Made by a program: the position numbers and the translations under genes. From Macrostomum hystrix (Eukaryota; Animalia; Platyhelminthes): a DNA stretch of 64,000 nt. The DNA is taken from contig CATNEN010000031.1 in assembly GCA_950097015.1 (NCBI GenBank), positions 124,001 through 188,000 of the forward strand, written 5' to 3'. Below are positions 1-64,000 of this stretch, piece by piece (the first letter of the stretch is position 1; every line of letters starts with the position of its first letter). The notes under the pieces are model-generated. The model was given only the letters and a program-made list of their open reading frames with translations, was not told where the DNA came from and made no database searches.

Positions 1-110
1 AACATACACCAGAAAATTATATCTAGCAGATTCGCCTAGACATAATACGAGCTACTAGAAGTTAACTCGAAAAAAATCGAGCTAGGCTTTCCCACTGGGC
101 TGCTCTAAAC

Positions 111-238
111 CATGGATGAATAATATAACTGGATCGCCAGAAGCTCGATTTTTTTGGTCCTAGCCATAGACAAGCACCAGCATCACAAGAAGCTCAGAAT
201 GCCGTACTTTCACACATAGACAAATTGCCGCTGCAGAA
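111..238 (+). repeat. Left TIR of P element (128 bp)
   Basis: Exact reverse complement of 3161..3288 by base-by-base comparison; similarity continues about 12 bp further inward after a small indel. Confidence 0.95.
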
Positions 239-320
239 ACCTTTATTTATGAAATATTCCATTTTATGTCCAAGCACATGCTCGCAATATATGCAGGGCG
301 GCAAAAGATGGCTTCGCGAG

Positions 321-2880
321 ATGAATAAGGACGTCAGAATTTGTGCTGCAATCGGATGCCTATCCAAAAGTGGACAAGGCACGAAACCTGTCACCCTTTT
401 TTCTTATCCAATCGGTGATCCGTATCGACTAGCGCAGTGGAACAGCAATGTGCAAGCAAAGCCACATTTCAAATTCGGAGCTCGTAAGTTCCTTTGTGAG
501 CTGCACTTCGAGCAGCGAGACATGCAGGCTCATGGGAGGAGCAAGCGACTGATGACTGGCGCAGTTCCGAAGCTTGAGTGGACTAAGCTTGAACCGCAAG
601 AGCTCACTGACTTCCACGATCCAAACTCTTATGCAAACGAAGCTACTGGAGACTGTGAGTTTGAGATGCCGATGCCTGTCAGTTGCAGCGCGGCAACCAC
701 ACGCACATCAGTCGACCCACCACCAAACACCCGACAGCGCCTGTTGATGCGGCTGAAGCACAAGAAGCGCACGATTAAGACTTTTGGTCCACGCGTTGCA
801 AAATGGAAAAGTACCGAAGCGACCTTAAAACATGTAAAGCAAATGTTGACTTCTGAAGGTCTCAAGCTGTTTTCTTTACAACCACGAAATACCGCAGGTG
901 GTTTCAATAACCACGTCAAAGACTTCGCCGAGAGGATCAACTTCTGCTCTCCAAAAGCATATCGAGAGTTGAGAAAATTCATGCACCTCCCTTCGCCGTC
1001 AACCTTGCGGTCTTGGATTGGAGCAGTGGATGGCAGGCCTGGCATTTCCATTGCTGGAGTCAAGAAGGTTGGAGCCCTATCGAAACAGATCTTCGATGGC
1101 GTCGCTTGCAACGACTGGACTCTAGTCATTGATGGCATGCATCTTCGAAAGGAGTTGTGTTGGGAAGCTAGCGAAGGAAGAGTGGTCGGCTATTGTGACT
1201 CAGGGATCCATGAAAATTTAGGTCACAAACTTGCTTCTGAGGCAATCGTTGTCATGGCCTGCCATCTTCAGCGCCCGTGGAAAGTGCCAGTTGCCTACAT
1301 TTTGGCCGCTGCAACATCCCCGGTTCAACAAGTGGAGCTTTTGACGCGTACTATTAGCGCAATGAACGATGAGGGCGTCGTTGTACGCGCGCTCGTGTCG
1401 GACGGTTGCTCTGCGAACCTTGCGACGTACAGGAAACTTGGAGCTGAGCTGCCGTCTAGTCCTTATTTCCAAATCGGTTCGCAACCAGATCGCATATTCG
1501 CATTCATTGACAACAGTCATTTGATAAAGTTGGTGCGCAATTCGCTGGCCGATTTGGGAGTATTCGTTGTTCACGATCGCATCATCAACTGGCACTATCT
1601 GGAACTATTGCACAATCTGCAAGAAGCTGAGGGGGTTCGAATCGGAAATCGGCTGACAAAGAAATGCATTGAATTGTGGCAGCGACACAAGATGAAGGTC
1701 TGCTTGGCTGCACAGACAATCAGTTCGTCCGTCGCTGACGCTCTCACATTCCTAAAGGAGCTTGGAGTTTCGGATTTCCAAAATTGTGATGAAACGGTCC
1801 GCTTTATTGCATTGATGGACCATCTGTTCGACATCTTCAACTCGAGGTGAGCCGGTATATTAAACCAAAATAGCATAAAGACGCGCAATCATGGCCTTTA
1901 AATTTGCATCCGTTTTTTGCAGGACTCCGTCGGCGTCAGGCTGGAAAGGTCCCATTTGGAAGTCGCAAGCAAGCCTTTCGACCACATTCGCGTTTCTCGA
2001 TGAGGCGCGCGACTACATTCGCAGCCTCTACACGATTAATGGCGTACCGCTGATTGAGAGTCGGCGAAAAACATGGGCTGTAGGATATTGCAACAATATC
2101 ACAGCCCTGAAGCTGTTACTTCAGGACATTTTCTATCAGCCGTCTGCTTGCTTTAAGTACCTCCTGACGTACCGTTTATGCCAAGACCCGCTGGAACACT
2201 TCTTTGGTGAGATTCGTCAGAGAGGTGGTTTTAATAACAATCCGAACGTTCAGCAGTTCAGGTACGCTTATCGGGCGATTTTGGCGCACAGGACTGGATC
2301 TGTCGGGCACTGGTCCCTCTCGACACAGATTTCACCTCCGCCTGGACTCTCCACCTCTGCTTCTGCCAGTGTACAAGATGAAATCGAGGATCCACCGCAA
2401 TTAGCACTCAGCCTCATTAGCCAGAATGTCGGCTGCTACATCGCTGGATTCATTGGCAGATGGCTTACAAACAGACTGTCTTGCGAAAACTGCAAGGCAT
2501 CTCTTCATTGCGAGATGCACACCAACCTGCTTACTACTCTCAAAGATCGCGGTCGTCTTTTTCGACCATCAGCATCACTTTGCCGACTGGCGAACATTTG
2601 CGAGTCGGCTGTGAAAGGAGTCAGAACTGACGAACTGTCTCTAGACATACTCGATCGTCTACTTCCAATCTGCATCCAACAGGGTATCGAGTTGTCACTC
2701 TTCGCTCACGTTTGCAGCAATAGAGCACCCGAAGAAAACCATCAATATTTTCTAGTGCAGGCGATTTCTAAGAAATATCTTTGCATTCGGTTGCGGCATG
2801 TACTTCGGAGGCTTAACGCTGTGAACACAACAACTGTGCGTCAGATGCTAACAAAAAAAATTATTTTCATGGGTCAGTGA
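321..2880 (+). CDS. P-element transposase, join(321..1846,1923..2880), 827 aa predicted
   Basis: N-terminal C2CH THAP domain (CAAIGC...LCELHF...AVP). RNase H-fold motifs typical of P/THAP9: LVIDGM, LVSDG, FIDNSHLIKLVRN, LCQDPLEHFFGEIRQRGGFNNNP. A 76-bp GT-AG intron (GAG|GTGAGC at 1846/1847; TTTTTTGCAG|G at 1922/1923) joins the two ORFs in frame to give FDIFNSR-TPSASGWKGP. ATG at 321 chosen as the first Met before the THAP domain (inference). Confidence 0.9.
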
Positions 2881-3160
2881 CTTCAAATTAGCATTGTGCG
2901 GGTGACGCCTTGAATTTATTGTCTTTACTTGACTCTCCTTTGTCTTGCGCGGTTTGCTTGCAACTCATTTGGCTGTTTGTTTTCGCCTTTTATTGTTTGT
3001 TTGTTTGCTGTCTGTCTACGTGCTTGTTTGCTTACTTGCCTGCTTTCGTGTCTGTTTTGTATTAATTCCCTTACATATTCGTTTTCTTCTTTGCTTGCCT
3101 TCACATTTGCAATAGTTTCACTTATCCTACTAAGTATACTTATAAATAAAGGTTTGCAGC

Positions 3161-3288
3161 TTCTGCAGCGGCAATTTGTCTATGTGTGAAAGTACGGCAT
3201 TCTGAGCTTCTTGTGATGCTGGTGCTTGTCTATGGCTAGGACCAAAAAAATCGAGCTTCTGGCGATCCAGTTATATTATTCATCCATG
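3161..3288 (-). repeat. Right TIR of P element (128 bp)
   Basis: Exact reverse complement of 111..238, followed immediately by TSD CTCTAAAC. Confidence 0.95.
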
Positions 3289-5137
3289 CTCTAAACACGG
3301 ATCAATTTGTGAAAGTTAGAAACTCGTGTTGAAAAGTTAGAAACTCGCTTCACTACAGACGGGGGTGGGTGAACCACACGAAGCTATTATCTCCCTCAAA
3401 CTCTGGTCAGTAGTCTGCACTGTTTAGTCTTTAGTCAACACACATTATTCATGATTTATATTATTTTCTTGCTAGTCGACAACAATTTATAGTGAGATTC
3501 GAAAATCTTAAGTGACCTTAATTTGAGTCTACATCTCCTTTTGTTTATTGACTTCTTTGCGTCGTAATAAAGCTGTTGCTTTAGAAAAAACAGTTTTAAG
3601 TCACAATATCAACTATCAATAATAATATTAAAGCATATATTTTAAAGGATAAGCGAAACTAAAAAAGAAACACAGGAACGGATCACCCATTCCAAAAAAA
3701 TGTTAGATATGTAACGCAAAGATTTTATTCAAACATATTAAGCACGTTTATATTACTCCGTGCGCATAAACTAGTTTTAGAATGCAGCTCTTCAAAACAT
3801 GCTGCTGCTGTGTCGCGAAATTGACTTGTTATACGTAGAATAAGCAAATTAATATCGCCTGAAGTTCAATAAGCGTATTTCGCATGAATTTAAGACAACA
3901 AAAAATAAAAACACTTGGATAAGAAATGTATACATAGTTTTAAACGCAATTGAACTAGTCTTATTTCAAAATGACAAGTGCTGGAATGAGCATTTAGCTG
4001 ATTCCGTCGGAACTAAAGCACTAATATAGCGACAACTTGTGCTTTAGGAACAAAATAGAATACATTTAATGGTAATTCATTTTATGCATGATAAGCAGAG
4101 TGCATTCATAGACCTGAATTTCATATTCCCAAATGAAATTTGACTTCACCTTCCTCAAATTTCATAACCCATCGAATTGTAAGAATCTCTTTTTGGCAAG
4201 AACCGCCAGAAACACGAAACTTTACATTCCCAAGTCAGCATTTCCTTAAATGCTTGTCAATGAATTTTACATCCACTAAGTTTCCCAACCCCCCAAATTT
4301 AACATCCGTAACCATGGCAACAGCAGTGCAGTTTACTCTGAATATCGGGTGGTGTAAAAGCTCTTTCCAAAGCTGGGTAATAGGAAGTATTTTGGTATGT
4401 GAAATTTGGGGTTGTGAAAGCGCTTGCAAAAACTGAATATAGGGATTATTAAACTTATGCTAATGATTGAGGAATGTAAAAGTCAGGGGGATATGAAATT
4501 AGCGGGCTGTTTAAATTTTAGCGAATATAAAGTTTAGGGACCATGAGATTTGGGGAGAGTGAAATCAGATAGTTAGAAAATGTTAAATTTTGGGGAAGTG
4601 AACCAGTGCAATTTCTTTTATTTGACAGGAGGGGCGAGTTTAGAAGCTGGTAAAAGGTACAGGTGATTTAAAATGGCATACATCACATAAAACCATGAGA
4701 AAATACACTAAACATACTATGGATTTGTAACATTATTGCAATAACAGGCGGCGTGCATACAAACAGAATAAGAAATAATGACGTTTTCCAGGAACAAAGC
4801 TAATTAAAAAAAGCGACATTTTTTCTTGATTTGATTTTTATTTTTGTCAGAGAAATATACTGTGGTATGGGACACTAATTTTTTTATAAAGAGAGCAAAG
4901 TAACGAATAAAAGTAAGATAACACGATAAGTTATATACGATACATTGTTGCAAAAGCAATACAATGCTGCGTCGTTGCCCGCAGTAAAAGTCTGCAAACC
5001 ATCGTCTGTTATTATTAATTAAACCACCGCACACTTACAGAGGTTAGGAAACTTTGGGTGGTAATGAGAACCTCCCCAGCACTGCAAGCAGATATAGTCA
5101 CGCCTGCGTATTGTATTAAATTTACTGACAGAATTTT

Positions 5138-6136
5138 TCACTGAGAGGCTGTTGAAGTCGCCACAACCGGTGATTGGGGCGGCGGCTGCGCTGGTGAAGC
5201 TGCAGCCGAGTCAGACTGTACCCCGGACTGCTGTGGTGTCGAGTCCGAAGCCGATGTCACTGGAGCTATAGGGGGCTGCGACTGCTGCTGTTGTTGTATT
5301 TGAGACTGCGACTGAATCTGTTGATGCATCTGCGAAGCTGAAGTCTGGGGCGGCAGCATCTGATAAGAAATATTCGACTGTGGCGGCTGCTGCTGAGAAT
5401 ACACGGTGGGTGCGAATTGCGGGCGCATTATAGCTGCCGGCTGCTGCTGGAAATAGGCCGCGTTAGTTGGCTGCTGCTGCTGCCTAGCCGCAGCTGCAGC
5501 CGCAGCGGCAGCTGCTGCAGCGGCAGACGACCCGCTAGGCCCGACAGGGCCACCAGAGGTTGTGACACTACGAGGAGCTGGCGGTTGCTGCTGCATCATA
5601 GGTTGTTGTGGACGTTGCATCATTGCTGATTGCGGCTGCTGCATCATGGCCGGCTGCGGCTGCTGCATCATGGCCGGCTGAGGCTGCTGCAGCATGGCTT
5701 GCTGTGATTGTATCATAGATGGTTGCTGCATCATTGATTGCTGAATCATGGCCGGCTGTGGTTGCTGCAGCAAGGCCTGTGTAGGCGGCTGCTGTTGCTG
5801 GATCATCACAGCCTGCTGTGGCTGCGGCGGCATTATCATTTGTTGTGGTCCTGGGGTTCTCAACACTGCGCCAGGGCCTTGGGGCGGCGGCTGCATCGGT
5901 GCTTGTGCTGTTGGCTGAGATACGCTATTGCTATGCGAATCAGCAATCGTCGCCAAGTATACAAGATTTCTGTGCAGTGTTTGCTGCAGTGTGGCCATCT
6001 CGTGAGTACGGCCGCGCTGCTCATACTCTAGCATTGCATTTATAAGTTGGGCATTCTCATCTAAAAGTCTTTGGATTGTTGCTGTATTAGGTGGTGCGGC
6101 TTTGCGAGCAGAAGCAGGTGAAAACGCCAGTGACAT
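5138..6136 (-). CDS. SS18: SS18/SSXT-family (SS18/SS18L1-like, BAF-complex associated) transcriptional co-activator, 332 aa, single coding exon
   Basis: N-terminus MSLAF...TIQRLLDENAQLINAMLEYEQRGRTHEMATLQQTLHRNLVYLATIAD matches the SSXT (SNH) domain pattern (IQkmLDdN..LI..I...QnkGk..EC..yQ..LH.NLvYLAtiAD). Followed by a Q/P/M-rich low-complexity region. A plausible splice acceptor (TTTCCAG|CTGAAATG) just upstream suggests a 5'-UTR intron. Confidence 0.9.
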   Translation of the reverse strand: MSLAFSPASARKAAPPNTATIQRLLDENAQLINAMLEYEQRGRTHEMATLQQTLHRNLVYLATIADSHSNSVSQPTAQAPMQPPPQGPGAVLRTPGPQQMIMPPQPQQAVMIQQQQPPTQALLQQPQPAMIQQSMMQQPSMIQSQQAMLQQPQPAMMQQPQPAMMQQPQSAMMQRPQQPMMQQQPPAPRSVTTSGGPVGPSGSSAAAAAAAAAAAAARQQQQPTNAAYFQQQPAAIMRPQFAPTVYSQQQPPQSNISYQMLPPQTSASQMHQQIQSQSQIQQQQQSQPPIAPVTSASDSTPQQSGVQSDSAAASPAQPPPQSPVVATSTASQ

Positions 6137-6883
6137 TTCAGCTGGAAATATGAGTCAGAAAATGCACTTATTAAAAATCAGTATTTCTTATAATACTGAT
6201 ACTTTCAGTATACTTTCAAGCTTGTATATACTTTCAAGCTTTCAAGCTTTCAAGCTTAATACTTTCAAGCTTGTGAAAGCACCCCATTTAAAATACAGTA
6301 AACACTTTGCCACTAAGTGCTTACTAGTGTATGTCTGACTCTGATATGCTTGTCTGGTGTCAAACTGAGCTGATGATATTGCTTTGCAAAAGGTTTACTA
6401 CTGTAGAAATTTTAAGTGTGCTTTTACAGGCTTTTTAATGCTTCTTTTAAAAGCATTTTCAACCTCAAAATTCAGCAGGATCAAGTATTTCACCAGATAT
6501 TGTTACAAGTGCATGACACATTTCCTAGCTGCAGCTCCGAGATACTTTAGACATAAATCAGTATAGTTATGTTAAAGATATTAAAAATCAAAGTGTGGCT
6601 ACTTTGCTTCTTTGCTGCTTTTGTCACATAAAATGAAAAATCTTGGGTGCTATGGCCTTATGCTTGATCTATCTAAGTAACTGAAGTTGCACAGCTAGAA
6701 ACATATATATAAGTGTTGATAATAAAGTCTATATTTTGAACTTGGCCACCTGCTTCCACAGTGGCTGAATAAATTTAGAAAATGAAACTAGCAAGTTTTG
6801 CCCCCCTTCGGGGAGCAGAAATACTTTTAATTCGTCTAGTATATACTTTTTAGCAGCTGAATTTACAGCTTTTTAAAGCTACA

Positions 6884-8645
6884 ATGAACCCCCAGTTGAC
6901 AATGATCCCCCAGTTGACAATGATCCCCCAGTTGACAATGAACCCCCAGTTGACAACGATCCCACAGTTGACAATGATCCCCCATTTGACAATGATCCCC
7001 CAGTTGACAATGATCCCACAGTTAACAATGATCCCCCAGTTGACAAAGATCCCCCAGTTCACAATGATCACCCAGTTGATGATGATCCCCCAGTTGATGA
7101 TGATCCCCCAGTTGACAATGAACCCCCAGTTGACAATGAACCCCCAGTTGACAACGATCCCACAGTTGACAATGATCCCCCAGTTAACAAAGATCCCCCA
7201 GTTCACAATGATCCCCCAGTTGATGAAGTCTCCCCATTGATGATGATCCCCAGTTAACAATGTTCCTCCATTTGACAATGTTCCCCCAGTTGACAATGAT
7301 CCCCCAGTTGATGATGATCACCCAGTTGACAATGATCCCCCAGTTGATGATGATCCCCCAGTTGACAATGAACCCCCAGTTGACAATGAACCCCCAGTTG
7401 ACAACGATCCCACAGTTGACAATGATCCCCCATTTGACAATGATCCCACAGTTGACAATGATCCCCCAGTTGACAAAGATCCCCCAGTTCACAATGATCA
7501 CCCAGTTGATGATGATCCCCCAGTTGATGATGATCCCCCAGTTGAAAATGATCCCCCAGTTGACAATGATCCCCCATTTGACAATGATCCCCCAGTTGAC
7601 AATGATCCCCCAGTTAACAAAGATCCCCCAGTTCACAATGATTCCCCAGTTGATGAAGTCTCCCCATTGATGATGATCCCCAGTTAACAATGTTCCTCCA
7701 TTTGACAATGTTCCCCCAGTTAACAATGATCCCCCAGTTAATGATGATTCCCCAGTTGAAAATGATCCCCCAGTTGACAATGATCCCCCAGTTGAGAATG
7801 ATCCCCCAGTTGACAATGATCCCCCAGTTAACAAAGATCCCCCAGTTCACAATGATCCCCCAGTTGATGAAGTCTCCCCATTGATGATGATCCCTAGTTA
7901 ACAATGTTCCTCCAGTTGACAATGTTCCCCCAGTTGACAATGATCCCCCAGTTGATGATGATCCCCCAGTTGACAATGATCCCCCAGTTGACAATGATCC
8001 CCCAGTTGACAATGATCCCCCAGTTGACAATGATCCCGCCGGTTGACAATGATCCCACAGTTGACAATGAACCCCCAGTTGACAATGATCCCCCAGTTGA
8101 TGATGATCCCCCAGTTGACAATGATCCCCCAGTTGACAATGATCCCCCAGTTGACAATGAACCCCCAGTTGACAACGATCCCCCAGTTGACAATGATCCC
8201 CCAGTTGACAATGATCCCCCAGTTGACAATGATCCCACAGTATACAATGATCCCCCAGTTGACAAAGATCCCCCAGTTCTCAATGATCCCCCAGTTGATG
8301 ATGATCCCCAGTTGATGATGATTCCCCAGTTGACAATTATCCCCCAGTTGACCATTACCCCCCACTTGACAATGATCTCTCAGTTCACAATGATCCCCCA
8401 GTTGACAATGATCCCCCAGTTGACAATGAACCCCCAGTTGACAATGAACCCCCAGTTGACAAAGATCCCCCAGTTGACAATGATCCCCCATTTGACAATG
8501 ATCCCCCAGTTGACAATGATCCCCCAGTTGACAATGATCCCCCGGTTGACATTGATCCCCCAGTCGACAATTATCCCCCAGTTTACCATGATCCCCCAGT
8601 TCACCATGATCCCCATTTTGATGATGACTCCCCAGTTGACGTTGA
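6884..8645. repeat. 18-bp tandem repeat, consensus GTTGACAATGATCCCCCA (about 95 copies)
   Basis: Read directly; produces the PQLTMI / NWGIIV / LGDHCQ pseudo-ORFs. Ends approximate. Confidence 0.95.
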
Positions 8646-8654
8646 TTTTTCAAA

Positions 8655-10780
8655 CAGGTTAGCCAAGATTCAAACTCAGGTTTCGCCATGTTTTAAACCC
8701 TGGTGGGCTATGATTCAAACTCTCGTTTTGCCATGATTCAGACTCTGGTTGGCTATGATTCAAACTCTGGTTTAGCCATGATTCAGACGCTGGTTTAGCC
8801 ATGATTCAGACGCTGGTTTAGCCATGATTGAAACTCTGGTTTAGCCATGATTCAAACTCTGGTTTAGCCATGATTCAGACGCTGGTTTAGCCATGATTCA
8901 GACTCTAGTTTAGCCATGATTCAGACTCTGGTTTAGCCATGATTCAGACTCTAGTTTAGCCATGATTCAAACTCTGGTTTAGCCATGATTCAGACTCTAG
9001 TTTAGCCATGATTCAGACTCTGGTTTAGCCATGATTCAGACTCTATTTTAGCCATGATTCAGACTATGGTTTAGCCATGATTCAGACGCTGGTTTAGCCA
9101 TGATTCAGACGCTGGTTTAGCCATGATTCAGACGCTGGTTTAGCCATGATTGATACTCTGGTTTAGCCATGATTCAAACTCTGGTTTAGCCATGATTCAG
9201 ACGCTGGTTTAGCCATGATTCAGACTCTGGTTTAGCCATGATTCAAACTCTGGTTTAGCCATGATTCAGACTCTGGTTTAGCCATGATTCAGACTCTATT
9301 TTAGCCATGATTCAGACTATGGTTTAGCCATGATTCAGACTCCAGTTTAGCCATGATTCAGACTCTGGTTTAGCCATGATTCAGACTCTGTTTAAGCCAT
9401 GATTCAGACTCTGGTTTAGCCATGATTTAAATTCTGGTTAAGCCATGATTCAGACTCTGGTTTAGCCATGATTCAAACTCTGGTTAAGCCATGATTCAAA
9501 CTCTGGTTTAGCCATGATTCAAACTCTGGTTTAGCCATGATTCAGACTCTGGTTTAGCCATGATTCAGACTCTGGTTTAGCCATGATTCAGACTCTGGTT
9601 TAGCCATGATTCAGACTCTGGTTTAGCCATGATTCAGACTCTGGTTTAGCCATGATTCAGACTCTAGTTTAGCCATGATTCAAACTCTGGTTTAGCCATG
9701 ATTCAGACTCTAGTTTAGCCATGATTCAGACTCTGGTTTAGCCATGATTCAGACTCTATTTTAGCCATGATTCAGACTATGGTTTAGCCATGATTCAGAC
9801 GCTGGTTTAGCCATGATTAAGACGCTGGTTTAGCCATGATTCAGACGCTGGTTTAGCCATGATTGAAACTCTGGTTTAGCCATGATTCAAACTCTGGTTT
9901 AGCCATGATTCAGACTCTGTTTAAGACATGATTCAGACTCTGGTTTAGCCATGATTTAAATTCTGGTTAAGCCATGATTCAGACTCTGGTTTAGCCATGA
10001 TTCAAACTCTGGTTAAGCCATGATTCAAACTCTGGTTTAGCCATGATTCAAACTCTGGTTTAGCCATGATTCAGACTCTGGTTTAGCCATGATTCAGACT
10101 CTAGTTTAGCCATGATTCAGACTCTGGTTTAGCCATGATTCAGACTCTGGTTTAGCCATGATTCAGACTCTATTTTAGCCATGATTCAGACTCTGGTTTA
10201 GCCATGATTCAAACTCTGGTTAAGCCATGATTCAAACTCTGGTTTAGCCATTATTCAGACTCTGGTTTAGCCATGATTTAAATTCTGGTTAAGCCATGAT
10301 TCAGACTCTGGTTTAGCCATGATTCAAACTCTGGTTAAGCCATGATTCAAACTCTGGTTTAGCCATGATTCAAACTCTGGTTTAGCCATGATTCAGACGC
10401 TGGTTTAGCCATGATTCAGACTCTGGTTTAGCCATGATTCAGACTCTGGTTTAGCCATGATTCAAACTCTGGTTAAGCCATGATTCAGACTCTGGTTTAG
10501 CCATGATTCAGACTCTGGTTTAGCCATGATTCAGACTCCAGTTTAGCCATGATTCAAACTCTGGTTAAGCCATGATTCAGACTCTGGTTTAGCCATGATT
10601 CAGACTCTGGTTTAGCCATGATTCAGACTCCAGTTTTGCCATGATTCAGACTCTGGTTTAGCCATGATTCAGACTCCAGTTTAGCCATGATTCAAGCTCT
10701 GGTTTAGCCATGATTCAGACGCTGGTTTAGCCATGATTCAAGCTCTATTTTTGCCATGATTCAAATTCAGGTTTGCTATG
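8655..10780. repeat. 23-bp tandem repeat, consensus GCCATGATTCA(A/G)ACTCTGGTTTA (about 90 copies)
   Basis: Read directly; directly abuts the 18-bp array. Ends approximate. Confidence 0.95.
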
Positions 10781-11784
10781 ATTTATGATATTTTATTTAC
10801 GAAATGAAAAAAATAATATAAAATAGTCTTCAATCACTACTGGCTGAAAATTAGTCTAAATGATTTGATGCAGTGCAGAATTTATCTATTTATAAATTCG
10901 TACTGACTGTCTCGTCAGTGGGGTTGACATAGCTATGTACATTTGACACAGTGAAATTCTTATCAGTGTACTCACTATTAACAAAACTGGCCCTGATGCA
11001 ATCATTAAATGTACTCACTATTAACAAAACTGGCCCTGATGCAATCATTAAAATTGGCAGTGGAATGCACGTTGACAAAACTGGCTCTGATGAAATGCAT
11101 TAAAAATCCTATCTAAAACAGTTTTTCGAATATTTAATCCCCTTAACAATGAAGTTAAGCTTATTAAAAATACGTGTAAAATTCTGCCCATATTTAGCAT
11201 CTTTTGGTGAAGAAATGGTGAAAATCGGTTGAGCCGTTCGGGAGAAAATCAATTACAAGCAACCAACCAAGCATTTCATTTTTAGTATATTAGAAATGTC
11301 GTACTCTAATGTTTGAAGTTCTAAAATTTGTCAATACATTATAGATACTTAAAACTTTATGTTTATGCTTGTTTGTGCTTGCATATGATAAATGCCTAAA
11401 TTAAAGCTGACAACAACAATAGACTAATTCAATACTTTTAAGGAAGTATCACAAGTGATCCATGCAGAATGCTGATAGAAATAAAGAGAGTGTAGCACAC
11501 ACAAGCTTCCCAGAAAATAGAGCTGCAGTTTGACAGTTTGCTACAGATGTACATTCAAAGCATGCAATTGCTGAATAAAAGATAAGAGCTAAAAAGAGCA
11601 GAGCTGAAAATGGTTTAGGCACATTATGGGGGCACTAACTTTTTAATATACTCATAGTTAAATTTGTTGTTTTTGAAAATCGCATTTCCCAGAAAACTTT
11701 TGGTAAAATGATTTTTTTAATGTCTTGTTAAAATGAATAAATATTTGTTATACCAAAAAATTAAACTTTGTTTAGATATGTTCA

Positions 11785-12056
11785 CATACATGCGCAACCT
11801 CCCAAATCTTTGCCAGCCGTGCGACTTAGTTTTTGCTCTCATTTGCAATTTAGTTCGTTTCATTGCTCTATTTACGACTTTGTTTGCTCTCATTTGCTCT
11901 CTTTTTCTCTCCCCTTTTTCCTTTTCTTCACACCTTCCTTTTTTGTCGCTTGGTCCCCCCTTTGATTTTTTTGTGCTTGGTCGATTGGTTTTTGCGACTT
12001 ACCTTGCTTGGCCCTCGTTTCACCTGGCCGGTTCGACCGGGTGTTGCGCATGTATG
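11785..12056 (+). mobile_element. MITE copy 1 (272 bp, 14-bp TIR CATACATGCGCAAC)
   Basis: TIR at both ends. Flanks TATGTTCA / TGTGTTCA (7/8 direct repeat). Inverted homologue at 13376..13620. Confidence 0.75.
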
Positions 12057-13375
12057 TGTGTTCACCATTTTAATACAAAATAATATAAATACAACTGAGT
12101 CCAGTTAGAGAAACTCAACCTTGTTTGATACAAAGTTTGCTGACAAAACTCAGAAGTGTTTCTGAATTCTTTATAGAACATACAAAGACAAACTCTAAGA
12201 TAGTTCAAGAGAGAGGAAATGGAAAGTATAGCTGTACACTTGAGATCATTGGTTAAAATTCTTTAGAAAGCCTATTCTCAGAAATACATACAGGTGATAA
12301 AGTAAATTGGCTAGAATAACTAAATATGCTACCTAGAAAAAGTGAATACACTACTAGAATAACTAAGTATTGTAGAGTACAGAATTACGATACTATTTAT
12401 TTTAACCAATCATGCGCTAACTACTCTACTCATCCGCTTAGTAGTATTTTTAGAAAATACAAACCAGAAAACATACAAGTACAGCATGTGATTCATTTTA
12501 CAAAAAAGGAGAATCGAATTAATCAAAAATCATGTGACTACTATTAATAGTATCCAATCAATTTTTATGTCATAAGCAACCAGCAATCCCACCAATCATG
12601 TTACCCAAAATCAATCAAAAGGTCAAGAATGTGATAATCCATCTTTTTGTGCTTCTACTAGTTTAGTTGTAAAAAAGTCTAACCTCTCAAGTTGTCAAGT
12701 ATTGACCCAGACTTTTGACACCATTTTGACACCTGTACTTTAAATGCACTCATCAAACCCGAGAGGGCCCGATTCTCTATAAATACAAGAGCTCCGAGGC
12801 AAGCCCAGATTCAGAGTCTCGCCGAGATGAGCAGAGTCTCACAGAAAAGAGAAAACAGAGAGTGGATTGGACTCCAGGTCCAAGACTTGTGGTAAGAGTT
12901 CCTTGAGTTTTCCTAATTAATTATTTATTTATTAGTAAGGCTTTTCTTGAGCTAAGTTAAACCACTCCGAGTAATTGTTAAACCAACGATTAAAGCATAA
13001 TCACAGACATGTGATAACATTGATTATATTACAAAGGGTGAGCGCCAGACTCGTGGTAAAACCTACCAGGGCTGGTAAGAAGGAACACACTCCACAAATG
13101 ACTATTGGTTAACTGACATCAACAACAAATCAGAATCAAGAAGATACTACACCCGATTACTATTGGCCCAGTGTAACTGCAACCGAGACAAGGAGAATAA
13201 ATTAAATTCTCTTGCATTCAAACAATCCAGGTACCTAAAGGGCAACCAGAAGCCAAGTGCATCAAGCACCCGAAGCCTGCAGCAACCAAAGAGAGAGTGA
13301 GAGACAAGAGAACCACTAAACCAAAGAAGGTAAGATCTACAACTTCTGCTAATTAAGTATTAATTACTTGGGCAC

Positions 13376-13620
13376 CATACATGTGCAACACCTGGCCGAC
13401 CCGGCTGAACTGGCCGGGTGAAACGAGGGCCAAGCAAGGTAAGTTGCAAAAACCAATTGACCAAGTGCAAAAAATCAAAGGGGGGACCAAGGGACAAAAA
13501 GGAAGGCGTGAAGAAAAGGAAAAAGGGGAGAGAAAAAGAGAGCAAATGAGAGCAAACTAAGTTGTAAATAGAGCAAAAACTAAGTCAGCTGGCAAAGATT
13601 TGGGAAGTTGCGCATGTATG
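13376..13620 (-). mobile_element. MITE copy 2 (245 bp), inverted relative to copy 1
   Basis: Reverse complement of copy 1 with a small internal deletion. TIR CATACATG(T/C)GCAAC. Flanks TTGGGCAC / TGGGGCAC (7/8 direct repeat), different from the copy 1 flanks. Confidence 0.75.
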
Positions 13621-14129
13621 TGGGGCACCCAGCAGTTGCTCAAAGTGATAAATTCCTAGAAGAGAAACAGGAACTTATCAATATGATACCAGAAAAAGTA
13701 AATATGCTACCCAGAAATTATTATTTAAATAAAAAATACTAAAGTCTGAATTTATTTGCTATTAATTAATTTCAATAAATTTTCGTGATTAATTAATTTT
13801 TAAATTATTTTATACTAATTTTTTTGTTAAGTTCTATTAATTTGCACTCTGGTGTAAATATGCCACAACCTCCAGGCGATGCTGGTCACCAGGCCAGTGC
13901 TTGTCAGGTAAGGACGATGAGCCACGCACTGCTGTTGCCTGTGCTGCAGCTGCTAACTGCCGCAGGATGGGAAGTTGGCGAGGACAGCAAAGCCCCCAGC
14001 AGCGCATGGAGTATCGTCGGGAATGCAATTGGTGTGGATGACTGAAAGGCCATCTGTTGAGCTGCTGGCAATGCAGAACTGCTGGCCTCTGTCCCTGCTG
14101 CTCTGCCAGGTGGCGACAGGGACCGTGAG

Positions 14130-14400
14130 ACTTACCAACATTGTGTGCTAAAGCTAGCTACATTCAACTGCCATACTTTTAAATCAACCTTCCGAAATAC
14201 TGAGACAGCGGCACCTGCGGCTGGCTGGGCAAGTGATCAGGGCTGAAGTCTACTGCCCTAAGCCACTGCAGGATGTGCTTCTATGGACTCTGCAGGGACC
14301 TTGCAAGTGTGGACAGGGACAATCAGCCCATTTATATTGACCTGCTCTTCTCCGACACATGCGCCCTCAGCCAGACTTACGGAGTGAAGCATGTCTGCAA
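14130..14400 (+). pseudogene. Decayed non-LTR retrotransposon (RTE-like) ORF2 C-terminal fragment
   Basis: Manual translation with stops: TN....QPSEILRQRHLRLAGQVIRAEVYCPKPLQDVLLWTLQGPCKCGQG. This resembles the post-RT 'RRRL.LAGH..R......LL....G.R.RG' motif of RTE-type LINEs. The GC-rich stretch from about 13860 may belong to it. Recognition only, no search run. Confidence 0.5.
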
Positions 14401-16149
14401 ACTAGCCTTTAAGCACGCATTTTGATGCTTCCCCCTTTTCTTAGGCCACTGTGTGGCCAGCAGGTTGACTTTTTTTACTATCTCAGAAACAAATTCTAAG
14501 AAAGCCATACAAAAAATTTGGTAGCATTGAATATTGAATATTGAAATTATTGAGATTCAGATATATTTGGATGCACACAAAAAGGCCATAGGTAGTAAGA
14601 CCCACTCTATAATAAAAAGTATAAAACTTGATAAATGGTAAGAAGGGCAACAGGCTTGATATGCACAACTCATGCACACATATCATCCGAATCCTAATGT
14701 ACATTTTGCACCAAACCCTCCCTATCTAGAGCCATCCTTAGGCAATACCAGAGCCATCCATACCAATCTGAATCTTAGGCTTGCAGACTAGAACATTTTT
14801 TTTCTTTTTGAATGTTGGCTTAGACGTTAGAGACTAGAAACCTGAAAAACCTAGAAACCAAGAAACATAAACCTTAAATTAAGCACTTAGGGCCTATACC
14901 AATGTCTAAAGGCTAAAAATACTCTGACATATATAATAAGTATCCAACAAACTCATAGAGCACACCTTTAGACAAGCTAGGGCCTATAATTAGCAAATCC
15001 TTGGCAAAAAATTTTTAAAACTGAGTTTGAATCTGACACAGATACTTTTGCCTCAAGAATTGATTTTTTTGTTTTCTTAAGTGAAAGTTAAAATTTATAA
15101 TGAAAAATATGCTTGAACCATTGTCATTATGTAATTAAAACATAAAATATTTGATAGAACAAAATGGCAGCAGTAAAAAAGTAACAAAATGTATTAAAAA
15201 TTTATAAATATAGGCCTATTATACAGAAATATAATTTATGTTCCTAGGGTTCATATAAACACTAAAACAGGACTATAATGGACTACAGTGGGACCAACCC
15301 AAGGTAGTCATTTTTTAATTTCTTTTTTTTAATCACATTGGGAGCTTTAGGGCTACTGATAGGCCTATTAAGTTACAATTCATTTTAATTATGGCCCTAA
15401 CTTATTTTAGAAAGCCTAAACACTCAGAAAAAATGAAAATTAGTTCCACACAAAAAGCAGCTAGGCAGCTTAGAAACTTTGTCCGACTCGGAATATTCCG
15501 ACACTTATTCCGACATCGTAGGTTAATGTACGAGCGCTACATTACCTGTCAGAATATTCCGACAGTTAGGCCTATTCCGACTCGAAATTGCATGCATACA
15601 TCTAATGAGCTCTCAGACAGTTATTCCGATTCGAAATTAACTGTGGGAATATGACAATCAGACAATGATTCCGACAGGTAGCGCAATGAAAATGACGCCT
15701 GCGCACAACACTGCCGACGGCCTCGTTTTTCGGTGCAAACCAACAATACGTCTCCGTTTGGTGCCCATGAAAAACGCGTATCCATCCGGAAATTCTCATT
15801 CTTCGAAGGATCAAAGTTGAATCCGATGGACATCGTAGGCTTCATCACACATTATCTGCTCGGTGTGTCGCAAAAGTGAGTAAAGTCGGTTTACGATCAT
15901 TTAAATGGCAGAAATACATTTAAATGATCGTGAACCAAAGGGAGGGGGTTTTGGTGTAAGTAGTAGCAGTAAACCGAAATTGATCACTATCGGGATACAC
16001 ACTACCTTCGGTTTACGATCATTTACATACAGATTCTCCATTCATATGATCGTAAACCGAAGCTGAGGGGGGTAGTGGAGATGTAATAGTATACTAATTC
16101 ATTTGTTTTCATCCACAGATCTCTGCAGACGATTACGGAGTCGAGTCGG

Positions 16150-16544
16150 AAAAATAAGCTGCCGTACAGTGGTCGAACTATTGTCGTGACATTATGTGCG
16201 AATGGTTTAAAAGTCAACGAGACAGCATCATGATTGGTGGCGTCGGTCACACCGTCGAAATCGACGAAAGTCTCTTCGGACCCAAAATGAAGTACAACAA
16301 AGGTGCCCGAAAAGGCTGTCAGATATGGGTCTTCGGAATGGTTGACCACGATGACGGACGCTGCATCATTTGGCCTGTAGTTGACAGATCGGCCGAAACA
16401 CTTCTACCGCTCATTCAAGAGTTTGTGCAGCCCGGAACGGCGATTTACAGTGACAGATGGGCAGCTTACTTGAAAGTGGAAGAGATGGGTTACACCCATA
16501 TTGGACCGTGTCACACAAGGACACTTTGTGACGATAATTCGTAA
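16150..16544 (+). pseudogene. Merlin / IS1595 (ISXO2-like) DDE transposase fragment, truncated and frameshifted
   Basis: VQWSNYCRDIMCEW...IGGVGHTVEIDESLFG...KY.KG....WVFGMV...DRSAETLLPLIQEFVQPGTAIYSDRWAAY....MGYTH matches the Merlin/IS1595 core. The expected VNHS.NFV motif is disrupted and the third catalytic region is absent. Confidence 0.85.
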
Positions 16545-16576
16545 TTCTGAGAAGCGTGAGGTGCACATCGAACCCC

Positions 16577-16643
16577 ATACCCCTGGCTTCCCCCTGGACC
16601 CCTGGCTTCCCCTTAGACCCCTGGCTTCCCTCTGGACCCCTGT
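16577..16643 (+). repeat. 19-bp tandem repeat cluster (CCCCTGGCTTCCCTCTGGA-like), about 3-4 copies
   Basis: Read directly; reverse complement of the cluster at 17183..17458. Confidence 0.8.
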
Positions 16644-17182
16644 TTTTCCTATTGACATCTTGGCTACCCTCTTTCCTAAAGAACTTGTGTATGAATCACT
16701 CAAATAATCTTTCAACCTTCGCCTAGTCGACTAAAAAACTTGGTTATATTAATTTGATAACTTGATAAAATAATATTACTCCTGGAAGTAGAATATGTAT
16801 ATAAAGTATATATAGTATATAGTATAACAGATAGTGTTGAATATATCATTTTTATTTACTACACCAGTATACCCAAGCTTTCTACCCCAAGTCAGCCTTT
16901 CTACTCCAACTCAGCCCTGGCTATCTAAAACCTTTCCATGCCTAACCATGCCTAACAATGCCTCCCATTTCGTGAACTGCTGAACATGATAAAAATTACT
17001 ACCAAACAGATTTCAGCTCTGCCATGCAGAGGCGTGTTCCGCGCTATCATGTAAAAAGGATTCACGGAGAGGGATCTTTCGACCTTCTTTTATCAAAGAA
17101 GTCGAAGTCTTCTGGAGCATCATCGAGTTTCAGACGTGGCGATTCCAAAATTTCTACTGGCGTTCCTCATGATAGTCATGAG

Positions 17183-17458
17183 GGGTCCAGGGTGAAGCCA
17201 GGGGTCAGGAGGGAAGCCAGGGGTTGGGAGGGAAGCCAGGAGTTGGAAGGGAAGCCAGGATCGTTGGAAGGGAAGCCAGGGGTTGGGAGGGAAGCCAGGA
17301 GTTGGGAGGGAAGCCAGGGGTTGGGAGGGAAGCCAGGGGTCCAGAGGGAAGCCAGGGATCCAGAGTGAAGCCAGGGGTCAGGAGGGAAGCCAGGGGTCCA
17401 GAGGGAAGCCTGGGGTTGGGAGGGAAGCCAGGGGTCAGGAAGGAAGCCAGGGCTCAGG
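17183..17458 (-). repeat. 19-bp tandem repeat cluster (GGGAAGCCAGGGGTTGGGA-like), about 14 copies, inverted relative to 16577..16643
   Basis: Read directly; explains the GKPG/PWLP pseudo-ORFs. Confidence 0.85.
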
Positions 17459-17659
17459 AAGGTCGTCATTCTCCTCTTGTGAAGTTCTTTAGGTCGCTTC
17501 ACAAACCTAAAAGTCTAGTCTATGCACAATGGTAAGTTGTCTATATGGTTTCAGAGTTAGACAACGCTCAATTACCACGAGTGGCGAAGCCACGAGTGGA
17601 TTTGAGCGTTGTCTATGATGAAACCATATACACAATATTATTGTCTTATTGGCCAAGCC

Positions 17660-17972
17660 TACTCACGTAGCCTGTGACAATCGTGCATTGCCACATATGT
17701 GGCAATGCATGTCTATTTTAAAAAACTGGCGTGCTTTAGTTTAAAGAAAAGAAATAGACAATCTGATCTCTTTACCATAGACATGCAAATGCTCGATCTA
17801 GAGCTAGACTTAAAGACTTTAAAAAAAGATTTATCAGTTAGTAGTAGAGACGAAGAAACTTGTTCAGCATTATCATTTGAAGAAATGGTGAAAATCGGTT
17901 GCGCCGTTCGGGAGAAAATCAATTACAAGCAAGCAAGCAAGCAAGCAAGATTTTCATTTTTAGTATATTAGA
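17660..17972 (-). mobile_element. Short family-A-like Helitron 5' module fused head-to-tail to element A2
   Basis: 17881..17972 matches the A1 5' end (AGAAATGGTGAAAATCGGTTG.GCCGTTCGGGAGAAAATCAATTACAAG-microsatellite-TTTCATTTTTAGTATATTAGA). It joins directly to CTAG at 17973, giving a CTAG|TC junction on the minus strand. Left boundary uncertain; a 26-bp perfect palindrome at 17684..17709 is a candidate 3' hairpin. Confidence 0.6.
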
Positions 17973-18066
17973 CTAGCAAGTTTTGCCCCCCTTTGGGGAG
18001 CAGAAATATTTTTAATTCGTCTAGTATATACATTTTAGCAGCTGAATTTACAGCTTTTTAAAGCTA

Positions 18067-18995
18067 CAATGATCCCCCAGTTGACAATGATCAACCAGTT
18101 GACAATGATCCCCCAGTTGACAATGATCCCCCAGTCGACAATGATCAACCAGTTGACAATGATCCCCTAATTGATGATGATCACCCAGTTGACAATGATC
18201 GCCCACTTGACAAAGATCCCATAGTTGACAATGAACCCCCAGTTGACAAGGATCCCCCAGTTGATGATGACTCCCCATAGATGATGATCCCCAGTTGACA
18301 ATGATCCCCCAGTTGACAATGATCCCCCAGTTGACAATGATCCCCCAGTTGACAATGATACCCCAGTTGACAATGATCCCCCAGGTGATGAGGAACCCCC
18401 AGTTGACAATGATCCCCCAGTTGACAATGATCCCCCAGTTGACAATGATCCCCCAGTCGACAATTATCTCTTAGTTGACTATGATCCCCCATTCGATGAT
18501 GACTCCCAATTGATGATGATCCCCACTTGACCATGACAATGATCCCCAAGTTGACAATGATCTCCCAGTTGACAATAATCCCCCAATTGATGATGATCAC
18601 GCAGTTGACAATGATCCCCCAGTTAATGATGACTCTCCATTGATGATGATCCCCAGTTGACAATGTTCCCCCAGTTGACAATGTTCCCACAGTTGACAAT
18701 GATCCCCCAGTTGATGATGATCACGCAGTTGACAATGATCCCCCAGTTGACAATGATCCCCCAGTTGACAATGATCTCCCAGTTGACAATGATCCCCCAG
18801 TCGACAATTATCTCTCAGTTGACTATGATCCCCCATTTGATGATGACTCCCAATTGATGATGATCCCCAGTTGACCATGATCCCCCATTTGATGATAATT
18901 CCCCAGTTGATAATTATCCCCCAGTTGACAATTGTCCCCCAGTTGACAATGATCCTCCAGTTGACAATGATCCCCCAGTTGACAATTATCCCCCA
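18067..18995. repeat. 18-bp tandem repeat, second array (about 50 copies)
   Basis: Same consensus as 6884..8645. Ends approximate. Confidence 0.95.
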
Positions 18996-21900
18996 GTTCT
19001 GGTTTAGCCATGATTCAAACGCTGGTTTAGCCATGATTCAAACGCTGGTTTAGCCATGATTCTAACTCTTGTTTAGCCATGATTCAAGCTCTGGTTTAGC
19101 CATGATTCAAGCTCTGGTTCAGCCATGATTCAGACTTTGGGTTAGCGATGATTCAAACTCTGGTTTAGCCATGATTCAAGCTCTGGTTTAGCCATGATTC
19201 AAACTCAGGTTTAGCCATGATTCAAGCTCTGGTTTAGCCATGATTCAGACTCTGGTTTAGCCATGATTCAAACGCTTGGTTAGCCATGATTCAACTCTGG
19301 TTTACCCATGATTCAAACTCTGGTTTAGCCATGATTCAAACTCTGGTTTAGCCATGATTCAAACTTTAGTTTAGCCATGATTCCAGCTCTGGTTTAGTCA
19401 TGATTCAAGCTCTGGTTTAGCCATGATTCAGACTCTGGTTTAGCCATGATTCAAACGCTTGGTTAGCTATGATTCAAACTCTGGTTTAGCCATGATTCAA
19501 ACTCCGGTTTAGCCATGATTCAAGCTCTGGTTTAGCGATCATTCAAACTCTGGTTTAGCCATGATTCAAACTCTGGTTTAGCCATGATTCAAGCTCTGGT
19601 TTAGCCATGATTCAAACTCCGGTTTAGCCATGATTCAAGCTCTGGTTTAGCCATGATTCAAACGCTGGTTTAGCCATGATTCAAACTCTGGTTTAGCCAT
19701 GATTCAAACTCCGGTTTAGCCATGATTCAAACTCAGGTTTACCCATGATTCAAACTCTGGTTTAGCCATGATTCAAACTCAGGTTTACCCATGATTCAAA
19801 CTCTGGTTTAGCCATGATTCAAGCTCTGGTTTAGCCATGATTCAGACGCTGGTTTAGCCATGATTCAAGCTCTGGTTTAGCCATGATTCAAACTCTGGTT
19901 TAGCCATGATTCAAGCTCTGGTTTAGCCATGATTCAGACTCTGGTTTAGCCATGATTAAAACGCTTGGTTAGTTATGATTCAAACTCTGGTTTAGCCGTG
20001 ATTCAAACTCTGGTTTAGCCATGATTCAAACTCCGGTTTAGCCATGATTCAAACTCTGGTTTAGCCATGATTCAGACTGTGGTTTAGCCATGATTTAGAC
20101 TCTGGTTTGGCCATGATTCAAGCTCTGGTTTAGCCATGATTCAGACGCTGGTTTAGCCATGATTCAAACGCTTGGTTAGCTATGATTCAAACTCTGGTTT
20201 AGCCATGATTCAAACTATGGTTTAGCCATGATTCAAGCTCTGGTTTAGCCATGATTCAAACTCTGGTTTAGCCATGATTCAAGCTCTGGTTTAGCCATGA
20301 TTCAGACTCTGGTTTAGCCATGATTCAAGCTCTGGTTTAGCCATGATTCAGACTCTGGTTTAGCCATGATTCAAACGCTTGGTTAGAGCTATGATTCAAA
20401 CTCTGGTTTAGCCATGATTCAAACTCTGGTTTAGCCATGATTCAAGCTCTGGTTTAGCCATGATTCAGACTCTGGTTTAGCCATGATTAAAACGCTTGGT
20501 TAGTTATGATTCAAACTCTGGTTTAGCCATGATTCAAACTCTGGTTTAGCCATGATTCAAACTCCGGTTTAGCCATGATTCAAACTCAGGTTTACCCATG
20601 ATTCAAACTCTGGTTTAGCCATGATTCAGACTGTGGTTTAGCCATGATTCAGACTCTGGTTTGGCCATGATTCAAGCTCTGGTTTAGCCATGATTCAGAC
20701 GCTGGTTTAGCCATGATTCAAACGCTTGGTTAGCCATGATTCAAACTCTGGTTTAGCCATGATTTAATCTCTGGTTTAGCCATGATTCAAACTCCGGTTT
20801 AGCCATGATTGAATCTCTGGTTTAGCCATGATTCAAACTCCGGTTTAGCCATGATTCAAGCTCTGGTTTAGCCATGATTCAAGCTCTGGTTTATCCATGA
20901 TTCAAACTCCGGTTTAGCCATGATTCAAACTCTGGTTTAGCCATGATTCAAACGCTTGGTTAGCTATGATTCAAACTCTGGTTTAGCCATGATTCAAACT
21001 CTGGTTTAGCCATGAATTAAACTCCGGTTTAGCCATGAATAAAACTCTGGTTTAGCCATGATTCAGTCTCTGGTTTGGCCATGATTCAAACTCTGGTTTA
21101 GCCATGATTCAGACGCTGGTTTAGCCATGATTCAAGCTCTGGTTTAGCCATGATTCAGACTCTGGTTTAGCCATGATTCAAACGCTTCGTTAGCTATGAT
21201 TCAAACTCTGGTTTAGCCATGATTCAAGCTCTGGTTTAGCCATGATTCAAACTCTGGTTTAGCCATGATTCAAGCTCTGGTTTAGCCAAGATTCAGACTC
21301 TGGTTTAGCCATGATTCAAACGCTTGGTTAGAGCTATGATTCAAACTCTGGTTTAGCCATGATTCAAACTCTGGTTTAGCCATGATTCAAGCTCTGGTTT
21401 AGCCATGATTCAGACTCTGGTTTAGCCATGATTAAAACGCTTGGTTAGTTATGATTCAAACTCTGGTTTAGCCATGATTCAAACTCTGGTTTAGCCATGA
21501 TTCAAACTCCGGTTTAGCCATGATTCAAACTCAGGTTTACCCATGATTCAAACTCTGGTTTAGCCATGATTCAGACTGTGGTTTAGCCATGATTCAGACT
21601 CTGGTTTAGCCATGATTCAAACGCTTGGTTAGCTATGATTCAAACTCTGGTTTAGCCATGAATAAAACTCTGGTTTAGCCATGATTCAGTCTCTGGTTTG
21701 GCCATGATTCAAACTCTGGTTTAGCCATGATTCAGACGCTGGTTTAGCCATGATTCAAGCTCTGGTTTAGCCATGATTCAGACTCTGGTTTAGCCATGAT
21801 TAAAACGCTTGGTTAGTTATGATTCAAACTCTGGTTTAGCCATGATTCAAACTCTGGTTTAGCCATGATTCAAACTCCGGTTTAGCCATGATTCAAACTC

Positions 21901-24900
21901 AGGTTTACCCATGATTCAAACTCTGGTTTAGCCATGATTCAGACTGTGGTTTAGCCATGATTCAAACTCAGGTTTACCCATGATTCAAACTCTGGTTTAG
22001 CCATGATTCAAACGCTTGGTTAGCTATGATTCAAACTCTGGTTTAGCCATGATTCAAACTATGGTTTAGCCATGATTCAAGCTCTGGTTTAGCCATGATT
22101 CAAACTCTGGTTTAGCCATGATTCAAGCTCTGGTTTAGCCATGATTCAGACTCTGGTTTAGCCATGATTCAAGCTCTGGTTTAGCCATGATTCAGACTCT
22201 GGTTTAGCCATGATTCAAACGCTTGGTTAGAGCTATGATTCAAACTCTGGTTTAGCCATGATTCAAACTCTGGTTTAGCCATGATTCAAGCTCTGGTTTA
22301 GCCATGATTCAGACTCTGGTTTAGCCATGATTAAAACGCTTGGTTAGTTATGATTCAAACTCTGGTTTAGCCATGATTCAAACTCTGGTTTAGCCATGAT
22401 TCAAACTCCGGTTTAGCCATGATTCAAACTCAGGTTTACCCATGATTCAAACTCTGGTTTAGCCATGATTCAGACTGTGGTTTAGCCATGATTCAGACTC
22501 TGGTTTGGCCATGATTCAAGCTCTGGTTTAGCCATGATTCAGACGCTGGTTTAGCCATGATTCAAACGCTTGGTTAGCCATGATTCAAACTCTGGTTTAG
22601 CCATGATTTAATCTCTGGTTTAGCCATGATTCAAACTCCGGTTTAGCCATGATTGAATCTCTGGTTTAGCCATGATTCAAACTCCGGTTTAGCCATGATT
22701 CAAGCTCTGGTTTAGCCATGATTCAAGCTCTGGTTTATCCATGATTCAAACTCCGGTTTAGCCATGATTCAAACTCTGGTTTAGCCATGATTCAAACGCT
22801 TGGTTAGCTATGATTCAAACTCTGGTTTAGCCATGATTCAAACTCTGGTTTAGCCATGAATTAAACTCCGGTTTAGCCATGAATAAAACTCTGGTTTAGC
22901 CATGATTCAGTCTCTGGTTTGGCCATGATTCAAACTCTGGTTTAGCCATGATTCAGACGCTGGTTTAGCCATGATTCAAGCTCTGGTTTAGCCATGATTC
23001 AGACTCTGGTTTAGCCATGATTCAAACGCTTCGTTAGCTATGATTCAAACTCTGGTTTAGCCATGATTCAAGCTCTGGTTTAGCCATGATTCAAACTCTG
23101 GTTTAGCCATGATTCAAGCTCTGGTTTAGCCATGATTCAGACTCTGGTTTAGCCATGATTCAAACGCTTGGTTAGAGCTATGATTCAAACTCTGGTTTAG
23201 CCATGATTCAAACTCTGGTTTAGCCATGATTCAAGCTCTGGTTTAGCCATGATTCAGACTCTGGTTTAGCCATGATTAAAACGCTTGGTTAGTTATGATT
23301 CAAACTCTGGTTTAGCCATGATTCAAACTCTGGTTTAGCCATGATTCAAACTCCGGTTTAGCCATGATTCAAACTCAGGTTTACCCATGATTCAAACTCT
23401 GGTTTAGCCATGATTCAAACGCTTGGTTAGCTATGATTCAAACTCTGGTTTAGCCATGAATAAAACTCTGGTTTAGCCATGATTCAGTCTCTGGTTTGGC
23501 CATGATTCAAACTCTGGTTTAGCCATGATTCAGACGCTGGTTTAGCCATGATTCAAGCTCTGGTTTAGCCATGATTCAGACTCTGGTTTAGCCATGATTA
23601 AAACGCTTGGTTAGTTATGATTCAAACTCTGGTTTAGCCATGATTCAAACTCTGGTTTAGCCATGATTCAAACTCCGGTTTAGCCATGATTCAAACTCAG
23701 GTTTACCCATGATTCAAACTCTGGTTTAGCCATGATTCAGACTGTGGTTTAGCCATGATTCAAACTCAGGTTTACCCATGATTCAAACTCTGGTTTAGCC
23801 ATGATTCAGACTGTGGTTTAGCCATGATTCAGACTCTGGTTTAGCCATGATTCAAGCTCTGGTTTAGCCATGATTCAAACTCTGGTTTAGCCATGATTCA
23901 AGCTCTGGTTTAGCCATGATTCAGACTCTGGTTTAGCCATGATTCAAGCTCTGGTTTAGCCATGATTCAGACTCTGGTTTAGCCATGATTCAAACGCTTG
24001 GTTAGAGCTATGATTCAAACTCTGGTTTAGCCATGATTCAAACTCTGGTTTAGCCATGATTCAAGCTCTGGTTTAGCCATGATTCAAACTCTGGTTTAGC
24101 CATGATTCAAGCTCTGGTTTAGCCATGATTCAGACTCTGGTTTAGCCATGATTCAAGCTCTGGTTTAGCCATGATTCAGACTCTGGTTTAGCCATGATTC
24201 AAACGCTTGGTTAGAGCTATGATTCAAACTCTGGTTTAGCCATGATTCAAACTCTGGTTTAGCCATGATTCAAACTCTGGTTTAGCCATGATTCAAGCTC
24301 TGGTTTAGCCATGATTCAGACTCTGGTTTAGCCATGATTAAAACGCTTGGTTAGTTATGATTCAAACTCTGGTTTAGCCATGATTCAAACTCTGGTTTAG
24401 CCATGATTCAAACTCCGGTTTAGCCATGATTCAAACTCAGGTTTACCCATGATTCAAACTCTGGTTTAGCCATGATTCAGACTGTGGTTTAGCCATGATT
24501 CAGACTCTGGTTTGGCCATGATTCAAGCTCTGGTTTAGCCATGATCCAGACGCTGGTTTAGCGATGATTCAAACGCTTGGTTAGCCATGATTCAAACTCT
24601 GGTTTAGCCATGATTGAATCTCTGGTTTAGCCATGATTCAAACTCCGGTTTAGCCATGATTGAATCTCTGGTTTAGCCATGATTCAAACTCCGGTTTAGC
24701 CATGATTCAGACTTTGGGTTAGCGATGATTCAAACTCTGGTTTAGCCATGATTCAAGCTCTGGTTTAGCCATCATTCAAACTCTGGTTTAGCCATGAATT
24801 AAACTCCGGTTTAGCCATGAATAAAACTCTGGTTTAGCCATGATTCAGTCTCTGGTTTGGCCATGATTCAAACTCTGGTTTAGCCATGATTCAGACGCTG

Positions 24901-27900
24901 GTTTAGCCATGATTCAAGCTCTGGTTTAGCCATGATTCAGACTCTGGTTTAGCCATGATTCAAACGCTTCGTTAGCTATGATTCAAACTCTGGTTTAGCC
25001 ATGATTCAAGCTCTGGTTTAGCCATGATTCAAACTCTGGTTTAGCCATGATTCAAGCTCTGGTTTAGCCATGATTCAGACTCTGGTTTAGCCATGATTCA
25101 AGCTCTGGTTTAGCCATGATTCAGACTCTGGTTTAGCCATGATTCAAACGCTTGGTTAGAGCTATGATTCAAACTCTGGTTTAGCCATGATTCAAGCTCT
25201 GGTTTAGCCATCATTCAAACTCTGGTTTATCCATGATTCAAACTCCGGTTTAGCCATGATTCAAACTCTGGTTTAGCCATGATTCAAACGATTGGTTAGC
25301 TATGATTCAAACTCTGGTTTAGCCATGATTCAAACTCTGGTTTAGCCATGATTAAAACTCCGTTTTAGCCATGATTAAAACTCTGGTTTAGCCATGATTC
25401 AGTCTCTGGTTTAGCCATGATTCAAACTCTGGTTTAGCCATGATTCAAACGCTTCGTTAGCTATGATTCAAACTCTGGTTTAGCCATGATTCAAGCTCTG
25501 GTTTAGCCATGATTCAGACTCTGGTTTAGCCATGATTCAAACGCTTGGTTAGAGCTATGATTCAAACTCTGGTTTAGCCATGATTCAAACTCTGGTTTAG
25601 CCATGATTCAAACTCTGGTTTAGCCATGATTCAAGCTCTGGTTTAGCCATGATTCAGACTCTGGTTTAGCCATGATTAAAACGCTTGGTTAGTTATGATT
25701 CAAGCTCTGGTTTAGCCATGATTCAAACGCTTCGTTAGCTATGATTCAAACTCTGGTTTAGCCATGATTCAAGCTCTGGTTTAGCCATGATTCAAACTCT
25801 GGTTTAGCCATGATTCAAGCTCTGGTTTAGCCATGATTCAGACTCTGGTTTAGCCATGATTCAAGCTCTGGTTTAGCCATGATTCAGACTCTGGTTTAGC
25901 CATGATTCAAACGCTTGGTTAGAGCTATGATTCAAACTCTGGTTTAGCCATGATTCAAGCTCTGGTTTAGCCATCATTCAAACTCTAGTTTATCCATGAT
26001 TCAAACTCTGGTTTAGCCATGATTCAAACTCTGGTTTAGCCATGATTCAAACGATTGGTTAGCTATGATTCAAACTCTGGTTTAGCCATGATTAAAACTC
26101 CGTTTTAGCCATGATTAAAACTCTGGTTTAGCCATGATTCAGTCTCTGGTTTAGCCATGATTCAAACTCTGGTTTAGCCATGATTCAAACGCTTCGTTAG
26201 CTATGATTCAAACTCTGGTTTAGCCATGATTCAAGCTCTGGTTTAGCCATGATTCAGACTCTGGTTTAGCCATGATTCAAACGCTTGGTTAGAGCTATGA
26301 TTCAAACTCTGGTTTAGCCATGATTCAAACTCTGGTTTAGCCATGATTCAAACTCTGGTTTAGCCATGATTCAAGCTCTGGTTTAGCCATGATTCAGACT
26401 CTGGTTTAGCCATGATTAAAACGCTTGGTTAGTTATGATTCAAGCTCTGGTTTAGCCATGATTCAAACGCTTCGTTAGCTATGATTCAAACTCTGGTTTA
26501 GCCATGATTCAAGCTCTGGTTTAGCCATGATTCAAACTCTGGTTTAGCCATGATTCAAGCTCTGGTTTAGCCATGATTCAGACTCTGGTTTAGCCATGAT
26601 TCAAGCTCTGGTTTAGCCATGATTCAGACTCTGGTTTAGCCATGATTCAAACGCTTGGTTAGAGCTATGATTCAAACTCTGGTTTAGCCATGATTCAAGC
26701 TCTGGTTTAGCCATCATTCAAACTCTAGTTTATCCATGATTCAAACTCTGGTTTAGCCATGATTCAAACTCTTGTTTAGCCATGATTCAAACGATTGGTT
26801 AGCTATGATTCAAACTCTGGTTTAGCCATGATTCAAACTCTGGTTTAGCCATGATTAAAACTCCGTTTTAGCCATGATTAAAACTCTGGTTTAGCCATGA
26901 TTCAGTCTCTGGTTTAGCCATGATTCAAACTCTGGTTTAGCCATGATTCAAACTCTGGTTTAGCCATGATTCAAACTCTGGTTTAGCCATGATTCAAACT
27001 CCGGTTTAGCCATGATTCAAACTCAGGTTTACCCATGATTCAAACTCTGGTTTAGCCATGATTCAGACTGTGGTTTAGCCATGATTCAGACTCTGGTTTA
27101 GCCATGATTCAAACGCTTGGTTAGCTATGATTCAAACTCTGGTTTAGCCATGAATTAAACTCCGGTTTAGCCATGAATAAAACTCTGGTTTAGCCATGAT
27201 TCAGTCTCTGGTTTGGCCATGATTCAAACTCTGGTTTAGCCATGATTCAGACGCTGGTTTAGCCATGATTCAAGCTCTGGTTTAGCCATGATTCAGACTC
27301 TGGTTTAGCCATGATTAAAACGCTTGGTTAGTTATGATTCAAACTCTGGTTTAGCCATGATTCAAACTCTGGTTTAGCCATGATTCAAACTCCGGTTTAG
27401 CCATGATTCAAACTCAGGTTTACCCATGATTCAAACTCTGGTTTAGCCATGATTCAGACTGTGGTTTAGCCATGATTCAGACTCTGGTTTAGCCATGATT
27501 CAAACGCTTGGTTAGCTATGATTCAAACTCTGGTTTAGCCATGATTCAAACTCTGGTTTAGCCATGATTCAAGCTCTGGTTTAGCCATGATTCAAACTCT
27601 GGTTTAGCCATGATTCAAGCTCTGGTTTAGCCATGATTCAGACTCTGGTTTAGCCATGATTCAAGCTCTGGTTTAGCCATGATTCAGACTCTGGTTTAGC
27701 CATGATTCAAACGCTTGGTTAGAGCTATGATTCAAACTCTGGTTTAGCCATGATTCAAGCTCTGGTTTAGCCATCATTCAAACTCTGGTTTATCCATGAT
27801 TCAAACTCCGGTTTAGCCATGATTCAAACTCTGGTTTAGCCATGATTCAAACGATTGGTTAGCTATGATTCAAACTCTGGTTTAGCCATGATTCAAACTC

Positions 27901-30900
27901 CGGTTTAGCCATGATTGAATCTCTGGTTTAGCCATGATTCAAACTCCGGTTTAGCCATGATTCAGACTTTGGGTTAGCGATGATTCAAACTCTGGTTTAG
28001 CCATGATTCAGACTGTGGTTTAGCCATGATTCAGACTCTGGTTTAGCCATGATTCAAACGCTTGGTTAGCTATGATTCAAACTCTGGTTTAGCCATGAAT
28101 TAAACTCGGGTTTAGCCATGAATAAAACTCTGGTTTAGCCATGATTCAGTCTCTGGTTTGGCCATGATTCAAACTCTGGTTTAGCCATGATTCAGACGCT
28201 GGTTTAGCCATGATTCAAGCTCTGGTTTAGCCATGATTCAGACTCTGGTTTAGCCATGATTAAAACGCTTGGTTAGTTATGATTCAAACTCTGGTTTAGC
28301 CATGATTCAAACTCTGGTTTAGCCATGATTCAAACTCCGGTTTAGCCATGATTCAAACTCAGGTTTACCCATGATTCAAACTCTGGTTTAGCCATGATTC
28401 AGACTGTGGTTTAGCCATGATTCAGACTCTGGTTTAGCCATGATTCAAACGCTTGGTTAGCTATGATTCAAACTCTGGTTTAGCCATGATTCAAACTCTG
28501 GTTTAGCCATGATTCAAGCTCTGGTTTAGCCATGATTCAAACTCTGGTTTAGCCATGATTCAAGCTCTGGTTTAGCCATGATTCAGACTCTGGTTTAGCC
28601 ATGATTCAAGCTCTGGTTTAGCCATGATTCAGACTCTGGTTTAGCCATGATTCAAACGCTTGGTTAGAGCTATGATTCAAACTCTGGTTTAGCCATGATT
28701 CAAGCTCTGGTTTAGCCATCATTCAAACTCTGGTTTATCCATGATTCAAACTCCGGTTTAGCCATGATTCAAACTCTGGTTTAGCCATGATTCAAACGAT
28801 TGGTTAGCTATGATTCAAACTCTGGTTTAGCCATGATTCAAACTCTGGTTTAGCCATGATTAAAACTCCGTTTTAGCCATGATTAAAACTCTGGTTTAGC
28901 CATGATTCAGTCTCTGGTTTAGCCATGATTCAAACTCTGGTTTAGCCATGATTCAGACGCTGGTTTAGCCATGATTCAAGCTCTGGTTTAGCCATGATTC
29001 AGACTCTGGTTTAGCCATGATTCAAACGCTTCGTTAGCTATGATTCAAACTCTGGTTTAGCCATGATTCAAGCTCTGGTTTAGCCATGATTCAAACTCTG
29101 GTTTAGCCATGATTCAAGCTCTGGTTTAGCCATGATTCAGACTCTGGTTTAGCCATGATTCAAGCTCTGGTTTAGCCATGATTCAGACTCTGGTTTAGCC
29201 ATGATTCAAACGCTTGGTTAGAGCTATGATTCAAACTCTGTTTTAGCCATGATTCAAACTCTGGTTTAGCCATGATTCAAACTCCGGTTTAGCCATGATT
29301 CAGACTGTGGTTTAGCCATGATTCAGACTCTGGTTTGGCCATGATTCAAGCTCTGGTTTAGCCATGATTCAGACTTTGGGTTAGCGATGATTCAAACTCT
29401 GGTTTAGCCATGATTCAAGCTCTGGTTTAGCCATCATTCAAACTCTGGTTTATCCATGATTCAAACTCCGGTTTAGCCATGATTCAAACTCTGGTTTAGC
29501 CATGATTCAAACGCTTGGTTAGTTATGATTCAAACTCTGGTTTAGCCATGATTCAAACTCTGGTTTAGCCATGATTCAAACTCCGGTTTAGCCATGATTC
29601 AAACTCAGGTTTACCCATGATTCAAACTCTGGTTTAGCCATGATTCAGACTGTGGTTTAGCCATGATTCAGACTCTGGTTTGGCCATGATTCAAGCTCTG
29701 GTTTAGCCATGATTCAGACGCTGGTTTTGCCATGATTCAAACGCTTGGTTAGCCATGATTCAAACTCTGGTTTAGCCATGATTGAATCTCTGGTTTAGCC
29801 ATGATTCAAACTCCGGTTTAGCCATGATTGAATCTCTGGTTTAGCCATGATTCAAACTCCGGTTTAGCCATGATTCAGACTTTGGGTTAGCGATGATTCA
29901 AACTCTGGTTTAGCCATGATTCAAACTCTGGTTTAGCCATGATTCAAACTCCGGTTTAGCCATGATTCAAACTCAGGTTTACCCATGATTCAAACTCTGG
30001 TTTAGCCATGATTCAGACTGTGGTTTAGCCATGATTCAGACTCTGGTTTGGCCATGATTCAAGCTCTGGTTTAGCCATGATTCAGACTTTGGGTTAGCGA
30101 TGATTCAAACTCTGGTTTAGCCATGATTCAAGCTCTGGTTTAGCCATCATTCAAACTCTGGTTTATCCATGATTCAAACTCCGGTTTAGCCATGATTCAA
30201 ACTCTGGTTTAGCCATGATTCAAACGCTTGGATAGCTATGATTCAAACTCTGGTTTAGCCATGATTCAAACTCTGGTTTAGCCATGAATTAAACTCCGGT
30301 TTAGCCATGAATAAAACTCTGGTTTAGCCATGATTCAGTCTCTGGTTTGGCCATCATTCAAACTCTGGTTTAGCCATGATTCAGACGCTGGTTTAGCCAT
30401 GATTCAAGCTCTGGTTTAGCCATGATTCAGACTCTGGTTTAGCCATGATTCAAACGCTTCGTTAGCTATGATTCAAACTCTGGTTTAGCCATGATTCAAG
30501 CTCTGGTTTAGCCATGATTCAAACTCTGGTTTAGCCATGATTCAAGCTCTGGTTTAGCCATGATTCAGACTCTGGTTTAGCCATGATTCAAACGCTTGGT
30601 TAGAGCTATGATTCAAACTCTGGTTTAGCCATGATTCAAACTCTGGTTTAGCCATGATTCAAACTCTGGTTTAGCCATGATTCAAGCTCTGGTTTAGCCA
30701 TGATTCAGACTCTGGTTTAGCCATGATTCAAACTCCGGTTTAGCCATGATTCAAACTCAGGTTTACCCATGATTCAAACTCTGGTTTAGCCATGATTCAG
30801 ACTGTGGTTTAGCCATGATTCAGACTCTGGTTTAGCCATGATTCAAACGCTTGGTTAGCTATGATTCAAACTCTGGTTTAGCCATGAATTAAACTCCGGT

Positions 30901-33900
30901 TTAGCCATGAATAAAACTCTGGTTTAGCCATGATTCAGTCTCTGGTTTGGCCATGATTCAAACTCTGGTTTAGCCATGATTCAGACGCTGGTTTAGCCAT
31001 GATTCAAGCTCTGGTTTAGCCATGATTCAGACTCTGGTTTAGCCATGATTAAAACGCTTGGTTAGTTATGATTCAAACTCTGGTTTAGCCATGATTCAAA
31101 CTCTGGTTTAGCCATGATTCAAACTCCGGTTTAGCCATGATTCAAACTCAGGTTTACCCATGATTCAAACTCTGGTTTAGCCATGATTCAGACTGTGGTT
31201 TAGCCATGATTCAGACTCTGGTTTAGCCATGATTCAAACGCTTGGTTAGCTATGATTCAAACTCTGGTTTAGCCATGATTCAAACTCTCGTTTAGCCATG
31301 ATTCAAGCTCTGGTTTAGCCATGATTCAAACTCTGGTTTAGCCATGATTCAAGCTCTGGTTTAGCCATGATTCAGACTCTGGTTTAGCCATGATTCAAGC
31401 TCTGGTTTAGCCATGATTCAGACTCTGGTTTAGCCATGATTCAAACGCTTGGTTAGAGCTATGATTCAAACTCTGGTTTAGCCATGATTCAAGCTCTGGT
31501 TTAGCCATCATTCAAACTCTGGTTTATCCATGATTCAAACTCCGGTTTAGCCATGATTCAAACTCTGGTTTAGCCATGATTCAAACGATTGGTTAGCTAT
31601 GATTCAAACTCTGGTTTAGCCATGATTCAAACTCTGGTTTAGCCATGATTAAAACTCCGTTTTAGCCATGATTAAAACTCTGGTTTAGCCATGATTCAGT
31701 CTCTGGTTTAGCCATGATTCAAACTCTGGTTTAGCCATGATTCAGACGCTGGTTTAGCCATGATTCAAGCTCTGGTTTAGCCATGATTCAGACTCTGGTT
31801 TAGCCATGATTCAAACGCTTCGTTAGCTATGATTCAAACTCTGGTTTAGCCATGATTCAAGCTCTGGTTTAGCCATGATTCAAACTCTGGTTTAGCCATG
31901 ATTCAAGCTCTGGTTTAGCCATGATTCAGACTCTGGTTTAGCCATGATTCAAGCTCTGGTTTAGCCATGATTCAGACTCTGGTTTAGCCATGATTCAAAC
32001 GCTTGGTTAGAGCTATGATTCAAACTCTGTTTTAGCCATGATTCAAACTCTGGTTTAGCCATGATTCAAACTCCGGTTTAGCCATGATTCAGACTGTGCT
32101 TTAGCCATGATTCAGACTCTGGTTTGGCCATGATTCAAGCTCTGGTTTAGCCATGATTCAGACTTTGGGTTAGCGATGATTCAAACTCTGGTTTAGCCAT
32201 GATTCAAGCTTTGGTTTAGCCATCATTCAAACTCTGGTTTATCCATGATTCAAACTCCGGTTTAGCCATGATTCAAACTCTGGTTTAGCCATGATTCAAA
32301 CGCTTGGTTAGTTATGATTCAAACTCTGGTTTAGCCATGATTCAAACTCTGGTTTAGCCATGATTCAAACTCCGGTTTAGCCATGATTCAAACTCAGGTT
32401 TACCCATGATTCAAACTCTGGTTTAGCCATGATTCAGACTGTGGTTTAGCCATGATTCAGACTCTGGTTTGGCCATGATTCAAGCTCTGGTTTAGCCATG
32501 ATTCAGACGCTGGTTTTGCCATGATTCAAACGCTTGGTTAGCCATGATTCAAACTCTGGTTAAGCCATGATTGAATCTCTGGTTTAGCCATGATTCAAAC
32601 TCCGGTTTAGCCATGATTGAATCTCTGGTTTAGCCATGATTCAAACTCCGGTTTAGCCATGATTCAGACTTTGGGTTAGCGATGATTCAAACTCTGGTTT
32701 AGCCATGATTCAAACTCTGGTTTAGCCATGATTCAAACTCCGGTTTAGCCATGATTCAAACTCAGGTTTACCCATGATTCAAACTCTGGTTTAGCCATGA
32801 TTCAGACTGTGGTTTAGCCATGATTCAGACTCTGGTTTGGCCATGATTCAAGCTCTGGTTTAGCCATGATTCAGACTTTGGGTTAGCGATGATTCAAACT
32901 CTGGTTTAGCCATGATTCAAGCTCTGGTTTAGCCATCATTCAAACTCTGGTTTATCCATGATTCAAACTCCGGTTTAGCCATGATTCAAACTCTGGTTTA
33001 GCCATGATTCAAACGCTTGGATAGCTATGATTCAAACTCTGGTTTAGCCATGATTCAAACTCTGGTTTAGCCATGAATTAAACTCCGGTTTAGCCATGAA
33101 TAAAACTCTGGTTTAGCCATGATTCAGTCTCTGGTTTGGCCATGATTCAAACTCTGGTTTAGCCATGATTCAGACGCTGGTTTAGCCATGATTCAAGCTC
33201 TGGTTTAGCCATGATTCAGACTCTGGTTTAGCCATGATTCAAACGCTTCGTTAGCTATGATTCAAACTCTGGTTTAGCCATGATTCAAGCTCTGGTTTAG
33301 CCATGATTCAAACTCTGGTTTAGCCATGATTCAAGCTCTGGTTTAGCCATGATTCAGACTCTGGTTTAGCCATGATTCAAACGCTTGGTTAGAGCTATGA
33401 TTCAAACTCTGGTTTAGCCATGATTCAAACTCTGGTTTAGCCATGAATAAAACTCTGGTTTAGCCATGATTCAAGCTCTGGTTTAGCCATGATTCAGACT
33501 CTGGTTTAGCCATGATTAAAACGCTTGGTTAGTTATGATTCAAACTCTGGTTTAGCCATGATTCAAACTCTGGTTTAGCCATGATTCAAACTCCGGTTTA
33601 GCCATGATTCAAACTCAGGTTTACCCATGATTCAAACTCTGGTTTAGCCATGATTCAGACTGTGGTTTAGCCATGATTCAGACTCTGGTTTGGCCATGAT
33701 TCAAGCTCTGGTTTAGCCATGATTCAGACGCTGGTTTAGCCATGATTCAAACGCTTGGTTAGCCACGATTCAAACTCTGGTTTAGCCATGATTGAATCTC
33801 TGGTTTAGCCATGATTCAAACTCCGGTTTAGCCATGATTGAATCTCTGGTTTAGCCATGATTCAAACTCCGGTTTAGCCATGATTCAGACTTTGGGTTAG

Positions 33901-36628
33901 CGATGATTCAAACTCTGGTTTAGCCATGATTCAAGCTCTGGTTTAGCCATCATTCAAACTCTGGTTTATCCATGATTCAAACTCCGGTTTAGCCATGATT
34001 CAAACTCTGGTTTAGCCATGATTCAAACGCTTGGTTAGCTATGATTCAAACTCTGGTTTAGCCATGATTCAAACTCTGGTTTAGCCATGAATTAAACTCC
34101 GGTTTAGCCATGAATAAAACTCTGGTTTAGCCATGATTCAGTCTCTGGTTTGGCCATGATTCAAGCTCTGGTTTAGCCATGATTCAGACTCTGGTTTAGC
34201 CATGATTAAAACGCTTCGTTAGCTATGATTCAAACTCTGGTTTAGCCATGATTCAAGCTCTGGTTTAGCCATGATTCAAACTCTGGTTTAGCCATGATTC
34301 AGACGCTGGTTTAGCCATGATTCAAGCTCTGGTTTAGCCATGATTCAGACTCTGGTTTAGCCATGATTCAAACGCTTCGTTAGCTATGATTCAAACTCTG
34401 GTTTAGCCATGATTCAAGCTCTGGTTTAGCCATGATTCAAACTCTGGTTTAGCCATGATTCAAGCTCTGGTTTAGCCATGATTCAGACTCTGGTTTAGCC
34501 ATGATTCAAGCTCTGGTTTAGCCATGATTCAGACTCTGGTTTAGCCATGATTCAAACGCTTGGTTAGAGCTATGATTCAAACTCTGGTTTAGCCATGATT
34601 CAAACTCTGGTTTAGCCATGATTCAGACTCTGGTTTAGCCATGATTCAAACGCTTGGTTAGATATGATTCAAACTCTGGTTTAGCCATGATTCAAACTCT
34701 GGTTTAGCCATGATTCAAACTCCGGTTTAGCCATGATTCAAACTCAGGTTTAGCCATGATTCAGACTCTGGTTTAGCCATGATTCAGACTGTGGTTTAGC
34801 CATGATTCAAACGCTTGGTTAGATATGATTCAAACTCTGGTTTAGCCATGATTCAAACTCTGGTTTAGCCATGATTCAAACTCCGGTTTAGCCATGATTC
34901 AAACTCAGGTTTAGCCATGATTCAGACTCTGGTTTAGCCATGATTCAGACTGTGGTTTAGCCATGATTCAGACTCTGGTTTAGCCATGATTCAAGCTCTG
35001 GTTTAGCCATGATTCAGACTCTGGTTTAGCCATGATTCAAACGCTTGGTTAGAGCTATGATTCAAACTCTGGTTTAGCCATGATTCAAACTCTGGTTTAG
35101 CCATGATTCAGACTCTGGTTTAGCCATGATTCAAACGCTTGGTTAGATATGATTCAAACTCTGGTTTAGCCATGATTCAAACTCTGGTTTAGCCATGATT
35201 CAAACTCCGGTTTAGCCATGATTCAAACTCAGGTTTAGCCATGATTCAGACTCTGGTTTAGCCATGATTCAGACTGTGGTTTAGCCATGATTCATACTCT
35301 GGTTTAGCCATGATTCAAGCTCTGGTTTAGCCATGATTCAGACTCTGGTTTAGCCATGATTTAAGCTCTGGTTTAGCCATGATTCAAACTCTGGTTTAGC
35401 CATGATTCAAACTCTGGTTTAGCCATGATTCAAGCTCTGGTTTAGCCATGATTCAGACTCTGGTTTAGCCATGATTCAAACGCTTGGTTAGAGCTATGAT
35501 TCAAACTCTGGTTTAGCCATGATTCAAACTCTGGTTTAGCCATGATTCAAACTCTGGTTTAGCCATGATTCAAGCTCTGGTTTAGCCATGATTCAGACTC
35601 TGGTTTAGCCATGATTAAAACGCTTGGTTAGTTATGATTCAAACTCTGGTTTAGCCATGATTCAAACTCTGGTTTAGCCTTGATTCAAACTCCGGTTTAG
35701 CCATGATTCAAACTCAGGTTTACCCATGATTCAAACTCTGGTTTAGCCATGATTCAGACTGTGGTTTAGCCATGATTCAGACTCTGGTTTAGCCATGATT
35801 CAAGCTCTGGTTTAGCCATGATTCAGACGCTGGTTTAGCCATGATTCAAACGCTTGGTTAGCTATGATTCAAACTCTGGTTTAGCCATGATTCAAACTCT
35901 GGTTTTGCCATGATTCATGCTCTGGTTTAGCCATGATTCAAACTCTGGTTTAGCCATGATTCAAACTCTGGTTTAGCCATGATTCAGACTCTGGTTTAGC
36001 CATGATTCAAGCTCTGGTTTAGCCATGATTCAGACTCTGGTTTAGCCATGATTCAAACGCTTGGTTAGAGCTATGATTCAAACTCTGGTTTAGCCATGAT
36101 TCAAACTCTGGTTTAGCCATGATTCAAGCTCTGGTTTAGCCATGATTCAGACTCTGGTTTAGCCATGATTAAAACGCTTGGTTAGTTATGATTCAAACGC
36201 TGGTTTAGCCATGATTCAAACTCTGGTTTAGCCATGATTCAAACTCCGGTTTAGCCATGATTCAAACTCAGGTTTACCCATGATTCAAACTCTGGTTTAG
36301 CCATGATTCAGACTCTGGTTTGGCCATGATTCAAGCTCTGGTTTAGCCATGATTCAAGCGCTTGGTTAGAGCTATGATTCAAACTCTGGTTTAGCCATGA
36401 TTGAATCTCTGGTTTAGCCATGATTCAAACTCCGGTTTAGCCATGATTGAATCTCTGGTTTAGCCATGATTCAAACTCCGGTTTAGCCATGATTCAGACT
36501 TTGGGTTAGCGATGATTCAAACTCTGGTTTAGCCATGATTCAAGCTCTGGTTTAGCCATCATTCAAACTCTGGTTTATCCATGATTCAAACTCCGGTTTA
36601 GCCATGATTCAAATTCTGGTTTAGCCAT
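18996..36628. repeat. 23-bp satellite, main array (about 765 copies) with higher-order duplications
   Basis: Continuous GCCATGATTCAAACTCTGGTTTA monomers with recurring variants (e.g. 25-bp AAACGCTTGGTTAGAGCTATG type). Rare variants recur at 1844-bp and 2789-bp spacing. Confidence 0.97.
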
Positions 36629-36885
36629 TGTGGCGCCGTCGGTCCATCGCGGCCAGGCGCATTGATAGCCTGAGCGTGGGCGGGCACGGTGCCGCCAATG
36701 TCCTTTAACTCTTCACTGACCTATTAATGTACATGCCTATTGTGTGGCACGTGGCCACCGCTCAATAATATCGCACGTTGTACTTGTATCTCGCGTTCTA
36801 TATAAGTGATGTGACTGATGCACAAATATGTTATCGTAATCGCTCCAAACTAACAAACATAAGAGTCACTCTAAACGACACGACA
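36629..36885 (+). repeat. 5' LTR (257 bp)
   Basis: TGTGGCGCCG...ACGACACGACA; 256/257 identical to the 3' LTR (AATATGTTAT vs AATATATTAT). Confidence 0.96.
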
Positions 36886-39876
36886 ATGGCATCGCGAGCA
36901 GACGACCTGCCGCTGGACGACCCTGCAACGACGGAGGCCTGGTTGAGGAGCTTCGCCGCCATGAGCCGCAATAAGAAATTGAAGGACACGGCAGAGGAGA
37001 GACAGGTGACGGACTTGTTCCTTGCCAGGGCAGGCGTAAGCGCAGTTCGTGTCGTAAGTGTGATGGCGAGACCAAAAGAGTTGGAGGAGATGAACTTCGA
37101 GGACATCAGAAAGCTGATCTTGGAAAAGGTTCGCCCAAAGAAGAAGCTGATCATTGCCGAGCGCTCTCGGTTTTTGTCCCTGCGCCAAGAAGCAACTGAG
37201 TCAGCACAAAATTTCGCCCAGAGACTTCGAGATGCCGCCCGCTTCTGCGAGTTCGACAAGCTGAACGCCGAAGACAGCAAACAGTCAGCAGAGGACGAGC
37301 TCATCCAGACAATGCTGGTCAGTGGCCTGCACAATGCACAGCATCGCAGCAAAATTCTTGAGCACATCCAGAGCTCACAGCAACAGGTGACGCTCGAAAA
37401 CAGCGTGGAGTTTGTCCAACAACTCGAGCTCATCCAGCAATACAGCGGAGCGGAGAGACAGAAGGCACCGGAGCCAGCGACGATCGAGCCGGCGTCCATC
37501 GCCAGCGTGGACAAAAACCGCGGGGGCCCGAAGACCGCCTGCAAAGCCTGCGGCCTACAGCACCAGCCTGACCGCTGCCCAGCTTGGGGCAAAACCTGCA
37601 ACAAGTGCCGCAAGCGAAACCATTTCGCGGTCGTGTGCAGATCCGGGACCAAGGCAGCGCATGAAGTCACGGAAACAGCCGGGGCCGACACCATCAGTAG
37701 CACTCATCAGCAGAAGACCAGCAGCCTGAAGACAGTGCTGATCGAGGGTAAACGCATGGAGATGCAGCTGGACTCCGGCTCTGATGCCAGCATCATCCCG
37801 AGAAATTTCTGGCAGCAACTGGGCGAGCCGAAGTTGCGGAAATGCCGCCGGCAACTCAGGCAGTTCGACGGATCAGCCATCAAAACCCTCGGCAGCTTCA
37901 CAGCGGCTGTCGAGCTAGAAGACAAGGTCGCCTGCGTGGACATCATCGTCGCGGCCTGCAACAAGACACACGGTCTGCTGGGCACCGACTTGCTGCAGTT
38001 CGACCTGGACGGCGTGTCCCTGCACAACGTCGAGGAAGCACCGGCAGTCACGCTGGGAAAGCTTCGCGGATTCCGGGCCCGCATCGTTCTGAAGGACCAG
38101 GCCCGGCCTAGCTACTTCGAGGCTCGACCTGTCCCGATCCACCTGAAACCGCTGGTCATCGCTAAGCTCAGGAAGCTGATCAATGCCGGAATCCTGGAGA
38201 CGGTCCGCCCCGGAGGCAGCCAGTGGGCATCCCCTATCGTCATCGTGAGGAAACCGGACGGCGACTTGCGGATCTGCGCCGACTACAAAGTGAGTGTGAA
38301 CCCGCAAATTTGCGCAGACTCGTACCCGCTCCCGAACATCGAGACAGCCTTTACAGAGCTGTCAGGGATGTCCCACTTCGCCACGGTTGACCTGACGAAC
38401 GCCTACAACCAGATCGAGCTGGACGAGTCGGCCAGGGAAATCCTCACCATCAACACCCCGATCGGTTTGCTGCGCTGGACGAGGATGCCTTACGGCGTGA
38501 AAACTGCGAGCGCGCAGTTCCAAGCTGCCATGGAAGCCACGATCGGCGGTCTGGTGACGAACCTGGTGATCTATCAGGACGATGTCTGCATCGGCGCCCG
38601 GACAGCAGCTGAACTGGACGCAAAAGTCGAACAACTGCTAGCCAAGCTGAGCAAGTCAGGGATGGAGATCAACGAGAAAAAGTGCGTCTTCAGGAGCACC
38701 GAAATATCCTTTCTGGGATACCGAATCTCTGCTGAAGGCATCCGGCCGGACACCAAGCTGGTGGAGAAAGTGCTGCAAACCAAAGCGCCAACGTGTCGGA
38801 AGGAACTGGAGCCATTCCTAGGGCTGACTAACTACTACGCCCGCTACATCCAGGCCTACTCCGAGCGAGTCGAGTCGCTGACTGCCTTAAGGAGCCGCCA
38901 GACACCGTTCAAATGGGGCCCGAACCAGCAGAAGGCGTTCGACGAACTTAAACGGGCGCTGGCGGCCTATCCGGTGATCCGGATCTTCGACCCGACGAAG
39001 CGCACGACTCTGACTACGGACGCTAGTGAGAAGGCGGTCTCAGCCATCCTCACGCAAGACGGCCACCCAGTGCTCCACCTCTCCAGGCGGCTGACGGCAG
39101 CCGAGCAAAACTATTCCAACATCGAGAGGGAGGCTCTGGCCATCGTGTGGGCGACACAGCGAGCGAGGCACTTTCTGCTGGGAGCCAAGTTCACGCTAAA
39201 CTGCGATCATCAGCCGCTCGAGTTTATCTTCAGTCCGTCGAAGGAGCTGCCAAAGGTGACATCGGCCAGGATCATGCGCTGGGCTATCCAGTTGGCTGCA
39301 TTCGACTACGACATTGTCTATGTTCGTGGCAGTTGCATTCCACACGTCGATGCTATGTCCAGACTGGAGTTTGAGGATTCGTTCGAAAATCCTAAAGAGG
39401 AGGTGAGTCGCTTCGTTCATTGGACTGAGACTGACGTGCTGAAGCGAAACGAAATTCAACAGGCGACTGACGATGACCCTGTGCTACGGAGCATCCGACA
39501 GCGAATCAAGAACAACGTCTGGAGCAACTGCTCGGCGGCAGAACGGCCGTACAAGAGTGTCCGGCAACAACTGACGGTGGAAGATGGCATCATCTGTCTG
39601 GGAGACCTGATCGTGCCTCCGGCAAGGCTGCGCTCTCGAGTCCTTCAAGCGGCGCATGGAGACTCCCACAGCGGAGCGCTGGCGACACGAAACCGGTTGA
39701 AGAGAGAAGCCTGGTGGCCCGGACACTGCGACGATGTGGAACGCTACGTCAAGCAATGCGCAAAATGCACGGAGATCCGGACTCCACCGGCTCGCGCCAC
39801 CCACCCCTGGCCCGCGGAAAGCGCCGCATGGCAACGAGTGCACATGGACCACGCGCACGTGCCTGGTGTCGGTTGA
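36886..39876 (+). CDS. Gag-Pol polyprotein (gag with CCHC knuckle, aspartic protease, reverse transcriptase, RNase H, integrase zinc finger); frame broken at start of integrase core
   Basis: CPAWGKTCNKCRKRNHFAVVC knuckle; LDSGS protease; RMPYG and YQDD in RT; TDAS...NYSNIEREALAI RNase H; H...H...C..C integrase N-terminus. ATG at 36886 overlaps the PBS. Confidence 0.92.
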   Translation: MASRADDLPLDDPATTEAWLRSFAAMSRNKKLKDTAEERQVTDLFLARAGVSAVRVVSVMARPKELEEMNFEDIRKLILEKVRPKKKLIIAERSRFLSLRQEATESAQNFAQRLRDAARFCEFDKLNAEDSKQSAEDELIQTMLVSGLHNAQHRSKILEHIQSSQQQVTLENSVEFVQQLELIQQYSGAERQKAPEPATIEPASIASVDKNRGGPKTACKACGLQHQPDRCPAWGKTCNKCRKRNHFAVVCRSGTKAAHEVTETAGADTISSTHQQKTSSLKTVLIEGKRMEMQLDSGSDASIIPRNFWQQLGEPKLRKCRRQLRQFDGSAIKTLGSFTAAVELEDKVACVDIIVAACNKTHGLLGTDLLQFDLDGVSLHNVEEAPAVTLGKLRGFRARIVLKDQARPSYFEARPVPIHLKPLVIAKLRKLINAGILETVRPGGSQWASPIVIVRKPDGDLRICADYKVSVNPQICADSYPLPNIETAFTELSGMSHFATVDLTNAYNQIELDESAREILTINTPIGLLRWTRMPYGVKTASAQFQAAMEATIGGLVTNLVIYQDDVCIGARTAAELDAKVEQLLAKLSKSGMEINEKKCVFRSTEISFLGYRISAEGIRPDTKLVEKVLQTKAPTCRKELEPFLGLTNYYARYIQAYSERVESLTALRSRQTPFKWGPNQQKAFDELKRALAAYPVIRIFDPTKRTTLTTDASEKAVSAILTQDGHPVLHLSRRLTAAEQNYSNIEREALAIVWATQRARHFLLGAKFTLNCDHQPLEFIFSPSKELPKVTSARIMRWAIQLAAFDYDIVYVRGSCIPHVDAMSRLEFEDSFENPKEEVSRFVHWTETDVLKRNEIQQATDDDPVLRSIRQRIKNNVWSNCSAAERPYKSVRQQLTVEDGIICLGDLIVPPARLRSRVLQAAHGDSHSGALATRNRLKREAWWPGHCDDVERYVKQCAKCTEIRTPPARATHPWPAESAAWQRVHMDHAHVPGVG

Positions 39877-40656
39877 TCTGTTGATCGTCGTGGACGCGTT
39901 TTCTGGCTGGCCGGAGGCGGTTCGAGTACCAGACCGGAGCGCCCAGACAACGTTGCGCACTCTGCGGGCCATCTTCTCCAAGCTGGGTGTCCCATGCACG
40001 CTGGTCTCGGACAACGCGGCCGAATTCTGCGACGGCGAGCTGCGCGACTGGTTGCGGAGAATCGGCTGCTCGCAGATACACTCACCACCGTACCACCCGG
40101 AGTCAAACGGCCTAGCAGAGCGGATGGTCCAGACTGTCAAACGGGGTCTGGTGGCATTTCCGGTGCATCGCGGATCTTTTGATGCGTATCTGGCCAAGCT
40201 GCTGCTGAACTACAGGGCGACTCCGAGGAGCGACGGCCGAGACAGTCCGTCAGCGCTGATGGGCAGACAACTGAGGAGCCCACTGACCCTGACGTTCAGT
40301 GTCGATGCGCCTGTCATCTACCAGGCTCGTGCCAGCAGCCCTACGGAGTCTGCGCGTTTCGTGGTACAGGCTGGGCACAACACCGCCGTGGTCACCCGAA
40401 AGGATGGTCGGCCGGTGCTCGCTCATCGGGATCAGATCCGCCCACTATCTGACGGCAATGAGCAACCAGTTGGTGACTTGCCTGGGAGGGACGACGGAAG
40501 AAAAGATTCCGCCTCCGAGGTGGCTGCACTCCCGGGTTCTGAGGTGCAGGACGGCCCGGCCCGGCTGGTAGCTTTCAGCCAAATGCAACTTCGGTGCCCA
40601 GACGAAGTGAGCGCAGCAACAAAGGTGTTCCACCCGATCGTCTGGTCCTCCGTTGA
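39877..40656 (+). CDS. Integrase core and C-terminal tail of the Gypsy element (frameshifted continuation)
   Basis: LLIVVDAFSGWPE...LVSDN...PPYHPESNGLAER in frame 2. Removing one T in GGTTGAT (about 39873) restores GVGDLLIVVD. The terminal motif PRRSERSNKGVPPDRL* (stop 40654..40656) is back in frame 1, implying a second indel between 40543 and 40597. Confidence 0.85.
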
Positions 40657-40664
40657 CGGGGAGA

Positions 40665-40921
40665 TGTGGCGCCGTCGGTCCATCGCGGCCAGGCGCATTG
40701 ATAGCCTGAGCGTGGGCGGGCACGGTGCCGCCAATGTCCTTTAACTCTTCACTGACCTATTAATGTACATGCCTATTGTGTGGCACGTGGCCACCGCTCA
40801 ATAATATCGCACGTTGTACTTGTATCTCGCGTTCTATATAAGTGATGTGACTGATGCACAAATATATTATCGTAATCGCTCCAAACTAACAAACATAAGA
40901 GTCACTCTAAACGACACGACA
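40665..40921 (+). repeat. 3' LTR (257 bp)
   Basis: Preceded by PPT, followed by TSD GCCAT. Confidence 0.96.
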
Positions 40922-41290
40922 GCCATGATTCAAACTCTTGTTTAGCCATGATTCAAACTCTGGTTTAGCCATGATTCAAACTCTGGTTTAGCCATGATTC
41001 AGACGCTGGTTTAGCCATGATTCAAACGCTTGGTTAGCTATGATTCAAACTCTGGTTTAGCCATGATTCAAGCTCTGGTTTAGCCATGATTCAGACGCTG
41101 TTTTTGCCATGATTCAAGCTCTGGTTTAGCCATGATTCAGACGTTGCTTTTGCCATGATTCAAGCTCTGGTTTAGCCATGATTCAGACGCTGTTTTTGCC
41201 ATGATATAAAACCGGGTTTAGCCATGATTCAAACGCTAGTTTTGTCATTGATTCAAACTCTATTTTTGCAATGATTCAAACTCAGATTTT
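40922..41290. repeat. 23-bp satellite, remainder of the main array beyond the LTR element (more degenerate monomers)
   Basis: Monomer phase resumes exactly at the TSD. Confidence 0.93.
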
Positions 41291-41417
41291 CTATGGTTTA
41301 TAATATTTTATTTACGAAATGAAAAAAATAAATTAAAATAATCTTCAATTACTACTGGCTGAAAATTAGTCTAAACGAGCTAAACTCCTCCTCCGGAGGA
41401 GGTTGAGGGGAGGGAAC

Positions 41418-42975
41418 TCCCATCGCCTGATCTCCCATCGCGTCATCTCCTATCGCCTGATCTCCCATCGCGTCATCTCCTATCGCCTGATCTCCCATCG
41501 CCTGATCTCCCATCGCCTAATCTCCCATCGTCTCATCTCCCATCGCCTCATCTCCCATCGCCTCATCTCCCATCGCCTCATCTCCCATCGCCTCATCTCC
41601 CATCGCCTCATCTCCCATCGCCTCATCTCCCGTCGCCTGATCTCCCATCGCTTCATCTCCCATCGGCTCATCTCCCATCGCCTCATCTTCCATCACCTGA
41701 TCACCCATCACCTCATCTCCCATCGCCTAATCTCCCATCGCATCATCTCCCATCGTCTCATCTCCCATCGCCTCATCTCCTATCGCCTGATCTCCCATCG
41801 CCTAATCTCCCATCGCCTCATCTACCATCGCCTCATCTCCCGTCGCCACATCTCCTATCGCCTGATCTCCCATCGCCTCATTTCTCATTGCCTCATCTCC
41901 CGTCGCCACATCTCCCATCGCCTGATCTCCCATCGCCTGATCTCCCATCGCCTCATCTCCCATCGCCTGATCTTCCATCGCCTGATCTCCCATCGCCTGA
42001 TCTCCCATCGGCTCATCTCCCGTCGCCTGATCTCCCATCGCCTGATCTCCTATCGCCTGATCTCCCATCGCCTCATCTCCTATCGCCTGATCTCCCATCG
42101 CCTGATCTCCCATCGCCTCATCTCCCATCGGCTCATCTCCCGTCGCCTGATCTCCCATCGCCTGATCACCCATCACCTCATCTCCCATCGCCTAATCTCC
42201 CATCGCATCATCTCCCATCGTCTTATCTCCCATCGCCTCATCTCCTATCGCCTGATCTCCCATCGCCTAATCTCCCATCGCCTCATCTCCCATCGCCTCA
42301 TCTCCCGTCGCCACATCTCCCGTCGCCACATCTCCTATCGCCTGATCTCCTATCGCCTGATCTCCCATCGCCTCATCTCCTATCGCCTGATCTCCCATCG
42401 CCTGATCTCCCATCGCCTCATCTCCCATCGGCTCATCTCCCGTCGCCTGATCTCCCATCGCCTGATCACCCATCACCTCATCTCCCATCGCCTAATCTCC
42501 CATCGCATCATCTCCCATCGTCTCATCTCCCATCGCCTCATCTCCTATCGCCTGATCTCCCATCGCCTAATCTCCCATCGCCTCATCTCCCATCGCCTCA
42601 TCTCCCGTCGCCACATCTCCCGTCGCCACATCTCCTATCGCCTGATCTCCCATCGCCTCATTTCTCATTGCCTCATCTCCCGTCGCCACATCTCCCATCG
42701 CCTGATCTCCCATCGCCTCATCTCCCATCGCCTGATCTTCCATCGCCTGATCTCCCATCGCCTGATCTCCCATCGGCTCATCTCCCGTCGCCTGATCTCC
42801 CATCGCCTGATCTCCCATCGCCTGATCTCCTATCGCCTGATCTCCCATCGCCTCATCTCCTATCGCCTGATCTCCCATCGCCTGATCTCCCATCGCCTCA
42901 TCTCCCATCGGCTCATCTCCCGTCGCCTGATCTCCCATTGCCTGATCTCCCATTGCCTGATCTCAAATCGCCTCA
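41418..42975. repeat. 15-bp satellite ATCTCCCATCGCCT(C/G/A) in unit B1
   Basis: Read directly; ends approximate. Confidence 0.95.
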
Positions 42976-43629
42976 GTTCTTTTCAAATGTTAAAAGGCAA
43001 AATAATAATTCACAGTTGAAATTTCATTGCCTTTAGCGCAAAGGGCAGCCAGTTTTTTAGTAAGTACATTCTTCTCCGCCTACACTGAGAGGCCCGCAAA
43101 TTTTATCAATTGAATTTTAACCCAGCCAACTCTGCCCTGCCCATTGTACGCACTTCAATATTGAACAAATCAGACCCCTCAATAGAAATAACTCGCGGCA
43201 CCCTCTCTCCGCCAATACACAGGGACAGTTAGAATGTGCGTACGGCCAACTCTCCGCCCCATTTTCAAACCGACTGCCAACCCTCCACTGGAGAGAAAAT
43301 ACACTAAACAGATAGGCACAAAATGTTGACGCAACTCATTTAATCGAGGCCAATTTCATCACAGCGGGAAGGACATTTGCCTACTATATACTACTTAATA
43401 GCCTTTCTGCTTTTTTGAGGATCATAGAATTTGAAATTTCAGAATTAAAATAGCCTATAGCCTTCCTCGGAAAATTTCCCATTTTCCCATATAAGTTTCA
43501 ACGCTGAGTTGCCAGTATTCTAGGAGGAGATGTCGAACTGACACACACACAGACACACAGACAAACAACACGTGAAAATTAGTATATTTACGAGCTAAAC
43601 TCCTCCTCCGGAGGAGGTTGAGGGGAGAG

Positions 43630-44262
43630 AACTCCCATCGCCTGATCTCCCACCGTCTCATCTCCCATCGCCTCATCTCCCATCGCCTCATCTCCCATCG
43701 CGTCATCTCCTATCGCCTGATCTCCCATCGCCTCATCTCCCATCGCCTCATCTCCCATCGCCTCATCTCCCGTCGCCTAATCTCCCATCGCATCATCTCC
43801 CATCGCCTCATCTCCCATCCCCTCATCTCCCGTCGCCTGATCTCCCATCGCCTCATCTCCCATCGCCTGATCTCCTATCCCCTCATCTCCCATCGCATAA
43901 TCTCCCATCGCCTCATCTCCTATCGCCTCATCTTTCATCGCCTCATCTACCATCGCCTGATCTCCCATCGCCTGATCTCCCATCCCCTCATCTCCCGTCG
44001 CCTAATCTCCCATCGCCTGATCTCCCATCCCCTCATCTCCCGTCGCCTGATCTCCCATCGCCTCATCTCCCATCGCCTGATCTCCTATCCCCTCATCTCC
44101 CGTCGCCTGATCTCCCATCGCGTCATCTTTCATCGCCTCATCTCTCATCACCTCATCTCCCATCGCCTCATCTCCCATCGCCTCATCTCCCATCGCCTCA
44201 TCTCTCATCGCCTAAACTCCCATTGCCTCATCTTCCGTCGCCACATCTCCCATCGCCTCATC
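43630..44262. repeat. 15-bp satellite in unit B2
   Basis: Read directly; ends approximate. Confidence 0.95.
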
Positions 44263-45435
44263 TAACCAAAAACTCCTCACCCAATGATGTCTGAAAGTAG
44301 CAATGTGCGTAAACCGCCTTTTGTCCGACTAAACTGCTGAAAACAATTCAAAATTGACCAATTTTTATTTAGCTACCATGCCCAGAATCTTCAGAATTAA
44401 AATAGACGACAACTTTCGGATAAGATTGAGGGGCTAGAAATCATATCGCGCGAACTCCATCAACTTTAAATTAAACCCCACCCGTTAAAACAGGTGAAGT
44501 CCGAGCCATTAATATTGACGACAGCCAGTTCTCCGGGCCCCGCTCAGTCAGAGGTGCGAATTTCAATAAATAAAATTCAACAGCCCGCCTTCGAGAATAG
44601 GAATGTGTGAAACTGTATTGTGGCGAATTCTCTCTCCTTAGCAATCTCGCCGAGACACTGTACACTCAGCTGAAAGCATTGCAAAAGTATAAAAACTTTA
44701 TTTGCCCTTGGCATCCCCAATTTCGGAATTCAGCAATGAAATTTATATCTCTGGATTTAGAACTTCAAGTTCTCTCCAGCAGTACAAATGTTATCCACAA
44801 ATCTTAAAAAAGCAAAATAATATTCTCAGTTGAAATTTCTGCAAAAGGCAGCCAGTTTTTTATTAAGTACATTCTTCTCCACCTACACTGAGAGGCCCGC
44901 AAATTTTATCAATTGAATTTTAACCCAGCCAACTCTGCCCTGCCCATTGTACGCACTTCAATATTGAACAAATCAGACCCCTCAATAGAACTGACTAACG
45001 GCACCCTCTCTCCGCCAATACACAGAGGCAGTTAGAATGTGCGTACGGCCACCTCTCCGCCCCATTTTTTTCAAACCGACTGCCAACCCTCCACTGGAGA
45101 GAAAATACACTAAACAGATAGGCACAAAATGTTGACGCAACTCATTTAACCGAGGCCAATTTCATCACAGCGGGAAGGACATTTGCCTACTATATACTAC
45201 TTAATAGCCTTTCTGCTTTTTTGAGGATCATAGAATTTGAAATTTCAGAATTAAAATAGCCTATAGCCTTCCTCGGAAAATTTCCCATTTTCCCATATAA
45301 GTTTCAACGCTGAGTTGCCAGTATTCTAGGAGGAGATGTCGAACTGACACACACACACACAGACAGACAAACAACACGTGAAAATTAGTATATTTACGAG
45401 CTAAACTCCTCCTCCGGAGGAGGTTGAGGGGAGAG

Positions 45436-47220
45436 AACTCCCATCGCCTGATCTCCAATCGCCTGATCTTCCCCCGCCTGATCTCCCACCGTCTCATCTC
45501 CCATCGCCTCATCTCCCATCGCCTAATCTCCCATCGCCTAATCTCCCATCGCCTGATCTCCCATTGCCTGATCTCCCATCGCCTCATCTCCCATCGCCTA
45601 ATCTCCCATCGGCTGATCTCCCATCGGCTGATCTCCCATCGCCTCATCTCCAATCGCCTGATCTCCCATCGCCTAATCTCCCATCGCCTCATCTCCCATC
45701 GCCTAATCTCCCATCGCCTAATCTCCCATCGCCTCATCTCCCATCGCCTCATCTTCCATCACCTGATCACCCATCACCTCATCTCCCATCGCCTAATCTC
45801 CCATCGCATCATCTCCCATCGTCTCATCTCCCATCGCCTCATCTCCTATCGCCTAATCTCCCATCGCCTCATCTCCCATCGCCTCATCTCCCATCGCCTC
45901 ATCTCACATCGCCTGATCTCCCATCGCCTCATCTCCCATCGCCTAATCTCCCATCGCCTAATCTCCCATCGCCTGATCTCCCATTGCCTGATCTCCCATC
46001 GCCTCATCTCCCATCGCCTAATCTCCCATCGGCTGATCTCCCATCGGCTGATCTCCCATCGCCTCATCTCCAATCGCCTGATCTCCCATCGCCTAATCTC
46101 CCATCGCCTCATCTCCCATCGCCTAATCTCCCATCGCCTAATCTCCCATCGCCTCATCTCCCATTGCCTGATCTCCCATCGCCTCATCTCCCATCGCCTA
46201 ATCTCCCATCGGCTGATCTCCCATCGGCTGATCTCCCATCGCCTCATCTCCAATCGCCTGATCTCCCATCGCCTAATCTCCCATCGCCTCATCTCCCATC
46301 GCCTAATCTCCCATCGCCTAATCTCCCATCGCCTCATCTCCCATCGCCTCATCTTCCATCACCTGATCACCCATCACCTCATCTCCCATCGCCTAATCTC
46401 CCATCGCATCATCTCCCATCGTCTCATCTCCCATCGCCTCATCTCCTATCGCCTAATCTCCCATCGCCTCATCTCCCATCGCCTCATCTCCCATCGCCTC
46501 ATCTCACATCGCCTGATCTCCCATCGCCTCATCTCCCATCGCCTAATCTCCCATCGCCTAATCTCCCATCGCCTGATCTCCCATTGCCTGATCTCCCATC
46601 GCCTCATCTCCCATCGCCTAATCTCCCATCGGCTGATCTCCCATCGGCTGATCTCCCATCGCCTCATCTCCAATCGCCTGATCTCCCATCGCCTAATCTC
46701 CCATCGCCTCATCTCCCATCGCCTAATCTCCCATCGCCTAATCTCCCATCGCCTCATCTCCCATCGCCTCATCTTCCATCACCTGATCACCCATCACCTC
46801 ATCTCCCATCGCCTAATCTCCCATCGCCTCATCTCCCATCGCCTCATCTCCCATCGCCTCATCTCCCATCGCCTGATCTCCCATCGCCTGATCTCCCATC
46901 GCCTGATCTCCCATAGCCTCATCTCCCATCGGCTCATCTCCCGTCGCCTGATCTCCCATCGCCTGATCTCCTATCGCCTGATCTCCTATCGCCTGATCTC
47001 CCATCGCCTAATCTCCCATCGCCTCATCTCCCATCGCCTGATCTCCCATCGCCTGATCTCCCATCGCCTGATCTCCCATCGGCTCATCTCCCGTTGCCTG
47101 ATCTCCCATCGCCTGATCTCCCATCGCCTGATCTCCCATCGCCTCATCTCCGATCGCCTGATCTCCCATCGCCTGATCTCCCATTGCCTGATCTCCCATT
47201 GCCTGATCTCAAATCGCCTC
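45436..47220. repeat. 15-bp satellite in unit B3
   Basis: Read directly; ends approximate. Confidence 0.95.
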
Positions 47221-47878
47221 AGTTCTTTTCAAATGTTACAAAGCAAAATAATAATTCACAGTTGAAATTTCATTGCCTTTAGCGCAAAGGGCAGCCAGTT
47301 TTTTAGTAAGTACATTCTTCTCCGCCTACACTGAGAGGCCCGCAAATTAAAAAATTATATTTTAACCCAGCCAACTCTGCCCTGCCCATTGTACGCACTT
47401 CAATATTGAACAAATCAGACCCCTCAATAGAACTGACTAACGGCACCCTCTCTCCGCCAATACACAGAGGCAGTTAGAATGTGCGTACGGCCACCTCTCC
47501 GCCCCATTTTTTTTCAAACCGACTGCCAACCCTCCACTGGAGAGAAAATACACTAAACAGATAGGCACAAAATGTTGACGCAACTCATTTAACCGAGGCC
47601 AATTTCATCACAGCGGGAAGGACATTTGCCTACTATATACTACTTAATAGCCTTTCTGCTTTTTTGAGGATCATAGAATTTGAAATTTCAGAATTAAAAT
47701 AGCCTATAGCCTTCCTCGGAAAATTTCCCATTTTCCCATATAAGTTTCAACGCTGAGTTGCCAGTATTCTAGGAGGAGATGTCGAACTGACACACAGACA
47801 CACAGACAGACAAACAACACGTGAAAATTAGTATATTTACGAGCTAAACTCCTCCTCCGGAGGAGGTTGAGGGGAGAG

Positions 47879-48271
47879 AACTCCCATCGCCTGATCTCCA
47901 ATCGCCTGATCTTCCCCCGCCTGATCTCCCACCGTCTCATCTCCCATCGCCTCATCTCCCATCGCCTAATCTCCCATCGCCTAATCTCCCATCGCCTGAT
48001 CTCCCATTGCCTGATCTCCCATCGCCTCATCTCCCATCGCCTAATCTCCCATCGGCTGATCTCCCATCGGCTGATCTCCCATCGCCTCATCTCCCATCGC
48101 CTGATCTCCTATCCCCTCATCTCCCGTCGCCTGATCTCCCATCGCCTCATCTTTCATCGCCTCATCTCCCATCGCCTCATCTCCCATCGCCTCATCTCCC
48201 ATCGCCTTATCTCTCATCGCCTAAACTCCCATTGCCTCATCTCCCGTCGCCACATCTCCCATCGCCTCATC
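47879..48271. repeat. 15-bp satellite in unit B4
   Basis: Read directly; ends approximate. Confidence 0.95.
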
Positions 48272-49444
48272 TAACCAAAAACTCCTCACCCAATGATGTC
48301 TGAAAGTAGCAATGTGCGTAAACCGCCTTTTGTCCGACTAAACTGCTGAAAACAATTCAAAATTGACCAATTTTTATTTAGCTACCATGCCCAGAATCTT
48401 CAGAATTAAAATAGACGACAACTTTCGGATAAGATTGAGGGGCTAGAAATCATATCGCGCGAACTCCATCAACTTTAAATTAAACCCCACCCGTTAAAAC
48501 AGGTGAAGTCCGAGCCATTAATATTGACGACAGCCAGTTCTCCGGGCCCCGCTCAGTCAGAGGTGCGAATTTCAATAAATAAAATTCAACAGCCCGCCTT
48601 CGAGAATAGGAATGTGTGAAACTGTATTGTGGCGAATTCTCTCTCCTTAGCAATCTCGCCGAGACACTGTACACTCAGCTGAAAGCATTGCAAAAGTATA
48701 AAAACTTTATTTGCCCTTGGCATCCCCAATTTCGGAATTCAGCAATGAAATTTATATCTCTGGATTTAGAACTTCAAGTTCTCTCCAGCAGTACAAATGT
48801 TATCCACAAATCTTAAAAAAGCAAAATAATATTCTCAGTTGAAATTTCTGCAAAAGGCAGCCAGTTTTTTATTAAGTACATTCTTCTCCACCTACACTGA
48901 GAGGCCCGCAAATTTTATCAATTGAATTTTAACCCAGCCAACTCTGCCCTGCCCATTGTACGCACTTCAATATTGAACAAATCAGACCCCTCAATAGAAC
49001 TGACTAACGGCACCCTCTCTCCGCCAATACACAGAGGCAGTTAGAATGTGCGTACGGCCACCTCTCCGCCCCATTTTTTTCAAACCGACTGCCAACCCTC
49101 CACTGGAGAGAAAATACACTAAACAGATAGGCACAAAATGTTGACGCAACTCATTTAACCGAGGCCAATTTCATCACAGCGGGAAGGACATTTGCCTACT
49201 ATATACTACTTAATAGCCTTTCTGCTTTTTTGAGGATCATAGAATTTGAAATTTCAGAATTAAAATAGCCTATAGCCTTCCTCGGAAAATTTCCCATTTT
49301 CCCATATAAGTTTCAACGCTGAGTTGCCAGTATTCTAGGAGGAGATGTCGAACTGACACACACACACACAGACAGACAAACAACACGTGAAAATTAGTAT
49401 ATTTACGAGCTAAACTCCTCCTCCGGAGGAGGTTGAGGGGAGAG

Positions 49445-51229
49445 AACTCCCATCGCCTGATCTCCAATCGCCTGATCTTCCCCCGCCTGATCTCCCACCG
49501 TCTCATCTCCCATCGCCTCATCTCCCATCGCCTAATCTCCCATCGCCTAATCTCCCATCGCCTGATCTCCCATTGCCTGATCTCCCATCGCCTCATCTCC
49601 CATCGCCTAATCTCCCATCGGCTGATCTCCCATCGGCTGATCTCCCATCGCCTCATCTCCAATCGCCTGATCTCCCATCGCCTAATCTCCCATCGCCTCA
49701 TCTCCCATCGCCTAATCTCCCATCGCCTAATCTCCCATCGCCTCATCTCCCATCGCCTCATCTTCCATCACCTGATCACCCATCACCTCATCTCCCATCG
49801 CCTAATCTCCCATCGCATCATCTCCCATCGTCTCATCTCCCATCGCCTCATCTCCTATCGCCTAATCTCCCATCGCCTCATCTCCCATCGCCTCATCTCC
49901 CATCGCCTCATCTCACATCGCCTGATCTCCCATCGCCTCATCTCCCATCGCCTAATCTCCCATCGCCTAATCTCCCATCGCCTGATCTCCCATTGCCTGA
50001 TCTCCCATCGCCTCATCTCCCATCGCCTAATCTCCCATCGGCTGATCTCCCATCGGCTGATCTCCCATCGCCTCATCTCCAATCGCCTGATCTCCCATCG
50101 CCTAATCTCCCATCGCCTCATCTCCCATCGCCTAATCTCCCATCGCCTAATCTCCCATCGCCTCATCTCCCATTGCCTGATCTCCCATCGCCTCATCTCC
50201 CATCGCCTAATCTCCCATCGGCTGATCTCCCATCGGCTGATCTCCCATCGCCTCATCTCCAATCGCCTGATCTCCCATCGCCTAATCTCCCATCGCCTCA
50301 TCTCCCATCGCCTAATCTCCCATCGCCTAATCTCCCATCGCCTCATCTCCCATCGCCTCATCTTCCATCACCTGATCACCCATCACCTCATCTCCCATCG
50401 CCTAATCTCCCATCGCATCATCTCCCATCGTCTCATCTCCCATCGCCTCATCTCCTATCGCCTAATCTCCCATCGCCTCATCTCCCATCGCCTCATCTCC
50501 CATCGCCTCATCTCACATCGCCTGATCTCCCATCGCCTCATCTCCCATCGCCTAATCTCCCATCGCCTAATCTCCCATCGCCTGATCTCCCATTGCCTGA
50601 TCTCCCATCGCCTCATCTCCCATCGCCTAATCTCCCATCGGCTGATCTCCCATCGGCTGATCTCCCATCGCCTCATCTCCAATCGCCTGATCTCCCATCG
50701 CCTAATCTCCCATCGCCTCATCTCCCATCGCCTAATCTCCCATCGCCTAATCTCCCATCGCCTCATCTCCCATCGCCTCATCTTCCATCACCTGATCACC
50801 CATCACCTCATCTCCCATCGCCTAATCTCCCATCGCCTCATCTCCCATCGCCTCATCTCCCATCGCCTCATCTCCCATCGCCTGATCTCCCATCGCCTGA
50901 TCTCCCATCGCCTGATCTCCCATAGCCTCATCTCCCATCGGCTCATCTCCCGTCGCCTGATCTCCCATCGCCTGATCTCCTATCGCCTGATCTCCTATCG
51001 CCTGATCTCCCATCGCCTAATCTCCCATCGCCTCATCTCCCATCGCCTGATCTCCCATCGCCTGATCTCCCATCGCCTGATCTCCCATCGGCTCATCTCC
51101 CGTTGCCTGATCTCCCATCGCCTGATCTCCCATCGCCTGATCTCCCATCGCCTCATCTCCGATCGCCTGATCTCCCATCGCCTGATCTCCCATTGCCTGA
51201 TCTCCCATTGCCTGATCTCAAATCGCCTC
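49445..51229. repeat. 15-bp satellite in unit B5 (copy of B3 at +4009 bp)
   Basis: ORF translations identical to B3 at an offset of 4009. Confidence 0.95.
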
Positions 51230-51887
51230 AGTTCTTTTCAAATGTTACAAAGCAAAATAATAATTCACAGTTGAAATTTCATTGCCTTTAGCGCAAAGGG
51301 CAGCCAGTTTTTTAGTAAGTACATTCTTCTCCGCCTACACTGAGAGGCCCGCAAATTAAAAAATTATATTTTAACCCAGCCAACTCTGCCCTGCCCATTG
51401 TACGCACTTCAATATTGAACAAATCAGACCCCTCAATAGAACTGACTAACGGCACCCTCTCTCCGCCAATACACAGAGGCAGTTAGAATGTGCGTACGGC
51501 CACCTCTCCGCCCCATTTTTTTTCAAACCGACTGCCAACCCTCCACTGGAGAGAAAATACACTAAACAGATAGGCACAAAATGTTGACGCAACTCATTTA
51601 ACCGAGGCCAATTTCATCACAGCGGGAAGGACATTTGCCTACTATATACTACTTAATAGCCTTTCTGCTTTTTTGAGGATCATAGAATTTGAAATTTCAG
51701 AATTAAAATAGCCTATAGCCTTCCTCGGAAAATTTCCCATTTTCCCATATAAGTTTCAACGCTGAGTTGCCAGTATTCTAGGAGGAGATGTCGAACTGAC
51801 ACACAGACACACAGACAGACAAACAACACGTGAAAATTAGTATATTTACGAGCTAAACTCCTCCTCCGGAGGAGGTTGAGGGGAGAG

Positions 51888-53702
51888 AACTCCCATCGCC
51901 TGATCTCCAATCGCCTGATCTTCCCCCGCCTGATCTCCCACCGTCTCATCTCCCATCGCCTCATCTCCCATCGCCTAATCTCCCATCGCCTAATCTCCCA
52001 TCGCCTGATCTCCCATTGCCTGATCTCCCATCGCCTCATCTCCCATCGCCTAATCTCCCATCGGCTGATCTCCCATCGGCTGATCTCCCATCGCCTCATC
52101 TCCAATCGCCTGATCTCCCATCGCCTAATCTCCCATCGCCTCATCTCCCATCGCCTAATCTCCCATCGCCTAATCTCCCATCGCCTCATCTCCCATCGCC
52201 TCATCTTCCATCACCTGATCACCCATCACCTCATCTCCCATCGCCTAATCTCCCATCGCATCATCTCCCATCGTCTCATCTCCCATCGCCTCATCTCCTA
52301 TCGCCTAATCTCCCATCGCCTCATCTCCCATCGCCTCATCTCCCATCGCCTCATCTCACATCGCCTGATCTCCCATCGCCTCATCTCCCATCGCCTAATC
52401 TCCCATCGCCTAATCTCCCATCGCCTGATCTCCCATTGCCTGATCTCCCATCGCCTCATCTCCCATCGCCTAATCTCCCATCGGCTGATCTCCCATCGGC
52501 TGATCTCCCATCGCCTCATCTCCCATCGCCTAATCTCCCATCGCCTAATCTCCCATCGCCTCATCTCCCATTGCCTGATCTCCCATCGCCTCATCTCCCA
52601 TCGCCTAATCTCCCATCGGCTGATCTCCCATCGGCTGATCTCCCATCGCCTCATCTCCAATCGCCTGATCTCCCATCGCCTAATCTCCCATCGCCTCATC
52701 TCCCATCGCCTAATCTCCCATCGCCTAATCTCCCATCGCCTCATCTCCCATCGCCTCATCTTCCATCACCTGATCACCCATCACCTCATCTCCCATCGCC
52801 TAATCTCCCATCGCATCATCTCCCATCGTCTCATCTCCCATCGCCTCATCTCCTATCGCCTAATCTCCCATCGCCTCATCTCCCATCGCCTCATCTCCCA
52901 TCGCCTCATCTCACATCGCCTGATCTCCCATCGCCTCATCTCCTATCGCCTAATCTCCCATCGCCTGATCTCCCATTGCCTGATCTCCCATCGCCTCATC
53001 TCCCATCGCCTAATCTCCCATCGGCTGATCTCCCATCGGCTGATCTCCCATCGCCTCATCTCCAATCGCCTGATCTCCCATCGCCTAATCTCCCATCGCC
53101 TCATCTCCCATCGCCTAATCTCCCATCGCCTAATCTCCCATCGCCTCATCTCCCATCGCCTCATCTTCCATCACCTGATCACCCATCACCTCATCTCCCA
53201 TCGCCTAATCTCCCATCGCATCATCTCCCATCGTCTCATCTCCCATCGCCTCATCTCCTATCGCCTAATCTCCCATCGCCTCATCTCCCATCGCCTCATC
53301 TCCCATCGCCTCATCTCACATCGCCTGATCTCCCATCGCCTCATCTCCCATCGCCTAATCTCCCATCGCCTCATCTCCCATCGCCTCATCTCCCATCGCC
53401 TAATCTCCCATCGGCTGATCTCCCATCGCCTCATTTCTCATTGCCTCATCTCCCGTCGCCACATCTCCCATCGCCTGATCTCCCATCGCCTCATCTCCAA
53501 TCGCCTAATCTCCCATCGCCTGATCTCCCATTGCCTGATCTCCCATCGGCTCATCTCCCGTCGCCTGATCTCCCATCGCCTGATCTCCCATCGCCTGATC
53601 TCCTATCGCCTGATCTCCCATCGCCTCATCTCCTATCGCCTGATCTCCCATCGCCTGATCTCCCATTGCCTGATCTCGCATTGCCTGATCTCAAATCGCC
53701 TC
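51888..53702. repeat. 15-bp satellite in unit B6
   Basis: Read directly; ends approximate. Confidence 0.95.
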
Positions 53703-54933
53703 AGTTCTTTTCAAATGTTAAAAAGCAAAATAATAATTCACAGTTGAAATTTCATTGCCTTTAGTGCAGAGGGCAGCCAGTTTTTTAGTAAGTACATTCT
53801 TCTCCGCCTACACTGAGAGGCCCGCAAATTAAAAAATTATATTTTAACCCAGCCAACTCTGCCCTGCCCATTGTACGCACTTCAATATTGAACAAATCAG
53901 ACCCCTCAATAGAACTGACTAACGGCACCCTCTCTCCGCCAATACACAGAGGCAGTTAGAATGTGCGTACGGCCACCTCTCCGCCCCATTTTTTTTCAAA
54001 CCGACTGCCAACCCTCCACTGGAGAGAAAATACACTAAACAGATAGGCACAAAATGTTGACGCAACTCATTTAACCGAGGCCAATTTCATCACAGCGGGA
54101 AGGACATTTGCCTACTATATACTACTTAATAGCCTTTCTGCTTTTTTGAGGATCATAGAATTTGAAATTTCAGAATTAAAATAGCCTATAGCCTTCCTCG
54201 GAAAATTTCCCATTTTCCCATATAAGTTTCAACGCTGAGTTGCCAGTATTCTAGGAGGAGATGTCGAACTGACACACAGACACACAGACAGACAAACAAC
54301 ACGTGAAAATTAGTATATTTAGATTCTCAGTTGAAATTTCTGCAAAAGGCAGCCAGTTTAGTAAGCACATTCTTCTCCGCCTACACTGAGAGGCCCGCAA
54401 TTTTATCAATTGAATTTTAACCCAGCCAACTCTGCCCTGCCCATTGTACGCACTTCAATATTGAACAAATCAGACCCCTCAATAGAACTGACTAACGGCA
54501 CCCTCTCTCCGCCAATACACAGGGACAGTTAGAATGTGCGTACGGCCAACTCTCCGCCCCATTTTCAAACCGACTGCCAACCCTCCACTGGAGAGAAAAT
54601 ACACTAAACAGATAGGCACAAAATGTTGACGCAACTCATTTAACCGAGGCCAATTTCATCACAGCGGGAAGGACATTTGCCTACTATATACTACTTAATA
54701 GCCTTTCTGCTTTTTTGAGGATCATAGAATTTGAAATTTCAGAATTAAAATAGCCTATAGCCTTCCTCGGAAAATTTCCCATTTTCCCATATAAGTTTCA
54801 ACGCTGAGTTGCCAGTATTCTAGGAGGAGATGTCGAACTGACACACAGACACACACACACACAGACAAACAACACGTGAAAATTAGTATATTTACGAGCT
54901 AAACTCCTCCTCCGGAGGAGGTTGAGAGGAGAG

Positions 54934-57003
54934 AACTCCCATCGCCTGATCTCCCATCGCGTCATCTCCTATCGCCTGATCTCCCATCGCCTCATCTCCC
55001 GTCGCCTGATCTCCCATCGCCTCATCTCCCATCACCTGATCACCCATCACCTCATCTCCCATCGCCTAATCTCCCATCGCATCATCTCCCATCGTCTCAT
55101 CTCCCATCGCCTCATCTCCTATCGCCTGATCTCCCATCGCCTAATCTCCCATCGCCTCATCTCCCATCGCCTCATCTCCCATCGCCTGATCTCCCATCGC
55201 CTCATCTCCCGTCGCCACATCTCCTATCGCCTGATCTCCCATCGCCTCATTTCTCATTGCCTCATCTCCCGTCGCCACATCTCCCATCGCCTGATCTCCC
55301 ATCGCCTGATCTCCCATCGCCTCATCTCCCATCGCCTGATCTCCCATCGCCTAATCTCCCATCGCATCATCTCCCATCGTCTCATCTCCCATCGCCTCAT
55401 CTCCTATCGCCTGATCTCCCATCGCCTAATCTCCCATCGCCTCATCTCCCATCGCCTCATCTCCCATCGCCTGATCTCCCATCGCCTCATCTCCCGTCGC
55501 CACATCTCCTATCGCCTGATCTCCCATCGCCTCATTTCTCATTGCCTCATCTCCCGTCGCCACATCTCCCATCGCCTGATCTCCCATCGCCTGATCTCCC
55601 ATCGCCTCATCTCCCATCGCCTGATCTCCCATCGCCTGATCTCCCATCGCCTGATCTCCCATCGCCTCATCTCCCATCGCCTCATCTCCCATCGCTTCAT
55701 CTCCCATCGCCTCATCTCCCATCGCCTCATCTTCCATCACCTGATCACCCATCACCTCATCTCCCATCGCCTAATCTCTCATCGCATCATCTCCCATCGC
55801 CTAATCTCCCATCGCCTCATCTCCCATCGCCTCATCTCCCATCGCCTGATCTCCCATCGCCTCATCTCCCGTCGCCACATCTCCTATCGCCTGATCTCCC
55901 ATCGCCTCATTTCTCATTGCCTCATCTCCCGTCGCCACATCTCCCATCGCCTGATCTCCCATCGCCTCATCTCCCATCGCCTGATCTCCCATCGCCTGAT
56001 CTCCCATCGCCTGATCTCCCATCGCCTCATCTCCCGTCGCCACATCTCCTATCGCCTGATCTCCCATCGCCTCATTTCTCATTGCCTCATCTCCCGTCGC
56101 CACATCTCCCATCGCCTGATCTCCCATCGCCTGATCTCCCATCGCCTCATCTCCCATCGCCTGATCTCCCATCGCCTAATCTCCCATCGCATCATCTCCC
56201 ATCGTCTCATCTCCCATCGCCTCATCTCCTATCGCCTGATCTCCCATCGCCTAATCTCCCATCGCCTCATCTCCCATCGCCTCATCTCCCATCGCCTGAT
56301 CTCCCATCGCCTCATCTCCCGTCGCCACATCTCCTATCGCCTGATCTCCCATCGCCTCATTTCTCATTGCCTCATCTCCCGTCGCCACATCTCCCATCGC
56401 CTGATCTCCCATCGCCTGATCTCCCATCGCCTCATCTCCCATCGCCTGATCTCCCATCGCCTGATCTCCCATCGCCTGATCTCCCATCGCCTCATCTCCC
56501 ATCGCCTCATCTCCCATCGCTTCATCTCCCATCGCCTCATCTCCCATCGCCTCATCTTCCATCACCTGATCACCCATCACCTCATCTCCCATCGCCTAAT
56601 CTCTCATCGCATCATCTCCCATCGCCTAATCTCCCATCGCCTCATCTCCCATCGCCTCATCTCCCATCGCCTGATCTCCCATCGCCTCATCTCCCGTCGC
56701 CACATCTCCTATCGCCTGATCTCCCATCGCCTCATTTCTCATTGCCTCATCTCCCGTCGCCACATCTCCCATCGCCTGATCTCCCATCGCCTGATCTCCC
56801 ATCGCCTCATCTCCCATCGCCTGATCTCCCATCGCCTGATCTCCCATCGCCTGATCTCCCATCGGCTCATCTCCCGTTGCCTGATCTCCCATCGCCTGAT
56901 CTCCCATCGCCTGATCTCCCATCGCCTCATCTCCGATCGCCTGATCTCCCATCGCCTGATCTCCCATTGCCTGATCTCCCATTGCCTGATCTCAAATCGC
57001 CTC
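54934..57003. repeat. 15-bp satellite in unit B7
   Basis: Read directly; ends approximate. Confidence 0.95.
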
Positions 57004-57565
57004 AGTTCTTTTCAAATGTTAAAAAGCAAAATAATAATTCACAGTTGAAATTTCATTGCCTTTAGCGCAAAGGGCAGCCAGTTTTTTAGTAAGTACATTC
57101 TTCTCCGCCTACACTGAGAGGCCCGCAAATTTTATCAATTGAATTTTAACCCAGCCAACTCTGCCCTGCCCATTGTACGCACTTCAATATTGAACAAATC
57201 AGACCCCTCAATAGAAATAACTCGCGGCACCCTCTCTCCGCCAATACACAGGGACAGTTAGAATGTGCGTACGGCCAACTCTCCGCCCCATTTTCAAACC
57301 GACTGCCAACCCTCCACTGGAGAGAAAATACACTAAACAGATAGGCACAAAATGTTGACGCAACTCATTTAATCGAGGCCAATTTCATCACAGCGGGAAG
57401 GACATTTGCCTACTATATACTACTTAATAGCCTTTCTGCTTTTTTGAGGATCATAGAATTTGAAATTTCAGAATTAAAATAGCCTATAGCCTGACCAGGA
57501 AAATTTCCCATTTTCCCATATAAGTTTCAAAGTTGACTTGTCAGTATTCTAGGAGGAGATAACCA

Positions 57566-57612
<47 letters not shown>

Positions 57613-58185
57613 ACACGTGAATTTTAGTATATTTAGAGAGAAGAGAGATGATTTGACGCAGTGCAGAATCGAACCCTAGCCTAGCCTAACTTATTCCTAG
57701 TGCCTACACATCGGCTATTCCGACTGTTGGTTAGTGGGTGCAGAAATCAGCCTTATAAAATGAATTCTCAAAGTTCTGGCTTTGTACAATGAAGTAAGAA
57801 AATAAAGTACACTCAGTCTCGCGGTTGGTTGTGTACATTTATTTCCAATTTGTCTCCAGAGTGCAGGCTTCAAATTCAATCAGCTAGGGGTTGTTGCGCA
57901 ATTTGACGATGCAATTCTAATTCAGTGGCAGTGAGTAAAATTCTCAATAGGCCAAGATGGTTTGACCTTTGAAAAATATTTAAAATGTTTTTCGAATATT
58001 TAATCCCTTTAGCAATAAAGTTAAGCTTAATAAAAATACGTGTAAAATTATCAGTTGACTATAATGTCCCCATATTTGGCATCTTTTGGTGAAGAAATGG
58101 TGAAAATCGGTTGAGCCGTTTTTTCTAAAATCAATCGCCTACCTAGATAGATAGATAGATAGATACATCTCATTTTTAGTATATA

Positions 58186-59846
58186 CGAGCGGAATTCCTC
58201 CTCCGGAGGAAGTTAGGGGAGAGAACTCCCATTGCCTCATCTCCCGTCGCCAAATCTCGCATCGCCTGATCTCCCATCGCCTCATCTCCCGTCGCCTCAT
58301 CTCCCATCGCCTCATCTCCCATCGCCTCATCTCTCATTGCCTCATCTCCCATCGCCTCATCTCCCATCGCCTGATCTCCCATCGCCTGATCTCCCATCGC
58401 CTCATCTCCCGTCGCCTGATCTCCCATCGCCTAATCTCCCATCGCCTCATCTCCCGTCGCCTGATCTCTCATCGCCTGATCTCCCATCGCCTCATCTCCC
58501 ATCGCCTCATCTCCTATCGCCTGATCTCCCATCGCCTAATCTCCCATCGCCTCATCTCCCATCGCCTCGTCTCCCATCGCCTCATCTCCCATCGCCTGAT
58601 CTCCTATCCCCTCATCTCCCGTCGCCTGATCTCCCATCGCCTCATCTTTCATCGCCTCATCTCCCATCGCCTCATCTCCCATCGCCTCATCTCCCATCGC
58701 CTTATCTCTCATCGCCTAAACTCCCATTGCCTCATCTCCCGTCGCCACATCTCCCATCGCCTCATCTAACCAAAAACTCCTCACCCAATGATGTCTGAAA
58801 GTAGCAATGTGCGTAAACCGCCTTTTGTCCGACTAAACTGTTGAAAACAATTCAAAATTGACCAATTTTTCTTTAGCTACCATGCCCAGAATCTTCAGAA
58901 TTAAAATAGACGACAACTTTCGGATAAGATTGAGGGGCTAGAAATCATATCGCGCGAACTCCATCAACTTTAAATTAAACCCCACCCGTTAAAACAGGTG
59001 AAGTCCGAGCCATTAATATTGACGACAGCCAGTTCTCCGGGCCCCGCTCAGTCAGAGGTGCGAATTTCAATAAATAAAATTCAACAGCCCGCCTTCGAGA
59101 ATAGGAATGTGTGAAACTGTATTGTGGCGAATTCTCTCTCCTTAGCAATCTCGCCGAGACACTGTACACTCAGCTGAAAGCATTGCAAAATTATAAAAAC
59201 TTTATTTGCCCTTGGCATCCCCAATTTTCGGAATTCAGCAATGAAATTTATATCTCTGGATTTAGAACTTCAAGTTCTCTCCAGCAGTACAAATTTTATC
59301 CACAAATCTAAAAAAAGCAAAATAATAATTCTCAGTTGAAATTTCTGCAAAGGGCAGCCAGTTTAGTAAGCACATTCTTCTCCGCCTACACTGAGAGGCC
59401 CGCTAATTTTATAAATTGAATTTTAACTCAGCCAACTCTGCCCTGCCCATTGTACGCACTTCAATATTGAACAAATCAGACCCCTCAATAGAACTGACTA
59501 ACGGCACCCTCTCTCCGCCAATACACAGAGGCAGTTAGACTGTGCGTACGGCCACCTCTCCGCCGTATTTTTTTTCAAACCGACTGCCAACCCTCCACTG
59601 GAGAGAAAATACACTAAACAGATAGGCACAAAATGTTGACGCAACTCATTTAACCGAGGCCAATTTCATCACAGCGGGAAGGACATTTGCCTACTATATA
59701 CTACTTAATAGCCTTTCTGCTTTTTTCAGGATCATAGAATTCGAAATTTCAGAATTAAAATAGCCTATAGCCTGACCAGGAAAATTTCCCATTTTCCCAT
59801 ATAAGTTTCAAAGTTGACTTGTCAGTATTCTAGGAGGAGATAACCA

Positions 59847-59881
<35 letters not shown>

Positions 59882-59904
59882 ACACGTGAATTTTAGTATA
59901 TTTA
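58186..59904 (-). mobile_element. Family B unit B8, joining the 5' end of A2 to the 3' end of the coding Helitron (15-bp array about 58225..58766)
   Basis: Same modules as B2/B4. Its 3' terminus CGAGCGGAATTCCTCCTCCGGAGGAAGTT is identical to that at 59905. Confidence 0.85.
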
Positions 59905-61179
59905 CGAGCGGAATTCCTCCTCCGGAGGAAGTTGAGGGGATAGAACTCCCATCGCCTGAATTCCATCCGTCAAATTCTAACTATGCAAAGAGAACTCCGT
60001 GCACTTTGAATCAGGTGAACTCAGAGTAGTCCATTTGAGGGCAGTTAGGTAGCCCCGGACCAGCTCTGTTTGTAAGCACATTCCTCTCTCCGCCAAGGCA
60101 GAGGTGCGATTTTCGATAATTAAAAATACTAAAAAGATTGAGCAGCCCGCCTCCTCACCGCCCCAGTCAGTGTGCGCCCATTTTTTATGCAATAATTGGT
60201 TTTTCGTACTCCAATATCGCTTTCCATGTGGAGCCTTGCGATGTCCCCTAAAATCCCTGCACCTCAGTCACCCGCTCACACTTTGCAATCTCCCCTGAGA
60301 ACTCTTATTCACCCCTCACCATTTCAAATATCTCCTAGGAAGAAATTCTTATTTGCTAAGTAAATTTTGTGTAAATGATTAAGGAAAGTCGGAAATGAAA
60401 AGTTATGAATTGAAATTTATTAGAAAAAGGCCTCAACACGTATAAATTTCTATATTTCCTGCCCTTCTGTGCCTCATTTCACGAAGCGAATATGCTCAGT
60501 TCTATGGTTTAAAAGGCGCTTTGACATTGTCGTAAATGCAGCTATTAAAGTTTAGTAATTAATTTAGAGATTTAGAATGATGATATAAGCTGTAAGAATC
60601 ATTGATTGAAGGAATTTTGTGAAGAGGCCTTTTGCATAATTGCTATTTCTATTTACATAGAAAAATTGTGAAGGATACATTATTTTAATTTAGTGACGCA
60701 GAAAAATTAAAAAGCATAATAAAATAGCAGTAGAACTATCGAGCTGGGATTTATATAGGAAGTGGAAATTATGAATGTATGAATTTACAAATTATGAATT
60801 TGTAGCAGCTAAATTTTAGTAATAATTTTGCATCGCTTAGTTCTACTGATATAAAATTTTGGCATATATTTACAACTGGGGAATGTATTTGTACGCATGA
60901 TAATAGAGGGCATCCTGAGAAAATGATTTGTAGAGAAAGGATAAAGTGAATTTCGACATGGCGTATGTAATTTTTGATGCCCTGAATTATCGAAGGGAAT
61001 ATTTGAGTGGGTGAAATACAAATGAATGAGTAATATACAATAAATGACAGATGGCATGCAAAATTCATGAGGCACCCGATCAGGTCAAGCACGATAAAAC
61101 ACTTGATCGGAGCTGCAGCTGGGCGCAAATCGGTCACAGCTTGGGCTTCAGCGACTCCCAAGAAGGCTGTCCAGGGGAC

Positions 61180-61345
61180 TCCGGCCGGTGGCGTCCTCAG
61201 CTGCCGGCGTGTCGACTCTCAGATCCCGGAGCAGCAACGGGTCATTGGGACAGCAGCAATGGGCGGGCTGATGGCACATTCAGCTCGGGTCGATGTTGAG
61301 AGGCCAGTCGCTGAAGTCCAGTTTGAGCAGCTCCGGCGGGAAGGA
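61180..61345 (-). pseudogene. Second, more decayed duplicate of the same helicase region (FPPELL....LLLRDLR...AEDATG)
   Basis: Matches FPPELLN...LLLRDLRDNVLLAEVATG at both ends, with a stop codon and divergence in between; GC-rich island in an AT-rich tail. Confidence 0.5.
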
Positions 61346-61760
61346 AAATGAGTGGAGACTTTAAAGCGCGGATCAAGTGTTCTAGGGCTATAAAAATGTA
61401 TGTTCATTAAAAAAAGCCATTAAAATGTGAGGCTTGATCGGGTGCAAACAAATTAATAGAAATTATTTAGATTTTATCAGTCTGGCCTGCAGCAGGGCGT
61501 TTGAGATGTTAATTTTAAGTTCAAATGTCATTATTTACATTGCATTTGAAGCAATATTTAGTCTTAAATTTTTAGTTTGAACGTGCAAATCATACCTAAA
61601 ATAGAAATGACATTATAGATATTTTACTTTTGGCTGAGCTGCAGCCCAGACTTATTAGTATTTACAAAGATGACAAATCCGGCAAAAGAAGGACACGAAC
61701 CCGGTCACTTCGGCGCGCTGCTTTGCCTGCGAGGGAGCTGTCGCAGGTCAGTGTTGCGCG

Positions 61761-61850
61761 CCGCGGGATGAAGGCCGACCGCCTTTGAAACTGGGCCGCA
61801 GCGACCACGGCGAGCAGTCCATTGTCCCGCAGATCTCGATGAAGTAACCG
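61761..61850 (-). pseudogene. Decayed duplicate of a helicase segment (LLHRDLRDNGLLAVVA...FIPR)
   Basis: Aligns by eye with 62236..62323 (LLLRDLRDNVLLAEVATG...FIPR) at both DNA and protein level. Confidence 0.65.
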
Positions 61851-61872
61851 GGCTTTATCGTCAGCGGCGATG

Positions 61873-64000
61873 TCAGAAGTTGCGTGCTAGGGTGAGAAAA
61901 TGAAGTCAAATTGAGTATGAAATTAAGTATAAAATATGTAGATTTTGATTGGTAAGAGATTTAACAATTCAACTTACCAATGAGCTGCCGCAGTACGATG
62001 TTCTGCGTCCGACCGCCTGGGGCGCGCACCTTGACGCCCGATGCACTTCGCGCACGACTCAGAGCCACGTAGAGCTGGCCGTGCTGAAAGCAGGCCGTCG
62101 TCAGGTCGACAGCGTAGGTGCTCAGCGACTGGCCCTGGCTCTTGTGGATGGTCATGGCGAAGCATGGCCGGATTGGAAACTGCAGGCGGCGGAACGTGAA
62201 GGGCAGCTCAGTAGGACTCGGCTCCTGTGGGATTCGCGGAATAAACACCTGCCGCCCACGGTAGATGCCAGTGGCGACCTCCGCGAGCAGCACATTGTCC
62301 CGCAGGTCTCGCAGCAGCAGCCGGGTTCCGTTGCACAGCAGCGGTGGGTCGAGGTTCCGCATCATCATGACCGGCATGCCGACCTTGAGCTCCAGCCGGT
62401 GATGCGGCAGGCCGTTGGGATCAAGTCGGTTCAGCAGCTCCGGTGGAAAATTGGTAGCTGCCACATCGTCGTTCGGAATCGAATCGACTGATAGATAAGC
62501 CCGACTGTCTCCAGGAAAGAGCGCCAGGCAGGCGGCGTTGGTCTCGTCTACCGTCCTGTTGAGCGGCGACAGAATGCTCCGCTCCGCGAACATCTGGTCA
62601 CGGTGCGGGCTTGGCTCGAACGACGGGTAGACGTGCCGGATGAGCTGCTCAGTGGTTGTGTCATCAGGCATGAGAATCTCGCTAGGCAGGGAAACCATGC
62701 CCTCTTCGTCCTCTGGCAGCTCTCCGTTGCCAACCTAATGGAATTGTGGAATAAAAAAGACATTTCAAGTTCCATAGAATTATTTATTTAATAGTGTCCG
62801 TAAGCATGCAGAAATGGATTAAGCAAAATATTGTAGTTATTCGGAAATTAGTTTTAGAAAGTAGATTATGAATGAAACGCATTAATTTAAAAGTTTATGC
62901 AAAATAGTGAAGGAATTATTTTCTCACCTGCATAAGAAAATCTGCGTAGCTTTTGGCATCAGAGTCGCTCTCGAGCCGCAGATTTCTTGTCAAATGGTGC
63001 TGCTGGAAATGTGGCCACAAAGCCGACTGAGTCAGGCAGGCGTCGATCGTGTTCGCCTGCGTTCCTCCGGGCACCACAGCCAGCAGCTGGCGGAAGTCGC
63101 CGGCTAGCACCAGCAGCGCTCCTCCGAACGGCTGCTCGACCCGCAGCAGATCTCGCAGAGACCGGTCCACGATCTCCAGGTCCTTGCGGTGCGTCATCGG
63201 TGCCTCGTCCCACACGATGATTCGCGCGTTCCGCAGAATCTCTGCGAGCTTGCTCCGCCTGCCGATGGAGCAGAAGGCATTGTCTTGCCGAACTGCGCAG
63301 ACGGGTATCTTGAACCTGGGCGGAGGGGATGATGATTCGGGGGTTGAACAGCATAGTGCAATATGAATGGATTAGGAAAAGGAGGCAGATAAAATATGCA
63401 AGCAAAAGCGCCAGCAAAGCAGCAGTAATAAAACAATACTTAGATAAAGAATTGCGGCTCACATTGAATGTGCGGTCCTGCCACCGGGAAGAATGGTCGC
63501 CGCAATTCCAGATGATGCCACGGCTACAGCAATCTGGCGCTTCGCTCGAGCAGAATTAAGCAGAAGCGTCAGCAAGAATGTCTTGCCCGTGCCGCCGGGA
63601 GCATCGATAAAGTGCAGGCCGCCACCGCCGGCCTGCATGCTGGACTGAATGGCGTCGAAGATCGCTCGCTGTTCGCCAGTCAGCGTGCCGATTTGCGCCG
63701 TGACTTCTGCCTGGAGCTCAACGGCTTCTTCGTTTGTCGGCAGGCAGTCAGTCAGTTGGTGAGTCTGGGAAAGTGAAAGGAAAGAAGTTAGTTATAGAAG
63801 ATATTTTTATATGAATTCAGCAATGAAAAGAGTAAATAAAGTAAATAATTGGAGTATTTCCAATTACATCAATAAGAAATGAAATGACAGAAATAATGCT
63901 CTCATAAGAATAAGCGCACTTGCCTGATCCGGCTCTGACCGTGGCTTAGGCAGGCCGTAGGCAGGCAGCTCGGATCCTCCCATGGTCTCCAGCAAGTTCT
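61873..64000 (-). CDS. Helitron RepHel C-terminal PIF1-family (SF1B) helicase, partial; exons (minus) >64000..63924, 63764..63463, 63315..62928, 62734..61978, probable last exon 61886..61873
   Basis: Manual splicing keeps one frame: FIDAPGGTGKT (Walker A), ASSGIAATILPGGRTAHSMFKIP, IIVWDEAPM (Walker B), GGALLVLAGDFRQLL, FPPELLN...LKVGMPVMMMRN...LCNGTR, RRLQFPIRPCFAMTIHKSQGQS, HGQLYVALSR. Introns are AT-rich with GT-AG ends, except the first, which needs a GC donor. The last exon is inferred from a GTAAGT donor; unspliced, the ORF stops at 61961. Confidence 0.92.

Follow-up and report, generated by a model that had tools for sequence, protein, structure and literature searches.

In Fusarium, the Helitron FoHeli1 carries multiple 5′ termini, up to five, that arise from self-insertion and have been interpreted as showing that the element is active (Chellapan et al. 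2016, PMC5148889; TR4 study 2026, PMC13342296); when the nick falls at the leftmost terminus, the whole stack can move to a new site (PMC5148889; PMC13342296). Other Helitrons form head-to-tail arrays with CTAG/TC joints (here a slash within a motif marks a joint or a cut), as in bats, maize, Arabidopsis and Bombyx; the usual explanation is rolling-circle concatemers or end bypass. Members of one Helentron or HINE family differ in how often a terminal mono- or dinucleotide is repeated (Thomas et al. 2014, PMC4067079). Finally, the single-strand HUH nuclease of IS608/IS200-IS605 elements chooses a target resembling its own left-end cleavage site.

Here we analyse a block of Helitrons (family B) in Macrostomum hystrix, within a 64,000-nucleotide (nt) stretch of DNA referred to as the window, which also holds a sister family (A) with CTAG/TC arrays. 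FoHeli1 is the closest precedent: there, as apparently here, new copies land in the same orientation in a resident's 5′ region, and the displaced 5′ piece stays upstream. Long pieces of this kind measure 571 nt in the window (54324-54894) and 221 nt and 1043 nt at other loci. In all, 5′ fragments of 62-1043 nt at four loci and runs of (TC)2-6 before 33 5′ ends constitute stacked 5′ termini in one orientation. FoHeli1 differs, however, in that it is of the Helitron2 type, has terminal inverted repeats and repeats about its first 73-85 nt, whereas B repeats only TC, with insertion placed 2 nt inside; moreover, inserted B copies persist as long trains, and their TCs can be balanced genome-wide. 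B arrays share with CTAG/TC arrays a common orientation, exact joints, mixed units and satellite-carrying non-autonomous elements, but the CTAG/TC arrays keep the TC. Helentrons and HINEs have T runs, T-rich targets and subterminal inverted repeats, and their terminal variation has no tie to tandem insertion (PMC4067079), unlike B, which is without such repeats and targets A/T. IS608/IS200-IS605 elements are prokaryotic and helicase-free, and recognize a fixed tetranucleotide that base-pairs with a guide in the element; in B, no guide was identified. The first-pass annotation of this DNA knew of no earlier account of such an insertion counter; we likewise found no description of dinucleotide piles in the literature, but self-insertion and the related multiple 5′ termini of Fusarium have been published.

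A Helitron family with a CTCG terminus

All evidence is comparative and comes from one 220-Mb assembly. Genome searches used exact patterns, and the reversed control pattern gave 0 matches in every search. On sequence grounds, B elements are non-autonomous partners of a canonical RepHel Helitron. Coding units of 8-10 kb with Rep (PF14214) and PIF1 have the same ends as the B family. One Rep domain lies at C31:189581-190096 (E = 3.5e-51) and shares its strand and unit with PIF1 pieces at window positions 61961-63215; in an 8-kb unit at another locus (L047), PF14214 precedes PIF1. The frames are split, and the open reading frames scanned in the 8-kb unit revealed no endonuclease family. The 3′ terminus departs from the canonical CTRR, reading CTCG in 126 copies with C instead of a purine at position 3; that of the A family in the same window is CTAG. 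A canonical Helitron has a 3′ palindrome of about 16-20 nt some 11 nt from its end, and B has CCTCCTCCGGAGGAGG, with a 7-bp stem, 9 nt from the end. An alternative 3′ parse (…TTAGC followed by TCG) was rejected because every host flank would need to begin with TCGT.

The target is A/T without a target-site duplication: the 3′ flank is T at 14 of 14 loci, and the 5′ flanking bases at 13 loci are A (6), T (3), C (3) and G (1). Classification as a Helentron was rejected, given this target and the lack of subterminal inverted repeats; Helentron/Helitron2 elements have a TT target, an endonuclease domain and subterminal or asymmetric terminal inverted repeats of 12-15 bp, and when the B ends were compared by eye for such repeats, only 5 nt (CTAAA and TTTAG) recurred inverted near the 3′ end. 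The TC is part of the element. Host-flanked 5′ ends read A/TC (8), T/TC (2) and C/TC, and the TC is absent from paralogous empty sites; a position outside the mobile unit is ruled out by host-flanked copies that carry TC in unrelated contexts.

Table 1. Features of the array and its surroundings, in window coordinates, listed 5′ to 3′ along the strand of the elements
Positions	Strand	Feature	Remarks
59905..64000	(-)	Coding Helitron, same family as B, ~10 kb, 3′ part	Pif1 helicase pieces; Rep domain and TC-less 5′ end outside window
58186..59904	(-)	B unit, variant 3′ end GGAATTCCGCTCG	Both junctions TC-less: coding Helitron above, A-like 5′ end (TATATAC) below
57649..58185	(-)	A-like Helitron hosting the block, 5′ part	Own TC absent at joint with CTCG end above
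57649..57666	(-)	5′ flank of insertion site, CTGCACTGCGTCAAATCA	Last base is target A; inside older A-like Helitron
57636..57648	(-)	TC pile, displaced 5′ dinucleotides	TCTCTCT TCTCTC: six TC and one extra T, 13 nt
54895..57635	(-)	Outermost B unit, 2741 nt	AAAAT/GTCT-microsatellite subfamily; 5′ region identical to outer unit of C14 array
54324..54894	(-)	5′ fragment of B unit, 571 nt	TC-less joint to unit above; complete unit follows
51849..54323	(-)	Complete B unit	Own TC kept (54323-54322), A before it
49406..51848	(-)	B unit, 2443 nt	5′ junction TC-less; 100% identical to 45397-47839
47840..49405	(-)	B unit, 1566 nt	5′ junction TC-less; first 620 nt match 43591-45396
45397..47839	(-)	B unit, 2443 nt	5′ junction TC-less; duplicate copy
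43591..45396	(-)	B unit, 1806 nt	5′ junction TC-less; in duplicated segment
41376..43590	(-)	3′-most B unit, 2215 nt, 3′ end ...CCTCCTCCGGAGGAGGAGTTTAGCTCG	Presumed founder of the block
41385..41401	(-)	3′ hairpin, 7-bp stem CCTCCTC with GAGGAGG	Stops 9 nt before CTCG 3′ end; sequence kept in 126 copies
41355..41375	(-)	3′ flank of insertion site, TTTAGACTAATTTTCAGCCAG	First base is target T; Helitron-5′-end-like (ACTAATTTTCA shared)

The outer 5′ end of the block reads tcaaatca/TCTCTCTTCTCTC/TAAATATAC, in which TCTCTCTTCTCTC is the TC stack that had been noted on first reading, lying at 57636-57648 between the outermost element and the host A. At this position the host element is uninterrupted in four other copies (CTGCACTGCGTCAAATCA/TTTAGACTAATTTTCAGCC; CAAATCA/TTTAGAC), with no pile and nothing else between the flanks. 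The 16.27-kb block, pile included, is therefore one insertion at a single A/T site, and the 13-nt pile arrived with the Helitrons; the same empty sites rule out a host (TC)n microsatellite. The window array contains about five independent units, against six TCs in the pile. Within the array, the 571-nt fragment is a second 5′ terminus.

Loss and retention of the terminal TC

On the minus strand of the window, CTCG/TAAATATAC junctions stand at 43590/1, 45396/7, 47839/40, 49405/6, 51848/9, 54894/5 and 59904/5, and a CTCG/TATATAC junction at 58185/6. Window 5′ ends with TC occur at 54323 (gagaa/TC TAAATATAC), 11294 (acatt/TC TAATATAC) and 17972 (CTAG/TC TAATATAC). The first-pass annotation took every CTCG-type junction to be TC-less, which holds for all eight in the window but not genome-wide, where 67 CTCG junctions are without TC, about 12-14 have one TC and at least 7 have two or more; for own-family 5′ ends after CTCG, this amounts to 67 TC-less against about 20 with TC. 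CTCG ends are also joined TC-less to 5′ ends of other families (TATATAC, TAATATAC, TACTATAC and TGATATAC). After CTAG, by contrast, TC is kept at 283 of 301 junctions (all 100 matches listed of the 283 are CTAG) and absent from 18, in agreement with the initial observation, made at 17972/3, that canonical tandems retain it. The TC-less share is thus about three quarters for CTCG junctions versus about 6% for CTAG junctions. Across the junctions compared, register goes with the family of the upstream 3′ end.

Balance of TCs and relatedness of units

Genome-wide, 134 family 5′ ends were found, of which 67 read CTCG/TAAAT and about 62 have TC; three read A/TAAAT without it. TC runs reach at least two repeats in 33 of the 134, at least three in 15, at least four in 7, at least five in 4 and six in 2. 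The 67 missing TCs are matched by 61 extra TCs in contiguous runs, or about 70 when T-interrupted runs are included, and the 11 arrays scored have 37 missing and 39 extra (arrays on C31 beyond the window, C34, C38 and C39 being scored from the coordinates and matched strings of exact patterns only). Missing and extra TCs are in rough balance across the genome. In 11 of 11 arrays, the pile at the outer 5′ end is the largest, as in the nine units near 30.97 Mb of C38, whose TC counts of 5, 1, 0, 0, 1, 0, 0, 2 and 0 sum to 9. Together, this balance and the placement of piles at outer ends favour insertion over replication slippage as the origin of the stacks.

Outer pile size correlates with unit number (rho 0.82), the relationship that the first-pass annotation had proposed to tabulate. 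Array outer ends carry 2-6 TCs and the seven solo copies 1, 1, 1, 1, 2, 2 and 2 (arrays versus solos, p = 0.0009). None of these solos therefore has the long TC run that would have told against the original reading, although its expectation of a single TC is borne out in only four; the other three carry (TC)2. One of the three, at C29:5189763, has its 3′ end next to the TC-less A-like 5′ end of another family, so its (TC)2 is what self-insertion would predict. The remaining two would be accounted for only if a copy can take its pile along when it moves. As a tally of insertions the TC count is approximate and noisy: the sum minus the unit number ranges from -3 to +3 (C14, -3; C15, -2; C25a, +2; C38 near 17.76 Mb, +3). 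Piles also contain a stray T, TA or G (TCTCTCT TCTCTC; TCTATCTCTC; ...CTCG TCG TC), irregularities not expected under the simple model.

These counts bear on an alternative in which TC-less new copies, generated by a donor 5′ nick two bases inside the element, are added 3′ of a resident at CTCG/T while the outer (TC)n grows by microsatellite slippage. Such addition would likewise produce CTCG/TAAAT junctions, and the stray T and TA in piles suggest that the transposase can nick 5′ of different Ts. It predicts, however, that missing and extra TCs are unlinked, contrary to the balance at both scales, and it sits poorly with the absence of long TC runs from solos. Apart from the three A/TAAAT ends, no TC-less host-flanked copy was found, and TC loss tracks the upstream 3′ family even before elements whose own junctions keep TC. 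We consider this alternative unlikely.

In alignments of the first 600-620 nt, the nearest relative lay at another locus for 42 of 55 units, which implies that arrays grow by separate insertions and not by local copying. Within arrays, units of two interleaved subfamilies diverge by 1-9% in the 5′ region, and host flanks differ between arrays; private substitutions (0-5 per unit) are too few to order the units by age. Some local copying did occur. As suspected from the outset, part of the window array is a later duplication, of 4 kb, in which 47839 to 45397 and 51848 to 49406 are 100% identical over 2443 bp and the units starting at 45396 and 49405 are identical over their first 620 nt; the C14 array has one near-identical adjacent pair. 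Both cases would suit a model in which TC-less junctions arose ancestrally, once or a few times, and were then multiplied by unequal crossing-over, segmental duplication or co-mobilization of dimers and trimers through 3′-end bypass, a known Helitron behaviour (PMC5148889), with the TC run again a product of slippage. Yet only 1 of 37 adjacent pairs recurs, the window's own duplication, and B ends are joined TC-less to at least four other 5′-end types; together with the relationships, interleaving and varied flanks above, this makes spread from one or a few junctions quite improbable. We give almost no credence to the usual literature explanation of tandem Helitron arrays, rolling-circle concatemers from one failed-termination event with an imprecise end-to-end joint, which expects identical siblings rather than two subfamilies differing by 1-9%, should retain TC at the circle junction and produces no pile.

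A proposed self-insertion mechanism

We therefore return to self-insertion. It is likely that new B copies repeatedly insert between the TC and TAAAT of residents, building both the trains and the TC piles; from the sequence comparisons we infer the act of insertion, the position of the cut and the reason for the 2-nt register. The transposase would cut its target 5′ of a T that has a TATA(C/A)-type motif a few bases downstream. A resident Helitron, beginning TC/TAAATATAC, would offer such a target at its own start, with the cut between TC and TAAAT; the incoming 3′ end would be joined straight to TAAAT, leaving a TC-less junction, and the resident's TC would be shoved ahead of the newcomer's own. 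Each hit would turn a 5′ end with k TCs into an outer end with k + 1 and an inner end with 0, so that TCs are conserved and drift 5′-ward. If hits recur and the outermost copy is favoured several-fold, trains and (TC)2-6 piles would result, and junctions with one, two or more TCs would be traces of hits on inner copies. A 5′ nick at the outermost TC could carry the pile to a new site, and unequal recombination may later add or remove units. In simulations, equal targeting and outermost-only targeting both missed the data, whereas a 3-6-fold outermost bias fitted the mean pile (4.09) and the TC-less share of inner junctions (0.755). The initial proposal of insertion at TC/TAAAT of the outermost copy thus keeps its register, but inner copies appear to be targets too.

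A stronger version, in which the transposase homes to resident 5′ termini and cuts targets exactly two bases downstream of its donor cut, the offset being a property of the enzyme, is one we put forward tentatively; the offset is seen at about 75% of CTCG-family junctions, against about 6% in the CTAG family. If such a fixed offset were true, TC piles would be a literal molecular tally that tells how many insertions built a train and in which order. They would also serve as a natural record, at nucleotide resolution, of the way a eukaryotic HUH transposase places donor versus target DNA.

Debate over Helitron target choice and the origin of trains still relies mainly on rolling-circle concatemer models. 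In this genome, trains consist of separately transposed copies, and a conserved two-base footprint would mark each landing point, turning the notion that Helitrons like sitting beside Helitrons into a rule testable at single-base resolution. The TC count may serve as a simple marker of recent self-insertion activity, and the contrast between the CTCG and CTAG sister families could be used to map the determinant of cleavage register. Self-insertion would also explain how satellite-carrying Helitrons form blocks tens of kilobases long that resemble satellite DNA.

Missing and stacked TCs in the B array

The window (C31:124001-188000) lies in a 220-Mb eukaryotic assembly of 42 contigs (G000; C numbers denote its contigs and L numbers individual loci) and is almost entirely a minus-strand train of satellite-carrying Helitron-like elements. 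One block consists only of the B family, Helitrons with a 3′ CTCG, and its host is an older A-like Helitron; the A family, a sister of B, ends in CTAG. On the minus strand a B unit opens with TC and TAAATATACTAA(TTTT/AAAT)CACGTG, continues through a microsatellite of GT or GTCT repeats, ~550 nt of unique sequence and a 15-bp minisatellite whose length varies, and closes with the palindrome CCTCCTCCGGAGGAGG followed by the 3′ end AGTTTAGCTCG. Units of 8–10 kb that share the B ends encode Helitron_like_N and PIF1. The family agrees with canonical Helitrons in most features, the exception being CTCG in place of the expected CTRR, and no Helentron features were found on reading its two ends and in the ORFs scanned.

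The first-pass annotation had noted that TC is missing where B 3′ ends meet 5′ ends and is stacked at the outer 5′ end of the block. All of its coordinates proved correct on re-reading of the window sequence: CTCG|TAAATATAC is found at the six TC-less junctions of the block, TC is also missing at two junctions outside it (58185/6 and 59904/5), the 5′ ends 54323, 11294 and 17972 retain TC, and the run TCTCTCTTCTCTC separates an A from the outermost TAAAT. Part of the array is, as suggested, a later duplication: unit 51848→49406 shows 100% identity to unit 47839→45397 across 2443 bp, and the units next after them also match each other.

Features of the window and related loci (unprefixed coordinates are window positions)
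Position	Feature	Remarks
225-2880	P-element/THAP9-like transposase	split over two frames
5138-6136	SSXT-domain ORF
6881-10783	23-bp and 18-bp satellites	same pair as next row
18998-36628	23-bp satellite array	17.6 kb, 765 copies, inside A-type Helitrons; 18-bp satellite adjoins
36778-40744	Ty3/gypsy-type retrotransposon pol	protease, RT, RNase H, integrase; breaks up 23-bp satellite
41376-57648	B block	minus strand
57649-57666 / 41355-41375	CAAATCA|TTTAGACTAATTTTCA in A-like element	target of B train
59905-64000	3′ part of a Helitron_like_N/PIF1 coding element
L047 3381-4928	515-aa ORF, no Pfam match	between Rep and helicase parts of 8-kb coding Helitron
54324-54894; L048 (C25b) 6027-5807; merged C12 8067-9109; G000:C38:31221517-31221578	5′ fragment directly before a complete unit	no matching remainder downstream; lengths in text, same order
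L036 (C7b) ~2040-2054; merged C12 18238-18243; G000:C31:206752-206756	G-interrupted piles	...CTCTCTCG TCG TC TAAAT; CTCG|TCGAC TAAAATATAC
G000:C7:1486003, 6332337, 6333960	A|TAAATATAC	three B 5′ ends; neither TC nor CTCG in front; two are 1.6 kb apart
L035 (C7:9853000-9862999) 7282, 9326, 9706; L046 5497, 4821	CTAG|TAATATAC and CTAG|TATATAC	piles TC-T-TC-T-TC, TC-T-TC, TC-TA-TC
G000:C2, e.g. 2602074-2603480, 7191125-7192809	long runs of CTAG|TC TAATATAC junctions	330-345 bp spacing; coordinates only

TC counts in arrays and genome-wide

The proposal was that new copies insert between the TC and TAAAT of the outermost copy. Put as a rule for any copy that is hit, an insertion would convert k TCs at its 5′ end into the pair [k+1, 0]. 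We read 13 loci in full and scored four more large arrays from pattern coordinates only. The outer 5′ end holds the largest pile in every array (11/11), the size of this outer pile correlates with the number of tandem units (rho 0.82), in keeping with the proposal, and arrays differ from solos, single B copies outside arrays (p = 0.0009). The accompanying expectation that solos have one TC held for four of seven, the other three having two (1,1,1,1,2,2,2). A ‘solo’ with (TC)2 at C29:5189763 adjoins a TC-less A-like 5′ end, which is the exact prediction of the model. Summed over all 11 arrays, missing TCs number 37 and extra ones 39, a tally that is approximate because units have been duplicated, because piles can move along with copies (the unusual run TCTATCTCTC is present at both the C1 outer end and a C38 junction) and because stray T, TA or G lie within piles. 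The G-interrupted piles look like leftover 3′-terminal letters.

TCs per 5′ end, outer end first, then inward
Array	TC counts
C38 ~30.97 Mb	[5,1,0,0,1,0,0,2,0]
C12	[6,0,1,0,(TCGAC),1,2,0,0]
C15	[4,0,0,0,0,1,0]
C14	[2,0,0,1,0,0]
C25a	[6,0,0,0]
C38 ~17.76 Mb	[5,0,4,0,0,0]
C39	[4,0,1,0]
C25b	[2,0,1,0]
C1	[3,0]
C8	[2,0]
Window	[6,0,0,0,0,0,0]

Genome-wide, the B 5′ end has 134 exact matches to its 20-mer. Among these occurrences, 67 directly follow CTCG with no TC, 24 have a single TC preceded by a base other than C (14 after G, 8 after A and 2 after T) and five directly follow A or T; the genome-wide pattern search found none after a C not belonging to TC. At least two TCs precede 33 ends, at least three 15, at least four 7, at least five 4, and six 2. 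By these counts the 67 missing TCs are roughly matched by the extra ones, which number 61 in contiguous runs and ~70 with T-interrupted runs included.

The [k+1, 0] rule was simulated in three targeting versions. Equal targeting of all copies gave a mean outer pile of 3.04 and a TC-less share of inner junctions of 0.61, targeting of the outermost copy only gave 5.45 and 1.0, and the observed values are 4.09 and 0.755; a 3–6-fold preference for the outermost copy fits both.

Insertion site and origin of the arrays

Four other copies of the host element (at C7b, C8, C14 and window 10878) have uninterrupted CTGCACTGCGTCAAATCA|TTTAGACTAATTTTCAGCC, and the 16.27-kb block, pile included, was therefore inserted at a single A|T. 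On this sequence comparison, the pile is not host DNA. In the two-unit C8 array, TCTC is likewise extra relative to homologous A-like sequence in the window (compared by eye). The insertion site resembles a Helitron start, with ACTAATTTTCA common to both. In the C14 copy (L042-L043, minus strand, merged-locus position 3027) a different Helitron (TCATCCTATATACTAAAATTC...) sits at the identical base; the site has been struck twice, independently.

TC-less junctions could also arise if units were joined as concatemers, duplicated locally or mobilised together as dimers. When 55 units were aligned over their first 600 nt, the nearest relative of 42 lay only at a different locus; just one of 37 adjacent pairs recurs, namely the window’s own duplication; and both B subfamilies are interleaved inside arrays. 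Dimer co-mobilisation, local duplication and concatemers are therefore excluded as the main junction source. The arrays appear instead to have been assembled through separate insertions, and the evidence for the insertion model comes from comparison within one assembly.

Precedents and the junction register

Tandem Helitron arrays are already well known, and in Fusarium self-insertion of FoHeli1 near 5′ ends yields ‘multiple 5′ termini’ (PMC5148889, PMC13342296), chimeras that the 571-, 221-, 1043- and 62-nt 5′ fragments found here resemble. The earlier statement that no such insertion counter had been described thus stands for the 2-nt register and dinucleotide piles, of which our literature search found no description, but not for the related self-insertion.

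The C2 mini-Helitrons, arranged end-to-start, behave like a ~340-bp satellite. The CTAG family displays the same phenomenon as B at low frequency (L035 and L046): CTAG junctions number 283 with TC (all CTAG among the first 100, the rows listed) versus 18 without, and the rare TC-less ones are found in mini-Helitron arrays that also bear piles such as TC-T-TC-T-TC. CTCG ends meet 5′ ends of their own family without TC, and do the same with those of other families (TATATAC, TAATATAC, TACTATAC and TGATATAC). The junction register follows the incoming family.
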